Source: Hyphomonadaceae bacterium (lineage in GTDB: Bacteria > Pseudomonadota > Alphaproteobacteria > Caulobacterales > Hyphomonadaceae). Taken from it: 64,000 bases of DNA. Under the pieces are notes generated by a model that saw only the letters and a list, made by a program, of their open reading frames with translations, was not told the origin of the DNA and did not search any database. Every line of letters starts with the position of its first letter. Within the stretch, counting starts at the first letter, position 1. This document shows, piece by piece, positions 1 through 64,000 of the stretch. The DNA is taken from the NCBI GenBank assembly GCA_030158285.1, contig JAOATF010000017.1, positions 5,373 to 69,372 of the forward strand, written 5' to 3'. The translations under genes were made by a program, and so were the position numbers.

Positions 1-2
1 CT

Positions 3-3000
3 GCCGATGCGGCGGCGGCGGCTGCTCAGGCCGCTGCTGCGGGGGCTGTTGCGGATGATGCTGCTGCGGTTGCTGCGGCGGCTGCGGCGGTTGCGGCTGC
101 GGCGGGTGAAGCGGCGGCGCTGGCGGCGCTTGCCGCAGCCCAGGGCGAGCTCAACGTGCTGGTCACCGAGGGAACGGCGCCCGGCGTCGATCCGGTCGGG
201 GCGGACCCGACGCTCGAGGCGCTGGGTCAGGGCATGGTCACGCGCGGCCCGAACTACCTGAAGTTCACGGGTGAGAACCATGTGGTCCTGGGCGGTTCGT
301 CCGGCAACGACACGCTGCTCGGCGGCAACGGCATCGATGCCCTGTGGGGCGATGATGGCGACGACCGGCTCGATGCGGGCATGGAAGTCGACCTTGTGTT
401 CGGTGGTGGCGGCAACGACGTGATCACCGACCAGGGCGGCGGCGACGGCGACTTCCTGAAGGGCGAGGAGGGCGATGACGTGATCGCCAACGGCTCCGGC
501 ATCGACATCATGATGGGCGGCTCGGGCAAGGACGCCATCTTTGGCGGCGTCGACAGTGTCGAAGTGTTCGCGGGCGAGGGCGACGACTTCGTGCTCGGCG
601 GCAATGCTGCGGACGTTATCCTCGGCTTCGAGGGCGATGACTGGATCGAAGGCGGACCCGGGTTCGACGGCATTGATGGCGACATGTCCGAACTGAACTT
701 CGACAGCAGGATCATCGGACACGACGTGCTGTTTGCCGGATCGGACGAACAGGATTTCGAAGGCGAATCCGGCGACGACATCATGGTCCAGGGCGAGAGC
801 GTGATCCGCAATGGTGGCCAGATGGGCTTCGATTGGTCGAGCTATCAGGGCTTCTCCAGATCGGCAGACGCCGACCTTGGAATCCCGATCTTCACGACGG
901 AGGCGGCGGACATCCTCCGCAACCGCTTCGACAAGGTGGAAGCCCTGTCTGGCTCGACTTTCGATGACGTCCTGTTTGGCGACAACCGCGTGTATGATCC
1001 GAACGCCAACGCTTTCGGCAACATCGAAGCCAATGTCGGCCTGGCCTTCTTCCGCGACGAGATCGACGCTGCAGGCATCGCCCGCATCGCCGGCCTCAAT
1101 CAGGTGATCAAGGCCGAGCAGATGTTCGCCGGGGTCTACGGAGCTGACTTCAGCAACGACATCAAGCAGATCTTCTCCGGCGGCAACGTGCTGCTGGGCG
1201 GCGATGGCAATGACGTTATGGCCGGCAAGGGAGGCAACGACATCCTCGATGGCGATCGCTTCCTGAACGTCCGCATCCGCATCTCGGCTGCGGGCCAGGA
1301 CAACCAGATCGCCACGATCAACTCGCTGCAACACGTGTTCACGGCGCAGGATGCGGGTGATCCGTCGTGGGTCGGCAAGTCGCTGTTCGAACTGATGGTC
1401 GCTCGCACGATCGTGCCGAGCCAGCTCCATATCGTGCGCGAGGTGCTTGACAGCGGCGTGCCGGGCGAGCTGCCGGGCGCCGATCTCGATACGGCCGTCT
1501 TCTGGGACGTGATCGACAATTATACGTTCAGCACGAACGCAGACCGGTCGGTTGTCGTGACTCATGTCACGGTCACCAATGGCGGCGTGCTGCCTCCTGG
1601 CTTCAAAGTTGGGCTGTCCGATGGCATCGACACGCTGCGTAACATCGAGCAACTCCGCTTCGGGGATGGTCTGGGCGGCTTCCAGACGTTCGGCATCGGG
1701 CAGATCGTTCCGTTCGCTGCGACCGGCAACGCCGTGATCAACGACACGACGCCTCTCCAGGGGCAGACATTGTCGGTGAACACGTCGTCGATCGCGGATC
1801 TCAACGGACTTGGGCCGTTCTCGTACCAGTGGCAGCGCTCGGCCAACAATGGCAACACGTGGCAGACCATCGGCACGGCCTCAACGCTCACGCTGCCGGA
1901 TGCGGCGGGCACCAACCTCGGTCAGTTCTTCGGCGACCTGATCCGCGTTGTCGTGACGTTCACGGACGGCATTGGCGATATCGAGACCCTTACGTCGGCT
2001 GTAACTTCGCCGATCGGCCTCAACTACACGGCTGTGGCCAGCGGCGCCGGTGTCAACATCGCGGGTCGTGGCGGCGATGATGTCATCGTCGGCAGCAACC
2101 AGGCTGATACCATCCTCGGTATGGCCGGCGCTGACACGCTGACGGGCCTCAACGGCGCCGACCAGCTGACCGGCGGCGGCGGCAACGACATCCTGTTCGG
2201 CGGCAACGGCGCTGACACGCTCAATGGCGGCGCTGACGACGACATCCTGTCGGGCGGCAACGGCGACGACATCCTGGGCGGCGGCGGCGGCGCCAATGAC
2301 CGTGCCGACTTCACCAGCGGCGTCCTCAACTACACGTTCACCACCAACGGCAACGACATCATCGTGAACAACACGGTCGGGACCGATGGAACGGACACCG
2401 TTCGCAACGTTGAAATCCTCCGCTTCGGCGCGGTGGACTATGCGGTTGTGCTCGGAACGGCCGGCGCCAACGCCAACCTCAACGGGGCGGCGGGCGCGGC
2501 GGGCAACCAGGCCGTCTTCGGTCTTGGCGGCGCCGACAGCCTGTTTGGCGGCGCGAACAGCGACATCCTCGTGGGTGGCGGCGGCAACGACACGGTCAGC
2601 GGCGGCGATGGGGATGACTTCATCTACCAGACCGGCGGTGATGATGGTCGCGACTTCGTCGACGGCGGCGCGGGCGTCGATACCTACACGCTGATGGGCG
2701 TGGCGGGCGCGGAAACCTTCCGCATCTACACCAGGGCAGCGTGGCTGGCGGTGGCCGGCAACGTGGCAGGCTCGTTGAACGCCGACACCGAGATCGTGAT
2801 CACGCGTGGCGGCGTCAACGCTGCGGCGATCATTGCGGAACTCGACAATATCGAGGAAATCCGGGTCGACTCGCTCAACACCACGGCCAATAACGGCAAC
2901 AGCACCACGCTGCCGGATGGCGGGGCGACGGGCACGGGCGACAATGTCATCGTCATCGGTGACTTCACCGGCACCAGCCTCGACTACAACACCATCCGCG

Positions 3001-3560
3001 TGCAGGGCACGAGCGCCAACGACACGATCGACATCACGGGGCTCACATCGGCCCACCGCGTGGTGTTCGACTCGAACGGCGGCCTCGACACGATCCTTGG
3101 CAACGTGCGGACCCAGGACATCTTCACGGGCGACGGTCTCAACGACCAGCGTGCCGCGTCGATTGCCCAGGCCGGCACGGGCATTGCGCCGACGGTTGGC
3201 GGAACGGACGTATCGACCTTCGGCGCGTCCGATGGCATGGACGTCCTGGTCTCCGGCCTCGGCCGGCAGGCGATGCGTGCGATGCTTGCGGATCATTGGG
3301 GTGTCAGCCGCAACGGCCCGCATCGTGTCGACCTCAGCGGCATCGACGGTTCGGACCTGACGGCGTTCCTGCTCCGCACGGATCCGGGATCGTCGAGCCA
3401 TGACCTCGGCTGGACCAATGTGGACCAGGGCCAAGACATCCAGCCGCTCGACATGGTCAACCCGGTCGATGTGCAGGCGTTTGCGCACGACAGCCTGGAG
3501 AATGTGGCGATCGACCACCGTCTCCTGACGCCATCGCTGTTCGACATCGTGCCGTTCTGA
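3..3560 (+). CDS. RTX / hemolysin-type calcium-binding repeat exoprotein (5' end lies outside the window)
   Basis: Frame 3 is open from the first bases (Ala-rich ADAAAAAAQAAAAGAV...), so the listed Met at 156 is probably internal. There are many GGxGxD nonapeptide repeats (LLGGNGIDALWGDDGDDRL, GGSGKDAIFGG, LTGGGGNDILFGGNGADTLNGGADDDILSGGNGDDILGGGGG, GGGGNDTVSGGDGDD). Stop at 3558-3560. Confidence 0.9.
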   Translation, partial: ADAAAAAAQAAAAGAVADDAAAVAAAAAAVAAAAGEAAALAALAAAQGELNVLVTEGTAPGVDPVGADPTLEALGQGMVTRGPNYLKFTGENHVVLGGSSGNDTLLGGNGIDALWGDDGDDRLDAGMEVDLVFGGGGNDVITDQGGGDGDFLKGEEGDDVIANGSGIDIMMGGSGKDAIFGGVDSVEVFAGEGDDFVLGGNAADVILGFEGDDWIEGGPGFDGIDGDMSELNFDSRIIGHDVLFAGSDEQDFEGESGDDIMVQGESVIRNGGQMGFDWSSYQGFSRSADADLGIPIFTTEAADILRNRFDKVEALSGSTFDDVLFGDNRVYDPNANAFGNIEANVGLAFFRDEIDAAGIARIAGLNQVIKAEQMFAGVYGADFSNDIKQIFSGGNVLLGGDGNDVMAGKGGNDILDGDRFLNVRIRISAAGQDNQIATINSLQHVFTAQDAGDPSWVGKSLFELMVARTIVPSQLHIVREVLDSGVPGELPGADLDTAVFWDVIDNYTFSTNADRSVVVTHVTVTNGGVLPPGFKVGLSDGIDTLRNIEQLRFGDGLGGFQTFGIGQIVPFAATGNAVINDTTPLQGQTLSVNTSSIADLNGLGPFSYQWQRSANNGNTWQTIGTASTLTLPDAAGTNLGQFFGDLIRVVVTFTDGIGDIETLTSAVTSPIGLNYTAVASGAGVNIAGRGGDDVIVGSNQADTILGMAGADTLTGLNGADQLTGGGGNDILFGGNGADTLNGGADDDILSGGNGDDILGGGGGANDRADFTSGVLNYTFTTNGNDIIVNNTVGTDGTDTVRNVEILRFGAVDYAVVLGTAGANANLNGAAGAAGNQAVFGLGGADSLFGGANSDILVGGGGNDTVSGGDGDDFIYQTGGDDGRDFVDGGAGVDTYTLMGVAGAETFRIYTRAAWLAVAGNVAGSLNADTEIVITRGGVNAAAIIAELDNIEEIRVDSLNTTANNGNSTTLPDGGATGTGDNVIVIGDFTGTSLDYNTIRVQGTSANDTIDITGLTSAHRVVFDSNGGLDTILGNVRTQDIFTGDGLNDQRAASIAQAGTGIAPTVGGTDVSTFGASDGMDVLVSGLGRQAMRAMLADHWGVSRNGPHRVDLSGIDGSDLTAFLLRTDPGSSSHDLGWTNVDQGQDIQPLDMVNPVDVQAFAHDSLENVAIDHRLLTPSLFDIVPF

Positions 3561-3704
3561 CGACGCACAGGCGCCGGGCCCGACGCGATCGGGTCTGGCG
3601 CCTGCCACGGGACGAAGACTTCAAAGGACCCGCCGGCGACCCGGTGTCGCCCGGGGTCCTGACGCCGGACCGTGACAGATGATCGACCAGTCATCCGTCA
3701 TGTG

Positions 3705-3765
3705 GGAGCGGCGCTGACGGGATCACCCCCAACAAACCCCCGTCAGCGCCGCTCCATCTTTTTAT
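3705..3765 (+). terminator. Rho-independent terminator downstream of the RTX gene
   Basis: Perfect 17-bp stem: GGAGCGGCGCTGACGGG (3705-3721) pairs with CCCGTCAGCGCCGCTCC (3739-3755). The loop is 17 nt and is followed by ATCTTTTTA. No T-tract on the opposite strand. Confidence 0.85.
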
Positions 3766-3944
3766 GGGGCCGCCAGGTCCACCTGTTCCCTTGTTCCAAC
3801 CGCGCAAGCGGGACCAGACCGCCGGCTCATGCCGCCGGGTAGCCGCGTTTGGGGCGAATCCGGGCTTCAAACAATCGTGGAAAGGGTCTGGAAGGCGTAT
3901 TAGCGTAACCAGAAAGCCAGTCTGACGGCCGGCGTGGGGCCGGC

Positions 3945-4796
3945 GTGGACACACGAGCAGGCTGGACGACAGGATTGCCGGTGCAAACGTTCTCGATCGT
4001 GACGGTCTGCTTCAACGACGCGGAGGCGCTGGCGCCGACGATCCGCAGCATAGTGGGACAGTCGTTTTCCGACTTCCAGTATGTGATCCAGGACGGCGGC
4101 TCGTCCGACGACACGGCCGGGGTGGTGAAGAGCTTTGGCGATTGGGTGGACGTTTTTACCAGCGAGCCGGATGGCGGCATCTATCCGGCGATGAACCGCG
4201 CGGTTCAACGGTGCACGGGGACCTACACGCTGTTCATCAACGCGGCCGACATGCTGGCGGGGCCAGACGTGCTGGCCGACCTGGCCGGGCAGCTGGCCGC
4301 GGGTGATGACATCGTGACGGGGCAGTCGATCGCGGTGGAGACAGGCAGGCCGCATCCGTTCCGCGCGCCGGACATGTTCTGGGGCGGCATGACGTTCGAC
4401 CACCAGGCGGCGGTGGTGCGGACGGACCTGCTGAAGCAGTTTCCCTATGACGAGGCGCTGCGCATTTCTGCCGACTTCGATTTCTTCTGCCGCATGCGGC
4501 TGCGGGGCGCGAGCTTCCGGTCGATCCCGCTGGCGATCTGCAGGAAGCCCTATGCGATGGGCGCGTCGGCAAGCTTCATCGTGCGGTTCCGCGAACGCTA
4601 TGGCGTTGCGATGCGGCACTTCGGCGATGCGTATCCGGTCGAGGAGACACTGACGCGCGAACTGGTGCAGCACATGGTGAAGACGTTCGACGCGGCGCAC
4701 CTCAAGGCGCACATGGAGACGCTGAAGGTCGACGCGCTGCTGAAGCTGCATGACGAGCTGGAAAGCCTGACAGCAGTACGGCAGAAGCGGGCGTGA
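3945..4796 (+). CDS. Glycosyltransferase family 2
   Basis: N-terminal GT-A signature FSIVTVCFNDAEALAPTIRSIVGQSFSDFQYVIQDGGSSDDT, then EPDGGIYPAMNRA. GTG start at 3945; an alternative GTG lies near 3981. Confidence 0.8.
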   Translation: MDTRAGWTTGLPVQTFSIVTVCFNDAEALAPTIRSIVGQSFSDFQYVIQDGGSSDDTAGVVKSFGDWVDVFTSEPDGGIYPAMNRAVQRCTGTYTLFINAADMLAGPDVLADLAGQLAAGDDIVTGQSIAVETGRPHPFRAPDMFWGGMTFDHQAAVVRTDLLKQFPYDEALRISADFDFFCRMRLRGASFRSIPLAICRKPYAMGASASFIVRFRERYGVAMRHFGDAYPVEETLTRELVQHMVKTFDAAHLKAHMETLKVDALLKLHDELESLTAVRQKRA

Positions 4797-5674
4797 CGGG
4801 AATGGCTAGCGCACGCACGCTGCTGGTGATTGGCAAGTCTGGGCAGCTGGCGTCGGCGTTGCAGGCGCGCGAGGGGGGCGTGGCGTGCCTCGGGCGTAAG
4901 GACGTTGATGTACTGTCGCTGGACAGCCTGCGGGTGGCGCTGGCCGTGCATGAGCCGCGCGCGGTGATCAACGCGGCGGCGTACACGGCGGTGGATCAGG
5001 CGGAGAGTGAGCGCGAGCAGGCGATGGCGCTGAATGTGGTCGCGCCACGCAATCTCGCGCGGGTGTGCGCGGATGCGGGCGTGCCGCTGGTTCATGTGTC
5101 GACCGACTATGTGTTCGATGGCGAGGATGCGCCCTATGCCGAGGATGCACCGGTGCATCCGCTGAATGTCTATGGCGAGACCAAGGCGCGCGGCGAGCAG
5201 GCGGCGATGGCGCAGGGCGGGCGTGTGTCGATCGTGCGGGCGTCGTGGGTGTTCTCGGAGCGGGGCAGCAATTTCGTGACCACCATGCTGAGGTTGGCGA
5301 AGGACCGCGCGGAGATTGATGTCGTGTCGGATGTGGCGGGACGGCCGACGAGCGCGCATGCGCTGGCGGAGGCGTGTCTTGGGGTTGCCAGCGCCATGGT
5401 GGCGGACAAAGCCACGGGCGGCGTGTTTCACTTTGCCAACGATGGCGAGGCGACGTGGTCCGTGCTGGCCGAGGCGGTGATGGACGAGGCGCGGGTGCGT
5501 GGCTGGAAGGCGGCGCGGATCAAGCCGATCCTGGCGGCGCAGTATCCGGTGAAGGCGCGGCGGCCGCGCGACAGCCGGATGGCGACGGACAGGATCGAAC
5601 GGTTGCTCGGGAAAGCGCCGCCGCACTGGCGCGTGGCTCTGGGCGACGTTCTGGATCGGATTGAGCGCGCCTGA
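4793..5674 (+). CDS. rmlD: dTDP-4-dehydrorhamnose reductase
   Basis: LLVIGKSGQLA, VINAAAYTAVDQAESE, HVSTDYVFDG, YGETKARGE. The GTG start overlaps the preceding TGA (GTGA); alternative ATG at 4802. Confidence 0.88.
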   Translation: MTGMASARTLLVIGKSGQLASALQAREGGVACLGRKDVDVLSLDSLRVALAVHEPRAVINAAAYTAVDQAESEREQAMALNVVAPRNLARVCADAGVPLVHVSTDYVFDGEDAPYAEDAPVHPLNVYGETKARGEQAAMAQGGRVSIVRASWVFSERGSNFVTTMLRLAKDRAEIDVVSDVAGRPTSAHALAEACLGVASAMVADKATGGVFHFANDGEATWSVLAEAVMDEARVRGWKAARIKPILAAQYPVKARRPRDSRMATDRIERLLGKAPPHWRVALGDVLDRIERA

Positions 5675-5751
5675 CGCCTCTCCATGTTGACCATGTCTCA
5701 TGTTGACCATCTGGCCAGCATCCCCGAAGACGTAAGCCGATCAGGGAGAGC

Positions 5752-6816
5752 ATGATGCGCGCAATCGTGACGGGAGGAGCCGGCTTCATCGGTTCCGCGC
5801 TTTGCCGCCGGCTTGCCCGCACGCCCGGCTGGCAGGTGCTCAACCTCGACAAGCTGACGTATGCCGCGAACCTTGCGTCTCTGGATGGAGTAGAGGTTGC
5901 TGCCGGCTACAGCTTCCTGCAGGGCGATATCTGCGACCGGGCGCTGGTAGACCAGACATTCGCAGCGTTTTGCCCGGACGTGATCTTCCACCTTGCCGCC
6001 GAGAGCCATGTCGACCGGTCGATCACCGGCTCTGCACCGTTCGTCCAGACCAATGTGGTAGGGACGCATACGCTGCTGGAGGCGGCGCTGGCGTATTGGG
6101 GCGGGCTGAAAGGGGAGGAACGCGAGCGGTTCCGCTTCCTCCATGTCTCGACCGATGAGGTCTACGGTTCGCTGGGCGCCGAGGGGCTGTTCTCCGAGGA
6201 GACCAGCTATGATCCGCGCTCGCCCTATTCGGCCAGCAAGGCGGCGTCTGACTTCATGGCGTCGGCCTGGCATCACACCTACGGGCTGCCGGTGCTGATC
6301 TCGAACTGCTCGAACAATTACGGGCCGTTCCAGTTTCCCGAGAAGCTGATCCCGGTGGTGATCCTGAATGCGCTCGAGGGCAAACCCATCCCGGTCTATG
6401 GCGATGGTCTCAACGTGCGCGACTGGCTCCATGTCGATGATCATGTGGAGGCGCTGGCGCTGATCGCAGTGAAGGGACGGTTGGGCGAGACCTACAATGT
6501 CGGCGGCCGCAATGAGCGGACGAACCTGCAGGTGGTGCGCACGATCTGCGGCCTGCTCGATGAGTTCAGGCCGCGCGCGGACGGGACGCCGCATACCGAT
6601 CTTATCACCTATGTTACTGACCGGCCTGGCCACGACCGGCGCTATGCGATCGATGCGACCAAGCTGGAGACAGAGCTTGGCTGGCGTGCGCAGCATTCAT
6701 TTGAAACTGGCATGCGCGAGACGGTACGCTGGTATCTGGATCGCGCTGACTGGTGGCGGCCAATACGCGAGGGTCGCTTTGCGGGTGAACGACTGGGGTT
6801 GAGACCGTCTACATAG
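5752..6816 (+). CDS. rmlB: dTDP-glucose 4,6-dehydratase
   Basis: VTGGAGFIGS, HLAAESHVDRS, YSASKAASD, NCSNNYGPFQFPEKLIP, YGDGLNVRDWLHVDDH. Confidence 0.93.
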   Translation: MMRAIVTGGAGFIGSALCRRLARTPGWQVLNLDKLTYAANLASLDGVEVAAGYSFLQGDICDRALVDQTFAAFCPDVIFHLAAESHVDRSITGSAPFVQTNVVGTHTLLEAALAYWGGLKGEERERFRFLHVSTDEVYGSLGAEGLFSEETSYDPRSPYSASKAASDFMASAWHHTYGLPVLISNCSNNYGPFQFPEKLIPVVILNALEGKPIPVYGDGLNVRDWLHVDDHVEALALIAVKGRLGETYNVGGRNERTNLQVVRTICGLLDEFRPRADGTPHTDLITYVTDRPGHDRRYAIDATKLETELGWRAQHSFETGMRETVRWYLDRADWWRPIREGRFAGERLGLRPST

Positions 6817-7086
6817 CGGGATTTGCCGGCGCGCTGACAATTTCCGCGTTTGACCTGAGTCGCCAGTTCAGGGTTTCCCAGCTGAACCGCGCATGTTCGG
6901 TGCGGTGGCGCTGCGGCGTGTTTCTGGTGCTACGGCGATTGTCGTCCGGCCAGATAGTCAGTTGCCCGGTGCAAGGTTCATGGACGAACCAGCAAGCCCG
7001 CTATACGGTCAAGCTCTCAATTGGGGTGGGGTGTGCCCCATATCGCAAGAGTGGCGTTGCATTTCGGACGCGGGTGGGAGTGCGCT

Positions 7087-8880
7087 ATGCGGATACGAGG
7101 GACAGATTGGGCTGTATTGGCGGGGTTCGTTGTTGGCTTCCACATACTGGGAACAGCCTTGGTTCGGTACTTTTACAGCTATCATATCGCCCACTACGAC
7201 AGCGTCGGCGGATTGATTCAGGCGCTGGAGACTTTGCAGGTCTACCACAACCAGGGGTACGCGGCGGGCGTCGCCGAGGCGTGGAACAAGGCGCCGCTTT
7301 CAATTTCGCAGAACATGTTTTCTGCGCTCCTTGCGCCATACGTGGACCCCAGCCCTCAGGGAATCCAGCTCTACAATACGCTCGCATGCAGCGTTGCGGC
7401 TGTCGGGATGCTGGTCCTGCTTCGCCGCTTTGAAGCGGGCGCGTTGGCCATCGGGCTGGGCCTGGTCTCCATCCTGCTGGGCGATGCTCTCTACTGGTGG
7501 GACCTGGGCGCATTCGACTTCAGGCGCGACTTCGGCATGTATGCGTTCATGTGCGGCGCGCTGTTTCTTGGGACAACTTACTTTGTCGGCGCACTCAGGA
7601 TGCGTGGCGAGATCCTGCTGGGTCTGGCATTCGGCATTGCGATGGGCCTGACGCTTGTCTGCCGAGACAGCGCGCCCTTGCTGATGATGGGTGTCGTTGT
7701 CGCGCCATTGACCGCGCTCTGGGTTTTTGTCGCTGTTCGGGATGGATGGATTACGCAGATCAGGAAGCTGGCCTGGCCCCTGATCGGGTTCTCGCCCTTC
7801 GCGATCGTGTTCTTTCTCAAGCTTGGGGATCTGCTGGCGCGTATCGCGAATCCGCTGACCATGTACGGCATCAGCCCCAATGGATCGGATAGCCTGGTCG
7901 GCAATGCGCGGCGCGTGCCAGACGTTGTCCTGGGGCTGTTCGGCTATCCCTTCAACAAGGCGCCACTGATTTCAACCGTGTTGGTTTTGCTGACGCTGCT
8001 CACTTTGGGATTTTTGTGCTGGCGGGCGATGCGCAGCAAAGCCCAGGAGGCTCCCTCATCCGAAAGCCAGCAAGGTATGCAAGTACAAGAACCGGGCGGA
8101 GATCAGCACGTGGTCGCGCGGCGGGCCGTTGTGTTTCTGCTGGCGACAGCCGTCTGGGTTCCGATTTTCTTGCATCTGTTCTTTTCGCTGGTCCTGAAGT
8201 GGGCGTCGGATCAGCCGCCAATCGTCGCGATGGCGCCGTATCTGCTCGTGCTGGTCGGTGTTACTGCAGCCATTGCTGCCGGCATCATCTATTCGAGGAA
8301 CCAGATTCCCCACGGAGCAGGCAGGTTCATCGTCTCAGCGCTGATCCTGGCCATGATCGTGGCCGCCCCGGCGCGCGCGCTCACGCGAATGCCCGTCTAT
8401 CCGCCCGGCACGTATACCCAGCATCTTCAGTATACGCGCCTGACAAATGCCCAGGGCGGGGCAGCCGTGATTGCCACACTGACCGACAACACTGGCCTCA
8501 TGCGGGCGCCCGCCATTCAGCTCATGTCGTTGCAACTCGGATTGCCGCAGCCTGAAATCCTGAAATTTCGAACTGACGATGGGGGCACGCTGGATCTCCA
8601 GATCGGTATCCCTCCCGAGCCGGAAGTGCGGGAATCGCTTCTTGCCGCAATGGACAGGGCCATTCGCTGCAAGGCCGACTTTATCGTCGTCGACAAGGAT
8701 CCCGCAGCCTACACGAAGCCCGAGAAGCGATTGCTCCTGTACGGATTTGGCGACAAGCTGGCGTCCGGACTGCTGGCAGACTTGGGTGACAAGGTCATGC
8801 GCAGCCTGGATCAGAACGGCCAGATTGTCCTGATCGACAACAGAATGCGAAGCGGTTGTGCGGCCGACGGAGGTCAGTAG
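7087..8880 (+). CDS. Polytopic inner-membrane protein with a soluble C-terminal domain. Possible GT-C-type (ArnT/PMT-like) glycosyltransferase, function unproven.
   Basis: About a dozen hydrophobic helices run through the first ~440 aa, followed by a ~170-aa hydrophilic tail. GGGAG lies 7 nt upstream of ATG 7087; the ORF is open from 7021. I could assign no catalytic motif with certainty. The functional guess comes from architecture and neighbours only. Confidence 0.45.
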   Translation: MRIRGTDWAVLAGFVVGFHILGTALVRYFYSYHIAHYDSVGGLIQALETLQVYHNQGYAAGVAEAWNKAPLSISQNMFSALLAPYVDPSPQGIQLYNTLACSVAAVGMLVLLRRFEAGALAIGLGLVSILLGDALYWWDLGAFDFRRDFGMYAFMCGALFLGTTYFVGALRMRGEILLGLAFGIAMGLTLVCRDSAPLLMMGVVVAPLTALWVFVAVRDGWITQIRKLAWPLIGFSPFAIVFFLKLGDLLARIANPLTMYGISPNGSDSLVGNARRVPDVVLGLFGYPFNKAPLISTVLVLLTLLTLGFLCWRAMRSKAQEAPSSESQQGMQVQEPGGDQHVVARRAVVFLLATAVWVPIFLHLFFSLVLKWASDQPPIVAMAPYLLVLVGVTAAIAAGIIYSRNQIPHGAGRFIVSALILAMIVAAPARALTRMPVYPPGTYTQHLQYTRLTNAQGGAAVIATLTDNTGLMRAPAIQLMSLQLGLPQPEILKFRTDDGGTLDLQIGIPPEPEVRESLLAAMDRAIRCKADFIVVDKDPAAYTKPEKRLLLYGFGDKLASGLLADLGDKVMRSLDQNGQIVLIDNRMRSGCAADGGQ

Positions 8881-8977
8881 CCTTGTTGCTGGAAGGGCTT
8901 GTCGAACGTCTGCTTGAGTCTGGGGATGACACCCGATCCGGCGACCTCGAGACAAGCGGAAAGTTTGGGATGGGCAA

Positions 8978-9628
8978 ATGAAGTTTCCTGCTGGTTTTAC
9001 CCCCGGTGCGCGTACCATGATCGCCGCAATGCTGGCCTGCATGGCGGCAGCTTGTGATCCGCCGGAGTCCATGAGGGACGAACTGATGGGGCGTATTCCG
9101 AACGCCTCGTCTGGAGAGGCGGCAAACTCGTCCGAAAATGCCACGTCTGACGGCGCGCTTCCGGCGCAGCCGGCCTTTGCATGGCAGGCTGTGAAGCCGA
9201 GTACGATCATCAACGCTGGTCCTCCCGCCGTCCTTGAATTGTCCTCCGGTTACGCGTTCATTTTCTATCCGTCGTTCGCCGTTTCCAGCGGCGACAACGT
9301 CACTTTCAGATTTCGGGCTTCAGGGCGGCAGGGGAAACTGCGATCTGTGCTGATGCGACATTGCGGCGCCGGCTCGGAAGCGGACTCAGATTCACAGGTG
9401 CTGGACATTGGAGAGACAGCAGCAGACTACACGCTGAAGCATGTCTTTGCCGAAGCGCATCCTTGTCTCCGCGTGACGTTCCAGGCGATTGGACCGCCCA
9501 ATTCGATCACGATTCATTCGTGGCGTCTGTCAGTTGCACCGAAGGCCACTACCACGCCGGCAGCGGATGCCACGGCGACTGCGCAACCTGCCGCTTCAGA
9601 TGGAAGCAAGCCGTCTCCTGCCAACTAG
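8978..9628 (+). CDS. Small secreted protein or lipoprotein, paralogue family member 1 (MRHC motif)
   Basis: Signal-like N-terminus MIAAMLACMAAAC. Its core aligns with the 26703-27239 product: SGDNVTFRF..LRSVLMRHC..ADYTLKHVFAEAHPCLRVTF versus AGDDIVVKG..VRLVMMRHC..ADFEISHTFAASYGCIRLSV. T/A/P-rich tail. Confidence 0.6.
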   Translation: MKFPAGFTPGARTMIAAMLACMAAACDPPESMRDELMGRIPNASSGEAANSSENATSDGALPAQPAFAWQAVKPSTIINAGPPAVLELSSGYAFIFYPSFAVSSGDNVTFRFRASGRQGKLRSVLMRHCGAGSEADSDSQVLDIGETAADYTLKHVFAEAHPCLRVTFQAIGPPNSITIHSWRLSVAPKATTTPAADATATAQPAASDGSKPSPAN

Positions 9629-9730
9629 CAGCGAGAACGAGCTCTTGGCCATGATGAACAACGCGGGTATTTCGCAGGCGTTTCGGAAGGCGTATCCGGC
9701 TGATCAGACGTATTCACGAGGCGCAGATTC

Positions 9731-10864
9731 ATGATTCCGTTCAACAGGCCAAGTCTCGTCGGGAACGAACTCGACTATATTCGTGAGGCTGTTGAGCTCG
9801 GCCATCTCTCGGGCGATGGCCAGTTCTCGAAACGGTGCCATGCCTGGCTTGAAGCGGCTGTGGGCGGACAGGCTCTGCTTACGCATTCCTGCACTGCCGC
9901 CCTGGAGATGGCCGCAATACTGGCGGACCTTCAACCGGGCGACGAAGTGATCATGCCGTCCTACACGTTCGTTTCGACTGCAAATGCCGTCGCCCTGCGC
10001 GGGGCAATTCCGGTGTTTGTGGATATACGACCGGACACGTTGAACATCGACGAGACCCTGATCGAGAGCGCGATCACGAATCGAACCCGTGCGATAATCG
10101 CGGTTCACTACGCGGGCGTGTGCGCCGAAATGGATGCGATTTCCGAGATCGCAAAACGGCACGGGCTGTTCGTGATCGAGGATGCAGCGCAGGCCTTGAT
10201 GTCGACCTACAAGGGACGGCCCGCGGGTTCGCTTTCCGATGCCGCTGCCTTCAGTTTTCACGAAACCAAGAACCTCCTGTCCGGTGAAGGCGGGGCGCTG
10301 GTCGTGCAGAATGAAAAACTCATGGAACGCGCCGAGATAATTCGGGAGAAGGGCACCAACCGGCGCCAGTTCTTCAGGGGCGCTGTGGACAAGTACACCT
10401 GGGTCGATATCGGCTCCTCGTTTCTCCCGAGCGAGCTGGTGGCGGCGTTCCTGCTGGCGCAGCTGGAAAACGGGAATGTCATCACACAAAAGCGGATCGA
10501 CATTTGCCAGACGTATCGTGCCGCTTTTGTAGATGCTGCAAAATCGGGTCGCATCGCCTTACCGGTAGTTCCTCAGCATTGCGGCTTCAACGGCCACATG
10601 TTTTACGTGCTGTTTCCCGGCATCGAAGGCCGGACGAAGTTCATGAACGCCATGAAGGCTGCTGGCGTGATGACACCGTTTCACTATGTGCCGCTGCATT
10701 CATCGCCAGCAGGGCGGCGTTTTGGCAGACATCATGGTGAACTCAAGACAACAGATTCGGTGAGCGAGCGGTTGGTGCGTTTCCCGGTCTTCTTTGACCT
10801 TGGCGACAATCAGGACCGGGTGATTGCGGCGGCCTTGCGCGCGCTTGATGAGATCGGGGTCTAG
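9731..10864 (+). CDS. wecE: dTDP-4-amino-4,6-dideoxygalactose (TDP-4-keto-6-deoxyglucose) transaminase, DegT/DnrJ/EryC1 family
   Basis: The N-terminus MIPFNRPSLVGNELDYIREAVELGHLSGDGQFSKRCHAWLE closely resembles E. coli WecE as I recall it. PLP-aminotransferase core: SCTAALEMA, FVIEDAAQA, SFHETKN. Confidence 0.85.
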   Translation: MIPFNRPSLVGNELDYIREAVELGHLSGDGQFSKRCHAWLEAAVGGQALLTHSCTAALEMAAILADLQPGDEVIMPSYTFVSTANAVALRGAIPVFVDIRPDTLNIDETLIESAITNRTRAIIAVHYAGVCAEMDAISEIAKRHGLFVIEDAAQALMSTYKGRPAGSLSDAAAFSFHETKNLLSGEGGALVVQNEKLMERAEIIREKGTNRRQFFRGAVDKYTWVDIGSSFLPSELVAAFLLAQLENGNVITQKRIDICQTYRAAFVDAAKSGRIALPVVPQHCGFNGHMFYVLFPGIEGRTKFMNAMKAAGVMTPFHYVPLHSSPAGRRFGRHHGELKTTDSVSERLVRFPVFFDLGDNQDRVIAAALRALDEIGV

Positions 10865-10870
10865 GCTCAG

Positions 10871-11314
10871 TTGGCTGTAGAGCAAGCACAGGCGCGCCGG
10901 GACCATGCACGATCATTCGTGCGTTACCTGATCGTCGGCGTGGTGAACAATCTTGCGCTCTATCTGGTGATGCTGGCGCTGCTCGCCGCCGGACTCGTCG
11001 CCTGGCAAGCCACGCTGCTTGTCTATCCGACGGGAGTGGCCGTCTCCTACGTCCTCAACAAGATCTGGAGTTTTAGCCGGCGACGGCGTCGTCGCGGTCA
11101 GTTCTTGGCTTATCTAGCGGTGTATGGAAGCGCCTATCCACTTGCGATAGGGTCTGCCTGGGCCGTGGAGCATATGGGCGCTGGAGGCGCCCTGGCCGCT
11201 CTTGCCGGAATCGTTGTTCCAACGGCATTCATTTTTCTGGGGCTGTCGTTCTGGGTGTTCAGGCATGAGGAAGCGGAACAGCCTTCGGAAGACCTCACTC
11301 CAACCCGCCAATGA
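10871..11314 (+). CDS. GtrA-family small membrane protein (polyprenyl-phosphate-sugar translocase-like)
   Basis: FVRYLIVGVVNNLALYLVMLALL plus three more hydrophobic helices; typical GtrA size and layout. Start uncertain (TTG 10871 or in-frame GTG near 10919). The stop overlaps the next start (ATGA). Confidence 0.75.
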   Translation: MAVEQAQARRDHARSFVRYLIVGVVNNLALYLVMLALLAAGLVAWQATLLVYPTGVAVSYVLNKIWSFSRRRRRRGQFLAYLAVYGSAYPLAIGSAWAVEHMGAGGALAALAGIVVPTAFIFLGLSFWVFRHEEAEQPSEDLTPTRQ

Positions 11315-12264
11315 TCTCGACGCGAGTAGCCATGCAGCCTGTAATATCCGTGATCTCACCCTGCTACGGCTCGCCCAAGGCCTTGGCGGAGCTGTATCAA
11401 CGAACCGCCGCGACGATGGCCAAGATCGGCGTGCCCTTCGAGATGATCCTGGTTGATGACCGATGCCCGATGGACTCGTGGTCGGTGATCCGGACATTGG
11501 CGGCAGAGCACGACAATGTCGTCGCGATCAGGCTCTCGCGGAATTTTGGACAACATCCCGCGATATATGCTGGCCTGGCGCAGGCCAAAGGCGAGTGGAT
11601 TGTGGTGATGGACTGCGACCTTCAGGATCAGCCTGAAGAAATCGAAGCCATGTATCGGCATGCCCTGACCGGATTCGATGCGGTGCGCGCGCGCCGGTCA
11701 AGGCGCAAGGACAACTTCATTCGCCGGTTCCTCTCGAACCGGTTCTACGCTGTGCTGACATTTCTGACGGGTGTGAAGCACAGCGCCGAGGTCGCCAATT
11801 TCGGGGTCTATCATCGCAAGGTGATCGACGGGATCATGTCGTGGAGCGAGGACCACCGCTATTTTCCGGCCGCTGTGCAGTGGATCGGGTTCAATATCAG
11901 CGATCTCAGCGTCGAACACGCCAATCGCAAGTACGGTCGATCATCCTACAATTTTCGACGGCTCATGCGGCTGGCGCTTTCGGTCATAGTATCCTTTTCA
12001 GACAAGCCGCTGCGCATGATGGTCCAGGCTGGCGTTGTCGTGGCCTTGCTGTCCTTCGTCATTTCGGTGGCCTATCTCGGCGTTGCACTCGCAGGAGGCT
12101 TTGTGGTTCCCGGGTGGGCCTCGATCATGATTTCGCTGTGGTTCATTTCTGGCTGCATGATCTTCGCAATCGGCTTCGTTGGCATCTATGTCGGGCAGGT
12201 CATGCGCGAGGCGAAGGGAAGGCCGAATTATATTGTCGATGTCGTCTTGAACGCCAGGGAATAG
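11311..12264 (+). CDS. Polyprenyl-phosphate sugar transferase, GT2 (ArnC / GtrB / DPM1-like)
   Basis: ISVISPCYGS, ILVDDRCPMDS, RLSRNFGQHPAIYAGLAQAKGEWIVVMDCDLQDQPEEI. Two C-terminal TM helices and GQVMREAKGRPNYIV, colinear with E. coli ArnC as I recall it. Confidence 0.85.
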   Translation: MISTRVAMQPVISVISPCYGSPKALAELYQRTAATMAKIGVPFEMILVDDRCPMDSWSVIRTLAAEHDNVVAIRLSRNFGQHPAIYAGLAQAKGEWIVVMDCDLQDQPEEIEAMYRHALTGFDAVRARRSRRKDNFIRRFLSNRFYAVLTFLTGVKHSAEVANFGVYHRKVIDGIMSWSEDHRYFPAAVQWIGFNISDLSVEHANRKYGRSSYNFRRLMRLALSVIVSFSDKPLRMMVQAGVVVALLSFVISVAYLGVALAGGFVVPGWASIMISLWFISGCMIFAIGFVGIYVGQVMREAKGRPNYIVDVVLNARE

Positions 12265-12288
12265 CGAAGTCTTCGCGGGAGCCGGCAG

Positions 12289-13008
12289 ATGCAGTTCACC
12301 TTTTCTGATATTGAAACGCAGCGTTTCGGCGTTCGTGCGGCTCGGTGCGACGATTTTCGGGCAGGCGACTGGCATGAGCTTGCGGCCCGAATTGCGGAGC
12401 ATGATTGCCGGCTGGTGACCGTCCGGTGCGATGCCGCCGAGCTATCCGCAGCCCAGACAATTGTCGCGCATGGCGGCAACCTGATGGACACCGTTGTGAC
12501 GATGGAAGCCGTACAGCTGGATACTGCGGTTTCCCGGTTGCCGGCCGCCGATGGACTGGTGCGCGTGGGAGGAGAGGGCGATGCAGAGGTGATTGACCTG
12601 TTGGCGCGAGAAGCGTTCAGCGACTATGTCAATCACTACCGGGCCGACCCCAGGCTGGATGAGCAGGCGGTTACCGATGCGATGGCCGAATGGACTGTCT
12701 CGTTTGCAAGGCCAACCTCGCATCAAGCCATCCTGCTTGGTCATGACGCCAGCGCGGTGCAGGCTTTTGCGGCCATGAAAGTATCCGGCGACACGGCCGA
12801 GGGCGTGCTGCATGGCGTTTCAAGACAAGGGCGTGGACGTGGCTGGTACAAGGGGCTGCTGATCGCAGGGATGCGCTGGGGAGAGGAAAGAGACTGCAAG
12901 CGAATGACCGTGACAACGCAGCTTCACAACCTGACAACACAACGCACAATGGCCGGGCTGGGGATGCGCATCTGTGGGGCCCGATATACGTTTCACCTAT
13001 GGCTTTGA
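12289..13008 (+). CDS. wecD: GNAT acyltransferase, WecD-like (dTDP-fucosamine N-acetyltransferase)
   Basis: FSDIETQRFGVRAARC at the N-terminus and KRMTVTTQLHNLTTQRTMAGLGMRICGARYTFHLWL at the C-terminus parallel E. coli WecD (WENAFFGV...; [34 protein letters not shown]). Sits in the same block as wecE. Confidence 0.6.
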   Translation: MQFTFSDIETQRFGVRAARCDDFRAGDWHELAARIAEHDCRLVTVRCDAAELSAAQTIVAHGGNLMDTVVTMEAVQLDTAVSRLPAADGLVRVGGEGDAEVIDLLAREAFSDYVNHYRADPRLDEQAVTDAMAEWTVSFARPTSHQAILLGHDASAVQAFAAMKVSGDTAEGVLHGVSRQGRGRGWYKGLLIAGMRWGEERDCKRMTVTTQLHNLTTQRTMAGLGMRICGARYTFHLWL

Positions 13009-13125
13009 GCGGCGGCCACATCGCCCTGCTTGCGTGTCCTGAGAGCCCTGCTATCGCAGCCTGTGGCATGCGTACGTCGTCGAGCAACCAGTCTGGGCTG
13101 ACACAGGGTTAAATCCGGAGACATC

Positions 13126-14007
13126 ATGACGAACTGGAAAGGCATTATTCTGGCGGGTGGAACGGGTTCACGCCTCTTTCCGCTGACGATCGCCGTGAAC
13201 AAGCACTTGCTGCCGGTGTATGACAAACCGATGATCTACTATCCGCTGTGCACCCTGATGCTTTCAGGCATCCGTGACATCGCGATTGTGTCGACACCTG
13301 ATGCGATCCCTGCGATCGAACAGCTGCTCGGCGACGGAAAGCGCTGGGGGCTCTCCTTCGAGTACCTGATTCAGGACCAGCCACGCGGGATCGCAGACGC
13401 GTTCCGGGTGGCTGAAGATTTTATTGGTGATGCAAACACCGGCCTGATCCTTGGCGATAACATTATCCACGGCAGCGGCCTGCAGGACAAACTCGCCGGT
13501 TGCCTGCGCCGGGCAACAGGGGCTTCGATCTTCGGCTATGAGGTTTCAGATCCATCCGCCTTCGGCGTCGTTACCCTGGATGGCGAGGGAAAAGCCGTTT
13601 CAATCGTCGAGAAGCCCAAGCAATCCAAATCCCGTCTCGCGGTTCCGGGCCTCTATTTCTTCGACGCCGAAGCCGGCAGAATTGCGAAGGGACTGAAGCC
13701 CTCGGCCCGCGGCGAACTGGAAGTGACCGATGTGTTGGGTGACTACATGCGCCGCAACAAGCTTCATGTTGAGCGCTTCGGACGCGGGACAGCGTGGCTT
13801 GATGGCGGCACACCCGAAGCGCTTTATGAAGCCACCCAGTTTGTGAAGGTGGTCGAAGACCGTTCCGGATTGAAGATTGCCTGTCCCGAGGAAATCGCCT
13901 GGCGGCTTGGCTATATCGACCTATCCGAATTTCGTGAGCTGGCGCGGAAAGCATCAACGACAGCCTATAATTCGTATCTGCAGGCTCTTGCGGAAAGCGA
14001 AAGCTAG
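13126..14007 (+). CDS. rmlA: Glucose-1-phosphate thymidylyltransferase
   Basis: KGIILAGGTGSRLFPLT, KHLLPVYDKPMIYYPL, QDQPRGIADAF, EVTDV. GGAGA RBS upstream. Confidence 0.93.
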   Translation: MTNWKGIILAGGTGSRLFPLTIAVNKHLLPVYDKPMIYYPLCTLMLSGIRDIAIVSTPDAIPAIEQLLGDGKRWGLSFEYLIQDQPRGIADAFRVAEDFIGDANTGLILGDNIIHGSGLQDKLAGCLRRATGASIFGYEVSDPSAFGVVTLDGEGKAVSIVEKPKQSKSRLAVPGLYFFDAEAGRIAKGLKPSARGELEVTDVLGDYMRRNKLHVERFGRGTAWLDGGTPEALYEATQFVKVVEDRSGLKIACPEEIAWRLGYIDLSEFRELARKASTTAYNSYLQALAESES

Positions 14008-14138
14008 ACTGGGTCTGCGGTGTCCGCGGGAGGTCAGCCCGCTCGCCATGTCGCATGGAGATTTTGCGCAGTGCCGATGCAACTTGGCTGTATATAGACA
14101 GCAGCGAGCGCTGGTTCAGGTGCGCCGTGGAGGCCGTG

Positions 14139-14690
14139 ATGGATGTTCGCCGGACAAAGCTCGCGGGCGTGCTGGTGATTGTTCCAGCCCGCTTCGAGGA
14201 TGCGCGGGGGTTCTTCGCGCCAGTGTTCCAGCAGCGCGTGCTGGAGGCGGCAGGCGTGACGCATGGCTGGGTGCAAGAGAACCAGTCGCTGTCCCGGCGC
14301 AAGGGGACGGTGCGTGGCCTGCATTTCCAGCGGCCGCCTTTTACGCAGGCCAAGCTGGTACGCGTGGTGCGTGGGGCGGCGTTGGATGTATGTGTCGACT
14401 TGCGGCGGACATCGCCGACCTACGCCCAGCATACCACCGTTGAACTCACGGCAGAAAATCTCACGCAGGTCTATATCCCTCCCGGATTTGCACATGGTTT
14501 TTGCGCCCTCTCCGACGATGTCGAAGTGCTCTACAAGGTCTCCGCTGACTGGTCTCCCGCGCACGAGGGCGGAGTGATGTGGAACGACGCGGCGCTCGGG
14601 ATAGACTGGCCGGTGACTGCCGATGAGGCCGTGTTGTCAGACAAGGATCGGGTGTTGCCGCCCCTGGCTGAGCTTGGTCCGATCTTCTAG
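14139..14690 (+). CDS. rmlC: dTDP-4-dehydrorhamnose 3,5-epimerase
   Basis: [54 protein letters not shown]. The ORF is open from 14055, but [10 protein letters not shown] at 14139 gives the normal length. Confidence 0.88.
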
Positions 14691-15658
14691 GCCACGCTGA
14701 GGCGGGCGTCGCCGGCTTTGAGGTGGTCGACGAACCAGCTGTAAGCGTCGCGCAGGCCGGTTTGCAGGTCGTATTTCGGACGCCAGCCCATGGCGATCAG
14801 CTTCGAGGCATCCATCAGCTTGCGCGGCGTGCCGTCGGGCTTGCTTGGGTCGGTGACGATGCGGCCCTTGAAGCCCACGACATCACAGACCAGCTGCGCG
14901 AGTTCGAGGATGGTGACGTCTTCGCCCGAGCCGACATTGATGTGCTCATAGCCGGAATAGGTTTTCAGCAGGTGGACCATCGCGTCGGCGGCGTCGTCAA
15001 CGTGGAGGAATTCGCGGCGCGGCGAGCCTGAGCCCCAGATCAGCAGGCTGTCGGCTCTGGCTTCGCGGGCATCGTGCGCCTTGCGGAGCAGGGCGGGGAT
15101 GACGTGGCTTTTTTCCAGATCGTAGTTGTCGCCGGGGCCATAAAGATTCGTCGGCATGGCGGAGATGTAGTCGACGCCGTGCTGGCGGCGATAGGCTTCG
15201 CACATCTTGAGGCCGGCGATCTTGGCGATGGCGTACCATTCATTGGTGGATTCAAGTGGGCCGGTGAGCAGCGCGTTTTCCGGGATCGGCTGCGGCGCGA
15301 ATTTCGGATAGATGCAGGAAGAGCCGAGGAAGAGGAGCTTTTCCACACCGGCGCGGAATGAGCCTTCGATGACGGCGTTCTGAATCGCGAGATTTTCGTA
15401 GAGAAAGTCCGCCGGATAAGTGTCGTTGGCGAGAATGCCGCCGACTTTTGCGGCGGCCAGCACGACGGCGTGCGGCTTGCGGTCAGCTAGCCAGGCGCGC
15501 ACGCCCACCTGATCGCGCAGGTCGACCTCGGTGCGGTTGACGGTCAGGATCTCGCAATCCTCGCTGGCAAGGCGCCGCGCGATGGCCGAGCCGACCATGC
15601 CGCGATGGCCGGCGATGAAGACGCGCTTTCCGGCGAGAGAGTACGAGGTGGCGCTCAT
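14687..15658 (-). CDS. fcl: GDP-L-fucose synthase (GDP-4-keto-6-deoxymannose 3,5-epimerase/4-reductase)
   Basis: [55 protein letters not shown]. Start taken at MSATSYS (15658); the ORF is open to 15718. Confidence 0.9.
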
Positions 15659-15690
15659 GGGTCTTTCCTCGAAGGGCAAAGCGTCCGGGC

Positions 15691-16764
15691 CTAGTGGCGG
15701 CCCGGATCCTTGCGCCACATTTCGCGTTCGGTGCGGGCCACGTCGCTGGCGACCATTTCCGAGACGAGCTGGCGGAATGGTGTCTTGTGCGTCCAGCCAA
15801 GTTTCTTTTTCGCTTTCGACGGATCGCCGTGCAGCAGGTCCACTTCGGTCGGGCGGTAGTAGCGCGGATCGATCTTCACCAGTTCCTCGCCGGTCTTCTT
15901 GTCGTAGCCGACTTCTTCGGCGTCCTTGCCCTTCCAGTCGATCGTGCGGCCGACCTCGGCGAAGGCGAGTTCGACGAACTCACGCACCGAGTGAACCTCG
16001 CCGGTGGCGAGCACATAGTCGTCGCCTTCGGGCTGCTGCAGCATCATCCACATGCCTTCGACGAAGTCCTTCGCGTGGCCCCAGTCGCGCTTGGCGTCGA
16101 TGTTGCCGAGATAGAGTGTTTTCTGCAGGCCCTTCTCGATCGCGGCGACGGCGCGCGTGATCTTGCGGGTGACGAAGGTCTCGCCGCGGGTCGGGCCTTC
16201 ATGGTTGAACAGGATACCGTTCGAGGCGTGCATGCCATAGGCCTCGCGGTAGTTCACCGTGATCCAGAAGGCGTAGAGCTTGGCGGCGGCATAGGGGCTG
16301 CGCGGGTAGAAGGGCGTGGTTTCCTTCTGCGGAATTTCCTGCACCTTGCCGTACAGCTCAGAGGTCGACGCCTGGTAGAAGCGCGTGGTCTTCTCCATGC
16401 CGAGGATGCGGATCGCTTCGAGCAGGCGCAGGGCGCCGGTGGCGTCGGCGTTGGAGGTGTATTCCGGCGTCTCGAAGGAGACCTGCACGTGGCTCTGGGC
16501 GGCGAGGTTGTAGATCTCGTCCGGCTTCGTTTCCTTGACGAGACGGATCAGGTTGGTCGAATCCGTCATGTCGCCATAGTGCAGGAAGAATTTCGTCTTG
16601 CCCTCGTGCGGGTCGACATAGAGATCGTCCACGCGCTCGGTGTTGAAGGACGATGACCGGCGCTTCACGCCATGGACCGTGTAGCCCTTTTCGAGCAGCA
16701 GGCGGGACAGGTAGCCCCCGTCCTGTCCGGTGACACCGGTGATCAGCGCGGTCTTTTTCGTCAT
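15691..16764 (-). CDS. gmd: GDP-mannose 4,6-dehydratase
   Basis: [76 protein letters not shown]. Confidence 0.94.
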
Positions 16765-17238
16765 ACCCAGAATGCCTGTCCTTGCTTTCGCTGCCGCGCG
16801 CCGGGTTCTGCGAACCGGTGCGGGGCATTGAGGTCCCCGATGTCGTGCCGGCAGAAATGACCCGAAAACGAGCCCTTCATACCGTGATCCCCTCGTCCCA
16901 CGGGCAGGCTGAGGCCGCCAGTGGAGTGCTGCATTTCGCAGAGCCGAAGCTGGAAATCCAGCAGAAAATGGGCCGCTTTGACTATCTGTAAGGCAGCGCG
17001 ATCCGCGACCGAAATGCCGCCCAACGGGGCCGGTGGGCCGGTGCGCCCCGCAATCGTTTCCGGACGGGCAATGGAACTTAAAATGCTCCGCGGGGGTGAA
17101 TTAAGTCCGTGTTCGCTGTCGGACCCTATATCTAGACTGTTGGCCCAGGGCGGAGGTTTCGTCCCGGGCCTGGAAAGTCAGTACGCGCCTACCCGGCCCC
17201 GGCAGGGGCAAAGTGCGCGGTGGTGGAGCCTGGACTGC

Positions 17239-19704
17239 ATGAGGGTGCTGGTCAGCGGCATCGGGCGATCCGGTACAACGATGATGTACCAGCAGATCGG
17301 CCTCATGATGCGCGACGCTTTCGAGGCGCCGCGCTACCGCTATGAGCCGTATCTGTGGAACCTCAATCCCAGCAACACCAAACTTGCGAGCTATGGTCCG
17401 GAGAGCCTGTCGGCGCGGGGCATGCAGGTGCACCAGAACGCGCCGCTGTTTCTTGACGGCGCCCACCCGGTTCACGACGCTTTCCTGTGGTCGCTGTATG
17501 GCGGCGCGGCGACCTTGCCCGGCGATCCGGAAATTCCCGATGCGTGGCTCGCCAAGATCATTCGCGGCAGCGGGCGGCTGGAGTCTTACCTGCAGGCTTT
17601 CCCCGACCTCAAGGTCGTGATCTGCCTCCGCAATCCGCTGGACACGTTGAACTCCAGCCTCGGGATGTTCTCATTCACGGGCGAGGAGTTCCACGCCAGC
17701 GATCGGCCGCGCCTGCTCGCCGAGACGGCCAAGCGCCTGCCGCATCTGGACCTGCCGCCGGCGGAGACGGCATCGCACCTTGCCGTGTCGACGATCTGGT
17801 GGCGCGCCTTCACCGAATGGTCGATGCGGGTGGCGCGGAAATATCCCGAGCGCTGCTTCCTCTATCGCCACGAGCTGATGGCCAGCCACGAAGACGATGT
17901 GATCGGGAAGCTGGTGAGCTTTCTCGGCTTCTCGTCGGCGGACGTCTTCAGGATGGGGCTCAGCGAGCCGGCCGGCCGGAAGACGACGGCGACCTACCTG
18001 CTCGCGGCAGATATTGGCGAGCTTTATCCGCACCTGCGGTACTATTTCGAGGATTGCCTGTCCCAGCACATGCCGGCGCAGGAGCTGCAGCAACTCGAAG
18101 ACAGGCTGTTGAAGCGCTATGCGGGCGGACGGTTCAGTCCGCAGCTGGCGGGCGACCGGCTTGGCCGGCGGTCAACCTTGCGTCTGCGCGAGGATATTCT
18201 CGGCGGCCACGATGTCGCCCTGAAGCATGTCGAACCGAAGCTGGAGGACGACAAGCGGGTTCCGCTGCGTGCGCGTATCGAGGCGCATGTTGCGGCAAGC
18301 GGTGCTGACGTTGCGGCTCTCAAGATGTATGCGCGGCCGCCGCTGGTTGGAACGACACGCAAGACGTTCGGCTGCTGCATCACCAGCTACAACAACCGGT
18401 ACACCATCCGCGACGCCATCTATTCCGCGCTGGACCAGACCCGGCCGTTTGATCGCATCGTGGTGGTCGACGATGCCTCGCGTGACGGGACGCCTGTGAT
18501 CCTCAAGGATCTCGAAGGGCGCTATTCGTCGCTGTCGATCATCTACCGCACGCACAATGGCGGGGTATCCACCGCGCGGCACCAGGGCATCAGGGCGCTG
18601 GGCACGGACTACATCACCCATCTCGATGGTGACGATTGCTTCTGGCCGACCAAGAACCGCGATGAGGCGGAAGTCGTCCTGGACGATCCGGACGCGGTCG
18701 CGTTCTCGCGCTATCTCATGGACGAAGGACCGGATTCGCTGCAGGTGCTGGACCCTTCCATCTATGTTGGCGAGTCGGCAGGCCTGTTCAGAAGGCTGCT
18801 TGCGCGTACGCCGGCCATCCCGCGCGACATGACGATGCCGGCGAAGGCCTATCGGGCGACCGGCGGATACAATGCGCGCCTTGGTCTTTACGAAGACTGG
18901 GATTTCAAGCTTCGCCTCACCCAGGTGTCTGGCGCCTGGAAGGTTTCGGACGCGCACGCAGGCACGGTCTACAATCGCCGCCGCATCGGCCTTTCGAGTG
19001 CGGACGCCGCCTCGCACAGGCGCGCGATCACACACATTTTCCTGGAAGCGGCGCTCCGCATGCCGGGGCAGGAAGGTCTTGCAGACCTCTATGCGCAGGC
19101 CACGCGTGGTTTCGACGATGCCATGACCACGGCGATGTACAGCATCCTGCTGGCTTGCGATGCGGGCGCGGCGTCTCTGGGCGATCTCAAGCCGCTGCTC
19201 AGCAGGCAGGGCGTGGCCAAGGCCCATGAAGACTTCGGCCTTTCCGTGAAGGCCATGGACCGCAGCCGGCGCGGCTCGAACAAGACGATCGCGTGGATGC
19301 CGGTTGAAGGGTTCGGAAACAACCAGGCGCCCTATCCGCCGATCCGCCGATCGGAATTCTACTGGCAGCTTGAACCCAGCGCCCGTCTTGCGCTCAGGCT
19401 TTTTGAGCCCGTGCAGGGCTTGTCCATTGAGCTCTTCAGTCCCGTAAGGGACAACGAGATCACGCTCGAGCTAACCGACAAGTCCGCGGTGGTGTTTCGC
19501 GGCGACTTCAGTATCGGCAGGTCCGAACGCGCGGGCGAAACACTGCGGCCGATCATCTTCCCGATCAATGTCCCGCTGAAGTCGGGTAATTATGGGCTGA
19601 CGTTGAAGACCAAGTACTTTGTCGAGAAGGCCGCGGCCGGTCCAAGCGTTCCCGCGCGCAACCTGCACGTCATCGTCAGCGATGTCCTGACCGCGGACAG
19701 CTGA
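17239..19704 (+). CDS. Multidomain protein: N-terminal sulfotransferase domain, central GT2 domain, uncharacterised C-terminal domain
   Basis: PAPS-binding 5'-PSB-like VLVSGIGRSGTTMMY and 3'-PB-like VICLRNPLDTLNSS. GT-A motifs FGCCITSYNNRYTIRDAIYSALDQT, VVVDDASRDGT, HLDGDDCFWP. The last ~200 aa carry no motif I recognise. The ORF is open from 16921; ATG 17239 places the P-loop at the N-terminus. Confidence 0.7.
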   Translation: MRVLVSGIGRSGTTMMYQQIGLMMRDAFEAPRYRYEPYLWNLNPSNTKLASYGPESLSARGMQVHQNAPLFLDGAHPVHDAFLWSLYGGAATLPGDPEIPDAWLAKIIRGSGRLESYLQAFPDLKVVICLRNPLDTLNSSLGMFSFTGEEFHASDRPRLLAETAKRLPHLDLPPAETASHLAVSTIWWRAFTEWSMRVARKYPERCFLYRHELMASHEDDVIGKLVSFLGFSSADVFRMGLSEPAGRKTTATYLLAADIGELYPHLRYYFEDCLSQHMPAQELQQLEDRLLKRYAGGRFSPQLAGDRLGRRSTLRLREDILGGHDVALKHVEPKLEDDKRVPLRARIEAHVAASGADVAALKMYARPPLVGTTRKTFGCCITSYNNRYTIRDAIYSALDQTRPFDRIVVVDDASRDGTPVILKDLEGRYSSLSIIYRTHNGGVSTARHQGIRALGTDYITHLDGDDCFWPTKNRDEAEVVLDDPDAVAFSRYLMDEGPDSLQVLDPSIYVGESAGLFRRLLARTPAIPRDMTMPAKAYRATGGYNARLGLYEDWDFKLRLTQVSGAWKVSDAHAGTVYNRRRIGLSSADAASHRRAITHIFLEAALRMPGQEGLADLYAQATRGFDDAMTTAMYSILLACDAGAASLGDLKPLLSRQGVAKAHEDFGLSVKAMDRSRRGSNKTIAWMPVEGFGNNQAPYPPIRRSEFYWQLEPSARLALRLFEPVQGLSIELFSPVRDNEITLELTDKSAVVFRGDFSIGRSERAGETLRPIIFPINVPLKSGNYGLTLKTKYFVEKAAAGPSVPARNLHVIVSDVLTADS

Positions 19705-19753
19705 GCCTCTGCCTGGGAACTCTGCAGGTCAAAGGATCGCTTGTCAGGAACCG

Positions 19754-21178
19754 CTACGTCTGAGGCGGGGGCAATCCTGCGACAGGTCGACTGACATCCG
19801 ACAGCGGCGTGATCGCATCGTCGGCCTCCTGGTCCTGCTCCGAAGAAGCGGCGAGCCGCCCAGGGGGCTCGGGTTGCAGCTGGCCGACCGTCATCCGGAT
19901 ATCCGTCAGCGCACCTTCCAGGTCGCGCATGAACGTTCCCATTGCCATTTGCCAAGCTGCGACTGGCTGGTTGGCAATTGATGCTCCGGCGCCGTGGTTT
20001 CTGGCCACGCCAAGCATTTCAGGCGCATTGCTCTGCGTTTCTGCAATTGCCCGGAGCTCCTGCACGGCATCTGCTCGCGCTGCCTCGACTGTGTCGAGCT
20101 TGCTGGTGAGTTCCTGTATCTGACGTCTCGCGTCCTTGACCTGCCGCTCTCGCTCCTCAAGGCGGCTCTTCAGTGCGGCTGCCCTGTCATTGGCGATCTG
20201 CAACTTCGAAATGAGGGAATCGCGTTGCTCGGTGGCCGCATCCTGTTGGGAGTCGAGATTGGAACGAAGCATCGTGTTGTGCTCATCGGCAACCAGGACC
20301 CTTCCCTCAAGTTCACGTATCTGGTCGTCCTTCCTTGCCAGCAGCATCGCCATGCCGGGCGCGAGCTCAGGCATAGGCAGCTCCGCGCCGGCATTGGCCA
20401 GTGCTGCCTCGTGCCGCCGAAGATCGAGTTGTTGCCGAAGCGTCTCGATGGTGGCGAAGGTCTCATCGACGTAGGCGAACCGGTTGCCGCGTACGCCGCA
20501 GTCAGCATTGACGCCTCGCTTCAGTCGATCTCTCGCTGCTTCATAGATTTCGAATTCAAGTGGCCACTGCTTTTCGAAGCGCGATCGGTCCGCAGCCGTG
20601 AGCGAGAGCAGCTGGGGATCTCGCGTTCCGATGCGGACTGCCGGAACCTCGATCCTTGGTTTTCCAACAACGTCCGCCAGAAGATCGAGCGAGCGCTGCA
20701 TGTCGGCCGTATCGCCAACAACCGAGAAGGAATCCAGCGCCAGCTGAACATGCTCGGCGCTCGAAATGCCCAAGGCCATGCTGTGCTGGAATGGATGACC
20801 CTGTTCGAGGAATGACGTCAGCCCTCCAACCACATCCTTATCAACATCCTTGAGGTGGTAGTATGCCGACACCGCATGTTCGAACGGATCTCTGAGGATC
20901 GTAAAGAGACAATGCTCCGAGGGCGTGCGCAGGCCCTTGACGAGATCAAGCAGGGCCAGCGGATGCCCAGTCAGGCGGCATGCGAAATGGCCCGCTACGC
21001 CCAATTCCCTGTCGGCGAGATCGATCGAACCCACTTTGTCCGAAAACTCAGTGTCCCGCATCAGATCCGGGTACCACGTTTCCAACACGCGCTTGCAGCT
21101 TGTGCCCGCAGTTTTGGGAATATGGTAGTAAATCAGCAATGTTCGTTTTCTCCCCCAAGCTGTTGCGCCGACGTTCAT
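19754..21178 (-). CDS. Sulfotransferase (family-2-like) fused to a C-terminal coiled-coil region
   Basis: LLIYYHIPKTAGTSCKRVLE (5'-PSB) and TILRDPFEHAVSAYYH (3'-PB). These are followed by ~170 aa of heptad-like, Pro-poor sequence (DDQIRELEGRVLVADEHNTMLRSNLDSQQDAATEQRDSLISKLQIANDRAAALKSRLEERERQVKDARRQIQELTSKLDTVEAARADAVQELRAI). The ORF is open to 21262. Confidence 0.7.
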   Translation of the reverse strand: MNVGATAWGRKRTLLIYYHIPKTAGTSCKRVLETWYPDLMRDTEFSDKVGSIDLADRELGVAGHFACRLTGHPLALLDLVKGLRTPSEHCLFTILRDPFEHAVSAYYHLKDVDKDVVGGLTSFLEQGHPFQHSMALGISSAEHVQLALDSFSVVGDTADMQRSLDLLADVVGKPRIEVPAVRIGTRDPQLLSLTAADRSRFEKQWPLEFEIYEAARDRLKRGVNADCGVRGNRFAYVDETFATIETLRQQLDLRRHEAALANAGAELPMPELAPGMAMLLARKDDQIRELEGRVLVADEHNTMLRSNLDSQQDAATEQRDSLISKLQIANDRAAALKSRLEERERQVKDARRQIQELTSKLDTVEAARADAVQELRAIAETQSNAPEMLGVARNHGAGASIANQPVAAWQMAMGTFMRDLEGALTDIRMTVGQLQPEPPGRLAASSEQDQEADDAITPLSDVSRPVAGLPPPQT

Positions 21179-21398
21179 CGTCACGCGCTGCAAACGGCTC
21201 CCCGGTGCAGGAAACCTGCTTCCTGGACCAGCGCATCGGCATGGAGGCCGAAGCACAGGCAACTCTCAGGCTCACCGTTCAAGCGAACTTCGTGCCAGAT
21301 GTGTCCGTTTGGTAGCAAGTGTTGCTGAGCAAGTCGAACACTCCAAGTCACAACGTTGCGACCGCGGTGTTTCGAGGCAACGGCAGTCTAGTCGCCAC

Positions 21399-21905
21399 CT
21401 AGGTGATCGTGATGATCGGCTGGTCTGCGCTGAATTCAGCGACAGTTTCACCGACGTTCTTCATCTCGATACGGAGCGAACGGTGCGCGAACGCGAACTT
21501 TCCACCGACACGTACGAGAGTTTTATTGCCGTCTAGCTTGAAGAAGGCCTTGAAGCTCTCTTCGGGATCTGTGCCGTCGCCATTGCGGATCAGAAGCACG
21601 CGCAAGTTGGATCGCTTGCCTTCAGCAGGTGTAATGATGATTTCGGAAATTGCAGTCTGCGCGGGCTGCACGGCGGCTAGCGGGAGAATACCGATGATCG
21701 ACTCGCCAGGTTGAAGGACGACATCTTGCGGCGGCGTGGGAAGTTGGCTCCCGCGTTTCGAGACCACGCTTGTCGGCGTGGCAGGGGAGGGGGCCCAGCC
21801 ATACCAGGCACGCGGCGGTGGAGTTTGCGCGGTTGCCGCCTGCGGGGCGCCTGCCGCGCTCGACTTCCTGGAGCCCGACTTGGCGCCCTTGCGCGAAAAC
21901 AGCAT
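21399..21905 (-). CDS. Hypothetical protein, distant member 3 of the small-protein paralogue family
   Basis: The C-terminal half (SNLRVLLIRNGDGTDPEES..LVRVGGKFAFAHRSLRIEM) resembles the (V/L)R(L/S)V(M/L)MRHC..H.FA...C.R core of the other two, but lacks both Cys and any lipobox. GGTGAG lies upstream of ATG 21905. Confidence 0.4.
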   Translation of the reverse strand: MLFSRKGAKSGSRKSSAAGAPQAATAQTPPPRAWYGWAPSPATPTSVVSKRGSQLPTPPQDVVLQPGESIIGILPLAAVQPAQTAISEIIITPAEGKRSNLRVLLIRNGDGTDPEESFKAFFKLDGNKTLVRVGGKFAFAHRSLRIEMKNVGETVAEFSADQPIITIT

Positions 21906-22406
21906 CTCACCACCCCGGTAGCAGCGCCGATCCGTGCTGCATTGGAAACCATGCCTGGCTCCAACTTTACACAAGGACTTGATGGATGTTCAACCCGAGA
22001 GCACTGCCCCGGGCTCGCGCGGCGCCTTGGGACGCGCTTCCGGGCATGAATTGCGCAAGCGACATGCAGGCAAGCAGCAGATTTGCGCCTGCCGGGGGCG
22101 GTTCACGCAGGGTGTCTCGTGCAAATGTTCCGCCCGCCGGGGCGCCCGAGCTGTTCTCCAGGCTGTCCCCCGGGGCGTCCGAAGTGGACCCGGCGCGCTC
22201 GCCGGGGTATGCCTTGCTTGAGCTGTCGCTGGCCGTTTCAACCAGAACGCGAAGCAGCGATTGCAAATTCGCATGATCACGCAGACGGGGCGCCGGCATT
22301 GGTTTTTGGCAACAGATCAGCCGCGACGCCTGACACGAGGCCCAAGCCGGAACAGTTCCTGCCGGACCTGGAGGCGCAGCCGGTTCGTCCCGCAGGCGGG
22401 ACGACT

Positions 22407-23243
22407 GTGGCGCAAGTCTCGCGCTACCCGCAGCTGTGCGCGCGGCCGGTTGTCAGCGTGGTGCTCGGCAGTTTCAATCGCGCGAGCCTGCTGAAGCCGG
22501 CGATTGAATCGGTGCGGCGCGAGCTGGCGGGCATCGATGGCGAGATACTGGTTGTCGACGGCGGATCGACGGATGGATCGATCGACTGGCTGCTCGGCCA
22601 GGACGATGTGATCACGATCGTGCAGCGCAACCGCGTCACGATCGATGGCGTTGCGATGCGCAGGCGCTCGTGGGGCGGGTTCATGAACATCGCTTTCCGG
22701 GCGGCCGCCGGACAGTTCATCCTGATGATTTCGGACGACTGTCTCCTGCTACCCGGGACGATCAGCGCGGCTGTGAAGCGGATCGAACAGGCCAATGCGG
22801 CCGGCCTCCGCGTCGGCGGTTGCGCCTTCTATTTCCGCAACTGGCCTGATGAACGGTCCTACTACGTGCAGCGGACGCTGGGCGGGAACCTTATGGTAAA
22901 CCATGGCATATACGTTCGCGAGGCGCTCGACGCCGTCGGGTATGCGGACGAAGACCAGTATGTGTTCTACAAGGCCGACACGGATCTTTCGCTGAAGATC
23001 TGGCAGGCGGGGTTCCACATCATCGATTCACCCGGGTCGATCTGTGAACACTTTGTTGATCCGGGTGAGGCGGCGCGGGTCTCCAACAACGCCGTCATGG
23101 ACTTCGACAGGAGCGTCATGCGCCAACGCTGGCCGGCGCTTGTGTCCAAGGCCTGCGTGGCGAAGATGGGGAAGATTTTCCTGGACAAGGCGCCAGGGAA
23201 CGAGGCGCTGGAAACGTGGGGACCACAGCCGGCGAAGGCCTGA
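22407..23243 (+). CDS. Glycosyltransferase family 2
   Basis: PVVSVVLGSFNRASLLKPAIESVRRE, ILVVDGGSTDGS, ILMISDDC. The ORF is open from 22083. GTG 22407 has GGCGGG 6 nt upstream and gives a normal GT-A N-terminus, but the start remains uncertain. Confidence 0.7.
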   Translation: MAQVSRYPQLCARPVVSVVLGSFNRASLLKPAIESVRRELAGIDGEILVVDGGSTDGSIDWLLGQDDVITIVQRNRVTIDGVAMRRRSWGGFMNIAFRAAAGQFILMISDDCLLLPGTISAAVKRIEQANAAGLRVGGCAFYFRNWPDERSYYVQRTLGGNLMVNHGIYVREALDAVGYADEDQYVFYKADTDLSLKIWQAGFHIIDSPGSICEHFVDPGEAARVSNNAVMDFDRSVMRQRWPALVSKACVAKMGKIFLDKAPGNEALETWGPQPAKA

Positions 23244-23270
23244 CTGCAGCGGCCCGGTACTGAAGACGAA

Positions 23271-24662
23271 ATGACTGCCATCGGCGATCGATGGGGAGTG
23301 AAGATGACAGAGCGGCCGCAACTGAGTGTCGTGGATGGCGGGAAAGAGAGCCCGACGCCGTCGACGACGCCGTCATCGCCACTGGAAGCACGTCTGGCAG
23401 CCGATCTGCGCGCCCAGCGCGAGCTCAACACAGGTCTGACACTGGACCTTGGCGCCGCCCGTGCGGCGGTCGCGCTTGCGGCGCGCCGCCAGGAAGACCT
23501 GCTTACCCAGCTGCAGCTGGAGCGCGAGGCGCGCCGGCAGATGAAGCTGCAATTCCGTGAGAGCGTCGCCGAGGCGCGAGCGCTGACTGACAGGTTGCGG
23601 CTTGCCGAGGAAGCGGGGCAGGCAATCGTGCAAGACAAGCTGCAACTGGCGGCGCGGGCCGAGGCTGCGGAAACGCTGGGCGCGGGCCTTGCCCAGAAAC
23701 TGCTCGAGGCCGAGGGGCTGCTGAGGACATCCAGCGAGACGATCGAACATCTCAAGGGGCTGATCAGGAAGCGCGACGAGCAGATGATTGCCCTGCGCGC
23801 GGAACTCGGCGAGCAGGCGGCAAAGCAGGAAGCGCTCGGCCAACAGATCGCGCTGGTGCTGGTGGAGAGCGAAAAGGCCACCACGAAAGCGCGGGCGGTT
23901 ATCGCCGCAAGCGCTGATCTGACGGCGCAGGTGCGCGCCTTCGTTCTGGAGTTGTCGGAAACGCTGAACGTGAAGGATGCCCCGGCGCTGGATGAGGCGC
24001 AGACCTCCTTCGCGCCGAGTTTCGCTGCGATCACAGCCCAGGCTGCGCACCTGTATGACGCCTGCGCCGTGGCTCAGGCCGACATCGCCGCGTTGCGCGC
24101 CGAGAAGGGCGCGATCAGCGCGCAGCTGGCAGATATGACTGCGCGATGCGCCGACATGACGACCAAGGCGGAGAACCGGTTCAACCGTCTTGCTCGCGAT
24201 GCGAAGGATCTGGCCGAGCTGCGTGACGCGCTGTCGGCGCGCCATGCGCTTGTCGGCAAGCTTGAAGCCTCGCTCAAGGAACGCGATCAAGCGCTCAAGG
24301 CTGTCGTGCAGGATGGCAAGCGCCTGCAGGAAGAGCGCGACGCCGAGACGGAACGGGCGTTGCACCTGAGCAAGAAGGTCGCGAAGAAGGATGATCTGCT
24401 CATGGCGGCGGCCGCTGAGGCGCGGCAACGCGAGGCCGGGCTGCGCCAGGACATTGCCCGGGCGAGCGCGGTTTCCGGCGAGCTGTCGAAGAAGATCGAA
24501 GCGGTTGGGGCTGAGAACGCGCGGTTGGCGCAGGCCGAGCAGGCGCTGAGCGCTGAGCTGGCCGGGCTGAACACGCTTCTGGACGAGCGGCGGAACACCA
24601 TTCGCCAGCTGCAGCAGGAACTCGCCCTGATCAGGCTGGGCCGCAAGAAGCCGAACGCGTAG
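23271..24662 (+). CDS. Coiled-coil protein with no recognisable enzyme domain
   Basis: About 430 aa are almost entirely A/L/E/R/Q/K-rich and Pro-poor (LQLEREARRQMKLQFRESVAEARALTDRLRLAEEAGQAIVQDKLQLAARAEAAE...). No TM segment. Alternative start ATG 23304 has a GGGGAG RBS. Confidence 0.6.
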   Translation: MTAIGDRWGVKMTERPQLSVVDGGKESPTPSTTPSSPLEARLAADLRAQRELNTGLTLDLGAARAAVALAARRQEDLLTQLQLEREARRQMKLQFRESVAEARALTDRLRLAEEAGQAIVQDKLQLAARAEAAETLGAGLAQKLLEAEGLLRTSSETIEHLKGLIRKRDEQMIALRAELGEQAAKQEALGQQIALVLVESEKATTKARAVIAASADLTAQVRAFVLELSETLNVKDAPALDEAQTSFAPSFAAITAQAAHLYDACAVAQADIAALRAEKGAISAQLADMTARCADMTTKAENRFNRLARDAKDLAELRDALSARHALVGKLEASLKERDQALKAVVQDGKRLQEERDAETERALHLSKKVAKKDDLLMAAAAEARQREAGLRQDIARASAVSGELSKKIEAVGAENARLAQAEQALSAELAGLNTLLDERRNTIRQLQQELALIRLGRKKPNA

Positions 24663-24676
24663 GCGGACGCTGCCTT

Positions 24677-26590
24677 CTATCTGCGGAGCGCGGCCGTCAC
24701 CTTGCCGGCGATCGAGACGGCATCGAGGCCGACGCGCGCCAGAACTTCATCGTTCGCACCCGAGGGCGGGACGCCTTCGATGCCGATGCCGAGGAAGCCG
24801 CGCTGCTTGAGCGCACCCGCTTCGGCAAGCGCTGTGCAGACGCGATCGCCCTGGCCCAGCACGCGATAGTGGTTGTCGATCACCGCCACCAGCTTCGCAG
24901 ATCCGACAGCTTCACCCAGCCACTTGCCATCGACGGTGTTGAGGAAGGGCAGGTTGATGACGCTGGCCGAAACGCCGCGCTGGGCGAGCACGTCGGCTGC
25001 CTGCATCGCGAGGCTCATGCCCAGCAGGCCCGCGCTGACCAGCGCGATGTCGCCGCCTACCTTTGCGACATAGCCTTGGCCAACTTTCGGCGACCACCCG
25101 GCGGGTGGCGTGTGACGCGCGGCGAACGGGATCGAGACAAGGCGGAGATAGCTCGCGCCCCTATGCGTGTTGAGACACCAGTCGAACAGCGGCGCGACTT
25201 CATCCGGATGCGAGGGCTCGACCATCACGAAGTTGGGGATTGAGCCGAGCGCGGAAATCTCGCGCACCGACTGGTGCGAGTGTCCGGGGCCCGCAGGCAG
25301 CACGCCGGAGAGACCGCCGACATAGACGATCCGCGTGTCTTCGGTGGCGTTGTTGTAGATCTGTTCGTTCGGGCGCGTGGACAGGAAGCAGGAGAACGAG
25401 TGCACGACAGGCAGCAGGCCATTGAGCGCCATGCCGCCGGCCTGGCTCACCATGTCCATCTCGGCGATGCCGCATTCGATGAAGCGGTCGGGGTGGGCAT
25501 CGCGGAATGGTTCGAGGCCCATGTCCAGCACAAGGTCCGCATCCAGCGCGATGATACGGTCATTGTGGCCGGCCTGATCGAGCAGGGCGGCGGTGTAGGC
25601 AGGAAACAGCCGGACGGTTTCGCCGGCCGCCGGGGCTGTGGGACGTTCCACCGTTTCGAAGGTGACGCGGGCGACCTTGATGGCGTCGGCGCCGGTATTG
25701 ATGTGCGAGATCAGTTCCTGCGCTGCGCGGGTGTAGTCCTCGGCCTTGGGTGCGCCGGAGTGGAACTGGAAGCGCTCGACGTCGCTGTCGATCGCCACGC
25801 CCTGCATGAAGGACACGCCCTTGCCCTTGACCGTGTTGGCGATGATGACGCTCGGGCGCTTGTCGGCTTCGGCGGACTTCAGCGCCTTCGCGAGAGCGGG
25901 AATGTCGTGTCCGTCGATCGATTGCACGTGCCAGCCGAAGGCCGCGAACTTTGCGTCGAGATCGCCGAGGCTGGAGGTGCGTTCCACCGAATAGTCGGAC
26001 TGGATCTTGTTGTGGTCGACGATGACGGTGATCTCGCCATAGCCGTGGTTGGCAGCCGAGATCAGCGATTCCCAGATCTGGCCTTCCTGCAATTCGCCAT
26101 CGCCGGTCATCACATGGATGCGGGACTGGATGCCCTTGCGACGGTTGGCAAAGGCCATGCCTTTTGCCTTGGAGATGCCCATGCCCAGTGAGCCGGTGTT
26201 GGCGACCATGCCGGGCACGTGCACATCCGGGTGGCCTGGCAGGCCGTCGAGCTTGCGCAGGCGATGGATCTTGTCGAACGGCAGCTTTCCCTGCGCAGTG
26301 AGGATCGCGTAGAGGCCGGGCGCATCATGGCCCTTCGAGGAGAAGTACACGTCCTCGCCCGTCATGCCTTCGAGATAGAGCCACGCCACGACATCCATGC
26401 TGGAAAAGCTGGACCCGATATGGCCCGAGCCGGCATTGGCGATCATGTAGAGCGTATTGAGGCGAGCCATGTCGGCATAAAGCGCCGCGCGCGCAGCAGG
26501 CTCAGCGTTCGACGCAGCCACCCGCTCAAACTCTGCCTTGCCCGCGAAATACAGCGTGCCGGAGACGGCTTCGGTAACCAGATCGCCCAT
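24677..26590 (-). CDS. Fused (N+C) transketolase-family thiamine-diphosphate enzyme
   Basis: GSGHIGSSFSSMDVVAWLY, GHDAPGLYAIL, GSLGMGISKAKGMA, MTGDGELQEGQIWES (ThDP motif). Pyrimidine-binding half: FIECGIAEMDMVSQAGGMAL. GGAG lies 9 nt upstream of ATG 26590; the ORF is open to 26635. Confidence 0.85.
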   Translation of the reverse strand: MGDLVTEAVSGTLYFAGKAEFERVAASNAEPAARAALYADMARLNTLYMIANAGSGHIGSSFSSMDVVAWLYLEGMTGEDVYFSSKGHDAPGLYAILTAQGKLPFDKIHRLRKLDGLPGHPDVHVPGMVANTGSLGMGISKAKGMAFANRRKGIQSRIHVMTGDGELQEGQIWESLISAANHGYGEITVIVDHNKIQSDYSVERTSSLGDLDAKFAAFGWHVQSIDGHDIPALAKALKSAEADKRPSVIIANTVKGKGVSFMQGVAIDSDVERFQFHSGAPKAEDYTRAAQELISHINTGADAIKVARVTFETVERPTAPAAGETVRLFPAYTAALLDQAGHNDRIIALDADLVLDMGLEPFRDAHPDRFIECGIAEMDMVSQAGGMALNGLLPVVHSFSCFLSTRPNEQIYNNATEDTRIVYVGGLSGVLPAGPGHSHQSVREISALGSIPNFVMVEPSHPDEVAPLFDWCLNTHRGASYLRLVSIPFAARHTPPAGWSPKVGQGYVAKVGGDIALVSAGLLGMSLAMQAADVLAQRGVSASVINLPFLNTVDGKWLGEAVGSAKLVAVIDNHYRVLGQGDRVCTALAEAGALKQRGFLGIGIEGVPPSGANDEVLARVGLDAVSIAGKVTAALRR

Positions 26591-26702
26591 TTCCAAGTCT
26601 CCGAATACGCGCCATGCCCTAAGCTGAGCTAGCACGTATTCCGCAGGAGTACGCGTACATGCCAGCTTGGGCTACGGAGATCGACGATCCCCAAGCGAGT
26701 TG

Positions 26703-27239
26703 TCAGGGCTTCGGCTTCTTGATGAACTCAAGATCCGACAGCTCCACATCAACAGGAGCCTTGTCCCCCGGAACGACCGAAAGACGAATGCAGCCATACG
26801 AAGCTGCAAAGGTATGCGAAATTTCAAAGTCTGCTGGCGCGCCCGTACCGACGACATCCGATGTGGCCAGGTCCTCGCCATTCACCTGATCGCAGTGGCG
26901 CATCATTACCAAGCGAACGGGTCGACCGGTCGGAGCTGTCAGCTTGCCCTTAACGACGATATCGTCGCCGGCAGCAACCGGCGCCTTCTCCACAATAACA
27001 GCCAGGTAAGATTTCCCGCCGATCGATGCAGCGCCCGCGGCGCCTTGGCCCGTTGTCGAACCCTCTCCGGTTAGTTGCCAACGGTTCGTGCCGCCCAGCG
27101 ACGTGGGCTGGGCTGCTACGGGAGCCGGCGCCTCTGTGGGAGCAGCGGGGCTTGGTGCGGTCTCGCCGCCACATCCAGCAAGCCCCAAGCTCAGCATAGC
27201 GCCGACACCGGCCAACGCGGCAAGATGCAGATTCTTCAT
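26703..27239 (-). CDS. Lipoprotein, paralogue family member 2 (MRHC motif)
   Basis: Classical lipobox: MKNLHLAALAGVGAMLSLGLAGCGG. A/P-rich linker. The core aligns with the 8978-9628 product, including both conserved Cys. Confidence 0.7.
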   Translation of the reverse strand: MKNLHLAALAGVGAMLSLGLAGCGGETAPSPAAPTEAPAPVAAQPTSLGGTNRWQLTGEGSTTGQGAAGAASIGGKSYLAVIVEKAPVAAGDDIVVKGKLTAPTGRPVRLVMMRHCDQVNGEDLATSDVVGTGAPADFEISHTFAASYGCIRLSVVPGDKAPVDVELSDLEFIKKPKP

Positions 27240-27367
27240 GGATAATCCCCGAGGCACAGGCCGAACTCCCGCTGATCCAGCGGCTTATACTCGAACTCCC
27301 AGAAAAGGCACAACCTTACAACTGTGCCGGGAGCACAGCTGGTGATATTTGGTCACCGGATAGGCGC

Positions 27368-28141
27368 CTAACGTCCTGATCCTGTGATGGCTGGCCTGTC
27401 CACGTCCGGCAAAGTCGCCGAGCTATCGCGTACCATCATTTCCAGCAGGCGCCAGTCGTTGGGTGAGTTCACGTCCAGCCCTTCATCGTCGTGGGTGAGG
27501 AAGGGCGTCAGGACGTCGCCCGCGATCGAGCCCTTGTCGAAGGCGACGCGGGTCCAGGCGATTTCGAGGCTGGCGTTCTGGACGTAGACCTTGGGCAGGG
27601 CGGCATACTGCATCGAATGCCAGGGGGCAGGGGCGCCCTCGGGTTGCATCGGCATCAGGGGATGCATCCGTTCGCCGCGGACGACCCACATCTTGCCGGG
27701 ATGCTGGGCGCAGGGCTCGACGGCGCGCAGGCTGTCGACGCCGTCCTGCCTTACGAACTGCCGCCAGGCGCGCTGTATCGTCTCCGGTTTGCGGCAGGGG
27801 CTGGTGGGACGGAGGATGGAGAAAGCATCGGTTGCCGAGCCATTATCCTTCAGCCAACCGAGCGCGTGCTGGATCCATTCGATGTCGGGAGATTTGTCGC
27901 CGGCGATTTCGGCTGGGCGCAGGAAGGGGATCTCCGCGCCATAGTGCGCGGCGATGGCGGCATACTTGTCAGAGTCAGTGGATACGATGATCCGGGAGAA
28001 CACGCCCGACTGGCGCGCCGCGCAGATCGTGTAGGCAATCAGCGGATGGCCGTTGAGCAGCGCAATATTCTTGTCCGGCACGCGCTTCGAGCCGGAGCGG
28101 GCCGGGATCAGGCAGACGCAGGTGGGATGTTTCGTGCTCAC
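27368..28141 (-). CDS. Cytidylyltransferase, acylneuraminate/CMP-ulosonate synthetase family (CTP_transf_3-like)
   Basis: CLIPARSGSKRVPDKNIALLNGHPLIAYTI, IIVSTDS, FSILRPTSPCR. GTG 28141 overlaps the ALDH stop (GTGA). The long Arg-rich upstream extension of the ORF is implausible as coding. Confidence 0.8.
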   Translation of the reverse strand: MSTKHPTCVCLIPARSGSKRVPDKNIALLNGHPLIAYTICAARQSGVFSRIIVSTDSDKYAAIAAHYGAEIPFLRPAEIAGDKSPDIEWIQHALGWLKDNGSATDAFSILRPTSPCRKPETIQRAWRQFVRQDGVDSLRAVEPCAQHPGKMWVVRGERMHPLMPMQPEGAPAPWHSMQYAALPKVYVQNASLEIAWTRVAFDKGSIAGDVLTPFLTHDDEGLDVNSPNDWRLLEMMVRDSSATLPDVDRPAITGSGR

Positions 28142-29607
28142 AGCCGGTCGGGCTCCGTGATGAGGTAGATGTCTTTCAGATCCGAATAGACGTCGAGCGC
28201 TTCGGTGCCCGGTTCGCGTGTGCCGTTGCCCGAGGCGCGCAGGCCGCCGAAGGGCATATGCGGCTCGGAACCGAACGTTCCAGCGTTGACGACCGCAACG
28301 CCGGTGCGGATGTCGCGGGCGAAGGTCCACGCACGATCAAACGACCGTGTGTGGATGCAGGCGGTGAGGCCGTAGGGCGAGTCATTCGCCATGGCGACGG
28401 CTTCGGCGTAGGTCTCGACACGATAGACATTGCCGACAGGACCGAAGAGTTCGGTGCAGGAGATGGTGTCGCTGTTCGTTGCGCCGTCGATGATCGTGGG
28501 CTCGATGTAGAAGCCGCCTTCCAACCCCGCAGCGCTCGCGCGGTGGCCGCCGCAATGGACACGGGCGCCTTCTGTCCTCGCCTGCTCGATGGCGGTGAGA
28601 ATGTTGGTGAGCTGACGCTCGTTGATGACGGGCCCGAGCGCGCAATCATCGCCGACGCCGAGTTTCAGCGCCTTGGTCTTGTCGATGAACTTCGCAAGGA
28701 ACGCGTCATAAACGGAGGACATCACGATGAAGCGGCTGCCGGCGGCGCAGCGTTGTCCTGCATTGGAGAAGGCGGAGGCGACGGCCCATGTGGCCGCCTT
28801 GTCGAGGTCGGCATCGTCGCACACGATGAAGGCGTTCTTGCCGCCGAGCTCCAGCGACACCTTGGTGAGGCGGCGGCCGGCCTGTTCTGCAATCATGCGG
28901 CCGACGCGCGTCGAACCGGTGAACGAGATCACGTCGACATCAGGATGGGCGGTCAGCGCGCCGCCGACTTCGGCGCCGAGACCCTGCACAACGTTCAGCA
29001 CGCCGGCGGGAACGCCAGCCTGGATCAGCGCGCGCGCCATCCAGTCGGCCGATATGGGCGTGTCCTCCGCGGGCTTGAGAACGACAGCGTTGCCGCAGAT
29101 GAGGGCGGGGAAGACCTTCCATGCGAAGTTGGGCGCCGGCGTGTTGGCGGCCGTGATGAGGGCGGCGACACCACAGGGCTGCCGGACTGTCATCGCGGAC
29201 TTGTTGGGCGCGCCCGAAGGCATGGTGCGGCCAAACAGGCGCTGGCCTTCGCCGGCAAAGAAGCGGCCGCACTGGATCGCGCCGGCAGTTTCACCCTTTG
29301 CGTCCTTGAGGGGCTTGCCGGCTTCCCGCGCCACGATTGCGGAGAGTTCATCAGCGCGGGATTCGATGAGGTTGCAGGCCTGATGCAGGATGCGCCCGCG
29401 CTCGACGGGAGGGACAGCCGCCCAAGCCTGCCACGCAGCCCTGGCGGCCAACACAGCGGCGGTGACCTCTGCTTCGCTGGCAAGATGCAGTTGTGCGATC
29501 GTCTCGCCACTGTGCGGGTCAAGTATGGGCGTCTTGCGTACCGACGAGTCTAGCGCCTTGCCACCGATCAGGGAGCGGACATTCGCAGGGTCAAAATTAT
29601 CTAGCAT
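28138..29607 (-). CDS. NAD(P)-dependent aldehyde dehydrogenase
   Basis: VVLKPAEDTP, FTGSTRVG, SLELGGKNAFIV, NAGQRCAAGSR (catalytic Cys), EPHMPFGG. Confidence 0.88.
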   Translation of the reverse strand: MLDNFDPANVRSLIGGKALDSSVRKTPILDPHSGETIAQLHLASEAEVTAAVLAARAAWQAWAAVPPVERGRILHQACNLIESRADELSAIVAREAGKPLKDAKGETAGAIQCGRFFAGEGQRLFGRTMPSGAPNKSAMTVRQPCGVAALITAANTPAPNFAWKVFPALICGNAVVLKPAEDTPISADWMARALIQAGVPAGVLNVVQGLGAEVGGALTAHPDVDVISFTGSTRVGRMIAEQAGRRLTKVSLELGGKNAFIVCDDADLDKAATWAVASAFSNAGQRCAAGSRFIVMSSVYDAFLAKFIDKTKALKLGVGDDCALGPVINERQLTNILTAIEQARTEGARVHCGGHRASAAGLEGGFYIEPTIIDGATNSDTISCTELFGPVGNVYRVETYAEAVAMANDSPYGLTACIHTRSFDRAWTFARDIRTGVAVVNAGTFGSEPHMPFGGLRASGNGTREPGTEALDVYSDLKDIYLITEPDRL

Positions 29608-29615
29608 CAGCCTCT

Positions 29616-30449
29616 CTACAATGCCAGGAAGCCGCCGTCGACGCGGAGGTCGGCGCCGGTCATGTAGGAGGAGGCGTCGGACATGAGGAAGACCATGGGG
29701 CCTGCATAGTCGCTGGCTTCAGCCATGCCGTGGAGGGCGTCCTTGCCGGCGCGGCGCAGGGGGATCTTCTTCTGGTAGTTCTGCAGGAAGAGGGGGTCCT
29801 GGTTGTTGAACACGCCGGCGAAGGTGACGGAGTTGGCGCGCACGCCCTTGGGTCCCCAGTAGGCCGCGATGTAGCGCGTCAGGTTGTAGAGCGCCGACTT
29901 GGACGCGGAGTAGGCGACGGGCTTGAAAAAGACTTCGCCGCGATCACGCCTGTACTGGTAGAGACCCTGATCCGGTGACACCGACCCATAGATCGAGGCG
30001 ACGTTCACGATCGAGCCGCGCCCCGCGTCCGCCATCGGTTTGCCGAAGACCTGGCAGCACTGAAAGACGCCCTTGGCGTTGACGTCCATCACCTTGTCCC
30101 ACGAGCTTTCGGGATAGTCCTCGAACGGGCCTGTCTCGGCGGCGGAGGAATCCGGCGGGCTGTCGAGCGCGGCGTTGTTGATGAGACCGTGCGGCGCGCC
30201 GAACAGCTTTTCGATTTCCGCGCGGGCGGCTTCCAGTGAGGCGCGCTGGGTGACGTCCGCCTGCACGACGGCGATCTTGCTGGCCGCGTCGCCAAATTTT
30301 GCGCGGGTCACGGCGTCATCGGGGCGGGGCTCGATGACGGCGACGTTGGCGCCGGCGTCGATCAGGGCGAGCGTCACGACGCGGCCGATCTGGCCGTATC
30401 CGCCTGTAACGATGATGCAGCGGCCATCGAGGGAGAAGAGATTGCTCAT
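29616..30449 (-). CDS. Short-chain dehydrogenase/reductase (SDR)
   Basis: CIIVTGGYGQIG (TGxxGxxG), LINNAAL, YSASKSAL (YxxxK). Confidence 0.88.
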   Translation of the reverse strand: MSNLFSLDGRCIIVTGGYGQIGRVVTLALIDAGANVAVIEPRPDDAVTRAKFGDAASKIAVVQADVTQRASLEAARAEIEKLFGAPHGLINNAALDSPPDSSAAETGPFEDYPESSWDKVMDVNAKGVFQCCQVFGKPMADAGRGSIVNVASIYGSVSPDQGLYQYRRDRGEVFFKPVAYSASKSALYNLTRYIAAYWGPKGVRANSVTFAGVFNNQDPLFLQNYQKKIPLRRAGKDALHGMAEASDYAGPMVFLMSDASSYMTGADLRVDGGFLAL

Positions 30450-30473
30450 GGTTGGCTCCAGCTGCTGCGCATG

Positions 30474-30992
30474 TCAGGTCCCGGCGCGTTCGCGCACGCT
30501 GGCGATGGCATCGCACAATTCCCGCACGGCGCCGTCCCCGCCCTTGCGCCGCGTGCGGAAGGCGCCGAGGCTATCGAGGTCTTCATGAGCGTCCGCAACG
30601 ATGACTGGCAAGCCGACCAGTTTCAGAAGCTCGAGGTCATTCACATCATTGCCGATGAAGGCGGCTTCATCCATCGACAGGCCGCGCGCCTTCACGATCT
30701 CGCGGAAGGCGATGACCTTGTCCCGGCAATTCTGCACGCATTCGATCTTCAATTTTTCCGCACGGCGGCTGACGACGGGGTTGGCTTCGGTCGACAGGAT
30801 GAAGCAGTGCACGCCAGCCGCCGCGGCGCGGCGCAGGCCGTAACCTTCAAGGCGGGAACAGCGTACGGCCTCGCGGCCATCCTCGAACACGTAGACCGTG
30901 TTGTCGGTCATCACGCCGTCGAAATCGATGCCGAGCAGGCGGATGCGCGCCGCGCGTTTCGTGAATTCTGGATGGTCTGGAGAAACCTGCAT
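30474..30992 (-). CDS. HAD-IIIA phosphatase, KdsC / ulosonate-phosphate phosphatase family
   Basis: LLGIDFDGVMTDNTVY, RLEGYGLRRAAAAGVHCFILSTE, RAEKLKIE, FIGNDVNDLELLKLVGLPVIVADA. Typical ~170-aa length. Confidence 0.8.
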   Translation of the reverse strand: MQVSPDHPEFTKRAARIRLLGIDFDGVMTDNTVYVFEDGREAVRCSRLEGYGLRRAAAAGVHCFILSTEANPVVSRRAEKLKIECVQNCRDKVIAFREIVKARGLSMDEAAFIGNDVNDLELLKLVGLPVIVADAHEDLDSLGAFRTRRKGGDGAVRELCDAIASVRERAGT

Positions 30993-31012
30993 CGTCCCCG
31001 CCTGGCGTAGCG

Positions 31013-32755
31013 CTAGCCGCCGTATTCGAACGTTGAACCGTTGAGCACACCTTCGCAGATCACGTCCAGCCCCGCATCGCGTCCGGGCATGGCGAGGCTG
31101 GCCGCATTCTCCCGCAGCGACATCAGGCTTTCGCCGCCCTGTTCGGCAAGTGCAGCGACGGGAATGCAGCGCCGGAAGAAGAAATGATAGGCATAGCGCC
31201 GGGCGCGCGCGACAGCGGCGGGAGCGAGGGGCGTAAACGTGTCAGGGTCGGAGAGCAGGGCCCGATAGTCGGCCGGCGAGCTGGCATCATGGGTGAAGCC
31301 TTTCCCGCGCACCCAAGCGTCCCCGGCGACCACGACAGGCATGCCGCGCGCCGAGAGTTCCATGCCCATCTTGGTGTTGAAGATCATGGCGCCGCGGCAC
31401 GCGGCGGCGATCGAATAGGAATTGAGGCTGCTTTCCGGGGGAACGAGCCGGACATTTTCCGGCAAGGTGGGGAAGGCGGTGTTGATGGCGAGGTCGAGCC
31501 TGTCCTGCGCGCGGGGATTGCTGAGCACTTCGCCCGGGTGGCAGCGGATGATCAGCTGGCGGTCGGGGTGGGCCGCGAACCAGCGCACCGTGTCGATGGC
31601 CCAGTCGCGCATGTCGCCATAGGCCGACGAGCGATAGTGCAGGCGTGCATCCCACGCCACGTTCGCGAACAGGGCATAGGCAGGGCGAGCGGGATCGAGA
31701 TGCAGCGAGGCGAGCGCCTTGTCGCGCGAGATGCCTTCGGCGCGCTGGAAGGCGATCCAGTCGGAAGCGCCGGTCACGCGCTGGGCGAGATACTGGTCGA
31801 GCTCCTGATCCTCGGCCGCTCCGAGCGGGCGGTTCCACGCGCTCTCGGGCTCCTCGATCATCGCGCGGTGATAGGTGTCGCCGTGCTGGAAGATCAGGCG
31901 CCCGGTGCGATAGGCGGGATGCCACGTCACAAGCCGGATGCCGCGCCGCTTCACTTGCTCGGCGAGCAGGCCCTGCGGAACATAGATGCCGTGGTGGGCG
32001 ATCACGGCGTCGTACGTGTTTGTGTCGAGTAGCCGTGCTGCGGCGGCGGAGGCCTGATGCGCGGCTTCGAGATAGCGGCGATAGACGGCGGTCGAAGTCT
32101 CGTCGTCGGGAAGGGCAGCCTTGCCGAAGAAGCGCAGGGCGCCGGCCAACGCGTGCTCCTCTCGCGCCGACTTCGGTGGGTTTCCAGTGCCGTGCCGTAC
32201 GGCCTCGGCAGCGAAGGCGCTGGCCGCTTCAAGATCCTCAGGCCGCAGGAAATCCGACAGGCGCAGGGTCGAGATGCCGGTTCCGGCATAGAGACGTTCA
32301 CCGGCTGACTGGCAGACAGAGCAGAAATCGGTGGAGGGGCCAACGCGTGCGAAGCGCGGGACGCTGGGCGCCAGCGTGTGCTCGGCGATCATGCAGGCGC
32401 TGAGCGCCGCATCGCATTGCAGGATGTCGACCTGGGCGCCGCGGAATGTCAGCGCGACGGCAAGCAGGCTGTCCACGGTATTGGCGGTAAAGTGCAGGCC
32501 GACGTGGGTTGCGATCAGGACACGGCGCGTCTTCGGCGCTGCGATCGCTGATTGCCACTCTGCCGTCGCAGCGGAGAGGAGCGTTCGCCAGTCCGGATAG
32601 ACGCCGGGGCGCCGCGTCAGGTTGCGCAGGCGCTCCCGGCGGACCGGCGCATAGAGATCCGACTGGCGGACCGTCTTCGCGAGAGTGGCAAGAAGCCGGT
32701 TCAAGGCATGGCCGTGACTGGAGCCCTCAGGCCTCTCCGACCGCTTGTCGGGCAT
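31013..32755 (-). CDS. Putative glycosyltransferase, paralogue A. Tentatively KpsS/KpsC (Capsule_synth, beta-ulosonic-acid transferase)-like.
   Basis: Clear paralogue of 39538-41223: RVLIATHVGLHF.../KVLVCTNTGMHG...; NVAWDARLHY/NVVWDAQLHY; IIRCHPGE/VVRIHPAE; IFNTKMGMELSARGMPVVVAG/IYGTKMGTELAPLGIPVIVAG. The RxHP motif and the preceding xxWDAxL resemble the HP and QxxxKD-region motifs reported for beta-Kdo transferases. The family assignment was not verified by search. Confidence 0.45.
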   Translation of the reverse strand: MPDKRSERPEGSSHGHALNRLLATLAKTVRQSDLYAPVRRERLRNLTRRPGVYPDWRTLLSAATAEWQSAIAAPKTRRVLIATHVGLHFTANTVDSLLAVALTFRGAQVDILQCDAALSACMIAEHTLAPSVPRFARVGPSTDFCSVCQSAGERLYAGTGISTLRLSDFLRPEDLEAASAFAAEAVRHGTGNPPKSAREEHALAGALRFFGKAALPDDETSTAVYRRYLEAAHQASAAAARLLDTNTYDAVIAHHGIYVPQGLLAEQVKRRGIRLVTWHPAYRTGRLIFQHGDTYHRAMIEEPESAWNRPLGAAEDQELDQYLAQRVTGASDWIAFQRAEGISRDKALASLHLDPARPAYALFANVAWDARLHYRSSAYGDMRDWAIDTVRWFAAHPDRQLIIRCHPGEVLSNPRAQDRLDLAINTAFPTLPENVRLVPPESSLNSYSIAAACRGAMIFNTKMGMELSARGMPVVVAGDAWVRGKGFTHDASSPADYRALLSDPDTFTPLAPAAVARARRYAYHFFFRRCIPVAALAEQGGESLMSLRENAASLAMPGRDAGLDVICEGVLNGSTFEYGG

Positions 32756-33818
32756 CGCGCTCGGTCGCGCCCACCGTCTCGAACTTGATCGTTTCATCTT
32801 CCGTCAGCGGCGTGAGCAGCTTCTTGCCGATGAAGAAATCGAGGAAGTAGGGCGGGGTGCCATCGCCCGGCGACTTGAAGGCGATGTCCTTCGCGGTGAG
32901 GACATGGCCGGCCGGCAGGGCGGTCTGCGCCACAAGCTTCTTGCCCATCTTGATGAGCGGGTCGCGCTCGGACGGGTAGCTGGTCTTCACGCCATCACCC
33001 AGGGCGATCTTCGCGCGCTGGAGGTCGCGCACGAGACGACGCATGCCGTTCGGCTCGAGCGAGAAAGCCTGGTCCGTGCCCTTCCAGGCGCGGTTGAGCG
33101 TGAAGTGTTTTTCAAGCGCCCGCGCGCCGCACATGTAGCCGACGAGGGCCATGGCAATGCCGCTGTCATGCGAGGAGAAGCCGATCACCGCTTCCGGGAA
33201 TTCCTTCCGGAACGTCTCGATGACGCGGATGTTGAGCTCTTCGAATTTCGGCGGATAGCCGGAGGTGCACTGCATGATGCAGAGCTGCTTGTTGATCGGA
33301 TAGACCGCCTCGAACATGCGGCGGACATCCTTCAGCGTGCCGCCGCCCGTGGAGATGAACATCGGCTTGCCGAACGAGGCGATGTACTTGATCAGCGGAA
33401 TGGTCTGCAGGTCGCCCGAGGCGATCTTGTAGGCCGGCATGTCGATGCTCTCGAGCAGGTCGGCCGAGGCATAGTCCCACGCTGTCGAGAACATCGTGAT
33501 GCCGATCTTCTTCGAATAGTCGCGCAGCTCGATGTATTGTTCGCGGCTGAACTCCAGCTTCTCGCGGTGTTCGCCATAGGTAGGGGCGTAGGCGTTCTCG
33601 GAATTGTAGACTTCCGCGTACTTGTCCTTGGTGTAGAGCGTCGAATTCTGGCGCTTCTGCAGTTTCACTGAATGCGCGCCGCAGGACTTGGCGGCGTCGA
33701 ACAGCTGCTTGCACTTCTCGACATCGCCCTCATGGTTCTGACCAATCTCGGCGATGACGTACATGTCGCTGTCGTCGTCGATCGTGATTCCATCGACAAC
33801 CATTTTTGGGCCACTCAT
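32727..33818 (-). CDS. NeuB-family ulosonic-acid (sialic/Kdn-type) synthase with C-terminal SAF domain
   Basis: YVIAEIGQNHEGDVEKCKQLFDAAKSCGAHSVKLQKR, AYKIASGDL, MFISTGGGT, GFSSHD. SAF-like LVAQTALPAGHVLTAKDIAFKSPGDG. AGGTGA RBS upstream of ATG 33818. Confidence 0.85.
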   Translation of the reverse strand: MSGPKMVVDGITIDDDSDMYVIAEIGQNHEGDVEKCKQLFDAAKSCGAHSVKLQKRQNSTLYTKDKYAEVYNSENAYAPTYGEHREKLEFSREQYIELRDYSKKIGITMFSTAWDYASADLLESIDMPAYKIASGDLQTIPLIKYIASFGKPMFISTGGGTLKDVRRMFEAVYPINKQLCIMQCTSGYPPKFEELNIRVIETFRKEFPEAVIGFSSHDSGIAMALVGYMCGARALEKHFTLNRAWKGTDQAFSLEPNGMRRLVRDLQRAKIALGDGVKTSYPSERDPLIKMGKKLVAQTALPAGHVLTAKDIAFKSPGDGTPPYFLDFFIGKKLLTPLTEDETIKFETVGATERDARQAVGEA

Positions 33819-34019
33819 ACCGCTTCACCTACTAGCTGCCTCGACCGGGGGGAGGCGACGCGCGGGGGCGCCCCCACGCCGTAACGGAAAACGGATACAC
33901 ACAAACCGATTCAGGCTCAACCGTGAGAGGCGAGAACCGGGGGGCGTCTCTGCGCAGGCGAATCAGTGGACGGGCGCGAATTGAAGGCATCGGCAGCCTG
34001 CGGGATCGCTGACTATCCA

Positions 34020-34037
34020 CATGAATGCTTATTCATG
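34020..34037. promoter_or_regulatory. AT-rich perfect palindrome (candidate operator or weak hairpin)
   Basis: CATGAAT-GCTT-ATTCATG. It lies ~40 nt downstream of the GT2 stop (34076) and ~200 nt upstream of the neuB-like start (33818), on the minus-strand transcription axis. Confidence 0.25.
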
Positions 34038-34075
34038 CGCGGGTCGTTTGCCGGCGATTGTCGCGGAACCCAGGC

Positions 34076-35095
34076 TCAGGCGGTTTGCGGGCCGCCGACG
34101 CCGGATTTCTTGCGCGTGGCGGGGGTCAGCGAGGCCGGTGGCGCGCCGGCCTGAACGGCTGGCACTTCGGTGTCCGCCATGAGCTTCCATTCGCCACGGA
34201 AACGCTGCCGGAGATGATACTCCTTGCTCAGCGTCGCCAGCGGATCGAGCATGCTGATGTATTTCGACATGACCGTATTGTAGTAGTCGCGCGGTATGTT
34301 TCCGAGGATCGGCTTGGACGAGTCCATCGAGAATTCGAACCGCCTGGAGAGTGTGGCTCGGGCAAATTCCCACGCACGCCTCTTGAGCGGGTTGTTCTGC
34401 TGCTTCCCGCTCAACTGGGAATACAGCGCTTCGTAGCGCTGCTTGCCACGCTCCTGCTTGATGGCGAGCGCTTTGTACTCCGGGCTCGTCGTGTCTTCCG
34501 CCCAGTTGCGGAAATGGTGGATGGCGACCTGCCGCGTGTAGACAATGTCAAACCCGAGAAACAGGACCTTGGCTGTGAGATCCGGGTCGATGCCATAGTC
34601 GCGGAAGCCTTCGCTGAACCCGCCCACGGCCTGCATCACCTCGGTCGGAAGCATGCCCTGGTTCACATTGAGAATGCCGATCGACGACACGCCGCCAATA
34701 TAGGGCGACTTGACGAACGGACCCTCCTGGTCACGCACCTTCAGGCCAACCATGCCGATGCGGCGGTTCTTCTTGAGGATCGAGACACCGACGTCGAGTC
34801 CGTTGTTGACGATCTCGTTGTCGTCGCTGACCCAGCACACATAGGGCGTGTCCACCGACATGAAGACGTCATTGTAGGCGCGGGCCTGGCCCAGCAACTT
34901 GCCAACGAAGACGGGACGCACGGACGGGCTGGCGACCGACTTGAGATATTCGACCGTGCCATCCGTCGAACCGGCATCGGTAATGTAAAGGACGTGCGGA
35001 ACCTTCGTTTCGCGCGCGACCGATTCAACGAGCCGCTGCAACTGGTCTCGCCGGTTGTAGGTCCCGGCGACGATGGACAGGACAGGTCTGGTCAT
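34076..35095 (-). CDS. Glycosyltransferase family 2
   Basis: PVLSIVAGTYNRRDQLQRLVESVARET, YITDAGSTDGT, WVSDDNEI. The ATG overlaps the upstream stop (ATGA). Confidence 0.8.
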   Translation of the reverse strand: MTRPVLSIVAGTYNRRDQLQRLVESVARETKVPHVLYITDAGSTDGTVEYLKSVASPSVRPVFVGKLLGQARAYNDVFMSVDTPYVCWVSDDNEIVNNGLDVGVSILKKNRRIGMVGLKVRDQEGPFVKSPYIGGVSSIGILNVNQGMLPTEVMQAVGGFSEGFRDYGIDPDLTAKVLFLGFDIVYTRQVAIHHFRNWAEDTTSPEYKALAIKQERGKQRYEALYSQLSGKQQNNPLKRRAWEFARATLSRRFEFSMDSSKPILGNIPRDYYNTVMSKYISMLDPLATLSKEYHLRQRFRGEWKLMADTEVPAVQAGAPPASLTPATRKKSGVGGPQTA

Positions 35096-36096
35096 CTTGC
35101 CACCTCCCCTGGGGCCGGACCGGATTGCTCGCTGCGGAACCACGCAACATACGCCGAAAGACCTTCATCGAGGCTAACGGCGGGCTCAAAACCGAGTTCA
35201 TTTTGGGCGCGCGTCGTCGAAGCTGTCAAATGCCTGGGATCGCCAGCGCGGTGTTTACCGTTGAAGTGCAACTCCTTTGACACGCCTGCCTGCTTAAGCA
35301 GCGCGCCGGCGAGTTCCCGTATCGAGACAGGTTGCCCGCTCGCGCCATTGTAGATGCGCGACTTGCCCGGAACGATCGACGTGCTGGCCAGCAGGATCAG
35401 TCGCGCCGCATCGTTGACGTGCAGAAAATCCCGAGTTTCCTGGCCATCGCCCCAGAGTTCCAGCGTCCCGGCAGGCTGGCCCGACCGGCGCAGGATGTCC
35501 CAGAGGATCTGTTTCCTGAGGCCATTCCCGAACAGAGAGAAGAAGCGGACAACCGCCACGCCGACGCCCGACATGCGGGACTCAGCGAGAACAAGTTCCT
35601 CGCACACCCGCTTGTGTGCGCCATAGGGCGACATGGGCAGGCAGGGGTCGTCTTCGCTCAGTGAGCCCGATCCGACATCGCCATAGACCGCAGCGGACGA
35701 CACAAGCGTGAGGCGTGGGCGAGGCATCTGATGGCGGGCGAAGTCCAGGATTTCCGCCGTGCTGCCGACCGAAAGATCGAAGTCGCTGCGGGGGCTTTCC
35801 CATGATTGCCCCACCGACGATCCGCCCGCGGCGTGGACGATCAGGTCCGGAGTTCCATGCGCCTCGCTTGCGGCTGTCAGAAGCTCGCGCGTGACCAATC
35901 CTTCATGATGATGAGCCCCCTCGCGCAGGCCGATGGGCGCGCCGATCCCGACGCTGACCACCCGCCAGCGGCGCTCGAGAAACGCATCGCAGATCCGGCT
36001 GCCGAGGAACCCGCCGCCGCCGGCGACGATCACGCTCTGGCCAGAGCCGGACATGGCGCCGGATCTGGGGCTGGAACTGGCGCCGTCCTGGCTCAT
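35092..36096 (-). CDS. NAD-dependent sugar epimerase/dehydratase (extended SDR)
   Basis: VIVAGGGGFLGSRICDAF, YGAHKRVCE (YxxxK), WGDGQETRDFLHVND. GGGAGG lies 4 nt upstream of ATG 36096. Confidence 0.8.
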   Translation of the reverse strand: MSQDGASSSPRSGAMSGSGQSVIVAGGGGFLGSRICDAFLERRWRVVSVGIGAPIGLREGAHHHEGLVTRELLTAASEAHGTPDLIVHAAGGSSVGQSWESPRSDFDLSVGSTAEILDFARHQMPRPRLTLVSSAAVYGDVGSGSLSEDDPCLPMSPYGAHKRVCEELVLAESRMSGVGVAVVRFFSLFGNGLRKQILWDILRRSGQPAGTLELWGDGQETRDFLHVNDAARLILLASTSIVPGKSRIYNGASGQPVSIRELAGALLKQAGVSKELHFNGKHRAGDPRHLTASTTRAQNELGFEPAVSLDEGLSAYVAWFRSEQSGPAPGEVAR

Positions 36097-36230
36097 CTGT
36101 CCTCCCGCGCGACCGCCCTCCGTCCGGGAAAGGCAGCAGCAGACATGCACTGCCATTTGTCTTGCGGGGATTAAAAGTCAACTCAAGGACCGCAGGGCGC
36201 CCCGTCGCCCGCGCACCGCCGCGCTGCTCG

Positions 36231-37757
36231 TCATTTCGTCGGCAGCTTGCGCCTGACGAATTCCCGGGCCCGCGATAGCGCCTTCATGACCATATGGCGG
36301 CCCTGCACGGAAGGCTGCCTGGCCGCCCGTCTTGCCAGCGAAATGCCAGCCCAGATGCCGACGCTTCCGGCTTCCTCCGGCTGGCACTCCATGAAGCGGC
36401 GGCGCTGCTCCGGCGTGGCCTTTGCGAGGGTCGCCAGCACAATGGCGTTGATCGCTTCGTCAGCGTACGGGTTTGCCTCGTCGCAGAGACGTCCGGCGAG
36501 CCGTGCAAGGCTTTCGGGCGAGGTCCGCAGCACGCCACGGACAGTCGCAAGATAGCGGTCATAGTCGGCCTTGCCGAACGGTCGCACGCTGCCACCTGCG
36601 AGCGCCTCGTCGCGGAGGCGAGGCAGCTGCCGGGCAAGGATCGCAACGGATTCGTGCTGCATCGGATCGAAGCGGGCAGCGCAGTCATGTGCGATGCCCA
36701 TGAACACGCGGGCGCAGGTCGCGACATAGCCGCGATGCCGTGTTTCGACGATTGCCATGTCACGTGGTTGGGGGACGCGGTTTGCGAACTCACGCAACCG
36801 CGCAACGAGTTCGCCCGGGTCGCGCGGATCGAAGAACGAGCACCCGGGAGGGGATTGTTCCCGATGGACCGGAATGTCGGACAGGATCGATGGAATGGCG
36901 AGGGCGCGTGCTTCCTCGACGAAGGTGCTCCACCCCTCGAACAGGCTTGGCTGGATGATGCCTGCGGCGCCCATCATGAGGTCCACCTGATCGGCCCGGT
37001 CGATCCGGCCTGTCAGCGTCACGCGGCTTGCGACGTTGGGTTGCGACAGTATCTCCTGCACCTTGGCGCCGTAGTCGGGCCAGCGCTCGTCTTCCAGCGC
37101 TCCCGTCATCACCACGTGAACGTCCAGATCGGCGGCGCGGGCGAGGGCTTCGGCTACGACGAGGTGGTTCTTGTGCTTCCAGAACTGGTTACAGACGATC
37201 AGGTAGCCGTCAGGAATCCCCAGCCTGGCGCGGGTTGCGGCGAGTTGTGTGGGGGTGCGGTGATACTGCTCGTTCTCGATGACGGCCGGAAAGCGGAAGA
37301 CGCGCAGGGCCGCGCCCGGCTCGCGCCCGAGAATCCGGCGCGTATCGTCGATCGCCTGCTGGCTGGAGAAGATGCAGACAGCGGGCCCCTCAGCCAGCGT
37401 CCGGTATTGCAGGAACCGCCGCGCGCGCTCCTCGGGGGAGAACAACTCCGGATAATGTTCGCACTGCCAGTCGGGAATCCATCCGCCCCACGGCGCTTCA
37501 AAAGGGGCTTCGGCGATCTGTGTCGCGGGAAAAACGAAATCGAGGCGAAGTTCGCCGGCCCGATCAAACGCGTCGATCTCGTCAGCCAGGTGACGGTTCC
37601 TGTTCGCGATCTCCAAAGCTTCAGGCGTCGCCGTCAGGAAGACGACCACCGGTCTTTCCCCGGGCGGAAGTTCCCGCAGCATCCGCGCTATGTTGAGAAC
37701 GTAATTGACGCCCCCCAGCCATGACTGGTTGTAGAACAGCCGAAGTCCAATTCGCAT
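36231..37757 (-). CDS. Glycosyltransferase family 1 (GT-B) with extra N- and C-terminal regions
   Basis: GT-B C-terminal signature PSLFEGWSTFVEEARALAIPSILSDIPVHRE. About 150 aa of additional C-terminal sequence have unknown function. Start at MRIGLRLF (37757); the ORF is open to 37796. Confidence 0.7.
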   Translation of the reverse strand: MRIGLRLFYNQSWLGGVNYVLNIARMLRELPPGERPVVVFLTATPEALEIANRNRHLADEIDAFDRAGELRLDFVFPATQIAEAPFEAPWGGWIPDWQCEHYPELFSPEERARRFLQYRTLAEGPAVCIFSSQQAIDDTRRILGREPGAALRVFRFPAVIENEQYHRTPTQLAATRARLGIPDGYLIVCNQFWKHKNHLVVAEALARAADLDVHVVMTGALEDERWPDYGAKVQEILSQPNVASRVTLTGRIDRADQVDLMMGAAGIIQPSLFEGWSTFVEEARALAIPSILSDIPVHREQSPPGCSFFDPRDPGELVARLREFANRVPQPRDMAIVETRHRGYVATCARVFMGIAHDCAARFDPMQHESVAILARQLPRLRDEALAGGSVRPFGKADYDRYLATVRGVLRTSPESLARLAGRLCDEANPYADEAINAIVLATLAKATPEQRRRFMECQPEEAGSVGIWAGISLARRAARQPSVQGRHMVMKALSRAREFVRRKLPTK

Positions 37758-37831
37758 TGTCCGCTTGCCCGCGCCCCGTCTTCCCAGCAAAAACATTAGC
37801 CGTGATCTCGCGACATAGGCTAGGCCTCCAG

Positions 37832-37861
37832 AACAACACTACATCGAACAACACTACATCA
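37832..37861. repeat. Perfect tandem direct repeat, 2 x 15 bp (GAACAACACTACATC), in a divergent promoter region
   Basis: Copy 1 is 37832-37846 and copy 2 is 37847-37861, identical and abutting. AT-rich relative to the surroundings. It lies between the divergent GT1 (start 37757) and the acetyltransferase (start 37948). Confidence 0.9.
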
Positions 37862-37947
37862 AAGTTGGTTAGCCTCGCACTTGATATGACGCGAGCTACT
37901 TATTAGTCACTGTGGGCCGCATGCGGGTCATGTGCGTGGGGAACGAG

Positions 37948-38652
37948 ATGAGCCGGCCGGTCAGTCCAGGGGATCATGCCTTCGCGAACGGCCCGGTGTT
38001 TTCGCGCGTCACCACAAAGGCTGAAGCTGTCGCGGCGCTATCCGGGCCTCACGGTCACAGCGATCAGGATGCGGACGATCTGCTGGCCGTGTGGCGCCAG
38101 TTCGATGAGGGCGCTGTCCTTGGCGACGGGGTCAAGCTCGGGCTTGGCGCGCGGCTGATCAATCTGGGCCCTCGTGAAAATGTCGTAATGGACGGCGCGT
38201 GCGCTATTCGCGGCATCCTTCGCGCCGAGGCGGGGGGCACGCTGCGCATCGGCAGGTTTGTCTATGTTGGCGATGGCGCAATCGTTTCGTCCCGGAGTTC
38301 CATCTCCATCGGTGAATCGACGCTGCTGGCGCACGGGGTCCAGATCTTCGACAACAATTCGCATCCGACGGCGACGTTCGAGCGGGTGATTCAGTTCCGC
38401 CGCATGCTTGGCGACAAGCGGCTGGCGGCCCCGCTCAACATCGATGCGGCGCCGGTCAACATTGCTCCGCGCTGCTGGATCGGCCTTAACAGCCTGGTCC
38501 TGAAGGGTGTATCGATTGGCGAGGATACGATCGTGGCCGCAGCTTCCGTGGTCTCGCGGTCTCTGGAGGCGGGCGTCGTCGCTGCTGGAAATCCCGCGCA
38601 GGTTGTCAGGGTGTTGACGGCCGAGGAACGGGCAATGCCAGCTGGCGCATGA
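37948..38652 (+). CDS. Left-handed beta-helix (hexapeptide-repeat) O-acetyltransferase
   Basis: Hexapeptide repeats IGRFVYVGDGAIVSS..ISIGESTLLAHGVQIFDNNSHP..IAPRCWIGLNSLVLKGVSIGEDTIVAAASVV..AAGNPA. GGGGA RBS upstream. Confidence 0.85.
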   Translation: MSRPVSPGDHAFANGPVFSRVTTKAEAVAALSGPHGHSDQDADDLLAVWRQFDEGAVLGDGVKLGLGARLINLGPRENVVMDGACAIRGILRAEAGGTLRIGRFVYVGDGAIVSSRSSISIGESTLLAHGVQIFDNNSHPTATFERVIQFRRMLGDKRLAAPLNIDAAPVNIAPRCWIGLNSLVLKGVSIGEDTIVAAASVVSRSLEAGVVAAGNPAQVVRVLTAEERAMPAGA

Positions 38653-38689
38653 CGCCGCGCGGGCTTGGGTAATTTATGAGGTTGAGCGA

Positions 38690-39529
38690 ATGAGCACGAA
38701 AGCTGAGCGGTTTGGTCCGCTGCCGAGCACCGCGGTCCTTCCCGAGCCGGTCTACACGACGAACGCCCGCCGCTCGTCCTTCGTGTGCTCGCCGCCTGTG
38801 AAGCAGGGCGACACGGAATGGTATCCGCCCGTGATGATCGGCGCCGCCGCCATCGGCGGAGCGATCGCGCGTGATTGCGAAGTCTACATTCACCGCGCGC
38901 TCGATATCATGTCGCGGCTCGAGCCGGATGCCTACCTGCAGTACCTCAACGGCTATTATCGCGAAGGGTTGCGCCGCTTTGGACGCGACTGGGGCTATGC
39001 AGACATCGTCACGGCCGTTCTTGGCCTGTCGGAACGCCTGAAGCCGGAAAGCTATCTCGAGATTGGCGTGCGCCGCGGACGGAGCGTGTGTTCCGTGGCC
39101 AGCATCCGTCCCGACATCGACATCGCGATGTTCGACATGTGGGTCACCAACTATGCCGGCATGGACAATCCCGGTGAGACCCACGTCCGCGCGGAGCTCG
39201 ACAAGTTCGGCCACAAGGGCAAGCGCGAGTTCATCAATGGCAACTCGCACGTCACGTTGAAGAAGTACTTCGCGGACAATCCCAACGCCTATTTCGACAT
39301 GATCACCGTCGATGGCGACCATTCCAACCTGGGCGCCGCCGAGGATATTGCCGACGTGCTGCCGCGCCTGTCGATCGGCGGATGCGTGGTGTTCGACGAT
39401 ACCTGCAACCCCAACGTGGCGGGACTGAGCGAAGTCTGGCGCCGGATGGTCGGCGACAATCCGCGTTTTGCCGCCTACACGTATTCCGATGTCGGGTACG
39501 GCATCGGATTCGCAATCCGCAAATACTGA
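38690..39529 (+). CDS. Class I SAM-dependent methyltransferase (Methyltransf_24/CmcI-like)
   Basis: YLEIGVRRGRSV (motif I-like), FDMITVDGDHSNLGAAEDI, LSIGGCVVFDD. Paralogous to the C-terminal domain of the 43651-47439 product. Confidence 0.75.
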   Translation: MSTKAERFGPLPSTAVLPEPVYTTNARRSSFVCSPPVKQGDTEWYPPVMIGAAAIGGAIARDCEVYIHRALDIMSRLEPDAYLQYLNGYYREGLRRFGRDWGYADIVTAVLGLSERLKPESYLEIGVRRGRSVCSVASIRPDIDIAMFDMWVTNYAGMDNPGETHVRAELDKFGHKGKREFINGNSHVTLKKYFADNPNAYFDMITVDGDHSNLGAAEDIADVLPRLSIGGCVVFDDTCNPNVAGLSEVWRRMVGDNPRFAAYTYSDVGYGIGFAIRKY

Positions 39530-39537
39530 TCGCGGCG

Positions 39538-41223
39538 ATGTCGACGCTGACAGCGCCGCCGGCTTTTCCAGGCGCCAAGGCGCCTTTTGCGCCGGAAAAA
39601 AATTTCCCGAACTGGCCAGACCTTGTGGCCGCGTCCGGTGATGTCTGGAAGCAGGCGATCGCGCGCGCGCGTGGACCCAAGGTCCTGGTCTGCACCAATA
39701 CCGGCATGCACGGCGCCGTATCGACTTTCGACACGGTGCTTTCGGTCGGGCTCACCCTCGCGGGCGCACGGACATCGCGCGTGTTCTGCGATGGCATCAT
39801 GCCCGCCTGTCTGATGTCCACGTTTGGCGATGCGACACCGCCTGACATGATTGCTGACAGAGGGCTTGTCGCGCGGCTGTGCAAGGCGTGCCTCAACCGC
39901 GGCACGAACTCGGCCCGGCCTGTGGGCTTGCCCGAGCACAGGCTCTCGAGCTTCCTGAAGCGCGAGGATTACAAGGAAGCCGAGGCGCTTGCGGGGCGAA
40001 TTCCCGTTGCCGAAATCCGGTCATGGACGCTCGATGGCATCGCCGTTGGCGAGCATGCTTACGCCGGCGCGCTGCGCTACTTCGCGACGGGCGATCTGGT
40101 GGGGCAGGTGCGTGGCAAGGACGTCCTGCGGCGCTACCTCGAAGGCGCGATCCTCACGGCGCGCGCCTATGACAGGTTGATCGCCGCCGAACGGCCGGAC
40201 GTGGCTGTGCTCCATCATGGCATCTACAGTCCGCAGGGTGTGGCCGCCGAAGTGTGCCGAAAGCACGGCGTCCGGGTGGTGACCTGGGTCGTGGCCTACC
40301 GCAAGAACTGCTTCATTCTCAGCCACGACGACACCTATCACCACACGCTGATGACCGAGCCCGTCGAACAGTGGGAAGGTCTTGCCCTGTCCGAAGCGCA
40401 GACTTCGCTGGTCCACAGCTATCTCGCGAGCCGTGCGTCGGGCGGGCGCGACTGGATATATTTCCACAAGGATGCCGGACAGGATTTCGAGGCGCTTGCC
40501 TCAGCCAAAGGCATCGACCGCTCGAAGCCGGTGGTGAGCGCCTTCACGAACGTGGTGTGGGACGCCCAGCTTCACTATCCCGCCAACGTCTATTCCGGGA
40601 TGATCGAATGGCTGGTTGAAACCGTCCGGCATTTTGCGGCGCGCCCGGACATCGAGTTCGTCGTGCGAATCCATCCTGCTGAAACGCGCGGCGCGATCAA
40701 GTCACGGCAGCTCGCGGTCGATGAGATCGCAAAGGCATTTCCGAACCTGCCGCGCAACATCCACGTCATCGGGCCGGAAGAGGAGGCAAACTCCTATGCG
40801 CTGGCGAAGGCGAGCAATGCCACGATCATCTACGGCACAAAGATGGGCACGGAGCTCGCGCCGCTCGGCATTCCGGTCATCGTCGCCGGTGAAGCGTGGA
40901 TCAAGAACAAGGGCGTGACCCGCGACCCACGCGATCGCGCCGACTACCTGGCGCTACTGGACCAGCTGCCGATCGCTTCAGGCGCCTGGGCGCCGGATGT
41001 CGCGCGCGCGGAGAAGTATGCTTACCACTTCTTCTTCCGGCGCATGATCCCGCTGCCGTTCCTGGAGCCGAATGGCACCGGCGCCATGTTCGATCTCAAG
41101 GTCGACGCCTTGCAGGACCTGTCACCGGGGCGCTGGCCCGGGTTCGATGCGATCACGAACGGGATCCTGAATGGAGCACCGTTCGTCTATCGCGCCGAGG
41201 ATTTCGGCGTACACGACGCCTAG
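39538..41223 (+). CDS. Putative glycosyltransferase, paralogue B. Tentatively KpsS/KpsC (Capsule_synth)-like.
   Basis: See 31013-32755. Both share a Cys cluster (FCDGIMPAC...LCKACLNRG versus QCDAALSAC...FCSVCQSAG). Start taken at MSTLTAPP (39538); the ORF is open from 39382, overlapping the methyltransferase. Confidence 0.45.
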   Translation: MSTLTAPPAFPGAKAPFAPEKNFPNWPDLVAASGDVWKQAIARARGPKVLVCTNTGMHGAVSTFDTVLSVGLTLAGARTSRVFCDGIMPACLMSTFGDATPPDMIADRGLVARLCKACLNRGTNSARPVGLPEHRLSSFLKREDYKEAEALAGRIPVAEIRSWTLDGIAVGEHAYAGALRYFATGDLVGQVRGKDVLRRYLEGAILTARAYDRLIAAERPDVAVLHHGIYSPQGVAAEVCRKHGVRVVTWVVAYRKNCFILSHDDTYHHTLMTEPVEQWEGLALSEAQTSLVHSYLASRASGGRDWIYFHKDAGQDFEALASAKGIDRSKPVVSAFTNVVWDAQLHYPANVYSGMIEWLVETVRHFAARPDIEFVVRIHPAETRGAIKSRQLAVDEIAKAFPNLPRNIHVIGPEEEANSYALAKASNATIIYGTKMGTELAPLGIPVIVAGEAWIKNKGVTRDPRDRADYLALLDQLPIASGAWAPDVARAEKYAYHFFFRRMIPLPFLEPNGTGAMFDLKVDALQDLSPGRWPGFDAITNGILNGAPFVYRAEDFGVHDA

Positions 41224-41957
41224 GTCGACATCGGGGGCGCGGAATAGCCCGAGTGTTTCCAGACCGGATGATCATCGCGCACGAAGAACATGTGAAACTG
41301 CCACAGCACGTTGTCGCCCGGCCGGTGCAGGGGGTCGCATATGTCGATGCAGCGGAAGCCAAGCGACTTCATGTGAAGTGACATTTCGTCGAACGTCAGG
41401 TTCTTGCCGCCGACAAACTTCAGCTTGAAGTTGTAGACCTCCATCATGATCAGGGACGTGTTTTTCAGCGTTTCCGTGCATCCGGCCAGGATGTCGAGCT
41501 CGACGCCGTGCGTGTCGAACTTCAGGAAGTAAGGGCCGGGCAGGTCGAACTCGCGGACCAGGGTGTCGATCTTTTTTATGGGCGTGGCCTGAGAGTCCGC
41601 CGCCTTGTTCCCGGAATCGAGAAATCCGCCGACGTCGTTGCCCTTTCTGAAAAAGCCCTCGCCATCTTCCGGCCCTGCGGCGCAGACCGTCCCCTTGATG
41701 CGCGGGTTCTTGCGGGTGAGGTCGTTCCACACAGGCACGAAGCGCGAGTCGAGATCGATCAGCAGAGCGTGCATGCCCGGCCAGAACTGTTCGAAGAATG
41801 GTGCGTCGTCACCACGGCCGGAGCCAATCGCGACAAGACTCCCGACAGCAAGCAGCCCTTTCAAGCGCTGCATCGAAGCATTGACGGTCGCGATGTTGTC
41901 GCTGTTCGGCGGAGGAGGGACCGCGTTCTTTCTCGCTTTGGACCACGGCCAAGACAT
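41220..41957 (-). CDS. FkbM-family methyltransferase
   Basis: VAIGSGRGDDAPFF, ALLIDLDSRF, YFLKFDTHGVELDILAGC: layout typical of Methyltransf_21. Start taken at MSWPWSK (41957); the upstream part of the ORF is Arg/Ser-rich and implausible as coding. Confidence 0.7.
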   Translation of the reverse strand: MSWPWSKARKNAVPPPPNSDNIATVNASMQRLKGLLAVGSLVAIGSGRGDDAPFFEQFWPGMHALLIDLDSRFVPVWNDLTRKNPRIKGTVCAAGPEDGEGFFRKGNDVGGFLDSGNKAADSQATPIKKIDTLVREFDLPGPYFLKFDTHGVELDILAGCTETLKNTSLIMMEVYNFKLKFVGGKNLTFDEMSLHMKSLGFRCIDICDPLHRPGDNVLWQFHMFFVRDDHPVWKHSGYSAPPMST

Positions 41958-42036
41958 CGTCAAAGCATCCGCCTCTATGCGCCGGCCGCAGTTCTCACTC
42001 GCGCGCGTTTGGGACACCCAAGCGCCTGATCGAAAA

Positions 42037-43251
42037 CTATTGTCCCGGCAATGATCCCAAAACGCCCGAGGTGAGCTCTTCGCGCTCCCACACCGCCGAC
42101 TGTCGAACGAGCGCAGTCGCCCCGCGGTGCGCCAAGTCTTGTCGCAAGACGAGTGATTTAGCCAGTGCCTGAAGCTTGGCGACCGCATCATCCATTGAAG
42201 GTTCGGCCCAGCGCTGGCCGCTGCCATAGACGCCGGTTGGGTCGCCGACCGGCACAAGCCGAAAATCGATCAGCAGCGGGGACAGGTCCGCCATGAATTC
42301 CATGTTGCCGGACCAGCCTGTCGCAAGGGCAGGCGTGCCGACGAGGAATGCTTCGGCCAGCGCCAGTCCAAAACCCTCCGAGCGGTGGGGGGAAAGGAAC
42401 AGGTCTACCGATGCGATCAGCGAGAGCATATCGCTCTGGTCGAGCGGCTCCGTCAGCACCTTGACATCAAGGCGGCCTGACAGGCGCTCGCGCAGGTGCG
42501 CCAGCTGGCCGGAATCCGAAGCGAGCGTTTTCAATACCAGGGTCGCCTTGCTTCCCGGCTCCATGGCGCGCCGGACGATCTCCACCGCGCCATCGAGATT
42601 CTTGCGGGTCGTGCTGGAGCGGAAGTCAGACATGACCAGGATGGAAAGTCCGTCAGCCGGGAGGCCCCATCTCGCCTTGTCCGACGCCGGCCTGGCCGTG
42701 CCGATGTCGACGGGGTGGGGCATGATCTTCACGGGCGGGCGTACGCCACCGGCAATCAAGGCGTCGGCGATGAAGCGGCTTGGCGCCCAGATCTCGTGAA
42801 ACAGGTCCGCCGCGCGCCTCCAGCGATCGGGGACAACTGGCAGCTCCCATGCCCAGTAACCAATGCGCAATTTGTGCTTCCATGTATGCGCAGGCGTACG
42901 CGCGAGTACGCGCACGGCCTCGTCCGGGTTGCAGTGAAGGATCAAGGCGCCGCCTTCGCCGTGCTCGGACAGCGGCGCATGATTGCCGGCCAGCAAGTCG
43001 CGGACGTGTACGGATCGGGGCGCCAGTCCGGCTCGCTCAAGCGCCAGCAGAGTGAGATCGCCCGCCCGACCGAGGCCGGTTGGTTCGGTGAAGAAGCCGG
43101 AAACCATGAGCGGTCCGGGTGAGGGAATCACCGGCGCTGAACCAGCCTTGCGCCTGGCGACCAGCACCGCCCATTCGCTCAGCCCGCCGTACACAGCGCC
43201 GAACGCCTTTCGCCGCAACCCTTGCTGAAAGGTGATAGGCAGACGATGCAA
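42037..43251 (-). CDS. Glycosyltransferase family 1 (GT-B)
   Basis: LFLSPHRSEGFGLALAEAFLVGTPALATGWSGNMEF (E-x7-E-type signature). Confidence 0.8.
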   Translation of the reverse strand: MHRLPITFQQGLRRKAFGAVYGGLSEWAVLVARRKAGSAPVIPSPGPLMVSGFFTEPTGLGRAGDLTLLALERAGLAPRSVHVRDLLAGNHAPLSEHGEGGALILHCNPDEAVRVLARTPAHTWKHKLRIGYWAWELPVVPDRWRRAADLFHEIWAPSRFIADALIAGGVRPPVKIMPHPVDIGTARPASDKARWGLPADGLSILVMSDFRSSTTRKNLDGAVEIVRRAMEPGSKATLVLKTLASDSGQLAHLRERLSGRLDVKVLTEPLDQSDMLSLIASVDLFLSPHRSEGFGLALAEAFLVGTPALATGWSGNMEFMADLSPLLIDFRLVPVGDPTGVYGSGQRWAEPSMDDAVAKLQALAKSLVLRQDLAHRGATALVRQSAVWEREELTSGVLGSLPGQ

Positions 43252-43469
43252 ACCGTGAACTCCGGCGAGTGGAACCTGAAATCGAGGCGAGTCTAGGACG
43301 GTTGGTCCATCGTCCGGCTTGTCCTAGGTCCGAAAGCCCACATCGGCCAATTCCTCAACGTCCGATTCATCCACTGCGCCAGCTCGGCTTCTTGGGGCAA
43401 CGCCGAACGGTATATCGCCTAGACGGCGAATGTACCGCGTCATCTTCCCTAACGATAGTATTCTCGTTT

Positions 43470-43494
43470 TTGATGTTTTGCGGCGCGCTATACT
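43470..43494 (+). promoter_or_regulatory. Candidate sigma-70-type promoter for the giant coiled-coil gene
   Basis: TTGATGT-N10-GCTATACT sits in the only AT-rich patch of the 400-bp divergent intergenic region. It partly matches the Caulobacter-type TTGACGS-N10-14-GCTANAWC consensus (two mismatches in the -10 box) and lies ~155 nt upstream of 43651. Confidence 0.25.
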
Positions 43495-43650
43495 TGAGAG
43501 ATTCTTAGGGCAGCTTCGCTACGTCTTGGGTTGCCAGCAGTGTAAGTGGGACTGCTGTGGGAGAGTTTTGCTTCGTGCGTTGCGTTGAGCGTAGATATCT
43601 GGGGCGCGGAGACCGGACAGCCTATGCGGACCGGCTGACGACGATCTGCC

Positions 43651-46600
43651 ATGCGACGCCGGGCGCTTTTGCCGGGGTGCGCGAGCATGGTTGAGCCTCG
43701 CGCAGGACAAGAGCCAGGCGTTGCAGGCGGCAAGCCGATTGCGACCATGGGGTCGCGCGCCGGCGGCCTGTTGCGCTGGATTGTTTCACATGTCGCGCGC
43801 CGCCGCGCGGCCCAGCTGACGCTGGCTGTGCTGGTGATGTTCGTTGCAGCTGTCGTCGTTGCAGTGCTGGGGCCGTGGTCCGGAGAGCAGCGGATCATCT
43901 TTGCGACTGCCGCTGGATTCGTTTTCTTCGGCGGACTGGTTTTCTACCTCGCCTTTCGCTCCTGGGATCTTGCCACGCGGCTGTCGCACGATGCCGCCAA
44001 GGCGAGAGAAATGCTCGCGTCCTTGCAAACGGCTCTGGCTCTGCAGGATCAAAGGTCCGCAACGAGCATCGCGCAGAACGAGAAGCTGGACCATGAGCTG
44101 GGCCTGTTGTGGACCGAGCATGCCGGCGTTGTGGAAAGCTTGAGGGCGACGACGCGGCGGTCGCTGCAGACAAGCGCGCGCCTTGACAAGGCTGCGACCA
44201 CGCTGGGGCTGCTCGATACCCGGGCCAGCGGCATTGATCACGTCAGGGCCCGGGTCGCGGCGCTTGCGCACCGTCAGGCATCGCTGACGGGCGCTCAGGC
44301 AACGCTTGCAGGTCGCGTGGAAGCGGTCACGAAGAATGCGGAGCTTGCGTCCGTGGCGCTTCGCGACATCCGCGGTCAGCAATCCGGTTATGTTCAGGGT
44401 CTGGGCGCTACCAACGCCCAGCTGCTCGATGTCGCCTCCAGGTTTGAAGCCCTTGCGACGATGCTTGAGCAGTGCAGGGGGCAAGTCGCGCAACAGTCTG
44501 TCGGCCAGGCAGCGTTGACAGACGCCGTTGCCGAGCTGCGTGCGATGGCTGGAGCCCTGACAAGCAGGAACGCCAGGAGCGATGCCGCTATCGAGGCGTG
44601 GAGCGCGAAACTCACAGCTGCAACGCGAGAGCAAACCGCCCTGGGCGCAGGTGTCGCCAGGCTGCAGGTCCAGCTGGGCGACATGACGAACCTTCAAGGC
44701 GCGTCGATTTCCGGCTTGACCGAAGTTGTCTCCCGCGTTGCCTCGATCGAGGGCGCCTTTGAACAGGCGCGCGTCTCGGCCGCCGAGCAGTTTGGCGAGG
44801 TCAGTCGGCGAGCCATCTCCATCGAAACGCTGACGCTGTCGGTCCAGGACCGGCTGCTGTCCGACATCGACCGCGCTGTTTCGCTGCTCAACGCGCGAGA
44901 TGCCGCAATCGCGGACGCCTCTGCAATTCTCGATCAGCGGCTTTCGCGCGTCGAGACCGGCATTTCCATTGTCGCCGAACAAGGCGAACTCCCGCTCGTG
45001 CGCATCGGAGAACTCGAAGACCGATTGACGCAAGTGACCGTGTCCAACTTGACCGCGCTTGATGACCTCTCGGCCCATGTCACGTCGCTGAAGGAGCTGG
45101 CGCGTTCCGAGGCGGGGCGCGTCGTCGAGTTGTCGGCGGTCCTGAAAGCGCTTGGCGACTCCGTCTCGGGGTCTTTGCGGGCCTTGGGCGGACAGACAAC
45201 GTCCTTGGAGCAAGGGCTCCAGACCTTATTCCGGCAGATGGACGCGTCTGTGGCAGCATCAGGCCAATCGATGGGCGAGATGGCCGGAAAGCTGGCCACG
45301 CTGGAGCAGGCCTTTGGACATGAATCCGCGCGTGTCGGTGGACTTGTGCAGGCCGTTGTCGAGCTCCGCCAGGGCGTGGAGTCGGCCGGCGCCGACAACG
45401 TCGCCGCAGTCGGCATGATCAACGCGGACATTGCCGCGCTGCTGCAACGGGTCTCAACCTCGTCCGAGGCCCACGCCGCCCACCAGCAGGAGCTGACGCA
45501 ACGGCTGGACCGCCTGCAGGCAAGCAGCCATGCTGAGGGCGAGGCGGCGATCAGACAACTTCGTGACGAGCTGTCCGCCGTCGGGCGCCGGCATCTGGAA
45601 GCTGCGGCTGCGCACGGGGCAGGCCTTGCTGCGCTGGAGGAGCAATCCAGGGATCACATCCTGTCTCTCGAACATGTTCATCGCGCGATCGCGTTCAGCC
45701 AGGATCGCACGGAGATGATTTCGGAACAGATCGGTGAGCTGCAGGGGGCGATCGAAAGCGCCGCTGTGTCGGGAGACGAGGTGTTCGAAGGCCTTGGACA
45801 GCGCATCGACGATCTCAAGCAGCAGCTTGCAGACTCCGTGTCCACCGCCCGCGACGAGCGGGAAGGTGTGGCGGGGCAGCTGGGCGCCCTTCGCAGCCTG
45901 GTCGAGGATACGACGTCTGCGGGGAACGAGGCGGTTCAAGGGGTCAGCCGGCGGATTGACGATCTTGTTCCGAAGGTCGCCGAAAGCGTCACGCTCTCCC
46001 GGCATGTGCAGGAGAAACTGTCCGCGCAGCTGGCCGAACTCCGTGAGGGGACAGGGGCCGAGAAGCGCCGGATCGATGACCTGAAAACCGAACTCGCAAC
46101 TCTGGCCGATCGCCTTGCAGCCGCCGGCGCCACTGTGGAAACGCTTGCTGCTGCCTGGCCAGCGCAGATTGAACAGCTCAAGGCCAGCCTTCCGGATGGC
46201 GCCAAGGCGGCCAAGGCTGCGGCATTGCTGGATACGCTCGAGAAATCGGCTCGTGCGAGCGAGGCCGAAATCGACGTGGTGAAGAAGGGGCTGTCCGAGC
46301 TTTCGCGCAATTTCGGTGCGACCGCGACGTCGTCGCGGCAGGTGATCGAGCAGTTGTCCGATCAGTTCACGTCGCTGCGCGAGGCGATGACGGGAGAGTT
46401 CGGGCGCGTCGGCGGCCTGACATCGCGCCTTGCGTCACTCGAAGGCGCCTTTGAAGGTGCAAGCCGCACGTCCGACCAGGAACTCGCACGCGCCCGGGAC
46501 GGTCTCGAGGATCTGTCCAGCCGGCTTTCGGAAGCGGCTTCAAGCATCGAAGCGCGCCTGTCGGAGCTGACATCAAAGGTATTTGCTGCGGCCGACCTCG

Positions 46601-47439
46601 CCGAGGAAACGGATCGCCGGCAAGTGCTCGATGGCGCGAACTGGTACGAGCCGAACAACCGGAAACTGCGGCACGATCACGTCGAGCGCATCGAGGCTGA
46701 ATGGACGCGCAAGCTGTCGCTGGACATCTCGCGTTCGACCATCGGCTACATGACCACGCACATTGCCACGCTCGAACGCGAGCTGGACGGCAGGCTGCGG
46801 GCCTCGATCGAGGACACGCTGTTGCGGACGCTGGTCGCCAGATCGGTCAAGGGGGCCAGGCTCCGCGTGCTTGAACTGGGCGCTTCCTTTGGCGTTGAAA
46901 CCGCGGTGATGCATGACCAGCTGAAGGATCACTTCGCCGACGTCGGCTTCACCATCCTCGATCCGCTCGATGCCGTGGCGCACGATGTACGCTCGGACCG
47001 CCAGACCGGGCTGCCGGTAAGCGAGCGCATCGTCCGCCGCAACCTTGCGCGCGTCGGGCTGCAGGACAAGCAGGCGACCCTGATCAAGCAGTCGGCCACC
47101 GATCTTGAAGCGGTCGAACAGGCATCCGCCGGCGCCTACGATGTGCTCATCATCGATGCGGATCATTCCTATGCCGGCGTGAAGGCCTGCTTCGAGAACT
47201 ACGGCCGCATGGTCCGGCTTGGCGGCTATATCATCTTCGCCGAGTACGGGTCGCCGGAATGGCCGGATGTCCAGGCTTTCGTTGATGCCGAAGTCGGGAC
47301 GGCCAGCCATGTGTCGCCGGTCGGGACCAGCTGGCGCACGGCCGTCTATCGCGTCGTGAAGGTCGAGAAGGCGCCGCCGGCGCGTGCTGCCGCGCCGGCC
47401 GCCGCAAAGCCGGCCGCGGCGCGACGCCGCAAGAAGTAG
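43651..47439 (+). CDS. Giant membrane-anchored coiled-coil protein with a C-terminal class I SAM-methyltransferase domain
   Basis: Basic N-terminus followed by two hydrophobic helices (LTLAVLVMFVAAVVVAVLGPW; IIFATAAGFVFFGGLVFYLAF). Then ~880 aa of Pro-poor A/L/E/R/Q/S-rich sequence with recurring motifs (RIDDL x3, RVGGL x2, IEGAFE/LEGAFE). The last ~230 aa carry VLELGASFGVE, VLIIDADHSYAGV, GGYIIFAEY. K/R/A/P tail. Possible starts at 43651, 43687 and 43747. Confidence 0.75.
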   Translation: MRRRALLPGCASMVEPRAGQEPGVAGGKPIATMGSRAGGLLRWIVSHVARRRAAQLTLAVLVMFVAAVVVAVLGPWSGEQRIIFATAAGFVFFGGLVFYLAFRSWDLATRLSHDAAKAREMLASLQTALALQDQRSATSIAQNEKLDHELGLLWTEHAGVVESLRATTRRSLQTSARLDKAATTLGLLDTRASGIDHVRARVAALAHRQASLTGAQATLAGRVEAVTKNAELASVALRDIRGQQSGYVQGLGATNAQLLDVASRFEALATMLEQCRGQVAQQSVGQAALTDAVAELRAMAGALTSRNARSDAAIEAWSAKLTAATREQTALGAGVARLQVQLGDMTNLQGASISGLTEVVSRVASIEGAFEQARVSAAEQFGEVSRRAISIETLTLSVQDRLLSDIDRAVSLLNARDAAIADASAILDQRLSRVETGISIVAEQGELPLVRIGELEDRLTQVTVSNLTALDDLSAHVTSLKELARSEAGRVVELSAVLKALGDSVSGSLRALGGQTTSLEQGLQTLFRQMDASVAASGQSMGEMAGKLATLEQAFGHESARVGGLVQAVVELRQGVESAGADNVAAVGMINADIAALLQRVSTSSEAHAAHQQELTQRLDRLQASSHAEGEAAIRQLRDELSAVGRRHLEAAAAHGAGLAALEEQSRDHILSLEHVHRAIAFSQDRTEMISEQIGELQGAIESAAVSGDEVFEGLGQRIDDLKQQLADSVSTARDEREGVAGQLGALRSLVEDTTSAGNEAVQGVSRRIDDLVPKVAESVTLSRHVQEKLSAQLAELREGTGAEKRRIDDLKTELATLADRLAAAGATVETLAAAWPAQIEQLKASLPDGAKAAKAAALLDTLEKSARASEAEIDVVKKGLSELSRNFGATATSSRQVIEQLSDQFTSLREAMTGEFGRVGGLTSRLASLEGAFEGASRTSDQELARARDGLEDLSSRLSEAASSIEARLSELTSKVFAAADLAEETDRRQVLDGANWYEPNNRKLRHDHVERIEAEWTRKLSLDISRSTIGYMTTHIATLERELDGRLRASIEDTLLRTLVARSVKGARLRVLELGASFGVETAVMHDQLKDHFADVGFTILDPLDAVAHDVRSDRQTGLPVSERIVRRNLARVGLQDKQATLIKQSATDLEAVEQASAGAYDVLIIDADHSYAGVKACFENYGRMVRLGGYIIFAEYGSPEWPDVQAFVDAEVGTASHVSPVGTSWRTAVYRVVKVEKAPPARAAAPAAAKPAAARRRKK

Positions 47440-47599
47440 ATCGGCGGGATTGGACGCGGCGTCTGGTCGAGACACACAGCGCCCGGTCGCATCCAGAGCT
47501 AAACCTTTGACATTTCAACAGCCTGACCGCGCGACATCACGCGTGCGCGTCGTTTCGTTAGGCGATTGTGGAGGTTCTGCTGATTAGGGTGGCCTGAAA

Positions 47600-48553
47600 T
47601 TGGACGGGCAGGCTATCGTGAAGTATGACTGCCCATCGTCAGCTGACGCGCCGCAGCCTGCCGCTACAGAGAGACCGCCTTTGACGAGTCAGAGTACCCA
47701 GAATGGCCTCCGGGTTGTTTCGACTGCGGCCCGGGCGGCGGCGGATATCGCCAAAAATCCATCTGAACCCATGCCCGCGGGCCATGCGCTGGTCGGGCGG
47801 CGGGCGCCGCTGGCGATCCAGGTCAAGGACTGCGTTCTCAAATATCCCATCGGCGCCCATGCGCGCGGTAGTCTCAAATCGGCTGTGATGGGCCTGTTCG
47901 GCCATCGCGAGCGTACGCCGACCGCGCAATACGTCGATGCGCTCCGGGGCATCAATCTCCAGATCCAGCAGGGTGAGCGCGTTGCGCTGATCGGCCATAA
48001 CGGTTCGGGCAAGTCGACGCTGCTGCGCGCGATGGCGGGCGTCTATCCGCTTGCCTCCGGCGATATCCACGTGTCCGGACGGATCGGTACGCTGCTGGAG
48101 CTTGGCGTCGGCTTCGAGGACGAGGCCACCGGGCGCGAGAATATCTACTATCGCGGAATGGCGATGGGCTATTCGCGCAAGCTTCTGGCGAAGCACGAGC
48201 GGGAGATCGTGGAGTTCTGCGGTCTCGGCGATTTCATCGACCTGCCGGTGCGCACCTATTCCGCCGGCATGTATGTTCGGCTCGCCTTTGCGATCTCGAC
48301 CCAGTTCTCGCCCGAAGTGCTTCTGGTCGATGAGGTCTTCGGGGCGGGCGACGCCGTCTTCGCCGAGCGCGCGGTGCAGCGCATGATGCGCATCGTGAAC
48401 GACGCCGGCATTTTCGTTCTCGCCACGCACGACGTGAATCTGGTCAGCCGCGTGTGCAGCCGGGCTGTCTGGCTGTCCTCGGGCCACATCCTGGCCGATG
48501 GGCCCGTCGAGACCGTGATTCCGGAATTCACTGCGCGAATGTCTGGACGCTGA
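47600..48553 (+). CDS. wzt: Polysaccharide-export ABC transporter ATP-binding protein (Wzt/KpsT/TagH-type), no C-terminal carbohydrate-binding domain
   Basis: Walker A GHNGSGKSTLL, signature YSAGMYVRLAFA, Walker B VLLVDEVFGAGD. The protein ends ~20 aa after the H-loop region. Start uncertain (TTG 47600 or ATG 47771). Confidence 0.85.
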   Translation: MDGQAIVKYDCPSSADAPQPAATERPPLTSQSTQNGLRVVSTAARAAADIAKNPSEPMPAGHALVGRRAPLAIQVKDCVLKYPIGAHARGSLKSAVMGLFGHRERTPTAQYVDALRGINLQIQQGERVALIGHNGSGKSTLLRAMAGVYPLASGDIHVSGRIGTLLELGVGFEDEATGRENIYYRGMAMGYSRKLLAKHEREIVEFCGLGDFIDLPVRTYSAGMYVRLAFAISTQFSPEVLLVDEVFGAGDAVFAERAVQRMMRIVNDAGIFVLATHDVNLVSRVCSRAVWLSSGHILADGPVETVIPEFTARMSGR

Positions 48554-48582
48554 GACGACCCGTAGCCTATGAGGCGGACAAG

Positions 48583-49410
48583 ATGTCCTACGTGAATGTC
48601 CAGGATCGCAGGCTGCCGTTCGCGCTTCGATACGCTGCGGACTTCCTGTCCTATCGTCATCTCTGCTGGAACCTCGTGGGGTCGGCCCTCCGGGCGCGCT
48701 TTCGCCGGACGCAGCTTGGCATTCTCTGGGCAACGCTTCAGCCGCTCGCCTTTTCCCTGATGATCGCCACCGTCTGGGCCGGGCTGCGCAACAAGGAATC
48801 CGTGTGGGAGTTTGCCGCTTACGTCTTCACGGGCACGGTGGCCTTCGAACTCTTCAGCACGTCGGTCCAGAACGGGCAGGACGCCCTGATGTCCGCGTCA
48901 GGCTTCATTCGCCAGGCGCGCATCCCTTTCCTCATCTTCCAGCTGAGGGTGGTGCTGACATCGCTCGTGATGTTCATGTGCGCGCTGGTTGGCGTCCTGC
49001 TGGTGACGGCAATCGTCACCCATGGCGCAAACCTTGGGCCGGCGCTCATGCTGGTCCCGGTCTTCATGGGGATAGCAGCGCTGTTCATGCTGCCCATCGT
49101 CATCATCATGTCGATCGTCGGCGCGCTCTATCGCGACGTGAAATACATCTCCATGCTCGGGGAGCGCGCCCTGTTCCTGGTGTCGCCGGTCATGCTTCCG
49201 CGCGACGTCCTCGAGCAACCCCATCTGCAGATCCTCGAAGTCCTGAACCCGCTCGTCCCGTTTCTGGATCTGTTTCGCGATCCCGTCCTCTACGGCAACT
49301 TCTGGGAAGCGCGGGACGTGATTGCGATGTTCGTCTGGATCGCGGCGCTCTGGGCTCTGGCGATCTTTGCGTCCATGTCGGTAGGCCGCAAGATCGTGTT
49401 CGCCATCTGA
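48583..49410 (+). CDS. wzm: ABC-2-type polysaccharide-export permease
   Basis: Six hydrophobic helices; N-terminal YRHLCWNLVGSALRARFRRTQLGILWATLQPL is typical of ABC2_membrane permeases. GAGGCGG RBS upstream of ATG 48583. Confidence 0.85.
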   Translation: MSYVNVQDRRLPFALRYAADFLSYRHLCWNLVGSALRARFRRTQLGILWATLQPLAFSLMIATVWAGLRNKESVWEFAAYVFTGTVAFELFSTSVQNGQDALMSASGFIRQARIPFLIFQLRVVLTSLVMFMCALVGVLLVTAIVTHGANLGPALMLVPVFMGIAALFMLPIVIIMSIVGALYRDVKYISMLGERALFLVSPVMLPRDVLEQPHLQILEVLNPLVPFLDLFRDPVLYGNFWEARDVIAMFVWIAALWALAIFASMSVGRKIVFAI

Positions 49411-49535
49411 CGCGGCTGTCGCCGCCGTCCGCGCCGGTGTTGCCGATCCTGCCCCCAGCAGCTAGAGGCGCTTGCGAGACCTGAGCATCGGCAGCATCCT
49501 CGGGGTGCTATCAGCGCAACCGACGGGGACCTGGC

Positions 49536-50762
49536 TTGTCTGTCTTTGTACTTGGCGCCCTGTTTGTGCTCTGGCCGCTGGTGTCGCTGGCGGGCGGCCT
49601 CGCTTTTTCGTCTCTCACGGGGCTCGCGGCGCTGCTCCTGCTGCCCTCCGTCGTCCGGACGCTTCGCCCGCGTCCTTACTTCCTCGCCCTCCTGGCGTTT
49701 TTCATCTTCGCTGGCGTCTCGATGCTGTGGTCGCCGCGCGAGCAGGTGCTGGTCAGCATCGACCTCGACAAGATGCAGTTCGCCATCCGCAGCGAGATGC
49801 TGCGCGTCGGCCTTCAGATCCTTGCGCTGGGTGGCCTGATCGCCGCCGCCATGCGAATGAGCGAACGCGACAAGGCGCGGCTGCAGGCGATTGCACAGGT
49901 CGCCCTGCTGGTTCAGCTGGGCATGCTGGTCGTGCTCACCGTGTTCGAGCTCCAGATCCTTGACATGCTGCGCCCGATTGTGCCGGACACGGGCGAGGGG
50001 GTTCAGAACATCTCGCGCAACTGCCTGATCATGGCGGTGGCTGCCCCGTCGCTGGCGATTGGTCTCGCGCGCGGAAAGCCGCCAGCGATTGCATGGGCGC
50101 TTGCCGCCGGCGTGATCGGCACAATCGTTGTGATCCTGGTGGTGCGAGGCGTCCACGCTGGCCTGCTGGCCATCGCGGCGGCGGGTGTCTGTGTCGCGCT
50201 CGTGCATGTCCTGCCCAGGCACGGGTTCAAGATCCTTGGCGCTCTGATCGCACTGATGGTGCTGACGGCGCCGCTGATATTCGGGTTCCTGTCGCAAGGC
50301 GCGGACTTTGCGACGGCTGACGATTCATCGTCCTACCGGGCCGCGATCTGGCAGCGTGTGATCGAGCTGATCAATCAGCATCCGATCCTCGGCAACGGCC
50401 TCGGCGCGCTGCGCACCGTGCGCGAGCCGATTGAATCCGGCGTCTTCGCCGGGCAGTTCACCGTCCCCAACCACGCCCACAACATGACGCTGCAACTCTG
50501 GGCCGAAGTCGGGGCGGTGGGGGCAGGGTTGATGGCGCTCGCCCTCGTGCTGGCGGGCTGGCGACTGGGCGATGCACGCCGGCTCGGCTCTGCCGGGCTC
50601 AGGGGCGCGGCGATTGCCGGCGCCATGACCGCCGTGGCCGGCGTTTCCTTCGATCTGTGGAACGACTGGTGGTGGGCCGTCGCTGGATTGATGGCGGTGC
50701 TGGCTGTGGCGACGCCCGCACGCAGCGCGCCGCAGGCGGGCGATGCGAATGCCGTCGTCTGA
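49536..50762 (+). CDS. O-antigen ligase / Wzy_C-family polytopic membrane protein
   Basis: About 10-12 TM helices. A periplasmic loop carries SSYRAAIWQRVIELINQHPILGNGLGA...HAHNMTLQLWAEVGAVG (H-x-N-x2-L-x3-E-x-G signature). TTG start. Confidence 0.7.
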   Translation: MSVFVLGALFVLWPLVSLAGGLAFSSLTGLAALLLLPSVVRTLRPRPYFLALLAFFIFAGVSMLWSPREQVLVSIDLDKMQFAIRSEMLRVGLQILALGGLIAAAMRMSERDKARLQAIAQVALLVQLGMLVVLTVFELQILDMLRPIVPDTGEGVQNISRNCLIMAVAAPSLAIGLARGKPPAIAWALAAGVIGTIVVILVVRGVHAGLLAIAAAGVCVALVHVLPRHGFKILGALIALMVLTAPLIFGFLSQGADFATADDSSSYRAAIWQRVIELINQHPILGNGLGALRTVREPIESGVFAGQFTVPNHAHNMTLQLWAEVGAVGAGLMALALVLAGWRLGDARRLGSAGLRGAAIAGAMTAVAGVSFDLWNDWWWAVAGLMAVLAVATPARSAPQAGDANAVV

Positions 50763-51807
50763 ACCGTCCCTCGAAGCGCGGACCGGCGCGCACGCGACGA
50801 ACAACTTCAACCTGCTGCGGCTTCTCTTTGCCCTGATGGTTGTCGTCTATCACGCCATCGTCCTGCCCGGCGCCGCCAACGGACAGCGGCTCGAAAGCTG
50901 GGCCAGTCTCGGTGCGGAACTTGGCGTACAGGGCTTCTTCGTGCTGTCGGGCTATCTCGTCTGGGCCAGCCTCGAGCGGTCCCCGTCGCTGGGTCTCTAT
51001 GCTGAAAAGCGCGTGCGGCGGCTGTTGCCGGCCTATGTCACCGTCATCCTTGTGTGCGCGATCGCAGCTGCGGCTCTGTCGCCCGCGTTGCGCGCCGATC
51101 TTGGCGCGCTCGGGCGGTATCTCGGCTGGAACCTGGCTTTCCTCAACTTCATGGCCCCGGGTCTTCCCGGCGTGTTCGAGGGCAATCGCTTCACCGAGAT
51201 CAACGGCGCGCTGTGGACGTTGAAGATCGAGGTGATGTTCTACCTCGTCCTGCCGATCCTCGCGGTCCTGCTCCGAGTCGCAGGCCGCCTCCGCTGGGGG
51301 GTGTTCGTGGCAATCTATGTCGGCGCCGAAGCCTGGCGCTTCACGCTGGAACAGGCCGGCCCAACGCAGGGCGGCTTGCTGGTCGAACTCTCGCGCCAGC
51401 TGCCCGGCCAGATGAGCTTCTTCATCACGGGCATGGCGCTGTGGTCATGGCGCGACCGGCTGAGATGGCCGCTGCTGGCCCCGCTCGGCATCGCACTGCT
51501 GGCCCTGTCGCTGGCCGTCCCGCAGGCCGATCCCGTGCGTGCGGCTGGCCTCGGTCTGGTCGCGGTCTGGATCGCCGTCGGTGTCCCGCGCCTGTTCGAT
51601 GCCGCCGCTTTCGGCGATCTCTCCTACGGCCTCTACATCGTGCACTTCCCGATTATCCAGTGCGTGATCGCGGCCGGGCTTTTTGCCTCGCCGGTTGTCG
51701 GCTTTGCCGTGGCGGGCGCAGCCAGCCTCGCTGCAGCGTTGTTGCTGTGGTGGCTGATCGAACGCCCCGCGCTGCGCGCGGACAGCGCCTATCGCTCCGG
51801 CGGCTGA
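50743..51807 (+). CDS. Acyltransferase family 3 (OafA/WecH-like O-acyltransferase)
   Basis: NNFNLLRLLFALMVVVYHA followed by ~10 TM helices. Overlaps the preceding gene by 20 nt. Confidence 0.85.
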   Translation: MRMPSSEPSLEARTGAHATNNFNLLRLLFALMVVVYHAIVLPGAANGQRLESWASLGAELGVQGFFVLSGYLVWASLERSPSLGLYAEKRVRRLLPAYVTVILVCAIAAAALSPALRADLGALGRYLGWNLAFLNFMAPGLPGVFEGNRFTEINGALWTLKIEVMFYLVLPILAVLLRVAGRLRWGVFVAIYVGAEAWRFTLEQAGPTQGGLLVELSRQLPGQMSFFITGMALWSWRDRLRWPLLAPLGIALLALSLAVPQADPVRAAGLGLVAVWIAVGVPRLFDAAAFGDLSYGLYIVHFPIIQCVIAAGLFASPVVGFAVAGAASLAAALLLWWLIERPALRADSAYRSGG

Positions 51808-51814
51808 ACGCCAC

Positions 51815-52225
51815 TCAGGCGTACGTATAGTATTTGTGCAGGAAATAGCTGGAGATCGCCGGCGCGCCGACGCCGAACAGGTGGGCGACCTCGAACATGT
51901 GCCACTCCCAGCCGATGGCCGGCAGCACCAGCCGCGCCATGATCGAGCTGACAGCCCAGGCCAGCGTCGCGCCGAAGATGTTCACCCAGATGAAGCGCAC
52001 CACGCGCTTGCCCTCGATGCCGCCGCCTCCGAACAGCATCTTCTGGAACAGGAAGAAGCCCACCACCATGCCGACCATGTAGGCCAGCACGACAGCCACC
52101 TCGAACGGCATCACGAAGTCGAGCAGGTAGCGCGCAACCAGGTTGGCCAGCGCGGCGATCCCGCCCACGCCAAGGAAGCGCAGGAATTCCCAGAACCCTC
52201 CGCCTGACTTGATCGCCGCCATCAT
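51815..52225 (-). CDS. GtrA-family small membrane protein (second copy)
   Basis: FLRFLGVGGIAALANLVARYLL plus three further helices; 136 aa. The ATG overlaps the upstream TGA (ATGA). Confidence 0.8.
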   Translation of the reverse strand: MMAAIKSGGGFWEFLRFLGVGGIAALANLVARYLLDFVMPFEVAVVLAYMVGMVVGFFLFQKMLFGGGGIEGKRVVRFIWVNIFGATLAWAVSSIMARLVLPAIGWEWHMFEVAHLFGVGAPAISSYFLHKYYTYA

Positions 52226-53781
52226 GGGGTCCCACCGGGAGGATGCAGTCCGAACAGCTGGTTGATGTTCAGGAGATTCGCCGAACCTTCCGGCAACATT
52301 GCCGCTGCGCCAAAAGCCAGCGCCAGCAGGCCACCGATTGCAAGGCTCTGCGGATCCTTGAACGCGAACACCACCGGATCATCGTCCAGCTGGCCGCGAT
52401 TGGCCAGCAGCCACACGCGCATCATCCACATTGTCAGCGCGATCGGGGCGATCCACAGCGCTTCCGGCGTCGAGAAAACGCCCGACGGAACGGCGTAATC
52501 CATGATGTAGAGCACCAGGATCAGCGGGGTGGCGGTGGCCGTCGCAAGGCCCAGCCCCAGCGTGATCGTTGCATCTTCCGCGCGATAGCCGCGATTGGCG
52601 ATGCGCCGCTCGCCGTTGGCGGTCCGCCGCAGCACCTCGGTATGTCGTTTCGCCAGCGACAGCGACACGAACAGGAACATCGAGAACACCATCAGCCAGT
52701 GGCTGAGCGCCACGCCCGCCAGCACCGCGCCCATGATCAGCCGCAGCGTGTAGAGGAAGCTGAGCGTCAGTGTATCGACGAGCGCTGCGCGCTTGAGCAG
52801 GAAGGAATAGGCCAGTGTGGTGACGAGATACGACAGCATCGTAACGCCGAACGCCGGCGACAGCAGGAAGCCGCCCGCCAATCCGCCCAGGATCAGCACG
52901 GGCGCGGCCACAAAACCCTGCCACAGCTTCAGCCGGCCAGACGCAAACGGCCGCCGCTTCTTCGAGGGGTGACCACGATCGGCCGCCAAGTCGACAAGAT
53001 CGTTGAGGATGTAGGTGCCCGACGCCATCATGCCGAGCAGAGGCAGGGCGATCAGCAAGGTCAGCAGTGTCGCCACATTGGCGATCTGCATCGCCATGAT
53101 CGCCGGCACGAAGATCAGGACGTTCTTCGACCACTGGTGCAACCGCAGCGCCTTGCGCCACGCGCCAATCCCGCGCTTCGGTCGCTGGAATTTCTGCGCC
53201 ACCTTGATGCCGGCGCGTTCGACGCCCACGGCGCTCACCGGCCCGCCTTCAACGACAGAGGCGGCCTTGGCCTTGCGCCAGACTTTCATGTCGGCGCGGC
53301 TGTCACCGATGTATTCGAAGCCCTGCGGCGCCGCCTTCTCGAGGAAGGCCGCCTTGGCATGGCCCTTGTTGTTGGTCTTGCCATCGCTGCCGACCGCGCG
53401 GTCGAACACACCGAAGCGCGCTGCAGCTTCTTCCACGATGCCCTGGTCGGACGCAGAGACCAGCCACACCTGCCGCCCCGCCGCGCGTTCGCGCCGGCAG
53501 TAGTCGACAACGTCGTCGTTCGCCGGCAGGCTCGCCATGTCGAGGTTCGCGCGCGACTGCACGCGCGCCTTCACCTTGGCCAGCGCAAACGGCAGCTGCA
53601 GCATCTGCCACAACGCCCACAACGGACGCCTGCGGAGATGCTCCGCCAGTCCCTCGAACAAGGTATCCGTCAGCAGCAGCGTGCCATCGAGATCGACAGC
53701 CAGAAGCGTCTTCTGGTCGCTGTCCGCAGTGCCCTGCGCCTGCGCGTCATTGGCGGCGCGCGCGATGAATGGCTGGCTCAC
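52222..53781 (-). CDS. Fusion of a HAD-superfamily phosphatase domain with a UbiA-family polyprenyl-phosphate phosphoribosyltransferase (DPPR-synthase-like) domain
   Basis: HAD motif I is LLAVDLDGTLLLTD, with later YIGDSRADM. The UbiA half carries YILNDLVDLAADRGHPSKKRRPFASGRL, which matches the NDxxDxxxD...HPxKxxRPxAxG signature I recall for mycobacterial Rv3806c, plus ~8 TM helices. Confidence 0.7.
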   Translation of the reverse strand: MSQPFIARAANDAQAQGTADSDQKTLLAVDLDGTLLLTDTLFEGLAEHLRRRPLWALWQMLQLPFALAKVKARVQSRANLDMASLPANDDVVDYCRRERAAGRQVWLVSASDQGIVEEAAARFGVFDRAVGSDGKTNNKGHAKAAFLEKAAPQGFEYIGDSRADMKVWRKAKAASVVEGGPVSAVGVERAGIKVAQKFQRPKRGIGAWRKALRLHQWSKNVLIFVPAIMAMQIANVATLLTLLIALPLLGMMASGTYILNDLVDLAADRGHPSKKRRPFASGRLKLWQGFVAAPVLILGGLAGGFLLSPAFGVTMLSYLVTTLAYSFLLKRAALVDTLTLSFLYTLRLIMGAVLAGVALSHWLMVFSMFLFVSLSLAKRHTEVLRRTANGERRIANRGYRAEDATITLGLGLATATATPLILVLYIMDYAVPSGVFSTPEALWIAPIALTMWMMRVWLLANRGQLDDDPVVFAFKDPQSLAIGGLLALAFGAAAMLPEGSANLLNINQLFGLHPPGGTP

Positions 53782-53926
53782 GGGCGGATTCCTGCAGAGT
53801 GTTAATGCGCCAGCCTACGCCCTAACGCTCAAGAATCAGTTGATCGTCAGGGTCCGTCTGCTTCCGCCGCGTCCTGCGTTGTTGCGCGCGGCGTGCCGAA
53901 CGTTAAAACCGCAGCACCAGCGTGAA

Positions 53927-55015
53927 ATGTGTGCGGCAGGGTTGGAGTGCGCGTTGCCATTAACGAAAATCATCCCGGTCATCATGTCCGGCGGCTCGGG
54001 AACCAGGCTCTGGCCGCTGTCCACCGCCGGGAAACCCAAGCAGTTCCACTTCCTGGGCGCCGACCGGACAATGATCGAGGAGACCGTCATGCGGTTCTCC
54101 GGCGAGCATGACGGCGTTCGTTTCCTGCCGCCTGTCATCATTGCCTCCGCCGCCCATGGCGATCTGGTGCGCGATGCCCTGGCTGCCTGCGGCATCGAAG
54201 CGGCGGCCGTGATCCTCGAACCCAAGGGCCGCAACACCGCCGCCACCGCGGCGCTGGCCGCCCTCATCGCGCAGGAGATCGATCCCGAGGCGCATGTCCT
54301 TCTCGCCCCCGCCGACCATCTCGTGACAAAGGCCGATGCCTTCGTCCGCACCATCCGCGCCGCCAGCTCCGTCCTGCCCGATCGCATCGTCACATTCGGC
54401 ATCAATCCGGCGGGCCCTGAAACAGGCTATGGCTACATCCTGCAGGGCGACCAGCTCGCCGATGGCGTTCACGCCATCGTCACGTTCAAGGAGAAGCCCG
54501 AGCTGCATGTCGCCGAGCAGTACCTGCGCGACGGCGGCTATAGCTGGAATTCCGGCGTCTTCCTGTTCTCGCCGCGCATGATGCTGGACGAATTCGGGAT
54601 CGCCGCCGCCGACATCCGCGATGGCGCCGCTCACGCCCTGTCGCGCGCCACACGCACCGGTCCGGTCATCCTGCTCGACGCCGAAGCCTTCGCCGCCGTG
54701 CGCAGCGAGGCCGTCGACCGCGCCGTGATGGAGCATACCCGCCGCGCCGCCGTTGCTCCCTGCGATATCGGCTGGGCCGATGTCGGCTCCTGGGCCGAGG
54801 TCTGGCGGCTCTCCGAAAAGGACGGGCAGGGCAATGCCGTTGCGGGCCCCGTCATCGTCCACGAGGGGGAAAACAACCTCGTCCGCACCGATGGGCCGCA
54901 TATCTCCATCGTCGGCCTGTCGGACCTGATCGTCATCGCCAGCGGCGATTCGATCCTGATCGCCCCACGCGAACGCGCGCAGGACGTCAAAAAAGTGATT
55001 CCGGGCGGTGGCTGA
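53927..55015 (+). CDS. manC: Mannose-1-phosphate guanylyltransferase (nucleotidyltransferase domain only, no cupin/PMI domain)
   Basis: IIPVIMSGGSGTRLWPLS, KQF, ILEPKGRNTAATAALAA, GYGYI, SWNSGVFLF, GWADVGSW. The ORF is open from 53537, but that part is antisense to the UbiA gene. Confidence 0.85.
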   Translation: MCAAGLECALPLTKIIPVIMSGGSGTRLWPLSTAGKPKQFHFLGADRTMIEETVMRFSGEHDGVRFLPPVIIASAAHGDLVRDALAACGIEAAAVILEPKGRNTAATAALAALIAQEIDPEAHVLLAPADHLVTKADAFVRTIRAASSVLPDRIVTFGINPAGPETGYGYILQGDQLADGVHAIVTFKEKPELHVAEQYLRDGGYSWNSGVFLFSPRMMLDEFGIAAADIRDGAAHALSRATRTGPVILLDAEAFAAVRSEAVDRAVMEHTRRAAVAPCDIGWADVGSWAEVWRLSEKDGQGNAVAGPVIVHEGENNLVRTDGPHISIVGLSDLIVIASGDSILIAPRERAQDVKKVIPGGG

Positions 55016-55076
55016 GGCGCTATAAGCGTCCCGCCGGGCTGCCCATTGAGCCAGGGGCCCCGAAGGAGACGCGCCG

Positions 55077-55730
55077 ATGCAGCTGTTCATTGATTCCGCC
55101 GACGTGGCCGAGCTGCGCGCAGCCGCCGCCAGCGGGCTGATCGACGGCGTCACCACCAACCCGTCGCTGATCGCCAAGTCCGGCCGCAACATGAAGGAAG
55201 CGATCGCCGAGATCTGCTCCATCATCCCCGGCCCGGTCAGCGCCGAAGCCGTCGCCACCGATGTGGAGGGCATGCTCAACGAAGGCCGCTACCTCGCGCG
55301 CATCGCCTCCAACGTCGTCGTGAAACTGCCGCTCACCGAGAACGGCCTGCGCGCCTGCCGCACGCTCTCCGACGAGGGCATCAAGGTCAACGTGACGCTG
55401 TGCTTCTCCGCCGTGCAGGCGATGCTGGCTGCGAAAGCCGGCGCCTATTTCATCTCGCCCTTCATCGGCCGCCTCGACGACAAGGGCGAGGATGGCATGG
55501 ATCTCATCCACGACATCCGTCAGGTCTACGACAATTACGGTTTCGGCACGAACGTCCTCGCCGCCTCGATCCGCACGCCCGAGCACGTGAAGCAGTGCGC
55601 GCTGGCCGGCGCTGACTGCGCTACGCTGCCGCCGAAAATCTTCGCGCAGCTCTACAAGCACGAGCTGACGGATTCGGGCGTTGCCGCCTTCCTCAAGGAC
55701 TGGGCCTCGACCGGCCAGTCGATCCTCTGA
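55077..55730 (+). CDS. tal: Short (type 3B) transaldolase / fructose-6-phosphate aldolase family
   Basis: [47 protein letters not shown]; 217 aa. Confidence 0.88.
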
Positions 55731-55734
55731 TCGC

Positions 55735-56790
55735 ATGACGGGGGACGCCGAAGGGATCGCACCGGACATCACAGTCGTCGTCGTCAACTACAATGGCGGC
55801 GACTATCTCCGCGGCTGCCTTGCCTCCTTGGCGCGCCAGACCTTCACCAATTTCGAGACCATCGTCATCGACAATGCCTCGAGCGATAACTCGCTCGAGC
55901 GCATCGTCGAGACGCCGACGCGCCTCACCATCCTGCGCCAGAAGACAAATCTTGGTTTCGCCGGCGGCAACAATGTCGGCGCGCGCGCGGGGCGGGGCAG
56001 GTGGCTTGCGCTACTCAACCCCGATGCCGAAGCCGCGCCTGACTGGCTCGACGCCATGTTGCGCGCCATCGCGGCGCGTCCCTCGCATCGCATGATCGCC
56101 TGCAAGCAGGTCAGCCTGCACGATCCGTCAAAGCTGGATGGCGCGGGCGACTGCTATCTCGCCTACGGCTATGCGTGGCGTGGCGGCTTTGGCCACGCGA
56201 TCGGGAATGCGCCGCCTGCAGGCGAATGCTTTGCGCCCTGTGGCGCCGCCGCGCTCTATCCGCGCGACGTCTTTCTCGACTCCGGCGGGTTCGATGAGCG
56301 GTATTTCTGCTATCACGAAGACGTCGACATCGCCTTCCGCCTGCGCATGCAGGGCGAACGCTGCCAGTATGTCGCCGATGCCGTCGTGCGCCATGCCGGC
56401 TCCGCCATCACAGGCCAAAGCAGCCGCTTTGCGGTGTTCCACGGCGTGCGCAACGGCGTGTGGACCTATGTGAAGAACATGCCCGGCTGGCTCTTGCTGC
56501 TGACCAGCCCGGTCTGGCTCGTGGGCTCGCTGATGCTGCTGGCGCGTGGCGCGCTGCGCGGTGTGTTCGTGCCGACATGGCAGGGTTTTATCGCCGCGTT
56601 TGCAGGACTGGGTCCAATGCTTGCCGCCCGCAAGCCGCTGAAGGCGCGCCGCAAGGTATCGCCTGCGCAGATCGCAGTGGCCTTTACCTGGAACCCGTTC
56701 CGCTATCTCGGGCGCAGCATCGATGTACGTCCGTTTCCACCCGATCAGTCGGTGATCCGCAACACTTCGGCGAACGCCAGGAACACGTGA
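55735..56790 (+). CDS. Glycosyltransferase family 2 (rhamnosyltransferase-like)
   Basis: ITVVVVNYNGGDYLRGCLASLARQTFTNFETIVIDNASSDNS, NLGFAGGNNVG, YHEDVDIAFR; C-terminal TM helices. Confidence 0.85.
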   Translation: MTGDAEGIAPDITVVVVNYNGGDYLRGCLASLARQTFTNFETIVIDNASSDNSLERIVETPTRLTILRQKTNLGFAGGNNVGARAGRGRWLALLNPDAEAAPDWLDAMLRAIAARPSHRMIACKQVSLHDPSKLDGAGDCYLAYGYAWRGGFGHAIGNAPPAGECFAPCGAAALYPRDVFLDSGGFDERYFCYHEDVDIAFRLRMQGERCQYVADAVVRHAGSAITGQSSRFAVFHGVRNGVWTYVKNMPGWLLLLTSPVWLVGSLMLLARGALRGVFVPTWQGFIAAFAGLGPMLAARKPLKARRKVSPAQIAVAFTWNPFRYLGRSIDVRPFPPDQSVIRNTSANARNT

Positions 56791-57878
56791 TAGAGCGTCG
56801 AGGCCGGCACGGTGCGCGCGGCCTCGCGTCCCTCGGCATCGAACGCGTCCATCCAGATCCCGGCGGGCTCGCGTGCCAGAAAGCGTTTCAGAAGCACGCC
56901 TGCAGCCGCATCAATCACCGGGCCGGGATCCACGCCGTCCAGCTCCCACAGCGCGATCGCGGCCTTGATGCGCTCGCAATTGGGCCAGGTGCGCGATCCG
57001 GCGTCGAGCACCACCCCGTCATCACGCACGCTGTTGTAGACCATGCCGGTCTCGGGATCGATGCCGTACGTCTCGGCAAATCGGATCGCGGCGCGTATCT
57101 CCGCGCTGACGTCCATGCCCAGCTGCTTGCGCGCCTGGTTGAGGATCCAGCACCACTCCATCAGGTGACCGGGTTCCACGATGCGGCCATCGTCGCCCGG
57201 TGCGCGCGACCAGTCGTCGGTGAAATATTCCGCCAGCGTGCCCGTCCTCACATCGAACAGTTTCGTGCGGAACAGCTCCACCAGCCGGCGCGCCGTCTCG
57301 GCAAAGCGCACCTCGCCCGTTGCCTCATGCGCGGCGAGGAAGGCTTCGGTGAGGTGCATGTGCGGATTCTGCTGCCGCCATCCCGTCGGCGGGAGCTCAT
57401 GCCAGAACCCCAGCCCGCCCGGATGGCGCATATGCGCGTCGAGATAGTCGACCGTCCGGTGCATCCAGGCGAGCGATGCCTCATCCCGCATCATCCTGTG
57501 CCGCCAGGCGAAGCCGAACAGGGCAAAGGCGTGGTCATAGAGATCGGGCGTTTGGTCCAGCACCTCGCCCGTGCGGGCCAGCATCCGGGCAAAACCCTTG
57601 TCCGGCCCTTGCCATGCGTGCGTGGCGAGGTAGGCCATGCCGGGCCTGGCCAGCTCGGCGCCCGCGGTCCAGCCCATCAATGCCGCGTGCGAAAACACAT
57701 AGACCTGCCGGCCGGCCACCCGCGTCCGCTTGAAGGCGACGCCAGCGTCCTGTCCGTCCAGCGTCAACTGTTCCAGATACCCGCCATTGTCCGGGTCCAG
57801 CCCATGCGTCGCCCAGAAAGGCAGCGCCTGGTCGAACATCCACGACCGGATCGATTCGCGTGTCCTGACGTCCGGCAT
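56745..57878 (-). CDS. AGE-family (N-acylglucosamine 2-epimerase / mannose-6-phosphate isomerase-like) enzyme
   Basis: (alpha/alpha)6-type repeats: WMFDQALPFWATHGLD, LYDHAFALFGFAW, GHLMEWCWIL. Converges on and overlaps the GT2 3' end by 46 nt. Confidence 0.7.
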   Translation of the reverse strand: MPDVRTRESIRSWMFDQALPFWATHGLDPDNGGYLEQLTLDGQDAGVAFKRTRVAGRQVYVFSHAALMGWTAGAELARPGMAYLATHAWQGPDKGFARMLARTGEVLDQTPDLYDHAFALFGFAWRHRMMRDEASLAWMHRTVDYLDAHMRHPGGLGFWHELPPTGWRQQNPHMHLTEAFLAAHEATGEVRFAETARRLVELFRTKLFDVRTGTLAEYFTDDWSRAPGDDGRIVEPGHLMEWCWILNQARKQLGMDVSAEIRAAIRFAETYGIDPETGMVYNSVRDDGVVLDAGSRTWPNCERIKAAIALWELDGVDPGPVIDAAAGVLLKRFLAREPAGIWMDAFDAEGREAARTVPASTLYHVFLAFAEVLRITD

Positions 57879-58062
57879 GGCGCTCCTGCATTACAACCCG
57901 GCGCAAGACCTAACAGATGGATCGCCAGCTCGAAATTCCCACAACGTGTAATGTGGTGGGTCACGCAAGGCTGTTCACAGGCGGATTGCCAGCCGGGCCG
58001 GTCTGCGCTCAAAGAGCCTCCAGCCTGTCAGATACGCGACAGGTTGCAGGGATAGCGAGCCA

Positions 58063-59052
58063 ATGGGCGCCGACAGGCCACAGCACGTCCTTCTCACCGG
58101 CGCGGCCGGTTTCATCGGCTTCCACGTGGCTGGCGCGCTGCTGGACGCCGGCATCGCCGTCACTGGCGTGGATAGCCTCAATGATTACTACCCTGTCACA
58201 CTCAAGACCGACCGCCTCGCCCGGCTGACCGGCCGGTCAGGTTTCCGCTTCCATCACCTCGACATCGCCGACCATGCCGCGCTGAAAGCCGCCGAAGGCG
58301 CGCTGCAGGCTGACGCCGTGATCCATCTCGCGGCGCAGGCAGGGGTCCGCTACTCGATCGACAATCCGTTCGCCTACGCGCAGTCGAACCTCGTGGGTCA
58401 CCTCTCGGTGCTCGAACTCGTGCGCCACAGCCCGGCCCGGCCGCGCCTCGTCTACGCCTCGTCATCCTCGGTCTATGGCGACACGGCGACCGCCCCCTAT
58501 TCGGAAAGCGAGCGTGTCGATCATCCGGTCTCGCTCTATGCGGCGACAAAACGCTCCAACGAGCTGATCAGCGAATCCTATTCCAAGCTCTATGGCCTCG
58601 ATCAGGTCGGCCTGCGCTTCTTCACCGTCTATGGCCCATGGGGCCGACCGGACATGGCCTACTGGACCTTCACGCGCGACATCATCGAAGGCCGCCCGAT
58701 CCGCGTCTTCAACAATGGCCAGCTCGAGCGCGACTTCACCTGGATCGACGACATCGTCGCCGGCGTCGTCGCCACCGCGCTGCGCGCGCCGGCCACGCCC
58801 CAGCCGCTGCATCGTGTCTACAATATCGGCAACAACCGCCCTGTCGAACTCGGCCGCTTCATTTCCGCCATCGAGGAGGCCGTCGGCCGCAAGGCGGAGA
58901 AGATCATGGCGCCGATGCAGCCGGGCGATGTGCGCGCCACCTGCGCCAATATCGACGCGCTGAAACGCGACTATGGCTTCTCGCCGTCAACGCGGCTGGA
59001 AGACGGCATTCCCCGCTTCGTACGCTGGTATCGCGACTATACCGGAACCTGA
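58063..59052 (+). CDS. NAD-dependent nucleotide-sugar epimerase (UDP-glucuronate 4-epimerase-like)
   Basis: VLLTGAAGFIGFHV, YASSSSVYG, YAATKRSNEL, RFFTVYGPWGRPDMA. Confidence 0.82.
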   Translation: MGADRPQHVLLTGAAGFIGFHVAGALLDAGIAVTGVDSLNDYYPVTLKTDRLARLTGRSGFRFHHLDIADHAALKAAEGALQADAVIHLAAQAGVRYSIDNPFAYAQSNLVGHLSVLELVRHSPARPRLVYASSSSVYGDTATAPYSESERVDHPVSLYAATKRSNELISESYSKLYGLDQVGLRFFTVYGPWGRPDMAYWTFTRDIIEGRPIRVFNNGQLERDFTWIDDIVAGVVATALRAPATPQPLHRVYNIGNNRPVELGRFISAIEEAVGRKAEKIMAPMQPGDVRATCANIDALKRDYGFSPSTRLEDGIPRFVRWYRDYTGT

Positions 59053-59058
59053 TCCGTT

Positions 59059-60117
59059 TCAGGCGCCCGCGTAGGGCGGCGTCCAGAAGCCGAACGCTGC
59101 GCTCTGCTGTGTCGGATTGCGCGTGGGATCGATCTTGATGCCCAGCACCTCGACATTCATGCTGCCCACCAGCGACGCGCCCTGCGCCACCAGCTTGTAG
59201 TTCGCGCCATCCGACACATAGGCGTACTGGGTCGCCGGCCCGTGCATCGGATCAAGTGGCAGCTCGGGCAGGAACGCCGGCGCCAGCCCGGGAATCCATC
59301 CCGCGCCGCGTTCGTTCGCGCCCACCAGCCCGTCCGCCTTCGGGAAGACGCCCGTTTTGGCATGGTGAGCCTTGATCGCGTCGTTGATGGTCACGAGATC
59401 CTGGATCCGCTTGCGGTTGATCGCCCGCGGGTCCGGCGGCGGCGCGCCAACGACGGCAGCCAGAGGCTGCGCCGCTGCGGGCGGCTGGGCAGACGCTTGC
59501 GGCTTCGCTGTCGGCGCAGGTGCGGCAGCAACAGGCTGCGGCGCCGGTGCAGGCCTTGGCGCCGGAGCGGGAGCCGGAGCAGCAGCAACGGGCGGCGGCG
59601 GTGCGGGCTTCGGTTGCGGCGGCGGCGCGGGCTGCGGTGCAACAGGCGGCGGAGCAGCGGCCTGAACAGGCGCCGGCTGCGGGGCCGGAGCAGGTTGCGG
59701 AGCAGGCGCAACAGGCGGCGCCGGTTTCGGCGCAGCGGTCATCAGGGGAGCCATCGGCTGAGGTGGGGGCGCGACGGGCGGTTGCACCGGCGGCGGTGCG
59801 GCCTTGGGAATTTCGGGGGCCTTGGCGGTCGGCTGGATCGTCTCGCGCGCCAGCGACGGCGATTTCACGACCGGCTTGTCACGCGACTTCTTTTTCTTTC
59901 CACCGGTCGCCAGCGCGATGATGATCAGCAGGAAGCCGAAGCCCGCCGCCCCGCCACCGGCATAGAGCGCCATCGGCGTCTTCAGGAATTCACGCGAGCC
60001 CGGCAGCTGGTCGAACTGCGGGAATGTCGACAGGTCGATCGGCGCATATTGCACACCGGCCACCGCGCCCCCGCCCAGCATCAGCAGGAGACCCAGAAAA
60101 ATGATCAGACCACGCAC
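59059..60117 (-). CDS. Membrane-anchored Pro/Ala-rich protein with a pseudopilin-like C-terminal domain
   Basis: Two N-terminal TM helices, a KKKK stop-transfer, then ~150 aa of low-complexity P/A/Q/V sequence (PAPAPQPAP...). The C-terminal ~110 aa carry LPLDPMHGPATQYAYVSDGANYKLVAQG, reminiscent of the GspG-type DPWGxxYxY...G motif. Confidence 0.55.
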   Translation of the reverse strand: MRGLIIFLGLLLMLGGGAVAGVQYAPIDLSTFPQFDQLPGSREFLKTPMALYAGGGAAGFGFLLIIIALATGGKKKKSRDKPVVKSPSLARETIQPTAKAPEIPKAAPPPVQPPVAPPPQPMAPLMTAAPKPAPPVAPAPQPAPAPQPAPVQAAAPPPVAPQPAPPPQPKPAPPPPVAAAPAPAPAPRPAPAPQPVAAAPAPTAKPQASAQPPAAAQPLAAVVGAPPPDPRAINRKRIQDLVTINDAIKAHHAKTGVFPKADGLVGANERGAGWIPGLAPAFLPELPLDPMHGPATQYAYVSDGANYKLVAQGASLVGSMNVEVLGIKIDPTRNPTQQSAAFGFWTPPYAGA

Positions 60118-60369
60118 GCAATACTCCCGTTCCCCGCATCCGAACCCTAGCGCGGCCTCCGTTGCGCCTCAACAGCAAGATGACGCGCATGCCTTTCGGG
60201 GCGAGCGCGCCTTTGCCGTCTCTCGCCGGGGGTGAGGCTAGGGCCATCACCTTGCCCCGGCCACCCTTGAAAGCAGTGCAGGGCGCCCGTGCCCGAGGCG
60301 CCTTGGGCCACCTTGAGGCAGGCGAGGGCGTATCGTGACTTTGCCCGCAATCTGGTCCAAACCCGGCGC

Positions 60370-61329
60370 ATGCCGGATCATGTTCACATCGAAACCGCAC
60401 GCCGCGTCCTGCAGCTTGAGGCCGACGCGCTGGGGCAGCTGTCGCGGGGTCTGGACCAGCGTTTCGTCAAGGCCGTCGAGACCATCCTCGCCGCCAAGGG
60501 CCGGGTGATCTGCACCGGCATCGGCAAGTCCGGCCACGTCGCCCGCAAGATCGCCGCCACCATGGCCTCCACCGGCACCCAGGCCTATTTCGTCCACGCC
60601 ACGGAAGCCTCCCATGGCGACCTCGGCATGATCGGGCAGGATGATGTGGTGCTGGCCCTGTCCAAGTCCGGCGAGACCAAAGAACTCGCCGACATGCTGA
60701 GCTACGCCAAACGCTACTCGATCCCGCTCCTCGGCATGACCGCCAAGGCAGATTCGACCCTTGGCCGCGCCGCTGACATCCTGCTGCAGGTCCCCGACGC
60801 GGCCGAAGCCTGCGCCGAGACCAACGCCCCCACCACCTCCACCACCCTCATGATCGCGCTGGGTGATGCTCTCGCTGTGGCTCTGCTGGAAAGCAAAGGC
60901 TTCAAGGCCGATCACTTCAAGGTCTTCCACCCGGGCGGAAAGCTCGGCGCGATGCTGCGCACCGCCGGCGATGTGATGCACAAGTCAACCGAGCTGCCGC
61001 TCGTCGCCGCCGGCACGCCCTTCATCGATGCGGTGAAGTCGATGACCGGCAAGGGCTTCGGCGTCCTCGGCGTCACCAGCCCCGATGGCGCGCTCGCCGG
61101 CCTCGTCACCGATGGCGACCTCCGCCGCTATCTCACCTCGGGCAAGACCGCGGCCGTCATCGACGACGTGATGACCAAATCTCCCCGCACAGCCGAGCCC
61201 GGCTCCCTCGCCGCCGACGTGCTGCGCACCCTGAACGAGCGCAAGATCACGCAGATCTTCGTGGTCGACGCCGGCAAGCCGGTCGGCCTCATTCACATGC
61301 ATGACTTGCTGAAGGCTGGATTGGCGTGA
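60370..61329 (+). CDS. kdsD: Arabinose-5-phosphate isomerase (SIS + tandem CBS), KdsD/KpsF
   Basis: GRVICTGIGKSGHVARKIAATMASTG, VLALSKSGET, then a CBS pair. The ORF is open from 60289. Confidence 0.88.
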   Translation: MPDHVHIETARRVLQLEADALGQLSRGLDQRFVKAVETILAAKGRVICTGIGKSGHVARKIAATMASTGTQAYFVHATEASHGDLGMIGQDDVVLALSKSGETKELADMLSYAKRYSIPLLGMTAKADSTLGRAADILLQVPDAAEACAETNAPTTSTTLMIALGDALAVALLESKGFKADHFKVFHPGGKLGAMLRTAGDVMHKSTELPLVAAGTPFIDAVKSMTGKGFGVLGVTSPDGALAGLVTDGDLRRYLTSGKTAAVIDDVMTKSPRTAEPGSLAADVLRTLNERKITQIFVVDAGKPVGLIHMHDLLKAGLA

Positions 61330-61339
61330 AATCCGTCCC

Positions 61340-62143
61340 ATGAAATCCGTCATCGTCATTCCCGCGCGCTACGCCTCCACGCGCTTCCCCGGCAAGCCGC
61401 TGCACCCGATCAACGGCGTCTCGATGCTTGCCCGCACCGTGGCGGCCGCACGCGCGGCAGGGCAGGCGACCGGCGCGCGCGTGCTTGTCGCCACGGATGA
61501 TGATCGCATCGCCGCCCACGCGCGTGAGATCGGCGCCGAACCGGTGATGACGCATCCCGATCTTCCTTCGGGAACAGACCGCTGCCGCGCCGCGATGGAA
61601 ATCGCCGCGCCCGAAGCCGATTTCATCGTCAACCTGCAGGGCGACGCCCCGTTCACGCCGCCCGCGCACGTCTCCGCCCTGATCGCCAACGCCACGCGCG
61701 CCGATGTGGTGACGCCCGTGATCAACCTCACCTGGGCCGCGCTCGATGCCCTCCGCGAGCACAAGCAATCGACGCCCTTCTCCGGCACCACCTGCATCCG
61801 CGGCGAAGACGGTCGCGCCATCTGGTTTTCGAAGAACATCCTCCCCGCCATCCGCAGCGAGGCGAAAATGCGCGCCGCTGGCCCGCTCTCGCCCGTCCTG
61901 CAGCACGTCGGTCTCTACGGCTACACCCGCGCAGCCCTGGAACGCATCGCCGCCCTGAAGCCCTCGAAATACGAAGAGCTCGAAGGCCTCGAACAACTCC
62001 GCTTCCTCGAGAACGGCCTCAGCGTTTATGCCGTCCCCGTCGCGGCCTCGGAGTTGCCGTCAGCGGGTATCGACACGCCGCAGGACGTTGCCAAGGCGGA
62101 AGCGGCGCTGCAGCGGCTGGGCGACCCGTTCAAATCTGTTTGA
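61340..62143 (+). CDS. kdsB: 3-deoxy-manno-octulosonate cytidylyltransferase (CMP-Kdo synthetase)
   Basis: VIVIPARYASTRFPGKPL, VNLQGDAPF, LEQLRFLENG. Confidence 0.92.
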   Translation: MKSVIVIPARYASTRFPGKPLHPINGVSMLARTVAAARAAGQATGARVLVATDDDRIAAHAREIGAEPVMTHPDLPSGTDRCRAAMEIAAPEADFIVNLQGDAPFTPPAHVSALIANATRADVVTPVINLTWAALDALREHKQSTPFSGTTCIRGEDGRAIWFSKNILPAIRSEAKMRAAGPLSPVLQHVGLYGYTRAALERIAALKPSKYEELEGLEQLRFLENGLSVYAVPVAASELPSAGIDTPQDVAKAEAALQRLGDPFKSV

Positions 62144-62303
62144 GCTGTCCGGCGCCGCAGACGACAAACATTCCGCAGCGTCCGTATGTAGTCTTACGAA
62201 GCTGACGACCCTCGAACGCGAATGACCTCGCCTTGTTTGCAGCCGGGGACATGCCTACGCTCAGCGCTGACATCATGCATTCAGCAGAAGGCTCAGCAGT
62301 CTG

Positions 62304-63641
62304 ATGGCGGATACCGCTTCACACCTGCCCTGGCATCTTCGCGGCAACTGGGCGCCACTTCTCGACGAGCGAACGGCTTCTAGCCTGCAGGTTGAGGGCG
62401 CGATCCCGCCTGAACTCAACGGCACCTACATCCGGACCGGCCCCAATCCAAAGTCCGGGCGATCGCCTCACTGGTTCCTCGGCGATGGAATGGTTCATGG
62501 CATTCGCCTCCGGAACGGCAAGGCCGAATGGCACCGTAATCGTTTCGTGCAGACGCCGAATATCACCGACCGGGTTGAGCGTCCGCCGAACGCGCCGCGC
62601 GAGCTTGGCCGAGGCACGGCCAACACGCATGTGGCCTTGCACGGAAAGCAGATCCTCTGCCTCAACGAAGCATCCTGGCCATGGCTGATCGACCAGGATC
62701 TCAACACCGTCGGCCTTCAGAATTATGGCGGCGCGCTTTCCTGTTCGATGACGGCGCATCCGAAAGTGTGCCCGGAGACCGGCGAGCTGCTGGCCTTCTC
62801 CTACTTCGGCTTCAAGCCGCCTTTCCTTCACTACATCCGCATAGGCGCGGATGGTCAGCTGAAGCAGCTTGAAGGCATCAACATCCCGAACATGGTGATG
62901 ATGCATGATTTCAGCATCACGCGGCATCATGTGATCTTCATGGACCTGCCGCTGGTGTTCAAGCCGGAACTGCTGGCCTCGGGCATGCCCTATAAGTTCG
63001 ATGCCTCAGCCGGCGCGCGCATCGGCGTCATGCCGCGCAACGGAACGGGCGCCGATGTGCGCTGGTTTCCGATCGACCCCTGCTATGTCTTCCACACCGT
63101 GAATTCATACGAGGACGGCAATCGCATCATCATGCACGTGTCGAAAATGGCGTCCGCTTTCGGCGCCGACTCGAACGACTACGCCAATGTTGCAAGGCTC
63201 TGGCGCTGGACCATCGATCTCGATGCAGGAACCGTTTCGCAGGATCAGATCGACGACAGCCCCGGTGATTTCGGGCGCGTCAATGAAAGTCGCGTGGGTC
63301 TCAAGGCCCGCTACGGCTATCTCATGTCACTCGCCGGCGAGGGTAATTCCGAGGAGCCGATCTATGGCCCGCAGCTCTTGAAGTATGACTTGCGCGATGG
63401 TTCGCGCGTTACCCATGAGCTTGGCCACAACGTGCGGGGCGGCGAGCCCGTCTTCGTGCCCGGCGGCGCCGGCGAGGACGAGGGCTGGGTCATGACGATC
63501 TGCCACGATGAAACCAGCGGGAGATCGAAATTCGTGATCGTTGATGCCCAGGACTTTGCCGCGCGGCCAGTTGCAACCATCCATCTGCCCGAGCGCGTTC
63601 CCTATGGCGCGCACGGTAGCTGGATACCGCTTCAGCAATAA
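62304..63641 (+). CDS. Carotenoid-oxygenase-family (apocarotenoid/stilbene-cleaving) dioxygenase
   Basis: GNWAPL, HWFLGDGMVHG, MMHDFSITRHHVIF, FHTVNSYEDG, YGAHGSWIP: the four-His iron-ligand pattern. Confidence 0.82.
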   Translation: MADTASHLPWHLRGNWAPLLDERTASSLQVEGAIPPELNGTYIRTGPNPKSGRSPHWFLGDGMVHGIRLRNGKAEWHRNRFVQTPNITDRVERPPNAPRELGRGTANTHVALHGKQILCLNEASWPWLIDQDLNTVGLQNYGGALSCSMTAHPKVCPETGELLAFSYFGFKPPFLHYIRIGADGQLKQLEGINIPNMVMMHDFSITRHHVIFMDLPLVFKPELLASGMPYKFDASAGARIGVMPRNGTGADVRWFPIDPCYVFHTVNSYEDGNRIIMHVSKMASAFGADSNDYANVARLWRWTIDLDAGTVSQDQIDDSPGDFGRVNESRVGLKARYGYLMSLAGEGNSEEPIYGPQLLKYDLRDGSRVTHELGHNVRGGEPVFVPGGAGEDEGWVMTICHDETSGRSKFVIVDAQDFAARPVATIHLPERVPYGAHGSWIPLQQ

Positions 63642-63656
63642 GGCCGGAACGCCGCC

Positions 63657-64000
63657 CTACTCGAACACCACCGTCCGCGCGCCGTTGAGAAAAATCCGCC
63701 CCTCGGTGTGCAGCTTCACCGCGCGCGCCAGCACACGCGCTTCCGTATCGCGGCCCTTCGCCGTCATGACATCCGGCTGGTCGACATGGTTGGTCGGCTC
63801 CACCGCCTGCGCGATGATCGGGCCCTCGTCGAGATCGCTGGTGACATAGTGCGCCGTCGCCCCGATCAGCTTCACGCCGCGATTGAACGCCTGCGTGTAT
63901 GGCTTCGCGCCCTTGAAGCCGGGCAGGAAGGAGTGGTGGATGTTGATGCACTTGCCTTCCAGCTTCGCGCTCAACTCCGTCGACAGGATCTGCATGTAGC
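63657..64000 (-). CDS. purU: Formyltetrahydrofolate deformylase (3' part; 5' end lies outside the window)
   Basis: [43 protein letters not shown]. The ORF runs off the right edge. Confidence 0.85.

Follow-up and report, generated by a model that had tools for sequence, protein, structure and literature searches.

Six low-GC genes (7087–13008, forward strand), located within a large LPS locus among its genes for rhamnose precursors, probably encode a self-contained three-component extracytoplasmic glycosylation system with its own nucleotide-sugar branch. The genes lie in the window, the whole 64,000-nucleotide stretch of DNA that was analysed; each module protein was placed in a family or fold (Table 1), and their co-occurrence is conserved across loci. 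An original prediction that this module builds and uses undecaprenyl-phosphate (Und-P)-linked Fuc4NAc, or a related 4-amino sugar, is supported with amendments, and neither of the two computable tests set for it beforehand spoke against it. ORF coordinates and profile matches also bore out the positions given for all genes and the splitting of the rml genes around approximately 6.3 kb, with rmlD-rmlB on one side and rmlA-rmlC on the other of a 6309-bp gap (6817–13125). For rmlC, a start at 14055 was set aside for the probable one at 14139 (Met29 of the ORF). An RTX protein is encoded near the module, at 156–3560.

Table 1. Module genes and flanking or contextual features, in window coordinates.
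Feature	Position	Strand	Evidence
rmlD, dTDP-4-dehydrorhamnose reductase (flanking context)	4793–5674	+	TIGR01214 1.4e-85, above cut-off
rmlB	5752–6816	+	TIGR01181 468 bits vs cut-off 365
Putative GT-C-fold membrane glycosyltransferase, undescribed family	7087–8880	+	597 aa; fold match of predicted structure
Small lipoprotein	8978–9628	+	lipobox ...AAAC26
WecE-type dTDP-4-keto-6-deoxy-D-glucose 4-aminotransferase	9731–10864	+	NF008687 equivalog 578 bits vs cut-off 375
GtrA-family small membrane protein, candidate flippase for lipid-linked sugar	10871–11314	+	PF04138 57.6 bits vs cut-off 26.1
ArnC/GtrB-type polyprenyl-phosphate glycosyltransferase (GT2)	11311–12264	+	PDB ArnC 9hwj 1.1e-46
Two-domain GNAT N-acyltransferase, weakly WecD-like	12289–13008	+	NF008212 1.9e-7
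rmlA, glucose-1-phosphate thymidylyltransferase	13126–14007	+	TIGR01207 387 bits vs cut-off 361
rmlC, dTDP-4-dehydrorhamnose 3,5-epimerase (flanking context)	14139–14690	+	PF00908 1.9e-66
Wzt/Wzm-type ABC transporter pair (context)	47600–49410	+	PF00005 1e-18; PF01061 ABC2_membrane 1.2e-10
WaaL-like O-antigen ligase (context)	49536–50762	+	PF04932 Wzy_C 2.7e-17

The first module gene, whose ATG start is consistent with its homologues, encodes a protein with approximately 11 TM helices followed by a C-terminal soluble domain some 160 aa long (approximately residues 433–597); its N-terminus is predicted to lie inside and the C-terminal domain in the periplasm. No sequence match was found in Pfam, NCBIfam or PDB, and alignment to E. 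coli ArnT with hhalign gave a probability of 1%, with no sequence-level signal. GT-C similarity, one of the two tests set beforehand, was found at the level of fold only: when the AlphaFold (AF2) model (pLDDT 94.6, pTM 0.93) was searched with Foldseek, the best 17 matches were all GT-C enzymes (probability 0.99–1.00), among them ArnT, DPY19, AglB, AftB, PglB, PMT, Emb and ALG3. The best match was ArnT (5f15, E 7e-6, TM 0.50/0.54), and TM-scores to GT-C enzymes were moderate (0.4–0.54), against approximately 0.1 for transporters. The model thus supports a GT-C enzyme, predicted to be a periplasmic transferase. Conserved residues on the periplasmic face comprise D38 (in HYDSVG), W138, G141, D144, R147 and D148, as well as R193 and D194; the acidic and basic ones all lie on predicted periplasmic loops, and the invariant D38 immediately follows TM1. 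GT-C enzymes are known to carry a conserved acidic residue right after TM1.

The GT2 enzyme aligns over residues 11–313 with residues 9–314 of ArnC 9hwj, matches GtrB sll0501 at 8e-46, shares 30% identity with E. coli ArnC, and is collinear with ArnC and GtrB from end to end, including RNxGQH, DxDLQxxPEEI and the C-terminal TM hairpin (TM peaks at residues 242–290). This full-length match, the outcome of the second test, groups it with the polyprenyl-phosphate transferases. Its best NCBIfam match is PgfS (9e-56); since it falls under both equivalog cut-offs (ArnC 182 vs 529 bits, PgfS 189 vs 500 bits), its donor is not readable from homology, and a dTDP-sugar is suggested by gene context alone. 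Characterised ArnC, GtrB and DPMS enzymes use UDP- or GDP-sugars, and we know of no demonstrated case of a dTDP-sugar donor in this class. The anticipated ATGA coupling to gtrA, which starts at TTG 10871 or GTG 10919, was confirmed: the GT2 ATG overlaps the gtrA TGA at 11311–11314, suggesting that the two are translated together. GtrA may act as the flippase.

The aminotransferase scored 565 bits against TIGR02379, and its best PDB match was WecE (4piw, 9e-142), with ArnB second (1e-50). Its predicted product is dTDP-Fuc4N, for which the galacto rather than gluco stereochemistry would follow from family membership only. The acetyltransferase had been called WecD-like; it is a two-domain GNAT, but the likeness to WecD is marginal, with NF008212 scoring 31 bits where 219 is the cut-off (profile positions 41–227 of 232) and E 1e-3 for its profile (A4) against PDB WecD 2fs5 (residues 89–233 against 94–231). 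It is kept at 51–70% in three other loci (L001–L003), and we predict that it is the dTDP-Fuc4N N-acetyltransferase.

In the lipoprotein, the lipobox Cys26 is conserved among homologues (alignment A5); after it come a linker of low complexity and a conserved domain, approximately 120 aa long, with a VLMRHCG motif and two invariant Cys. A search of 5.8 billion clusters gave only 11 homologues, all of them lacking Pfam domains. The gene was found in L001, L002 and the P0003 contig, and not in L003, L007, L008/9 or L012, where the rest of the module occurs; the co-conserved lipoprotein may have some role in the module.

Together, the GT-C family, the WecE-type aminotransferase and the ArnC-like GT2 recur in some eight independent loci whose genes are arranged in different orders (the loci just named); there, GT-C relatives of 28–57% identity adjoin an aminotransferase of WecE-equivalog grade and a GT2 of ArnC-like type, indicating that the association is not due to chance. 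Of these loci, only L007 and L012 lack the GNAT and only L008/9 lacks RmlA/RmlB; GtrA occurs in most. In L007, an ArnA-like formyltransferase lies beside the GT2 in place of the GNAT, a swap in line with the predicted N-acyl-amino-sugar donor route. Wzm/Wzt genes occur in L003, L007 and L009, and O-PS genes (rml, gmd/rmd, Wzm/Wzt) surround the module here and in related loci.

In the mechanism that we propose, RmlA and RmlB would supply dTDP-4-keto-6-deoxy-D-glucose to the aminotransferase, which would yield dTDP-4-amino-4,6-dideoxy-D-galactose (Fuc4N) for N-acetylation by the WecD-like GNAT. The GT2 would then load the sugar onto undecaprenyl phosphate at the cytoplasmic face, Und-P-Fuc4NAc would cross the inner membrane aided by GtrA, and the GT-C enzyme would transfer the sugar to a periplasmic acceptor. 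We infer the identity of both sugar and acceptor; the latter would most likely be an ABC-transporter-exported O-polysaccharide, decorated ahead of WaaL ligation. The same window contains genes of this acceptor pathway, for Wzm/Wzt and for a WaaL-like ligase with approximately 9 hydrophobic peaks, and the transporter pair is the likely export route of the polysaccharide. Gtr-type decoration can reportedly act on O-antigens of the ABC-transporter route.

The same route to a lipid-linked sugar could instead end on lipid A or core oligosaccharide, in an Arn-, Lgm- or Flm-like envelope modification, which we regard as unlikely. ArnT is the single best structural match of the membrane protein, the 4-aminotransferase, N-acyltransferase and ArnC-like GT2 parallel ArnB, ArnA and ArnC, and the variant locus L007 has its ArnA-like formyltransferase. 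However, the ArnT-like fold is common to all GT-C_A enzymes, so that the top match is uninformative on the acceptor; moreover, neither the module nor any of the 50 scanned window ORFs yielded an ArnD/NaxD-type deacylase (PF01522), and the sugar would therefore remain neutral, unable to act via charge. The flippase candidate is GtrA rather than ArnE/F, and the surrounding O-PS genes likewise speak against a lipid A or core acceptor.

PMT- or Pgf-like O-glycosylation of periplasmic or surface proteins, with the lipoprotein and the neighbouring RTX protein as candidate targets, appears decidedly improbable. PgfS belongs to the streptococcal Pgf protein-glycosylation machinery, but the GT2 scores far under its cut-off; the GT-C fold matches include PMT enzymes; and the lipoprotein, with PT-rich tails and Ser/Thr/Pro/Ala-rich linkers, accompanies the closest GT-C clade, yet it was not found in L003, L007, L008/9 or L012, its L002 homologue has no PT-rich tail, and in other respects these are typical polysaccharide loci that encode ABC transporters and numerous glycosyl- and methyltransferases. 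That the GT2 adds Fuc4NAc in the cytoplasm to a growing Und-PP-linked glycan, with no lipid-linked monosaccharide and with the polytopic protein otherwise engaged (in polymerisation, ligation, export or acylation), would fit a dTDP-sugar donor suggested by context, for which no precedent is known in this GT2 class, and a GT-C call that hangs on a predicted structure, but we give it very little credence, as the GT2 has the full ArnC/GtrB architecture with a C-terminal membrane hairpin absent from ordinary GT2 enzymes, is translationally coupled to GtrA, and is accompanied by a protein whose top fold matches are all lipid-phospho-sugar-dependent GT-C enzymes, in a four-way co-occurrence across shuffled loci otherwise hard to account for.

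For the lipid-linked route to a decorated O-polysaccharide, the original prediction knew of no described Und-P-Fuc4NAc side-branch system; a close genetic precedent does exist in the Fuc3NAc branches of Xanthomonas wxcK-O (PMC4878081), by analogy the closest to the module. Mutants in wxcK, the aminotransferase gene, and wxcN have no Fuc3NAc branches on the rhamnan O-antigen, and the side branches are reported as added independently of the main chain (PMC4878081). The genes, wxcK-wxcL-wxcM-wxcN-wxcO, form region 3 of the wxc genes in X. campestris and X. hortorum (gene table in PMC12573098). Like the module, they combine a dTDP-aminosugar branch (aminotransferase and acetyltransferase), adjoining rml and gmd/rmd genes, with a glycosyltransferase (WxcL) and two membrane proteins, the small WxcN and WxcO. 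WxcL is said to be GtrB-like, and WxcN GtrA-like. The wxc sugar is a 3-amino sugar that needs a 3,4-ketoisomerase from the bifunctional WxcM, whereas the module has a WecE-type 4-aminotransferase, no isomerase and, unlike wxc, a GNAT acetyltransferase. In pattern scans covering 185,579 species genomes, no member of the GT-C family turned up in Xanthomonas.

The Arn pathway (ArnB, ArnA, ArnC, ArnD, ArnE/F, ArnT) modifies lipid A via Und-P-L-Ara4N. Its sequence of 4-amination, N-acylation, ArnC-type transfer onto Und-P, flipping and GT-C transfer resembles that proposed here, as do the ArnT fold match, the ArnC identity and the sister-locus formyltransferase; it differs in using a UDP-pentose rather than the predicted dTDP-6-deoxyhexose, SMR-type ArnE/F and the ArnD deformylase rather than GtrA and no ArnD, a lipid A rather than an O-PS context, and a GT-C enzyme to which ours has no sequence similarity. 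Gtr systems (GtrA/GtrB/GtrC), which glucosylate the O-antigen in Shigella, Salmonella and their phages, follow the same three-component logic, pairing GtrA- and GtrB-family proteins with a polytopic GT-C, but draw on housekeeping UDP-Glc, whereas the module would use as donor an N-acetyl-amino-dideoxyhexose supplied by nucleotide-sugar genes of its own; the module is chromosomal, sits in an LPS locus and has no prophage features, and its GT-C is of a different family. In the enterobacterial common antigen (ECA) of Enterobacterales, WecF transfers the sugar in the cytoplasm, with dTDP-Fuc4NAc as its direct donor and lipid II as acceptor. The ECA branch (RmlA/RmlB, WecE, WecD, WecF) shares the predicted nucleotide-sugar chemistry, with a WecE-grade aminotransferase and the WecD two-domain architecture in the module, but no WecF-type (GT56) match was found among the 50 window ORFs scanned, and genes for an Und-P route are encoded instead.

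Similarly, the three-component pentofuranose system of Citrobacter youngae O1/O2 (GT136 family; Kelly et al., PNAS 2024, PMC11127046) decorates O-PS extracytoplasmically after polymerisation. It relies on a synthase dedicated to the lipid-linked donor, on a small flippase and on a GT-C of a newly recognised family with a C-terminal soluble domain. There, a polyprenyl-phosphoribose synthase rather than a GT2 makes the donor from PRPP, the flippase is a four-helix, EmrE/ArnE-like protein classed as MATE-family (PMC11127046) rather than GtrA, and GT136 is sequence-related to ArnT, whereas the module GT-C family is not.

Lower GC than in the rmlDB flank had also been proposed, and its direction stands: the module genes have a GC of 0.574–0.604 (GC3 0.63–0.74), against 0.687 for rmlD, 0.628 for rmlB and 0.638 for the whole window. 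Its confinement to the gap does not, since rmlA is equally low (GC 0.574, GC3 0.66), giving a low-GC block of approximately 7087–14007. The rmlA gene and its module-linked counterpart in L001 share 80% identity, whereas rmlB is only 60% identical to the module-linked rmlB there, and rmlA probably belongs to the same block as the module. A clean insertion between rmlDB and rmlAC is thus not borne out, and neither repeats nor traces of mobile elements border the block.

Very few proteins belong to the GT-C family, which has 84 representatives among 1.84 billion, and the enzyme that would attach the sugar is a member of a rare, so far undescribed family.

Between rmlD-rmlB and rmlA-rmlC, an ORF map combined with Pfam and NCBIfam scans confirmed the six genes named in the original prediction: a polytopic membrane protein, a small lipoprotein, a WecE-like aminotransferase, GtrA, an ArnC/GtrB-type GT2 and a GNAT. 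The longest rmlC ORF begins 28 codons upstream of the likely start, and its Pfam match runs from residue 34. Computed gene by gene, the GC content of the six module genes was 0.574–0.604 and GC3 0.63–0.74, against a GC of 0.638 for the window mean, 0.687 for rmlD and 0.628 for rmlB. The composition of rmlA (GC 0.574, GC3 0.66) was as low as that of the module genes, and rmlA is 80% identical to its counterpart in the related locus L001, where it follows the same module, the value for rmlB being 60%; we therefore delimit a compositionally distinct block of ~7087–14007 that includes rmlA. In related loci, the module brings its own rmlB-rmlA pair, without rmlC or rmlD. Around the block, direct or inverted repeats did not exceed the length expected by chance, the 50 scanned window ORFs gave no match to transposase, integrase or other mobile-element families, and promoter and terminator motifs were no more frequent than in shuffled sequence. 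An insertion of the module between rmlDB and rmlAC is thus no more than an approximate description: GC is indeed lower in the gap, but the hallmarks of a clean insertion were absent, and we rejected a simple insertion in favour of a lower-GC block with rmlA.

Features of the module, of the wider window and of related loci; positions refer to the sequence in the first column
Sequence	Feature	Position	Strand	Remark
Window	RTX-repeat protein, 1134 aa	156-3560	+	
Window	rmlD	4793-5674	+	flanks module
Window	rmlB	5752-6816	+	followed by 6309-bp interval
Window	polytopic protein, 597 aa	7087-8880	+	ATG start agrees with homologues
Window	216-aa protein	8978-9628	+	conserved lipobox cysteine
Window	DegT-family aminotransferase	9731-10864	+	
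Window	GtrA	10871-11314	+	PF04138
Window	GT2	11311-12264	+	ATG overlaps gtrA stop codon as ATGA
Window	GNAT	12289-13008	+	
Window	rmlA	13126-14007	+	
Window	rmlC (ORF)	14055-14690	+	probable start Met29, 14139
Window	sulfotransferase-GT2 fusion, 927 aa	16921-19704	+	
Window	weakly sulfotransferase-like ORF	19754-21262	-	
Window	aldehyde dehydrogenase, cytidylyltransferase, transketolase-like trio	24677-29607	-	
Window	second lipoprotein	26703-27257	-	
Window	NeuB/Kps/Kds-like genes	31013-33818	-	
Window	NeuB/Kps/Kds-like genes	60289-62143	+	
L001	trio as in window	5576-9840		adjoins GT-C
L001	methyltransferase	13832-14692		
P0003 contig	methyltransferase	7192-8052		
L002	methyltransferase	8690-9520		
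L005	aldehyde dehydrogenase, cytidylyltransferase	4754-9188		
L007	GT-C	10001-11755		
L007	methyltransferase	14206-14985		
L007	ArnA-like formyltransferase	18264-20166		directly after ArnC-like GT2
L008	methyltransferase	13756-14628		
L010	analogous module	3044-7899		Ruegeria sp. SCSIO 43209 plasmid
L011	analogous module	4932-10388		Pseudorhodobacter turbinis plasmid
L015	transketolase-like gene	1-621		

The polytopic membrane protein had no sequence match in Pfam, NCBIfam or the PDB, phmmer and profile searches against the PDB included. It matched neither the ArnT / PMT_2 / GT83 profiles nor those of other described GT-C families, none of 65 aligned family members matched a Pfam GT-C family, and hhalign of the family against E. 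coli ArnT gave a probability of 1%. A word-indexed search of 5.8 billion clusters recovered 8 members of the family, and 84 were recovered when 1.84 billion representatives were searched exhaustively with a profile, those with names all being labelled hypothetical. Where sequence methods gave nothing, fold comparison was the sole informative search. A first AlphaFold (AF2) model, for which 8 sequences were aligned, was of low quality (pLDDT 58), yet Foldseek already ranked GT-C enzymes first. For the second model, from a 65-sequence alignment (pLDDT 94.6, pTM 0.93), the first 17 Foldseek matches in the PDB were consecutive GT-C enzymes with probabilities of 0.99–1.00, led by ArnT (5f15, E 7e-6, TM 0.50/0.54) and including DPY19, AglB, AftB, PglB, Pmt, EmbB, ALG3 and AftA; transporters ranked after them, at a TM of ~0.1. 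The expected GT-C similarity of this protein was thus borne out at the level of fold.

Both the AF2 model and the hydropathy profile gave ~11 TM helices, and the loop charges fit the positive-inside rule with the N-terminus inside, an orientation from which the C-terminal domain of ~160 aa, which holds two invariant Cys, is predicted to be periplasmic. Directly after TM1 lies D38, in an HYDSVG motif, which shows no variation across 22 sequences and conservation of at least 90% across 65, so that the 8–13 TM topology, the structural similarity and the acidic residue after TM1 of the GT-C superfamily are all present. Further conserved residues lie between TM3 and TM4 (W138, G141, D144, R147, D148) and between TM5 and TM6 (R193, D194). 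All the conserved polar residues are on predicted periplasmic loops, a placement that we take to be the ArnT/PglB-type (GT-C_A) pattern. Because the predicted fold is that of GT-C and sequence kinship to ArnT is undetectable, we treat the protein as a GT-C-fold enzyme of a family apparently not described before. Its putative donor is a polyprenyl-phosphate-linked sugar, given the ArnC-like GT2 and GtrA that neighbour it in the window and in most related loci.

Residues 11–313 of the GT2 align to residues 9–314 of 322 in ArnC (E 1e-46; 30% identity to the E. coli enzyme) and just as closely to the cyanobacterial GtrB sll0501 (8e-46); this full-length alignment upholds the proposed grouping with polyprenyl-phosphate transferases. 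The protein carries the motifs DCDLQDQPEEI (DxDLQxxPEEI) and RNFGQH (RNxGQH) and a C-terminal membrane hairpin, with TM peaks at residues 242–290. Its scores fall below the cut-offs of the ArnC equivalog NF007986 (182.5 bits versus 529) and the PgfS equivalog NF047588 (189.3 bits versus 500), and it therefore forms a separate subfamily whose donor is not readable from homology. The aminotransferase passes the WecE equivalog NF008687 (578 bits versus 375), and its closest PDB structure is WecE (4piw, 9e-142), followed by the ArnB family (1e-50), in agreement with its earlier assignment as WecE-like; from this type we infer dTDP-Fuc4N as its product, the configuration at C4 included. The assignment of the GNAT as WecD-like held in part. 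Similarity is weak (E 1e-3 for a four-sequence profile against PDB 2fs5), with the same length and two-domain alignment as WecD, but the protein lies below the WecD equivalogs NF008212 (31 bits versus 219; 1.9e-7) and TIGR02382 (20 bits versus 195). It may work like WecD even though it is no orthologue. GtrA scored 57.6 bits with PF04138, against a gathering threshold of 26.1, and a simple hydropathy scan gave two clear peaks, the family expectation being four hydrophobic segments. Elsewhere, the window encodes a further lipoprotein with the lipobox LAGC, between transketolase and cytidylyltransferase genes. As a weak paralogue (E 1e-6, 28% over 79 aa), it shares the (L/V)(V/L)MMRHC motif and second Cys of the module lipoprotein.

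In loci L001, L002, L003, L007, L008/L009 and L012 and on the P0003 contig, which is from NCBI, a GT-C relative (28–57% identity) has both a WecE-equivalog aminotransferase and an ArnC-like GT2 no more than a few kb away. Among these, the GNAT is missing only from L007 and L012, and RmlA/RmlB only from L008/9; GtrA occurs in most and was not detected in L008/9. On a 4-kb Robiginitomaculum MAG contig (L004), a wecE-like gene and rmlA adjoin the GT-C, and a GT2 accompanies it in L015. Gene order differs between loci, being GT-C-lipoprotein-wecE-(MT)-gtrA-GT2-GNAT in the window's clade, wecE-GT2-GNAT-GT-C with gtrA on the opposite strand in L002 and L003, and wecE-GT-C-gtrA in L007; the association is therefore kept by selection, not by common descent of one operon. 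This comparison of genomes is the strongest argument for the putative function of the module. In L007, whose GT-C is 40% identical to that of the window, an ArnA-like formyltransferase (NF005414, 5e-61; ArnA N-domain, 1.6e-57) takes the place of the GNAT, which points to a version of the system with an N-formyl group; such a swap is the kind to be expected if the common theme is an N-acyl-4-amino sugar on Und-P. Wzm/Wzt ABC transporters occur in several loci and in the window, together with a WaaL-like ligase in the latter, and an O-polysaccharide of the ABC-transporter route is therefore the likely acceptor. Five related loci have an additional SAM-dependent methyltransferase inside or beside the module, and their transferred sugar may therefore carry a methyl group. 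The window has no counterpart by tblastn, for which the L001, L002 and L007 copies served as queries.

The GT-C family is rare. In scans of 185,579 species genomes, alignment A1 found no member, and alignment A3 found three loci, all in MAGs (Robiginitomaculum, Alcaligenaceae and Methylococcaceae). A metagenome scan yielded four GT-C loci, only two of them long enough to use, and tblastn with the GT-C against 72,556 plasmids gave no match. The module type is broader: a plasmid of Ruegeria sp. SCSIO 43209 carries an rffA/WecE-type transaminase, an ArnC-like GT2 and a polytopic ‘hypothetical protein’, with a hexapeptide-repeat protein after the GT2 and no GtrA listed, and a Pseudorhodobacter turbinis plasmid has the same three genes plus GtrA and a GNAT. 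The GT2s of both plasmids are 39–40% identical to that of the window. Their polytopic proteins (500–508 aa) also have a soluble C-terminus; they are not detectably related to the GT-C of the window, with an hhalign probability of 0.15% and no Pfam matches. Both hosts are cultured Rhodobacterales.

These enzyme families and their linkage are shown, and they probably serve a dTDP-fed, three-component route through Und-P-Fuc4NAc. RmlA and RmlB would produce dTDP-4-keto-6-deoxyglucose, which the WecE-like enzyme would convert to dTDP-Fuc4N and the GNAT to dTDP-Fuc4NAc. From this presumed dTDP-linked donor the GT2 would form Und-P-Fuc4NAc, GtrA would help in flipping it, and the GT-C would move the sugar onto an acceptor in the periplasm, the O-polysaccharide being favoured. 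The original prediction, of Und-P-Fuc4NAc decoration, stands after every computational test available.

By analogy, the nearest precedent is region 3 of the Xanthomonas wxc cluster, where the rhamnan O-antigen loses its FucNAc side branches when wxcK (aminotransferase) or wxcN (small membrane protein) is mutated; these branches are reportedly added in a process independent of the main chain (PMC4878081; gene list in PMC12573098). That system uses a 3-amino sugar, Fuc3NAc, and needs an isomerase, whereas the aminotransferase of the window is of the WecE (4-amino) type and no 3,4-ketoisomerase domain was seen in the module. The closest biochemical analogue is the Arn pathway, with which the module would share a 4-amino sugar, N-acylation, an ArnC-type and an ArnT-type enzyme. 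Transfer to lipid A or core, the former being the target of Arn, is nonetheless unlikely here: Arn differs further in its UDP-pentose, ArnD and ArnE/F, and neither an ArnD-type (polysaccharide-deacetylase) deformylase nor an ArnE/F SMR-type flippase was matched by the module genes or the 50 scanned window ORFs. O-glycosylation of proteins, in favour of which Pmt enzymes are among the structural matches, is quite improbable. Least credible of all is a route with no lipid-linked sugar, since the GT2 has the features of GtrB/ArnC/DPMS-type polyprenyl-phosphate enzymes end to end.

A further-reaching version of the dTDP-fed route to O-polysaccharide strikes us as doubtful. Here, the membrane protein would found a new, profile-invisible GT-C family for Und-P-linked N-acyl-4-amino-4,6-dideoxyhexoses, in the first dTDP-fed three-component system, with interchangeable N-acetyl and N-formyl variants. 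In its boldest form, the acceptor would be lipid A-core or envelope proteins instead of O-polysaccharide, and the co-evolving Cys/His-containing lipoprotein would be a dedicated periplasmic partner, binding the acceptor or acting as a de-N-acylase that completes an Arn-like logic. The terms Und-P-Fuc3NAc, Und-P-Fuc4NAc, Und-P-QuiNAc and Und-P-Rha occurred in no open-access paper. As recently as 2024, a three-component pentofuranose system was described together with the GT136 family (PMC11127046), and new combinations of donor and GT-C therefore still count as significant.

Elsewhere in the window, an aldehyde dehydrogenase, a CTP_transf_3 cytidylyltransferase and a transketolase-like protein form a trio, 16 kb from the GT-C, that recurs beside the GT-C in L001 (82–88% identity); the P0003 contig and L015 have only its transketolase-like gene, and L005 only the aldehyde dehydrogenase and CTP_transf_3 genes. 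The trio probably makes another activated sugar or acid. A sulfotransferase-GT2 domain fusion and a second, weakly sulfotransferase-like ORF hint that the polysaccharide of the locus is sulfated. At the edge of the LPS locus, a protein with RTX calcium-binding nonapeptide repeats (8 separate Pfam matches, 1.6e-30) may be secreted or of S-layer type. A NeuB-family synthase, a KpsS/KpsC-like capsule protein, a KpsF/KdsD-like SIS+CBS isomerase and a KdsB-like cytidylyltransferase are also encoded, and the window therefore holds more than one glycan pathway, of ulosonic-acid or capsule type in addition to O-polysaccharide.

Three-component systems of synthase, flippase and GT-C are a main source of post-polymerisation antigenic variation and of changes in phage receptors and immune epitopes, and each new donor sugar or GT-C family has been a notable finding, as were GacI-L, and GT136 in 2024. 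The present finding is real, and the predicted dTDP-fed Und-P-sugar route is so far without precedent. If it is correct, N-acyl-4-amino-4,6-dideoxyhexoses would join the short list of sugars delivered by Und-P, and ArnC/GtrB-type enzymes would be able to accept dTDP-sugars. A GT-C family would have been wholly missed by current profile libraries, leaving envelope-decoration systems under-annotated. The acetyl and formyl systems would offer a natural pair for studies of donor specificity and for glycoengineering, and the module would provide a mechanistic link between the Arn (lipid A) and Gtr (O-antigen) paradigms.

What the first reader, a model, noticed from the sequence alone, without database searches (positions are those of the whole stretch)
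19754..21178. Sulfotransferase fused to a C-terminal coiled coil, with WbdD-like domain order: possible sulfate-based chain terminator
Seen in sequence. The N-terminal ~250 aa carry both PAPS-binding motifs (YYHIPKTAGTS and LRDPFEHAVSAYYH). About 170 aa of heptad-like sequence and an acidic tail follow. The domain order, enzyme first and coil second, is the same as in WbdD.

Inference. The locus may encode a second terminator/ruler that caps chains with sulfate, or one that docks onto the other coiled-coil proteins. Known O-PS terminators are methyl, phospho-methyl or beta-Kdo. As far as I know, a sulfate cap has not been described.
Basis: partly seen in the sequence, partly recalled or inferred. 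Interest (0 to 1): 0.6.

Follow-up and report, generated by a model that had tools for sequence, protein, structure and literature searches.

The report
Sulfotransferase on a coiled-coil stalk
A rare bacterial gene in a lipopolysaccharide O-antigen locus fuses a genuine sugar-sulfating enzyme to a long coiled-coil stalk, the layout of enzymes that cap and measure O-antigen chains, so it may be a first sulfate-based chain terminator, but this is not shown.

Summary
ORF 19754-21178(-), which more likely starts at TTG 21139, encodes a PAPS-type carbohydrate sulfotransferase domain (aa 14-222). Both PAPS motifs are invariant. The family profile matches heparan-sulfate 6-O-sulfotransferase at E=4.6e-11, and the AlphaFold model's best PDB matches are all sulfotransferases. 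After the enzyme domain come a 110-residue uninterrupted helix with heptad periodicity (aa 274-383), a conserved C-terminal helix (404-433) and a disordered acidic tail.

The gene lies in a Wzm/Wzt (ABC-transporter) O-polysaccharide locus. It belongs to a conserved cassette:
- a sulfotransferase-GT2 fusion;
- a small 168-aa partner, directly upstream in 5 of 5 close loci;
- a GT2;
- an enzyme-less coiled-coil protein.

The close family is very rare. Its relatives carry either coils of varied length or, in place of the coil, a Wzt-type carbohydrate-binding module (hhalign 95.8%).

These features fit a sulfate-adding chain terminator with a ruler (about 0.4). Against that reading, the locus Wzt has no CBM, a second coil-methyltransferase candidate exists, and sulfation could be in-chain. 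Nothing here shows where the sulfate goes. I rate it a new variant of a known kind, interest 0.6.

The parts
19754..21178 (-). ST2-CC gene: sulfotransferase, coiled coil, conserved C-terminal helix and acidic tail (474 aa from ATG 21178; 461 aa from the likelier TTG 21139)
20513..21139 (-). Sulfotransferase domain, aa 14-222
   Evidence: Pfam Sulfotransfer_2 scores 20.5 bits against a cut-off of 22, and 27 of 44 relatives hit PF03567. The family profile matches the HS6ST3 structure 5t03 at E=4.6e-11 over the whole domain. In the AF2 model the domain has pLDDT above 90, and the Foldseek top hits are HS2ST, SULT7A1, 3rnl and HS6ST.
21098..21130 (-). 5'-phosphosulfate-binding loop YYHIPKTAGTS (aa 17-27; K22 and G25 invariant)
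   Evidence: aligned to HIQKTGGT of HS6ST3
20855..20896 (-). 3'-phosphate-binding motif LRDPFEHAVSAYYH (aa 95-108; R96, P98 and S104 invariant)
   Evidence: aligned to RDPVSRYLSEW of HS6ST3 and RDPIERLVSYYY of HS2ST
20987..20989 (-). His64 (GHF motif), nearly invariant; candidate catalytic base (inference)
20030..20359 (-). Main coiled coil, aa 274-383. As one continuous helix it would be about 16 nm long.
   Evidence: AF2 gives a single helix in both runs. The heptad scan marks 280-385 above the shuffles. There are weak hits to coiled-coil families and to SMC. The length is kept without gaps in orthologues that are only 34-38% identical.
19880..19969 (-). Conserved C-terminal helix, aa 404-433 (WQxAMxxFMRxLxGALSDIRxTVxQL); candidate docking element
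   Evidence: It is 50-73% identical in orthologues, against 34-38% for the coil. AF2 predicts a helix. It is moderately amphipathic and not basic.
19757..19879 (-). Disordered acidic, Pro-rich tail, aa 434-474
   Evidence: pLDDT below 50; poorly conserved
21399..21905 (-). Conserved small partner gene (168 aa): basic, Pro-rich N-terminus followed by a domain of about 100 aa that looks beta-rich by eye. It lies directly upstream on the same strand.
   Evidence: It sits directly upstream of the ST-CC gene in the window, L001, L011, L043 and L044, at 39-76% identity. It has no Pfam, NCBIfam or PDB match.
16921..19704 (+). Neighbouring fusion of Sulfotransfer_3, GT2 and an unassigned C-terminal domain, convergent with ST2-CC
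   Evidence: Pfam; syntenic in L001 and L043 at 78-87% identity
22083..23243 (+). GT2 glycosyltransferase of the cassette
23271..24662 (+). Enzyme-less coiled-coil protein (463 aa) of the cassette
   Evidence: The heptad scan marks 138-197 and 263-460. The only hits are coil-type and SMC-type. The L001 orthologue is 69% identical.
43651..47439 (+). Second enzyme-coil fusion of the locus: hydrophobic N-terminal stretches that look like TM segments (by eye), then a heptad-rich helical region spanning about 880 aa, then a C-terminal Methyltransf_24 domain
47600..49410 (+). Wzt (short, no CBM) and Wzm exporter genes of the locus
   Evidence: ABC_tran and ABC2_membrane. NCBIfam galactan-export Wzt matches positions 19-242 of 244. 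The contig has no Wzt_C hit.

Best explanation
The gene encodes a cytoplasmic, PAPS-dependent carbohydrate O-sulfotransferase held on a coiled-coil stalk.

Proposed mechanism:
- The coil oligomerises.
- The conserved C-terminal helix docks the protein to the membrane-associated polymerase complex of this O-polysaccharide locus (the two GT2 enzymes and the enzyme-less coiled-coil protein). The small upstream partner may help.
- The catalytic head is thereby held at a fixed distance from the membrane.
- When the growing undecaprenyl-linked chain reaches the head, it sulfates the non-reducing terminal sugar. This blocks the acceptor hydroxyl, ends polymerisation and sets a preferred chain length.
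- The capped chain is then exported by the CBM-less Wzm/Wzt transporter.

Shown: the sulfotransferase fold and PAPS motifs, the long coil, the conserved cassette, the exporter type, PAPS supply in the genome, and the alternative fusion partners in relatives.

Inferred: the acceptor, the terminal position of the sulfate, the docking and the ruler role.
For: Enzyme identity:
- Family profile against solved structures: HS6ST3 at E=4.6e-11 over the full domain, HS2ST at 7.6e-5.
- AF2 model with mean pLDDT 84; its top PDB fold matches are all sulfotransferases.
- Invariant K22, G25, R96, P98 and S104.
- 27 of 44 relatives hit Sulfotransfer_2.
- An APS kinase in a 662-aa open frame (CysN/CysC-like by my reading) is present in the genome.

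Coil:
- One helix at 274-383, with heptad signal above the shuffles.
- Its length is kept without gaps in orthologues only 34-38% identical. The total coil varies from about 28 to 142 aa in more distant relatives.

Pathway:
- The locus has Wzm/Wzt, a WaaL-like ligase and many GTs.

Sister architecture:
- The same sulfotransferase domain is fused to a Wzt_C-type CBM. hhalign gives 95.8% probability, E=7e-9, 125 columns, against 0.1% for the reversed control.
- One example is in a genome of the same genus (L003).
- In Wzt the CBM recognises the terminal moiety of the chain (PMC11231755).

Neighbour:
- The adjacent sulfotransferase is fused directly to a GT2. That leaves a distinct, spatially separated role for the coil-borne enzyme.
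Against: - The locus Wzt has no CBM. [quoted passage not shown]
- The same locus has another plausible terminator: the TM, coil and methyltransferase protein at 43651-47439.
- The adjacent sulfotransferase-GT2 fusion shows that sulfation may simply be an in-chain feature.
- No membrane anchor or basic amphipathic helix was found. The C-terminal helix is acidic to neutral.
- In relatives the gene family sits next to an FkbM/RfbT-like methyltransferase inside or beside a NeuB/CMP-transferase/transketolase sugar pathway. The target could therefore be that acidic sugar and not the chain end as such.
- No chemistry, expression or interaction data exist.
Confidence: 0.4

Rival explanations
1. In-chain modifier held in the complex. 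The enzyme sulfates internal residues of the polymer (or a second position in each repeat). The coil serves only to oligomerise it and hold it in the coiled-coil scaffold with the products of 23271-24662 and 43651-47439. It has no role in chain length.
For: - There are two sulfotransferase domains in adjacent genes and three coiled-coil proteins in one locus.
- The Wzt has no CBM, as in uncapped systems such as K. pneumoniae O2a.
- In-chain sulfated bacterial polysaccharides are well known, for example Cobetia and Vibrio capsules (papers listed).
Against: - The in-chain job already has a natural candidate in the sulfotransferase fused directly to a GT2.
- No characterised in-chain modifier of ABC-transporter O-antigens that I know of (my own knowledge) carries a long coil.
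- The coil length is conserved while its sequence drifts, and relatives swap the coil for a terminal-recognition-type CBM.
Confidence: 0.3
2. Terminal decoration without length control. Sulfate is added to the last residue, or to a terminal sialic- or Kdo-like acidic sugar made by the neighbouring NeuB/CMP-transferase/transketolase genes, possibly together with O-methylation. It only diversifies the antigen, like the terminal pyruvate of K. pneumoniae O1.
For: [quoted passage not shown]
- Relatives of the gene lie next to an FkbM/RfbT-like methyltransferase within or beside the NeuB/CMP-transferase/transketolase cluster.
- Two KpsC/KpsS-like (Capsule_synth) putative transferases for an activated acid sugar are in the window.
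Against: A decoration enzyme would not need a 110-residue coil whose length is conserved. In the window and in L001 the gene is embedded in the gmd/rmd-GT2 cassette and not in the NeuB cluster.
Confidence: 0.15
3. The acceptor is not the O-polysaccharide. The enzyme sulfates something else (a lipid, a core or lipid A sugar, a nucleotide sugar or a protein), or it has lost activity and survives as a structural coil protein.
For: - The Pfam score is just under the curated cut-off (20.5 against 22).
- Distant stand-alone relatives in Alphaproteobacteria lie in unrelated contexts.
- The usual Arg after RDP is replaced by His (RDPFEH).
Against: - All PAPS-binding residues are invariant across the family.
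- The model is confident and sulfotransferase-like.
- The gene is syntenic with glycosyltransferases in every close locus.
- Sister proteins carry a carbohydrate-binding module.
Confidence: 0.1

Closest known systems
WbdD (E. coli O9a / K. pneumoniae O3): kinase-methyltransferase chain terminator with a coiled-coil ruler
   Same: Soluble catalytic domain first, then a long coiled coil, then a C-terminal region. It is encoded in a Wzm/Wzt O-polysaccharide locus. A non-sugar group blocks the chain end (PMC3482155, listed; PMC11231755).
   Different: - There is no sequence or fold relationship: this enzyme is a sulfotransferase, not a kinase or methyltransferase.
- The donor is PAPS, not ATP or SAM.
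- No basic membrane-binding C-terminus was recognised.
- The partner Wzt has no CBM.
- Terminal action is unproven here.
WbbB (K. pneumoniae O12), ORF7 of O4 and ORF6 of O7: other coil-bearing terminators (beta-Kdo, alpha-Kdo/GT137, methyl-phosphate)
   Same: They show that very different chemistries can sit on the same coiled-coil ruler design. ORF6 of O7 even carries a CBM-like domain next to its terminator modules, as the sister proteins of this family do.
   Different: In WbbB and O7 ORF6 the polymerase GT modules are in the same polypeptide; here the GTs are separate genes. All of these systems have a CBM-bearing Wzt.
Heparan-sulfate 6-O- and 2-O-sulfotransferases (HS6ST3 5t03; HS2ST 3f5f, 4ndz), Pfam Sulfotransfer_2
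   Same: These are the closest solved structures by sequence profile and by fold. They share the PKxGGT and RDPxxRxxS PAPS motifs and act on polysaccharide acceptors.
   Different: They are eukaryotic Golgi enzymes that act in-chain and have no coiled-coil stalk of this kind. Identity is only about 14-18%. The present domain is smaller, about 210 aa.
HNK-1 sulfotransferase acting on matriglycan (animals)
   Same: It is a sulfotransferase that 3-O-sulfates the terminal glucuronic acid of a polymer. From my own knowledge, this stops further extension by LARGE and so gives a chemical precedent for a sulfate cap. I saw only the title of Sheikh et al. 2020, in the reference list of PMC12514197.
   Different: It is eukaryotic, it has no ruler coil, and it is not linked to export. 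I could not read the paper itself.
K. pneumoniae O1 terminal pyruvyltransferase
   Same: It adds a non-sugar group to the chain end in a system whose Wzt lacks a CBM.
   Different: It is not needed for chain-length control, and I know of no coiled coil in it (my own knowledge; the paper's passage does not address this).
Rhizobial LPS and capsule sulfotransferases (LpsS of Sinorhizobium meliloti, KpsS of Mesorhizobium loti); my own knowledge, not checked here
   Same: They are alphaproteobacterial PAPS-dependent sulfation of surface polysaccharides.
   Different: They are stand-alone enzymes with no coil.

Membership tests
PAPS-dependent carbohydrate sulfotransferase (Sulfotransfer_2 / HS2ST-HS6ST-like) | 5'-phosphosulfate-binding loop PKxGGT/S with a conserved Lys | tested here: met
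   HIPKTAGTS at aa 19-27. K22 and G25 are invariant in 69 sequences. The loop aligns to HIQKTGGT of HS6ST3.
PAPS-dependent carbohydrate sulfotransferase (Sulfotransfer_2 / HS2ST-HS6ST-like) | 3'-phosphate-binding motif RDPxxRxxS | tested here: met
   RDPFEHAVS at aa 96-104. R96, P98 and S104 are invariant. The second Arg is His in the window protein and its closest relatives.
PAPS-dependent carbohydrate sulfotransferase (Sulfotransfer_2 / HS2ST-HS6ST-like) | Score above the curated Pfam threshold | tested here: inconclusive
   20.5 bits against a cut-off of 22 for this protein. 27 of 44 relatives match PF03567 at E<=0.01 (best 5.5e-10). The family profile matches HS6ST3 at E=4.6e-11.
PAPS-dependent carbohydrate sulfotransferase (Sulfotransfer_2 / HS2ST-HS6ST-like) | Sulfotransferase fold | tested here: met
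   In the AF2 model the domain has pLDDT above 90. The six Foldseek hits with E<=0.001 are all sulfotransferases, with TM-score about 0.47-0.51 on the 4ndz_A, 5x2b_J and 3rnl chains (0.22 on the MBP-fusion chains).
PAPS-dependent carbohydrate sulfotransferase (Sulfotransfer_2 / HS2ST-HS6ST-like) | Catalytic base (His) positioned at the acceptor | tested here: inconclusive
   H64 (GHF) is invariant or nearly so. It does not align to a His of HS6ST3, and no model coordinates were available to inspect.
PAPS-dependent carbohydrate sulfotransferase (Sulfotransfer_2 / HS2ST-HS6ST-like) | PAPS available in the cell | tested here: met
   An APS-kinase domain (235 bits) lies in a 662-aa open frame on contig C130 of the same genome. 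The reading as CysN/CysC-like is my own inference.
PAPS-dependent carbohydrate sulfotransferase (Sulfotransfer_2 / HS2ST-HS6ST-like) | Sulfate transfer to a sugar acceptor | not testable with these tools
   Needs an enzyme assay.
Coiled-coil chain terminator / molecular ruler of ABC-transporter glycans (WbdD / WbbB type) | Terminating catalytic module and an extended coiled coil in one polypeptide | tested here: met
   Enzyme domain at 14-222 plus a 110-aa helix with heptads. That the module terminates chains is assumed, not shown.
Coiled-coil chain terminator / molecular ruler of ABC-transporter glycans (WbdD / WbbB type) | Encoded in a Wzm/Wzt-dependent polysaccharide locus | tested here: met
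   Wzt at 47600-48553, Wzm at 48454-49410, a WaaL-like gene at 49536-50762, and many GTs and sugar-nucleotide genes.
Coiled-coil chain terminator / molecular ruler of ABC-transporter glycans (WbdD / WbbB type) | Wzt carries a C-terminal CBM that recognises the cap | tested here: not met
   The window Wzt is a short NBD only. The genome's only Wzt_C domain is on another contig, C37.
Coiled-coil chain terminator / molecular ruler of ABC-transporter glycans (WbdD / WbbB type) | C-terminal region that anchors to the membrane and/or binds the polymerase | tested here: inconclusive
   A conserved helix at 404-433 exists but is not basic, and there is no TM segment. Binding was not testable.
Coiled-coil chain terminator / molecular ruler of ABC-transporter glycans (WbdD / WbbB type) | Modifies only the non-reducing terminal residue and stops elongation | not testable with these tools
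   Needs glycan chemistry or in vitro reconstitution.
Coiled-coil chain terminator / molecular ruler of ABC-transporter glycans (WbdD / WbbB type) | Coil length sets modal chain length | not testable with these tools
   Indirect evidence only. The coil length is kept without gaps at 34-38% identity among orthologues and differs among distant relatives.
Coiled-coil chain terminator / molecular ruler of ABC-transporter glycans (WbdD / WbbB type) | Homology to known terminator catalytic modules (WbdD kinase/MTase, GT99, GT137) | tested here: not met
   Pfam, NCBIfam and PDB searches give only sulfotransferase and coil hits. Any likeness is in design, not descent.

The most novel reading that the evidence does not exclude
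Sulfate is a new O-polysaccharide chain-terminating cap. It is installed by a dedicated sulfotransferase family that evolution has mounted either on a coiled-coil ruler (here) or on a Wzt-type cap-binding module (relatives). The family works with a conserved small partner protein and without a CBM on the locus's own exporter. That would be a capped and measured system that breaks the rule that a terminator is always paired with a CBM-bearing Wzt.
Probability: 0.3. Interest if true: 0.8.

Novelty: new variant of a known kind. Interest (0 to 1): 0.6.

Why it matters
The chain-end groups described in the paper I could read (PMC11231755) are few: methyl, methyl-phosphate, beta-Kdo and alpha-Kdo as length-setting caps, plus a terminal pyruvate that does not set length. 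All characterised rulers pair with a CBM-bearing exporter.

A sulfotransferase on a ruler would add a new, strongly anionic cap chemistry. It would also give a compact two-gene module (small partner plus ST-coil) that can be tested in vitro. The CBM-less exporter would let one ask whether length control by a ruler can be uncoupled from export gating.

The paired architectures (ST-coil and ST-Wzt_C) give a simple search handle for finding more such systems in metagenomes. If the enzyme instead proves to be an in-chain modifier, it would be, as far as I know, the first coil-tethered tailoring enzyme in this pathway, which is also informative.

Tried and rejected
**Structure and sequence searches that gave nothing**
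- AF2 on the shallow 8-sequence alignment gave an unusable enzyme domain (pLDDT below 50). It was repeated with 69 sequences.
- The full-length family profile against PDB sequences returned only coiled-coil noise.
- The CBM-like domain profile against PDB sequences found nothing.
- The CBM-like domain against the single Wzt of contig C37, or against the C-terminus of the ST3-GT2 protein, was not significant by hhalign. Only a profile of 18 true Wzt_C domains gave the link.
- The small partner protein shows no significant similarity to Wzt_C, to the CBM-like domain or to any PDB chain, and has no Pfam or NCBIfam hit.
- The ST3-GT2 C-terminal domain against Wzt_C gave only a 17-column local match (29% probability), which I rejected.

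**Database scans**
- The genome contigs and metagenome-contig scans yielded only 1 and 2 loci.
- Distant stand-alone relatives in 19 of 401 alphaproteobacterial genomes show no Wzt or cassette genes nearby, so they say nothing about this clade.

**Other checks**
- Promoter and terminator scans of 19500-22500 found nothing.
- I tested whether the C-terminal helix could be a WbdD-like membrane helix. It has a moderate hydrophobic moment but acidic to neutral charge, so this is not supported.

**Tools and papers not available**
- The record behind L001 could not be searched.
- Not held in the library: Mann et al. 2019 Glycobiology, Whitfield et al. 2020 JBC and Sheikh et al. 2020.
Full report
**1. 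Gene model**

The ATG at 21178 has no obvious ribosome-binding site. Thirteen codons downstream, a TTG at 21139 is preceded by GGAG at a 10-nt spacing. The gene caller's product in the public collection is 461 aa, and all homologues start 'MLVYYHIPK'. The true product is therefore probably 461 aa. Residue numbers below follow the 474-aa form. The 20-22 kb block is less GC-rich (59.2%) than the window as a whole (63.8%).

**2. The enzyme domain is a real sulfotransferase**

- Pfam gives Sulfotransfer_2 at 20.5 bits, just under the cut-off of 22, over aa 13-108.
- An exhaustive HMMER search of 1.84 billion representatives finds 210 relatives, and the shared region is aa 14-220.
- Of 44 aligned relatives, 27 match Sulfotransfer_2 and 14 match Sulfotransfer_1.
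- A profile of the domain matches the structure of heparan-sulfate 6-O-sulfotransferase over its whole length (E=4.6e-11). It also matches HS2ST (7.6e-5) and a series of cytosolic sulfotransferases.
- With a 69-sequence alignment, AlphaFold2 gives mean pLDDT 84 and above 90 over the domain. The six Foldseek PDB hits with E<=0.001 are all sulfotransferases: HS2ST 4ndz and 3f5f, SULT7A1, and the bacterial 3rnl. HS6ST follows.
- The PAPS-binding residues K22 and G25 (5'-PSB loop) and R96, P98 and S104 (3'-PB motif) are invariant. H19 and H64 are nearly so.
- The genome encodes an APS-kinase domain in a 662-aa open frame (CysN/CysC-like by my reading) on another contig. PAPS can therefore be made, although the locus itself has no such gene.

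**3. The coil**

Both AlphaFold runs predict one uninterrupted helix at aa 274-383, preceded by a helix at 235-263. After a disordered linker comes a helix at 404-433, then a disordered acidic tail.

A transparent heptad scan marks 280-385. It scores hydrophobic a/d positions and polar other positions, and allows no Pro. The score is 1.21, against 0.69 for the 99th percentile of shuffles. The scan gives short (about 30 aa) false positives elsewhere. Segments over 100 aa occur in only three products of the window: this one, 23271-24662 and 43651-47439.

The coil is therefore about 110 aa, or about 16 nm as a straight helix, not 170 aa.

Among orthologues the pattern of conservation is:

| Region | Identity |
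|---|---|
| Enzyme domain | 69-82% |
| Coil (all 110 columns align without gaps) | 34-38% (70% in the closest orthologue, P0003) |
| C-terminal helix | 50-73% |

A spacer whose length matters more than its sequence, followed by a docking element, would look like this. The C-terminal helix is moderately amphipathic but not basic, and there is no TM segment.

**4. Family and architectures**

The close family is very rare: 8 clusters in 5.8 billion proteins, 1 of 36 other genomes of the same genus, and 2 further metagenome loci.

Relatives fall into three forms:
- stand-alone domains of 220-250 aa, which are the majority;
- enzyme plus coils totalling about 28-142 aa (proteins of 359-540 aa);
- enzyme plus a C-terminal beta domain of about 150 aa (384-420 aa), including the same-genus protein (L003).

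Three of the beta domains gave sub-threshold Wzt_C hits. A profile of ten of them, compared with an alignment of 18 bona fide Wzt_C domains from genomes of the same order, gives hhalign probability 95.8%, E=7e-9 and 125 aligned columns. The reversed control gives 0.1%.

So the same sulfotransferase is mounted either on a coiled coil or on a Wzt-type carbohydrate-binding module. In Wzt that module recognises the terminal moiety of the chain (PMC11231755). These are the two hallmarks of capped ABC-transporter glycans.

**5. Context**

The window is one large O-polysaccharide locus:
- rmlABCD, gmd and an rmd/fcl-like reductase;
- an aminosugar module;
- a NeuB/CMP-transferase/transketolase acid-sugar pathway;
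- many GTs and methyltransferases;
- Wzt/Wzm, a WaaL-like ligase and an acyltransferase.

ST2-CC is convergent with a Sulfotransfer_3-GT2 fusion (16921-19704). On its own strand it follows a small gene (21399-21905). Divergent from that pair are a GT2 (22083-23243) and an enzyme-less 463-aa coiled-coil protein (23271-24662).

The block is syntenic in L001. There the flanking gmd, rmd and transketolase are 96% identical to the window. The cassette genes are far more diverged: ST2-CC 54%, coil protein 69%, small protein 63% and ST3-GT2 78%. This pattern is typical of the antigen-specific core of an O-antigen locus.

The small protein is directly upstream of the ST-coil gene in all five close loci where that side is visible. 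It has no detectable family.

In more distant relatives the gene neighbours an FkbM/RfbT-like methyltransferase inside or beside the NeuB/CMP-transferase/transketolase genes.

The nearest named relatives of the window's RmlB are Terricaulis and other Caulobacterales, at 71-74%. The organism is therefore probably a Caulobacterales MAG. This is a weak inference.

**6. What argues against a canonical terminator**

- The locus Wzt is a short NBD of the galactan-exporter type, with no CBM. The only Wzt_C in the genome is in a separate locus on contig C37, which has no long coil protein within 20 kb.
- PMC11231755 states that in all terminated examples a CBM is attached to Wzt. It also states that the CBM-less O1/O2 exporter handles chains with or without a terminal pyruvate that plays no part in length control.
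- The locus has another enzyme-coil fusion: N-terminal TM-like segments, a heptad-rich helical region spanning about 880 aa, and a C-terminal SAM methyltransferase. This is at least as good a candidate for a methyl terminator.

**7. Verdict**

The protein is a PAPS-type glycan sulfotransferase on a coiled-coil stalk, in a conserved, fast-evolving cassette of an ABC-transporter O-antigen locus.

It is not a homologue of any known terminator, and one defining feature of the canonical system (a Wzt CBM) is absent. I therefore do not file it as a member. Its design matches that of the coil-bearing terminators, and its sister architecture carries a Wzt-type module.

My estimates are:

| Reading | Probability |
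|---|---|
| Sulfate-capping terminator with ruler | about 0.4 |
| Tethered in-chain sulfation | about 0.3 |
| Terminal decoration without length control | about 0.15 |
| Another acceptor, or inactive | about 0.1 |

No paper in the searchable library links sulfotransferases with WbdD, Wzt or rulers in bacteria. The key census (Mann et al. 2019) could not be read, so prior in-silico mention cannot be excluded.

Noticed in passing
window 43651-47439 (+): A 1262-aa protein with hydrophobic N-terminal stretches that look like TM segments (by eye), a heptad-rich helical region spanning about 880 aa and a C-terminal Methyltransf_24 domain. The membrane anchor comes first and the enzyme last, the reverse of WbdD. 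It is a candidate methyl terminator on a very long stalk, directly upstream of wzt and wzm.
   Followed up: partly
window 21399-21905 (-); also L001 9253-9756, L011 5353-5817, L043 344-847, L044 3-428: A small protein of about 150-168 aa (starts MLFSRKGAKSG; WYGWAPSPATP; C-terminal part beta-rich by eye) always lies directly upstream of the ST-coil gene. It has no known family. Paralogues with lipoprotein-like signals lie at 8978-9628 and 26703-27257.
   Followed up: partly
own genome contig C37 (L010 8119-10238 and flanks): There is a second Wzm/Wzt system whose Wzt carries a true Wzt_C CBM (38 bits). No long coiled-coil protein lies within the 20 kb fetched. The window locus has the coil-enzyme fusions but a CBM-less Wzt. 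The two hallmarks are thus split between two loci.
   Followed up: partly
L003 94-1215 (same-genus genome G011); P0159 contig; P0013, P0016-P0025: A sulfotransferase fused to a Wzt_C-type carbohydrate-binding module. In L003 and on the P0159 contig it lies next to an FkbM/RfbT-like methyltransferase, and on the P0159 contig it is inserted between the SDR and HAD genes of a NeuB-type sugar cluster. According to PMC11231755, CBMs in terminator-type enzymes have so far been noted only in K. pneumoniae O7 ORF6.
   Followed up: partly
L001 versus window 14687-26635: The flanking genes (gmd, rmd, transketolase) are 96% identical between the two organisms. The cassette between them is only 54-78% identical, and the 20-22 kb block has lower GC (59% against 64%). 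This looks like a diversifying, antigen-specific core.
   Followed up: partly
window 31013-32797 (-) and 39382-41223 (+): Two paralogous proteins of about 600 aa with weak Capsule_synth (KpsC/KpsS-like) matches, beside the NeuB/CMP-transferase genes. They are possible transferases for the activated acid sugar, which could itself be a terminal residue.
   Followed up: no
L010 14078-19339 (-) on contig C37: A 1753-aa protein with 41 ALTTAQ repeats (683 bits), next to a GT41/TPR glycosyltransferase and the CBM-bearing exporter. It may be a glycosylated surface protein.
   Followed up: no
window 3-3560 (+): A large RTX (HemolysinCabind) repeat protein borders the locus. In L001 the corresponding neighbour also carries an animal-haem-peroxidase domain.
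   Followed up: no

What the first reader, a model, noticed from the sequence alone, without database searches (positions are those of the whole stretch)
24677..33818. Eight-gene minus-strand operon: NeuB-type synthase, KdsC-like phosphatase and CMP-transferase, plus SDR, aldehyde dehydrogenase and fused transketolase. A non-canonical activated ulosonic (ulosaric?) acid pathway.
Seen in sequence. The genes are tightly packed. The neuB-like gene overlaps the KpsS-like gene. Gaps of 20, 24 and 8 nt separate the HAD, SDR and ALDH genes. ALDH and the cytidylyltransferase share GTGA. A lipoprotein gene and a 637-aa fused transketolase-family gene follow.

Established knowledge. Synthase plus phosphatase plus cytidylyltransferase is the 9-phosphate-type route known for Kdn and Neu5Ac, in which an aldose phosphate condenses with PEP. 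The canonical Neu5Ac, Leg, Pse and Kdn pathways do not need a transketolase or an aldehyde dehydrogenase.

Inference, speculative. The ThDP enzyme may supply or remodel a short aldose-phosphate acceptor; a short transaldolase/FSA gene also sits in the locus at 55077. SDR plus ALDH could oxidise a terminal CH2OH via the aldehyde to a carboxylate, giving an ulosaric-type acid. Alternatively the ThDP enzyme could install a two-carbon branch, as in yersiniose-type sugars. Either route would yield a CMP-activated acidic sugar not covered by the described nonulosonate pathways.
Basis: partly seen in the sequence, partly recalled or inferred. Interest (0 to 1): 0.72.

Follow-up and report, generated by a model that had tools for sequence, protein, structure and literature searches.

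The report
Sialic-type sugar pathway with tail-trimming module
This is a conserved but undescribed bacterial gene set that builds a sialic-acid-like sugar and probably cuts two carbons off its tail with a remodelled transketolase, giving a new doubly acidic cell-surface sugar.

Summary
All eight minus-strand genes, their overlaps and their gaps are as described.

The set is not a chance neighbourhood. NeuB, SDR, ALDH, a NeuA-type cytidylyltransferase (CMPt), a transketolase-like (TK-like) enzyme and often a KdsC-type phosphatase (HAD) and a KpsC-like glycosyltransferase recur together. I saw this in 61 genome loci from several phyla and in 80 metagenome loci.

Two results change the interpretation.

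1. The TK-like enzyme keeps every cofactor and ketol-handling residue of human transketolase. It has lost all four sugar-phosphate-binding residues and the Asp that reads the distal hydroxyl. This holds in 88 orthologues, while a genuine split transketolase keeps them. A role in supplying aldose phosphates is therefore unlikely.

2. The SDR–TK–ALDH trio also occurs as a contiguous block, in that order, next to a canonical NeuC–NeuB–NeuA sialic acid set. There the aldose comes from UDP-GlcNAc.

The trio therefore most likely acts on a feature shared by Kdn and Neu5Ac, the C7–C9 glycerol tail. The proposed steps are SDR oxidation at C8, TK-like removal of C8–C9, and ALDH oxidation of C7. The product would be a CMP-activated 3-deoxy-hept-2-ulosaric acid, an isomer of plant Dha.

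This chemistry is inferred, not shown. The lipoprotein and the distant FSA gene are not conserved parts.

The parts
32727..33818 (-). NeuB-family PEP-aldose condensing synthase (363 aa), a distinct clade. Probable ulosonate-9-phosphate (Kdn-9-P-type) synthase.
   Evidence: PF03102 249.6 bits plus SAF. Below the NeuB and PseI equivalog cut-offs. Scores 142-159 bits (E 1e-40 to 1e-45) against solved NeuB/SpsE, far below its own orthologues. Metal and PEP residues are conserved, but NmNeuB R314 is replaced by Ser, E134 by Asp and F288 by Lys; the last two are invariant in 54 orthologues.
31013..32755 (-). KpsC/KpsS-like GT-B glycosyltransferase (580 aa). Probable transferase for the CMP-activated product.
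   Evidence: Weak PF05159 hit, 20.8 bits. No PDB sequence hit. AF2 model pLDDT 91.3. By TM-score normalised to the target, the best Foldseek matches are KpsC beta-Kdo transferases, 0.52-0.56. Invariant RxHPxE motif. Sits directly after TK in many loci.
30474..30992 (-). KdsC-type (C0) HAD phosphatase (172 aa). Removes the terminal phosphate of the synthase product.
   Evidence: KdsC NF007019 118.5 bits; TIGR01670 104.1 bits against a cut-off of 106.95; Kdn-9-P phosphatase NF058599 95.9 bits. DFDGVMTD motif. Adjacent to NeuB in 31 of 61 loci.
29616..30449 (-). Classical SDR (277 aa), probably NAD+-dependent. Proposed oxidation of the penultimate tail hydroxyl to a ketol.
   Evidence: adh_short_C2 142 bits. 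Nearest families and structures are gluconate 5-dehydrogenase, KduD, mannonate oxidoreductase, galactitol dehydrogenase and mannitol 2-dehydrogenase. S152/Y180/K184 are conserved and an acidic residue ends beta-2. Present in 52 of 61 loci.
28138..29607 (-). Aldehyde dehydrogenase (489 aa). Proposed oxidation of the new terminal aldehyde to a carboxylate.
   Evidence: PF00171 530.6 bits. ELGGKN and GQRCAAG motifs. Top hits are alpha-ketoglutarate semialdehyde dehydrogenase and succinate-semialdehyde dehydrogenase, but not discriminating. Present in 39 of 61 loci; lies directly after TK in the second architecture.
27368..28141 (-). NeuA-type CMP-ulosonate synthetase (257 aa). Its start overlaps the ALDH stop (GTGA).
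   Evidence: PF02348. Scores 99.8 bits against NeuA 9ftb but only about 35 bits against KdsB. GTGA overlap read directly. Immediately upstream of TK in 34 of 63 TK-centred loci.
27307..27328 (-). Terminator-like hairpin followed by a T-run, between CMPt and the lipoprotein gene.
   Evidence: Weak evidence: the site count is not above shuffled controls.
26703..27257 (-). Lipobox protein (184 aa) with a beta-sandwich domain. An accessory passenger, not a conserved part of the pathway.
   Evidence: No Pfam or NCBIfam hit. Weak homologues (27-36% identity) in L005, L015 and L140, and clustered with an ORF in L001. Single-sequence AF2 model pLDDT 63, with weak CBM4/22-like Foldseek hits.
24677..26590 (-). 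Transketolase-family ThDP enzyme (637 aa) with the sugar-phosphate pocket lost. Proposed ketol-cleaving enzyme acting on the oxidised sugar tail.
   Evidence: All three TK domains are present. Below the TK equivalog cut-off, 344 bits against 488. H37, H77, R100/101, H110, D155, N185, K244, H258 and E366 are conserved. R318 becomes hydrophobic, S345 becomes D, H416 becomes L/Y, D424 becomes P and R474 becomes S/I/N. The control split transketolase 6YAJ keeps these residues.
39382..41223 (+). Second KpsC-like paralogue, 35% identical to the first.
   Evidence: Falls in the same cluster and alignment. No Pfam or NCBIfam hit.

Best explanation
The locus encodes a dedicated route to a CMP-activated acidic sugar for an ABC-transporter-type surface polysaccharide.

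**Steps supported by family-level evidence.**
1. The NeuB-clade synthase condenses PEP with an aldose 6-phosphate, most simply mannose-6-P, to give a Kdn-9-P-like product.
2. The KdsC-type phosphatase frees the terminal hydroxyl.
3. A NeuA-type enzyme makes the CMP sugar.
4. KpsC-like GT-B transferases install it.

**Inferred steps.** Before activation, or on the CMP sugar, a three-enzyme module trims the C7-C9 glycerol tail.
1. The NAD+-type SDR oxidises the penultimate hydroxyl (C8). This creates a terminal CHOH-CO-CH2OH ketol with the D-threo geometry of a transketolase donor.
2. The remodelled transketolase cleaves C7-C8 and removes a two-carbon glycolaldehyde unit.
3. The ALDH oxidises the resulting C7 aldehyde to a carboxylate.

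The predicted product is a 3-deoxy-hept-2-ulosaric acid, C7H10O8. If the precursor is Kdn it has the L-arabino configuration and is an isomer of plant Dha. In the related NeuC-NeuB-NeuA loci the same module would give the 5-acetamido analogue.
For: **Conserved linkage.**
- Among 61 NeuB-anchored genome loci, SDR occurs in 52, CMPt in 43, ALDH in 39, HAD in 31, TK in 30 and the Kps-like gene in 24. Many of these loci are truncated.
- Among TK-anchored metagenome loci with at least 5 kb upstream, SDR occurs in 19 of 20, CMPt in 19, ALDH in 17 and NeuB in 16.

**TK-like enzyme.**
- Cofactor and ketol-end residues are invariant, while all distal and phosphate-site residues are replaced, in 30 plus 58 orthologues.
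- Human TK and the split TK 6YAJ keep them.
- The active-site residue list comes from PMC8016368.

**Second architecture.**
- SDR-TK-ALDH is contiguous and colinear with the proposed reaction order, and is followed by NeuC-NeuB-CMPt, in at least 11 loci.
- NeuC passes its equivalog cut-off.
- The NeuB there keeps R314, whereas the window's clade does not.
- The module is therefore portable between two routes that share only the nonulosonate tail.

**Other points.**
- The SDR's nearest relatives all oxidise the penultimate carbon of polyols or sugar acids.
- CMPt is NeuA-like, not KdsB-like.
- Markers of the 9-deoxy Leg/Pse routes are rare nearby, in 11 of 143 loci.
- There is a precedent for dehydrogenase, then transketolase, then semialdehyde dehydrogenase: the proposed 5-keto-gluconate to tartrate route (PMC7970118; PMC12016104).
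- From established stereochemistry, C7 and C6 of 8-keto-Kdn or 8-keto-Neu5Ac read from the ketol end have the 3S,4R (D-threo) configuration that transketolase donors require.
Against: - No biochemical or glycan-structure data exist for any host, and I found no paper on this module.
- Some loci have SDR-ALDH-CMPt without a nearby TK (L014, L016, L017, L019, L059). Others have SDR-CMPt-TK without ALDH (L048, L052, L064, L085), or NeuB-CMPt-TK alone (L050, L051). Either the parts are split across the genome, as shown for CP030885.1, or the steps are not obligatorily coupled.
- The fate of the two-carbon unit is unknown. The ALDH could instead detoxify released glycolaldehyde.
- The tight CMPt-TK pairing may mean that TK acts on the CMP sugar, so the order of steps is open.
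- The SDR and ALDH family resemblances are all below equivalog cut-offs and are not specific.
- The residue mapping rests on alignments at about 30% identity.
- The aldose substrate, and hence chain length and stereochemistry, is not determined.
Confidence: 0.42

Rival explanations
1. The ThDP enzyme supplies or remodels a short aldose phosphate for NeuB. After dephosphorylation, SDR and ALDH oxidise the terminal CH2OH directly, via the aldehyde, to a carboxylate. The product is a full-length ulosaric acid.
For: - The gene order NeuB-HAD-SDR-ALDH-CMPt is colinear with this scheme.
- Five loci have exactly this set without a TK (L014, L016, L017, L019, L059).
- The ALDH resembles semialdehyde dehydrogenases.
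Against: - The TK-like enzyme has lost R318, S345, H416 and R474, the phosphate site, in all 88 orthologues.
- The trio also accompanies NeuC-NeuB-NeuA, where no aldose phosphate is needed.
- TK is embedded between SDR and ALDH in that architecture.
- The SDR's relatives oxidise secondary (omega-1) hydroxyls, not primary ones.
Confidence: 0.15
2. Chain extension or branching. The SDR makes an aldehyde or ketone on the sugar, and the TK-like enzyme adds a two-carbon ketol unit from a donor such as hydroxypyruvate. The product is a higher-carbon or branched ulosonic acid, analogous to yersiniose.
For: - The TK-like enzyme keeps all the residues needed to form and transfer the ThDP-glycolaldehyde intermediate.
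- CMPt-TK adjacency fits action on an activated sugar.
Against: - ALDH would compete for the aldehyde acceptor and has no role, yet it is conserved and lies adjacent to TK.
- From my own knowledge, known C2-branching enzymes are acetolactate-synthase-type or E1-type and act on NDP-4-keto sugars. No such partner genes were seen in the conserved set.
Confidence: 0.1
3. The trio makes a non-sugar substituent, for example glycolate or glycerate from a ketose through TK and ALDH, which decorates an otherwise ordinary Kdn or Neu5Ac.
For: TK-derived glycolyl units are known in natural-product pathways (my own knowledge). The locus is rich in modifying enzymes such as methyl-, acetyl- and sulfotransferases.
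Against: - No acyl-activating enzyme, carrier protein or acyltransferase is conserved with the trio.
- The lost phosphate pocket argues against a ketose-phosphate donor.
Confidence: 0.08
4. An ordinary Kdn (or Kdo-like) pathway whose neighbours SDR, ALDH and TK serve unrelated metabolism.
For: Synthase, phosphatase and cytidylyltransferase alone suffice for CMP-Kdn (established knowledge of the Kdn-9-P route).
Against: - The linkage of SDR, ALDH and TK to NeuB and CMPt persists across Alphaproteobacteria, Chloroflexi, delta-proteobacteria, Latescibacterota and others, and in two gene orders.
- The TK clade has a specific remodelled pocket.
- The window carries separate KdsD and KdsB genes for Kdo.
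Confidence: 0.05

Closest known systems
Kdn-9-phosphate route (Bacteroides thetaiotaomicron BT1713-BT1715; vertebrate NANS/NANP/CMAS)
   Same: It has a NeuB-family synthase, a KdsC-type C0 HAD phosphatase and a NeuA-type CMP synthetase. No aminotransferase or NeuC is present, so a non-amino, phosphorylated aldose is likely.
   Different: - The synthase is a separate clade, with R314 replaced by Ser and below the equivalog cut-offs.
- The phosphatase scores 95.9 bits against a Kdn-9-P phosphatase cut-off of 180.
- Three extra conserved enzymes are present: SDR, ALDH and the TK-like enzyme.
NeuC-NeuB-NeuA sialic acid pathway
   Same: Related metagenome loci carry exactly this set next to the same SDR-TK-ALDH block. 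CMPt in the window is nearest to NeuA.
   Different: The window has no NeuC. Its NeuB lacks the N-acetyl-binding Arg314, and it has a phosphatase instead.
Proposed 5-keto-D-gluconate to tartrate route (dehydrogenase, transketolase, semialdehyde dehydrogenase)
   Same: The logic is the same. The penultimate hydroxyl of a sugar acid is oxidised to a ketol, a transketolase removes C2, and an SSADH-like ALDH makes the new carboxylate (PMC7970118; PMC12016104).
   Different: That route uses promiscuous or engineered housekeeping transketolase on a free hexonate. Here a dedicated TK clade with a rebuilt distal pocket is linked to nonulosonate genes.
Canonical transketolase (human TKT; split TK of Carboxydothermus hydrogenoformans)
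   Same: It has the short-type three-domain architecture. It also shares the ThDP/Mg2+ motif, the catalytic Glu and the His residues that hold the donor C1-OH.
   Different: R318, S345, H416, D424 and R474 are all replaced. It scores below the TK equivalog cut-off.
KpsC/KpsS beta-Kdo transferases (GT107)
   Same: It has a GT-B-like fold, and by TM-score normalised to the target its closest matches are KpsC structures. It carries an HP motif, has a weak Capsule_synth hit, and is linked to a CMP-ulosonate pathway.
   Different: It has no sequence-level match to any solved structure. At 580 aa it is a single unit with a long N-terminal helical region. Its donor is probably not Kdo.
Dha (3-deoxy-D-lyxo-hept-2-ulosaric acid) of plant RG-II and prasinophyte walls
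   Same: It has the same formula and class as the predicted product, a C7 2-keto-3-deoxy diacid in pyranose form. Dha biosynthesis and its activated form are still unknown (PMC3355719; PMC12168206).
   Different: The stereochemistry expected from a NeuB-type condensation of mannose-6-P is L-arabino, not D-lyxo. No plant link was tested.

Membership tests
NeuB family (PF03102), sialic-acid-type synthases | NeuB TIM-barrel domain plus C-terminal SAF/AFP-like domain | tested here: met
   PF03102 249.6 bits and PF08666 33.2 bits.
NeuB family (PF03102), sialic-acid-type synthases | Metal-binding His215/His236 and PEP-binding Lys53, Lys129, Ser132, Ser154 and Ser213 (N. meningitidis numbering; list recalled from memory) | tested here: met
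   All are conserved in the window protein and in 54 of 54 orthologues.
N-acetylneuraminate synthase proper (TIGR03569 equivalog) | Score above the curated cut-off, and Arg314 of the AFP domain that contacts ManNAc | tested here: not met
   266.6 bits against a cut-off of 399.65. R314 is replaced by Ser, or by S/V/I/C across the clade, whereas the NeuC-linked NeuBs keep Arg in 6 of 6.
Kdn-9-P / Neu5Ac-9-P three-enzyme route | C0-type HAD phosphatase of the KdsC/YrbI subfamily with the DxDGVxTD nucleophile motif | tested here: inconclusive
   The motif DFDGVMTD is present. TIGR01670 scores 104.1 bits against 106.95, and the Kdn-9-P phosphatase equivalog 95.9 against 180. This places it at subfamily level only.
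Kdn-9-P / Neu5Ac-9-P three-enzyme route | The synthase uses mannose-6-P or ManNAc-6-P | not testable with these tools
   The support is indirect. NeuC is absent, HAD is present, R314 is lost, and ManC, GMD and GDP-fucose synthase genes lie in the window.
CMP-sialate synthetase (NeuA-type CTP_transf_3) | CTP_transf_3 fold, closer to NeuA than to KdsB | tested here: met
   NeuA 9ftb scores 99.8 bits and 1eyr 71.4 bits, against about 35 bits for KdsB. The score is below the PseF equivalog cut-off.
Transketolase (EC 2.2.1.1) | ThDP/Mg2+ binding motif (GDG...N), the cofactor-activating Glu, and the His residues at the donor C1-OH | tested here: met
   H37, H77, H110, D155, N185, H258 and E366 are conserved in 30 of 30 genome-locus orthologues, and in all 45 arch-1-type and 13-14 of 14 arch-2 metagenome orthologues.
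Transketolase (EC 2.2.1.1) | Sugar-phosphate pocket (human R318, S345, H416, R474) and the Asp424 that reads the distal hydroxyl | tested here: not met
   All five are replaced in the clade, with S345 to D and D424 to P near-invariant. The control 6YAJ keeps Ser, His, Asp and Arg. It scores 344 bits against a TK cut-off of 488.
Beta-Kdo glycosyltransferases (KpsC/KpsS, GT107) | GT-B-like fold of KpsC and the HP motif at the CMP site | tested here: inconclusive
   TM-score normalised to the target is 0.52-0.56 against KpsC, but generic GT-B proteins score similar E-values. The RxHPxE motif is invariant. PF05159 scores 20.8 bits against a cut-off of 20. The catalytic Asp was not mapped.
Aldehyde dehydrogenase superfamily | Catalytic Cys (GQxC) and general-base Glu (ELGGK) | tested here: met
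   GQRCAAG and ELGGKN are in the sequence. PF00171 scores 530.6 bits. No equivalog cut-off is reached.
Classical SDR | TGxxxGxG motif and the Ser-Tyr-Lys triad | tested here: met
   VTGGYGQIG is present. S152, Y180 and K184 are conserved in 40 orthologues.

The most novel reading that the evidence does not exclude
A dedicated, phosphate-pocket-less transketolase clade carries out ThDP-dependent ketol cleavage of the glycerol tail of nonulosonic acids (Kdn or Neu5Ac). I know of no described precedent for this reaction. Together with an SDR and an ALDH it would create a previously unknown class of bacterial C7 dicarboxylic 'truncated sialic acids'. These would be CMP-activated and polymerised by KpsC-like transferases. 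The module is widespread in environmental Alphaproteobacteria, Chloroflexi and other phyla.
Probability: 0.4. Interest if true: 0.85.

Novelty: new variant of a known kind. Interest (0 to 1): 0.72.

Why it matters
If the model is right, it would have four consequences.
- It adds a new monosaccharide class, C7 ulosaric acids derived from sialic-type sugars, to bacterial surface glycans.
- It assigns a new reaction type to the transketolase family.
- It shows how a portable three-gene module can re-tailor two different nonulosonate pathways.
- It offers a concrete enzymatic logic for making 3-deoxy-heptulosaric acids. For the plant sugar Dha, the pathway and the activated donor remain unknown after decades (PMC3355719, PMC12168206).

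Even if the chemistry differs, the linkage defines a large uncharacterised pathway family with testable candidates in cultured strains.

Tried and rejected
- **NeuB exact look-up.** The exact look-up of the NeuB product found nothing. The locus was recovered through the Kps-like protein instead.
- **Organism name.** The nearest named relatives are Hyphomonas, Henriciella and Parvularculaceae, with NeuB 72-73% identical.
- **Kps-like sequence search.** A profile search of the Kps-like family against PDB sequences found nothing real.
- **Literature.** Searches for NeuB or nonulosonic acid with transketolase found nothing relevant. A broad 'ulosaric' plus LPS/capsule search was uninformative.
- **c98 substitute.** A zinc-ADH/GFO fusion (c98) looked like a possible ALDH substitute in ALDH-less loci, but it occurs in only three loci.
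- **FSA/TalC at 55077.** Rejected as a pathway part.
- **C8 precursor.** A Kdo-like C8 precursor was considered. I reject it as less likely because CMPt is NeuA-like, trimming a C8 sugar would destroy the pyranose ring carbon, and the window has its own KdsD and KdsB.
- **Dha itself as the product.** Rejected on stereochemical grounds. This is an inference from NeuB-type facial selectivity.
- **Promoter and terminator scan.** It gave nothing above shuffled background.

Full report
**1. The observation**

The minus strand between 24677 and 33818 carries the eight ORFs described. Domain searches give the following.

| Gene | Coordinates | Evidence |
|---|---|---|
| NeuB-family synthase | 32727-33818 | PF03102 plus SAF |
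| Kps-like protein | 31013-32797 (594-aa ORF) | weak Capsule_synth hit |
| KdsC-like HAD | 30474-30992 | |
| Classical SDR | 29616-30449 | |
| Aldehyde dehydrogenase | 28138-29607 | |
| CTP_transf_3 cytidylyltransferase (CMPt) | 27368-28141 | |
| Lipobox protein | 26703-27257 | no family hit |
| Three-domain transketolase-family protein | 24677-26590 | |

- An identical contig in a public assembly carries the same gene calls: 580, 172, 277, 489, 257 and 184 aa, then the TK.
- The 29-nt NeuB/Kps overlap, the 20-, 24- and 8-nt gaps and the GTGA overlap of ALDH and CMPt are all real.
- The last two genes are looser. Gaps of 110 and 112 nt flank the lipoprotein gene, and a hairpin plus T-run follows CMPt. 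That scan is not above shuffled background.
- GT2, epimerase and GT4 genes continue the same strand upstream.
- 'Operon' is therefore plausible for the first six genes and unproven for all eight.

**2. Context**

The window is one large ABC-transporter-type polysaccharide locus. It contains:
- Wzm/Wzt and a Wzy_C (O-antigen ligase-like) protein;
- many GT2 and GT4 glycosyltransferases, two sulfotransferase-domain proteins, methyl- and acetyltransferases;
- GMD and GDP-fucose synthase, an Rml set and ManC;
- a long coiled-coil methyltransferase.

It also holds a separate KdsD/KdsB pair at 60289-62143. The cluster in question is therefore not the housekeeping Kdo route.

The FSA/TalC gene at 55077 passes the housekeeping equivalog cut-off. 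It did not turn up in the clustering of ORFs from the genome loci.

**3. Is the gene set more than a neighbourhood?**

A genome scan with NeuB returned 63 loci, with NeuB 47-73% identical. Most are Alphaproteobacteria. Others are Chloroflexi/SAR202, Geobacteraceae and other delta-proteobacteria, Gemmatimonadota, Latescibacterota, Verrucomicrobia and a cyanobacterium.

tblastn and all-against-all clustering gave these counts among the 61 loci with a NeuB cluster member. Many of the loci are truncated.

| Gene | Loci of 61 |
|---|---|
| SDR | 52 |
| CMPt | 43 |
| ALDH | 39 |
| HAD | 31 |
| TK | 30 |
| Kps-like | 24 |

When the order is shuffled, three pairs stay together: NeuB-HAD, SDR-ALDH and CMPt-TK. 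The Kps-like gene often follows TK directly.

A metagenome scan anchored on the TK gave 80 loci.
- Among the 63 with at least 1 kb upstream, CMPt is the immediate upstream gene in 34 and SDR in 16.
- Among the 20 with at least 5 kb upstream, SDR occurs in 19, CMPt in 19, ALDH in 17 and a NeuB in 16.

So the TK clade is essentially confined to these clusters.

The lipoprotein has weak homologues (27-36% identity) in only three loci, L005, L015 and L140, plus a clustered ORF in L001. Its low-confidence model looks like a CBM4/22-type beta-sandwich.

**4. The transketolase-like enzyme**

It aligns over its full length with human TK but scores below the TK equivalog cut-off.

I mapped the human active-site set listed in PMC8016368 onto 30 orthologues from genomes and 58 from metagenomes.

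| Group | Human residues | State in the clade |
|---|---|---|
| Cofactor binding and donor C1/C2 end | H37, H77, R100/101, H110, D155, N185, K244, H258, E366 | invariant, apart from single deviations in one of the 14 arch-2 sequences |
| Neighbouring Pyr domain, holding the distal part of the sugar phosphate | R318 | hydrophobic |
| | S345 | Asp (invariant) |
| | H416 | Leu, Tyr or Phe |
| | D424 | Pro |
| | R474 | Ser, Ile or Asn |

- The genuine split transketolase of C. hydrogenoformans (6YAJ) keeps Ser, His, Asp and Arg at these positions.
- The phosphate-binding role of the four residues is established knowledge from yeast, E. coli and human TK structures.
- My inference is that the enzyme still makes a ThDP-ketol intermediate, but its substrate is not a short sugar phosphate.

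**5. The second architecture**

At least eleven metagenome loci carry SDR-TK-ALDH as a contiguous block, followed by NeuC-NeuB-CMPt. The TK there is about 50-54% identical to the window's.
- In L102 the NeuC passes its equivalog cut-off, 316.6 bits against 235.9. The NeuB scores 373.9 bits against 399.65.
- These NeuBs keep Arg314 and Glu134 of the N. meningitidis enzyme.
- The window's clade has Ser/Val/Ile/Cys at position 314. Asp134 and Lys288 are invariant in 54 sequences.
- The TK signature is the same in both architectures.

The same trio is therefore attached to two different ways of making a nonulosonate. One is a phosphorylated non-amino route, which is the window's. The other is the UDP-GlcNAc to ManNAc route. 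The trio should act on what these routes share.

Markers of the 9-deoxy Leg/Pse routes (DegT, PglF-like) are rare near these clusters, in 11 of 143 loci.

**6. The other enzymes**

- **CMPt.** It is much closer to NeuA than to KdsB.
- **SDR.** Its nearest families and structures are gluconate 5-dehydrogenase, KduD, mannonate oxidoreductase, galactitol dehydrogenase and mannitol 2-dehydrogenase. All of these oxidise the carbon next to a terminal CH2OH. An acidic residue at the end of beta-2 suggests NAD+. This is a weak inference.
- **ALDH.** It is nearest to alpha-ketoglutarate- and succinate-semialdehyde dehydrogenases, but only marginally.
- **Kps-like protein.** It has no sequence match in the PDB. 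Its confident model has pLDDT 91.3 and a GT-B fold. By TM-score normalised to the target, its closest matches are KpsC beta-Kdo transferases. It carries an invariant HP motif. A second paralogue lies at 39382-41223.

**7. Mechanism proposed**

Steps supported at family level:
1. PEP plus an aldose 6-phosphate gives an ulosonate 9-phosphate (NeuB clade).
2. The phosphate is removed (HAD).
3. The sugar is CMP-activated (NeuA-type enzyme).
4. It is transferred (KpsC-like GTs).

Inferred steps:
1. The SDR oxidises C8-OH to give a terminal ketol.
2. The TK-like enzyme cleaves C7-C8.
3. The ALDH oxidises C7 to a carboxylate.

Supporting logic:
- From established stereochemistry, C7 and C6 of Kdn or Neu5Ac read from the C9 end are D-threo. 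This is what transketolase donors require.
- C6-O is the ring oxygen, which fits the loss of the Asp that normally reads that hydroxyl.
- The phosphatase step becomes necessary because a ketol needs a free terminal OH.
- The product would be C7H10O8, a 3-deoxy-hept-2-ulosaric acid. It would have the L-arabino configuration if derived from Kdn, which makes it an isomer of Dha rather than Dha itself.
- The same dehydrogenase, transketolase and semialdehyde-dehydrogenase logic has been proposed for 5-keto-gluconate to tartrate (PMC7970118; PMC12016104).

**8. Weak points**

- No experiment or glycan structure exists, and no paper was found.
- Variant loci lack TK, ALDH or SDR. In one complete genome the parts are split by about 200 kb, so absence from a 20-kb window is not absence from the genome. 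The coupling is nevertheless not proven.
- The acceptor or fate of the C2 unit is unknown, and ALDH might act on glycolaldehyde instead.
- The order of steps relative to CMP activation, or even relative to NeuB, is open. Trimming the aldose first would give the same product.
- The residue mapping relies on alignments at about 30% identity. It agrees with the PDB alignment and with the numbering in PMC8016368, apart from an Arg100/101 offset.

**9. Verdict**

This is a non-canonical route to an activated acidic sugar, probably an ulosaric acid.
- The ThDP enzyme is most likely a tail-cleaving enzyme rather than a supplier of aldose phosphate.
- The lipoprotein and the FSA gene are not part of the conserved pathway.
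- I class the finding as a new variant of nonulosonate biosynthesis.

Noticed in passing
window 43651-47439 (+): A 1262-aa protein that is mostly coiled coil, with a C-terminal Methyltransf_24 domain, just upstream of Wzt/Wzm. It resembles WbdD-type chain-terminating 'molecular rulers' of ABC-dependent O-antigens. Related loci carry FkbM-methyltransferase plus coiled-coil proteins (cluster c29).
   Followed up: partly
window 60289-62143 (+): A KdsD/KpsF gene (SIS plus CBS domains) and a full-length KdsB-like cytidylyltransferase. This is a separate canonical CMP-Kdo supply in the same window.
   Followed up: partly
window 16921-19704 (+) and 19754-21262 (-): A 927-aa sulfotransferase-GT2 fusion and a Sulfotransfer_2 protein with a coiled coil. 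The glycan is probably sulfated. The 20-22 kb stretch has lower GC (0.59) than its surroundings.
   Followed up: no
window 52222-53781 (-): A HAD-UbiA fusion that looks like a decaprenyl-phosphate phosphoribosyltransferase. A 136-aa ORF follows it. This hints at a polyprenyl-phospho-pentose donor.
   Followed up: no
window 56745-57878 (-): An AGE-family (PF07221, GlcNAc 2-epimerase/isomerase) gene near ManC and FSA/TalC. It could interconvert hexoses that feed mannose metabolism. It was not seen next to the NeuB cluster in the related loci I mapped.
   Followed up: no
window 156-3560 (+): A 1134-aa RTX calcium-binding repeat protein at the left edge of the polysaccharide locus.
   Followed up: no
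L048, L052, L064 (downstream of TK): ALDH-less variants (NeuB-HAD-SDR-CMPt-TK) in SAR202 and Latescibacterota carry a roughly 720-aa zinc-ADH plus GFO/IDH/MocA fusion instead. It might reduce or oxidise the aldehyde and give a different end product.
   Followed up: partly
L070 (CP030885.1, 608538-630472): In one complete Rhodospirillaceae genome, the HAD-SDR-...-ALDH-CMPt-TK-Kps set lies about 200 kb from the orthologous NeuB. It also lies next to a third-type NeuB with DegT, GNAT and PglF-like genes, a Pse/Leg-like route. MBOAT and methyltransferase genes are inserted between SDR and ALDH.
   Followed up: partly
L007-L009, L013 (Henriciella isolates): These loci have NeuB-Kps-HAD-SDR only. 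No ALDH, CMPt or TK lies within 10 kb. A 418-aa protein of unknown function (cluster c53) precedes NeuB.
   Followed up: no
window 62304-63641 (+): An RPE65-family carotenoid oxygenase at the right edge. It appears unrelated to the glycan locus.
   Followed up: no
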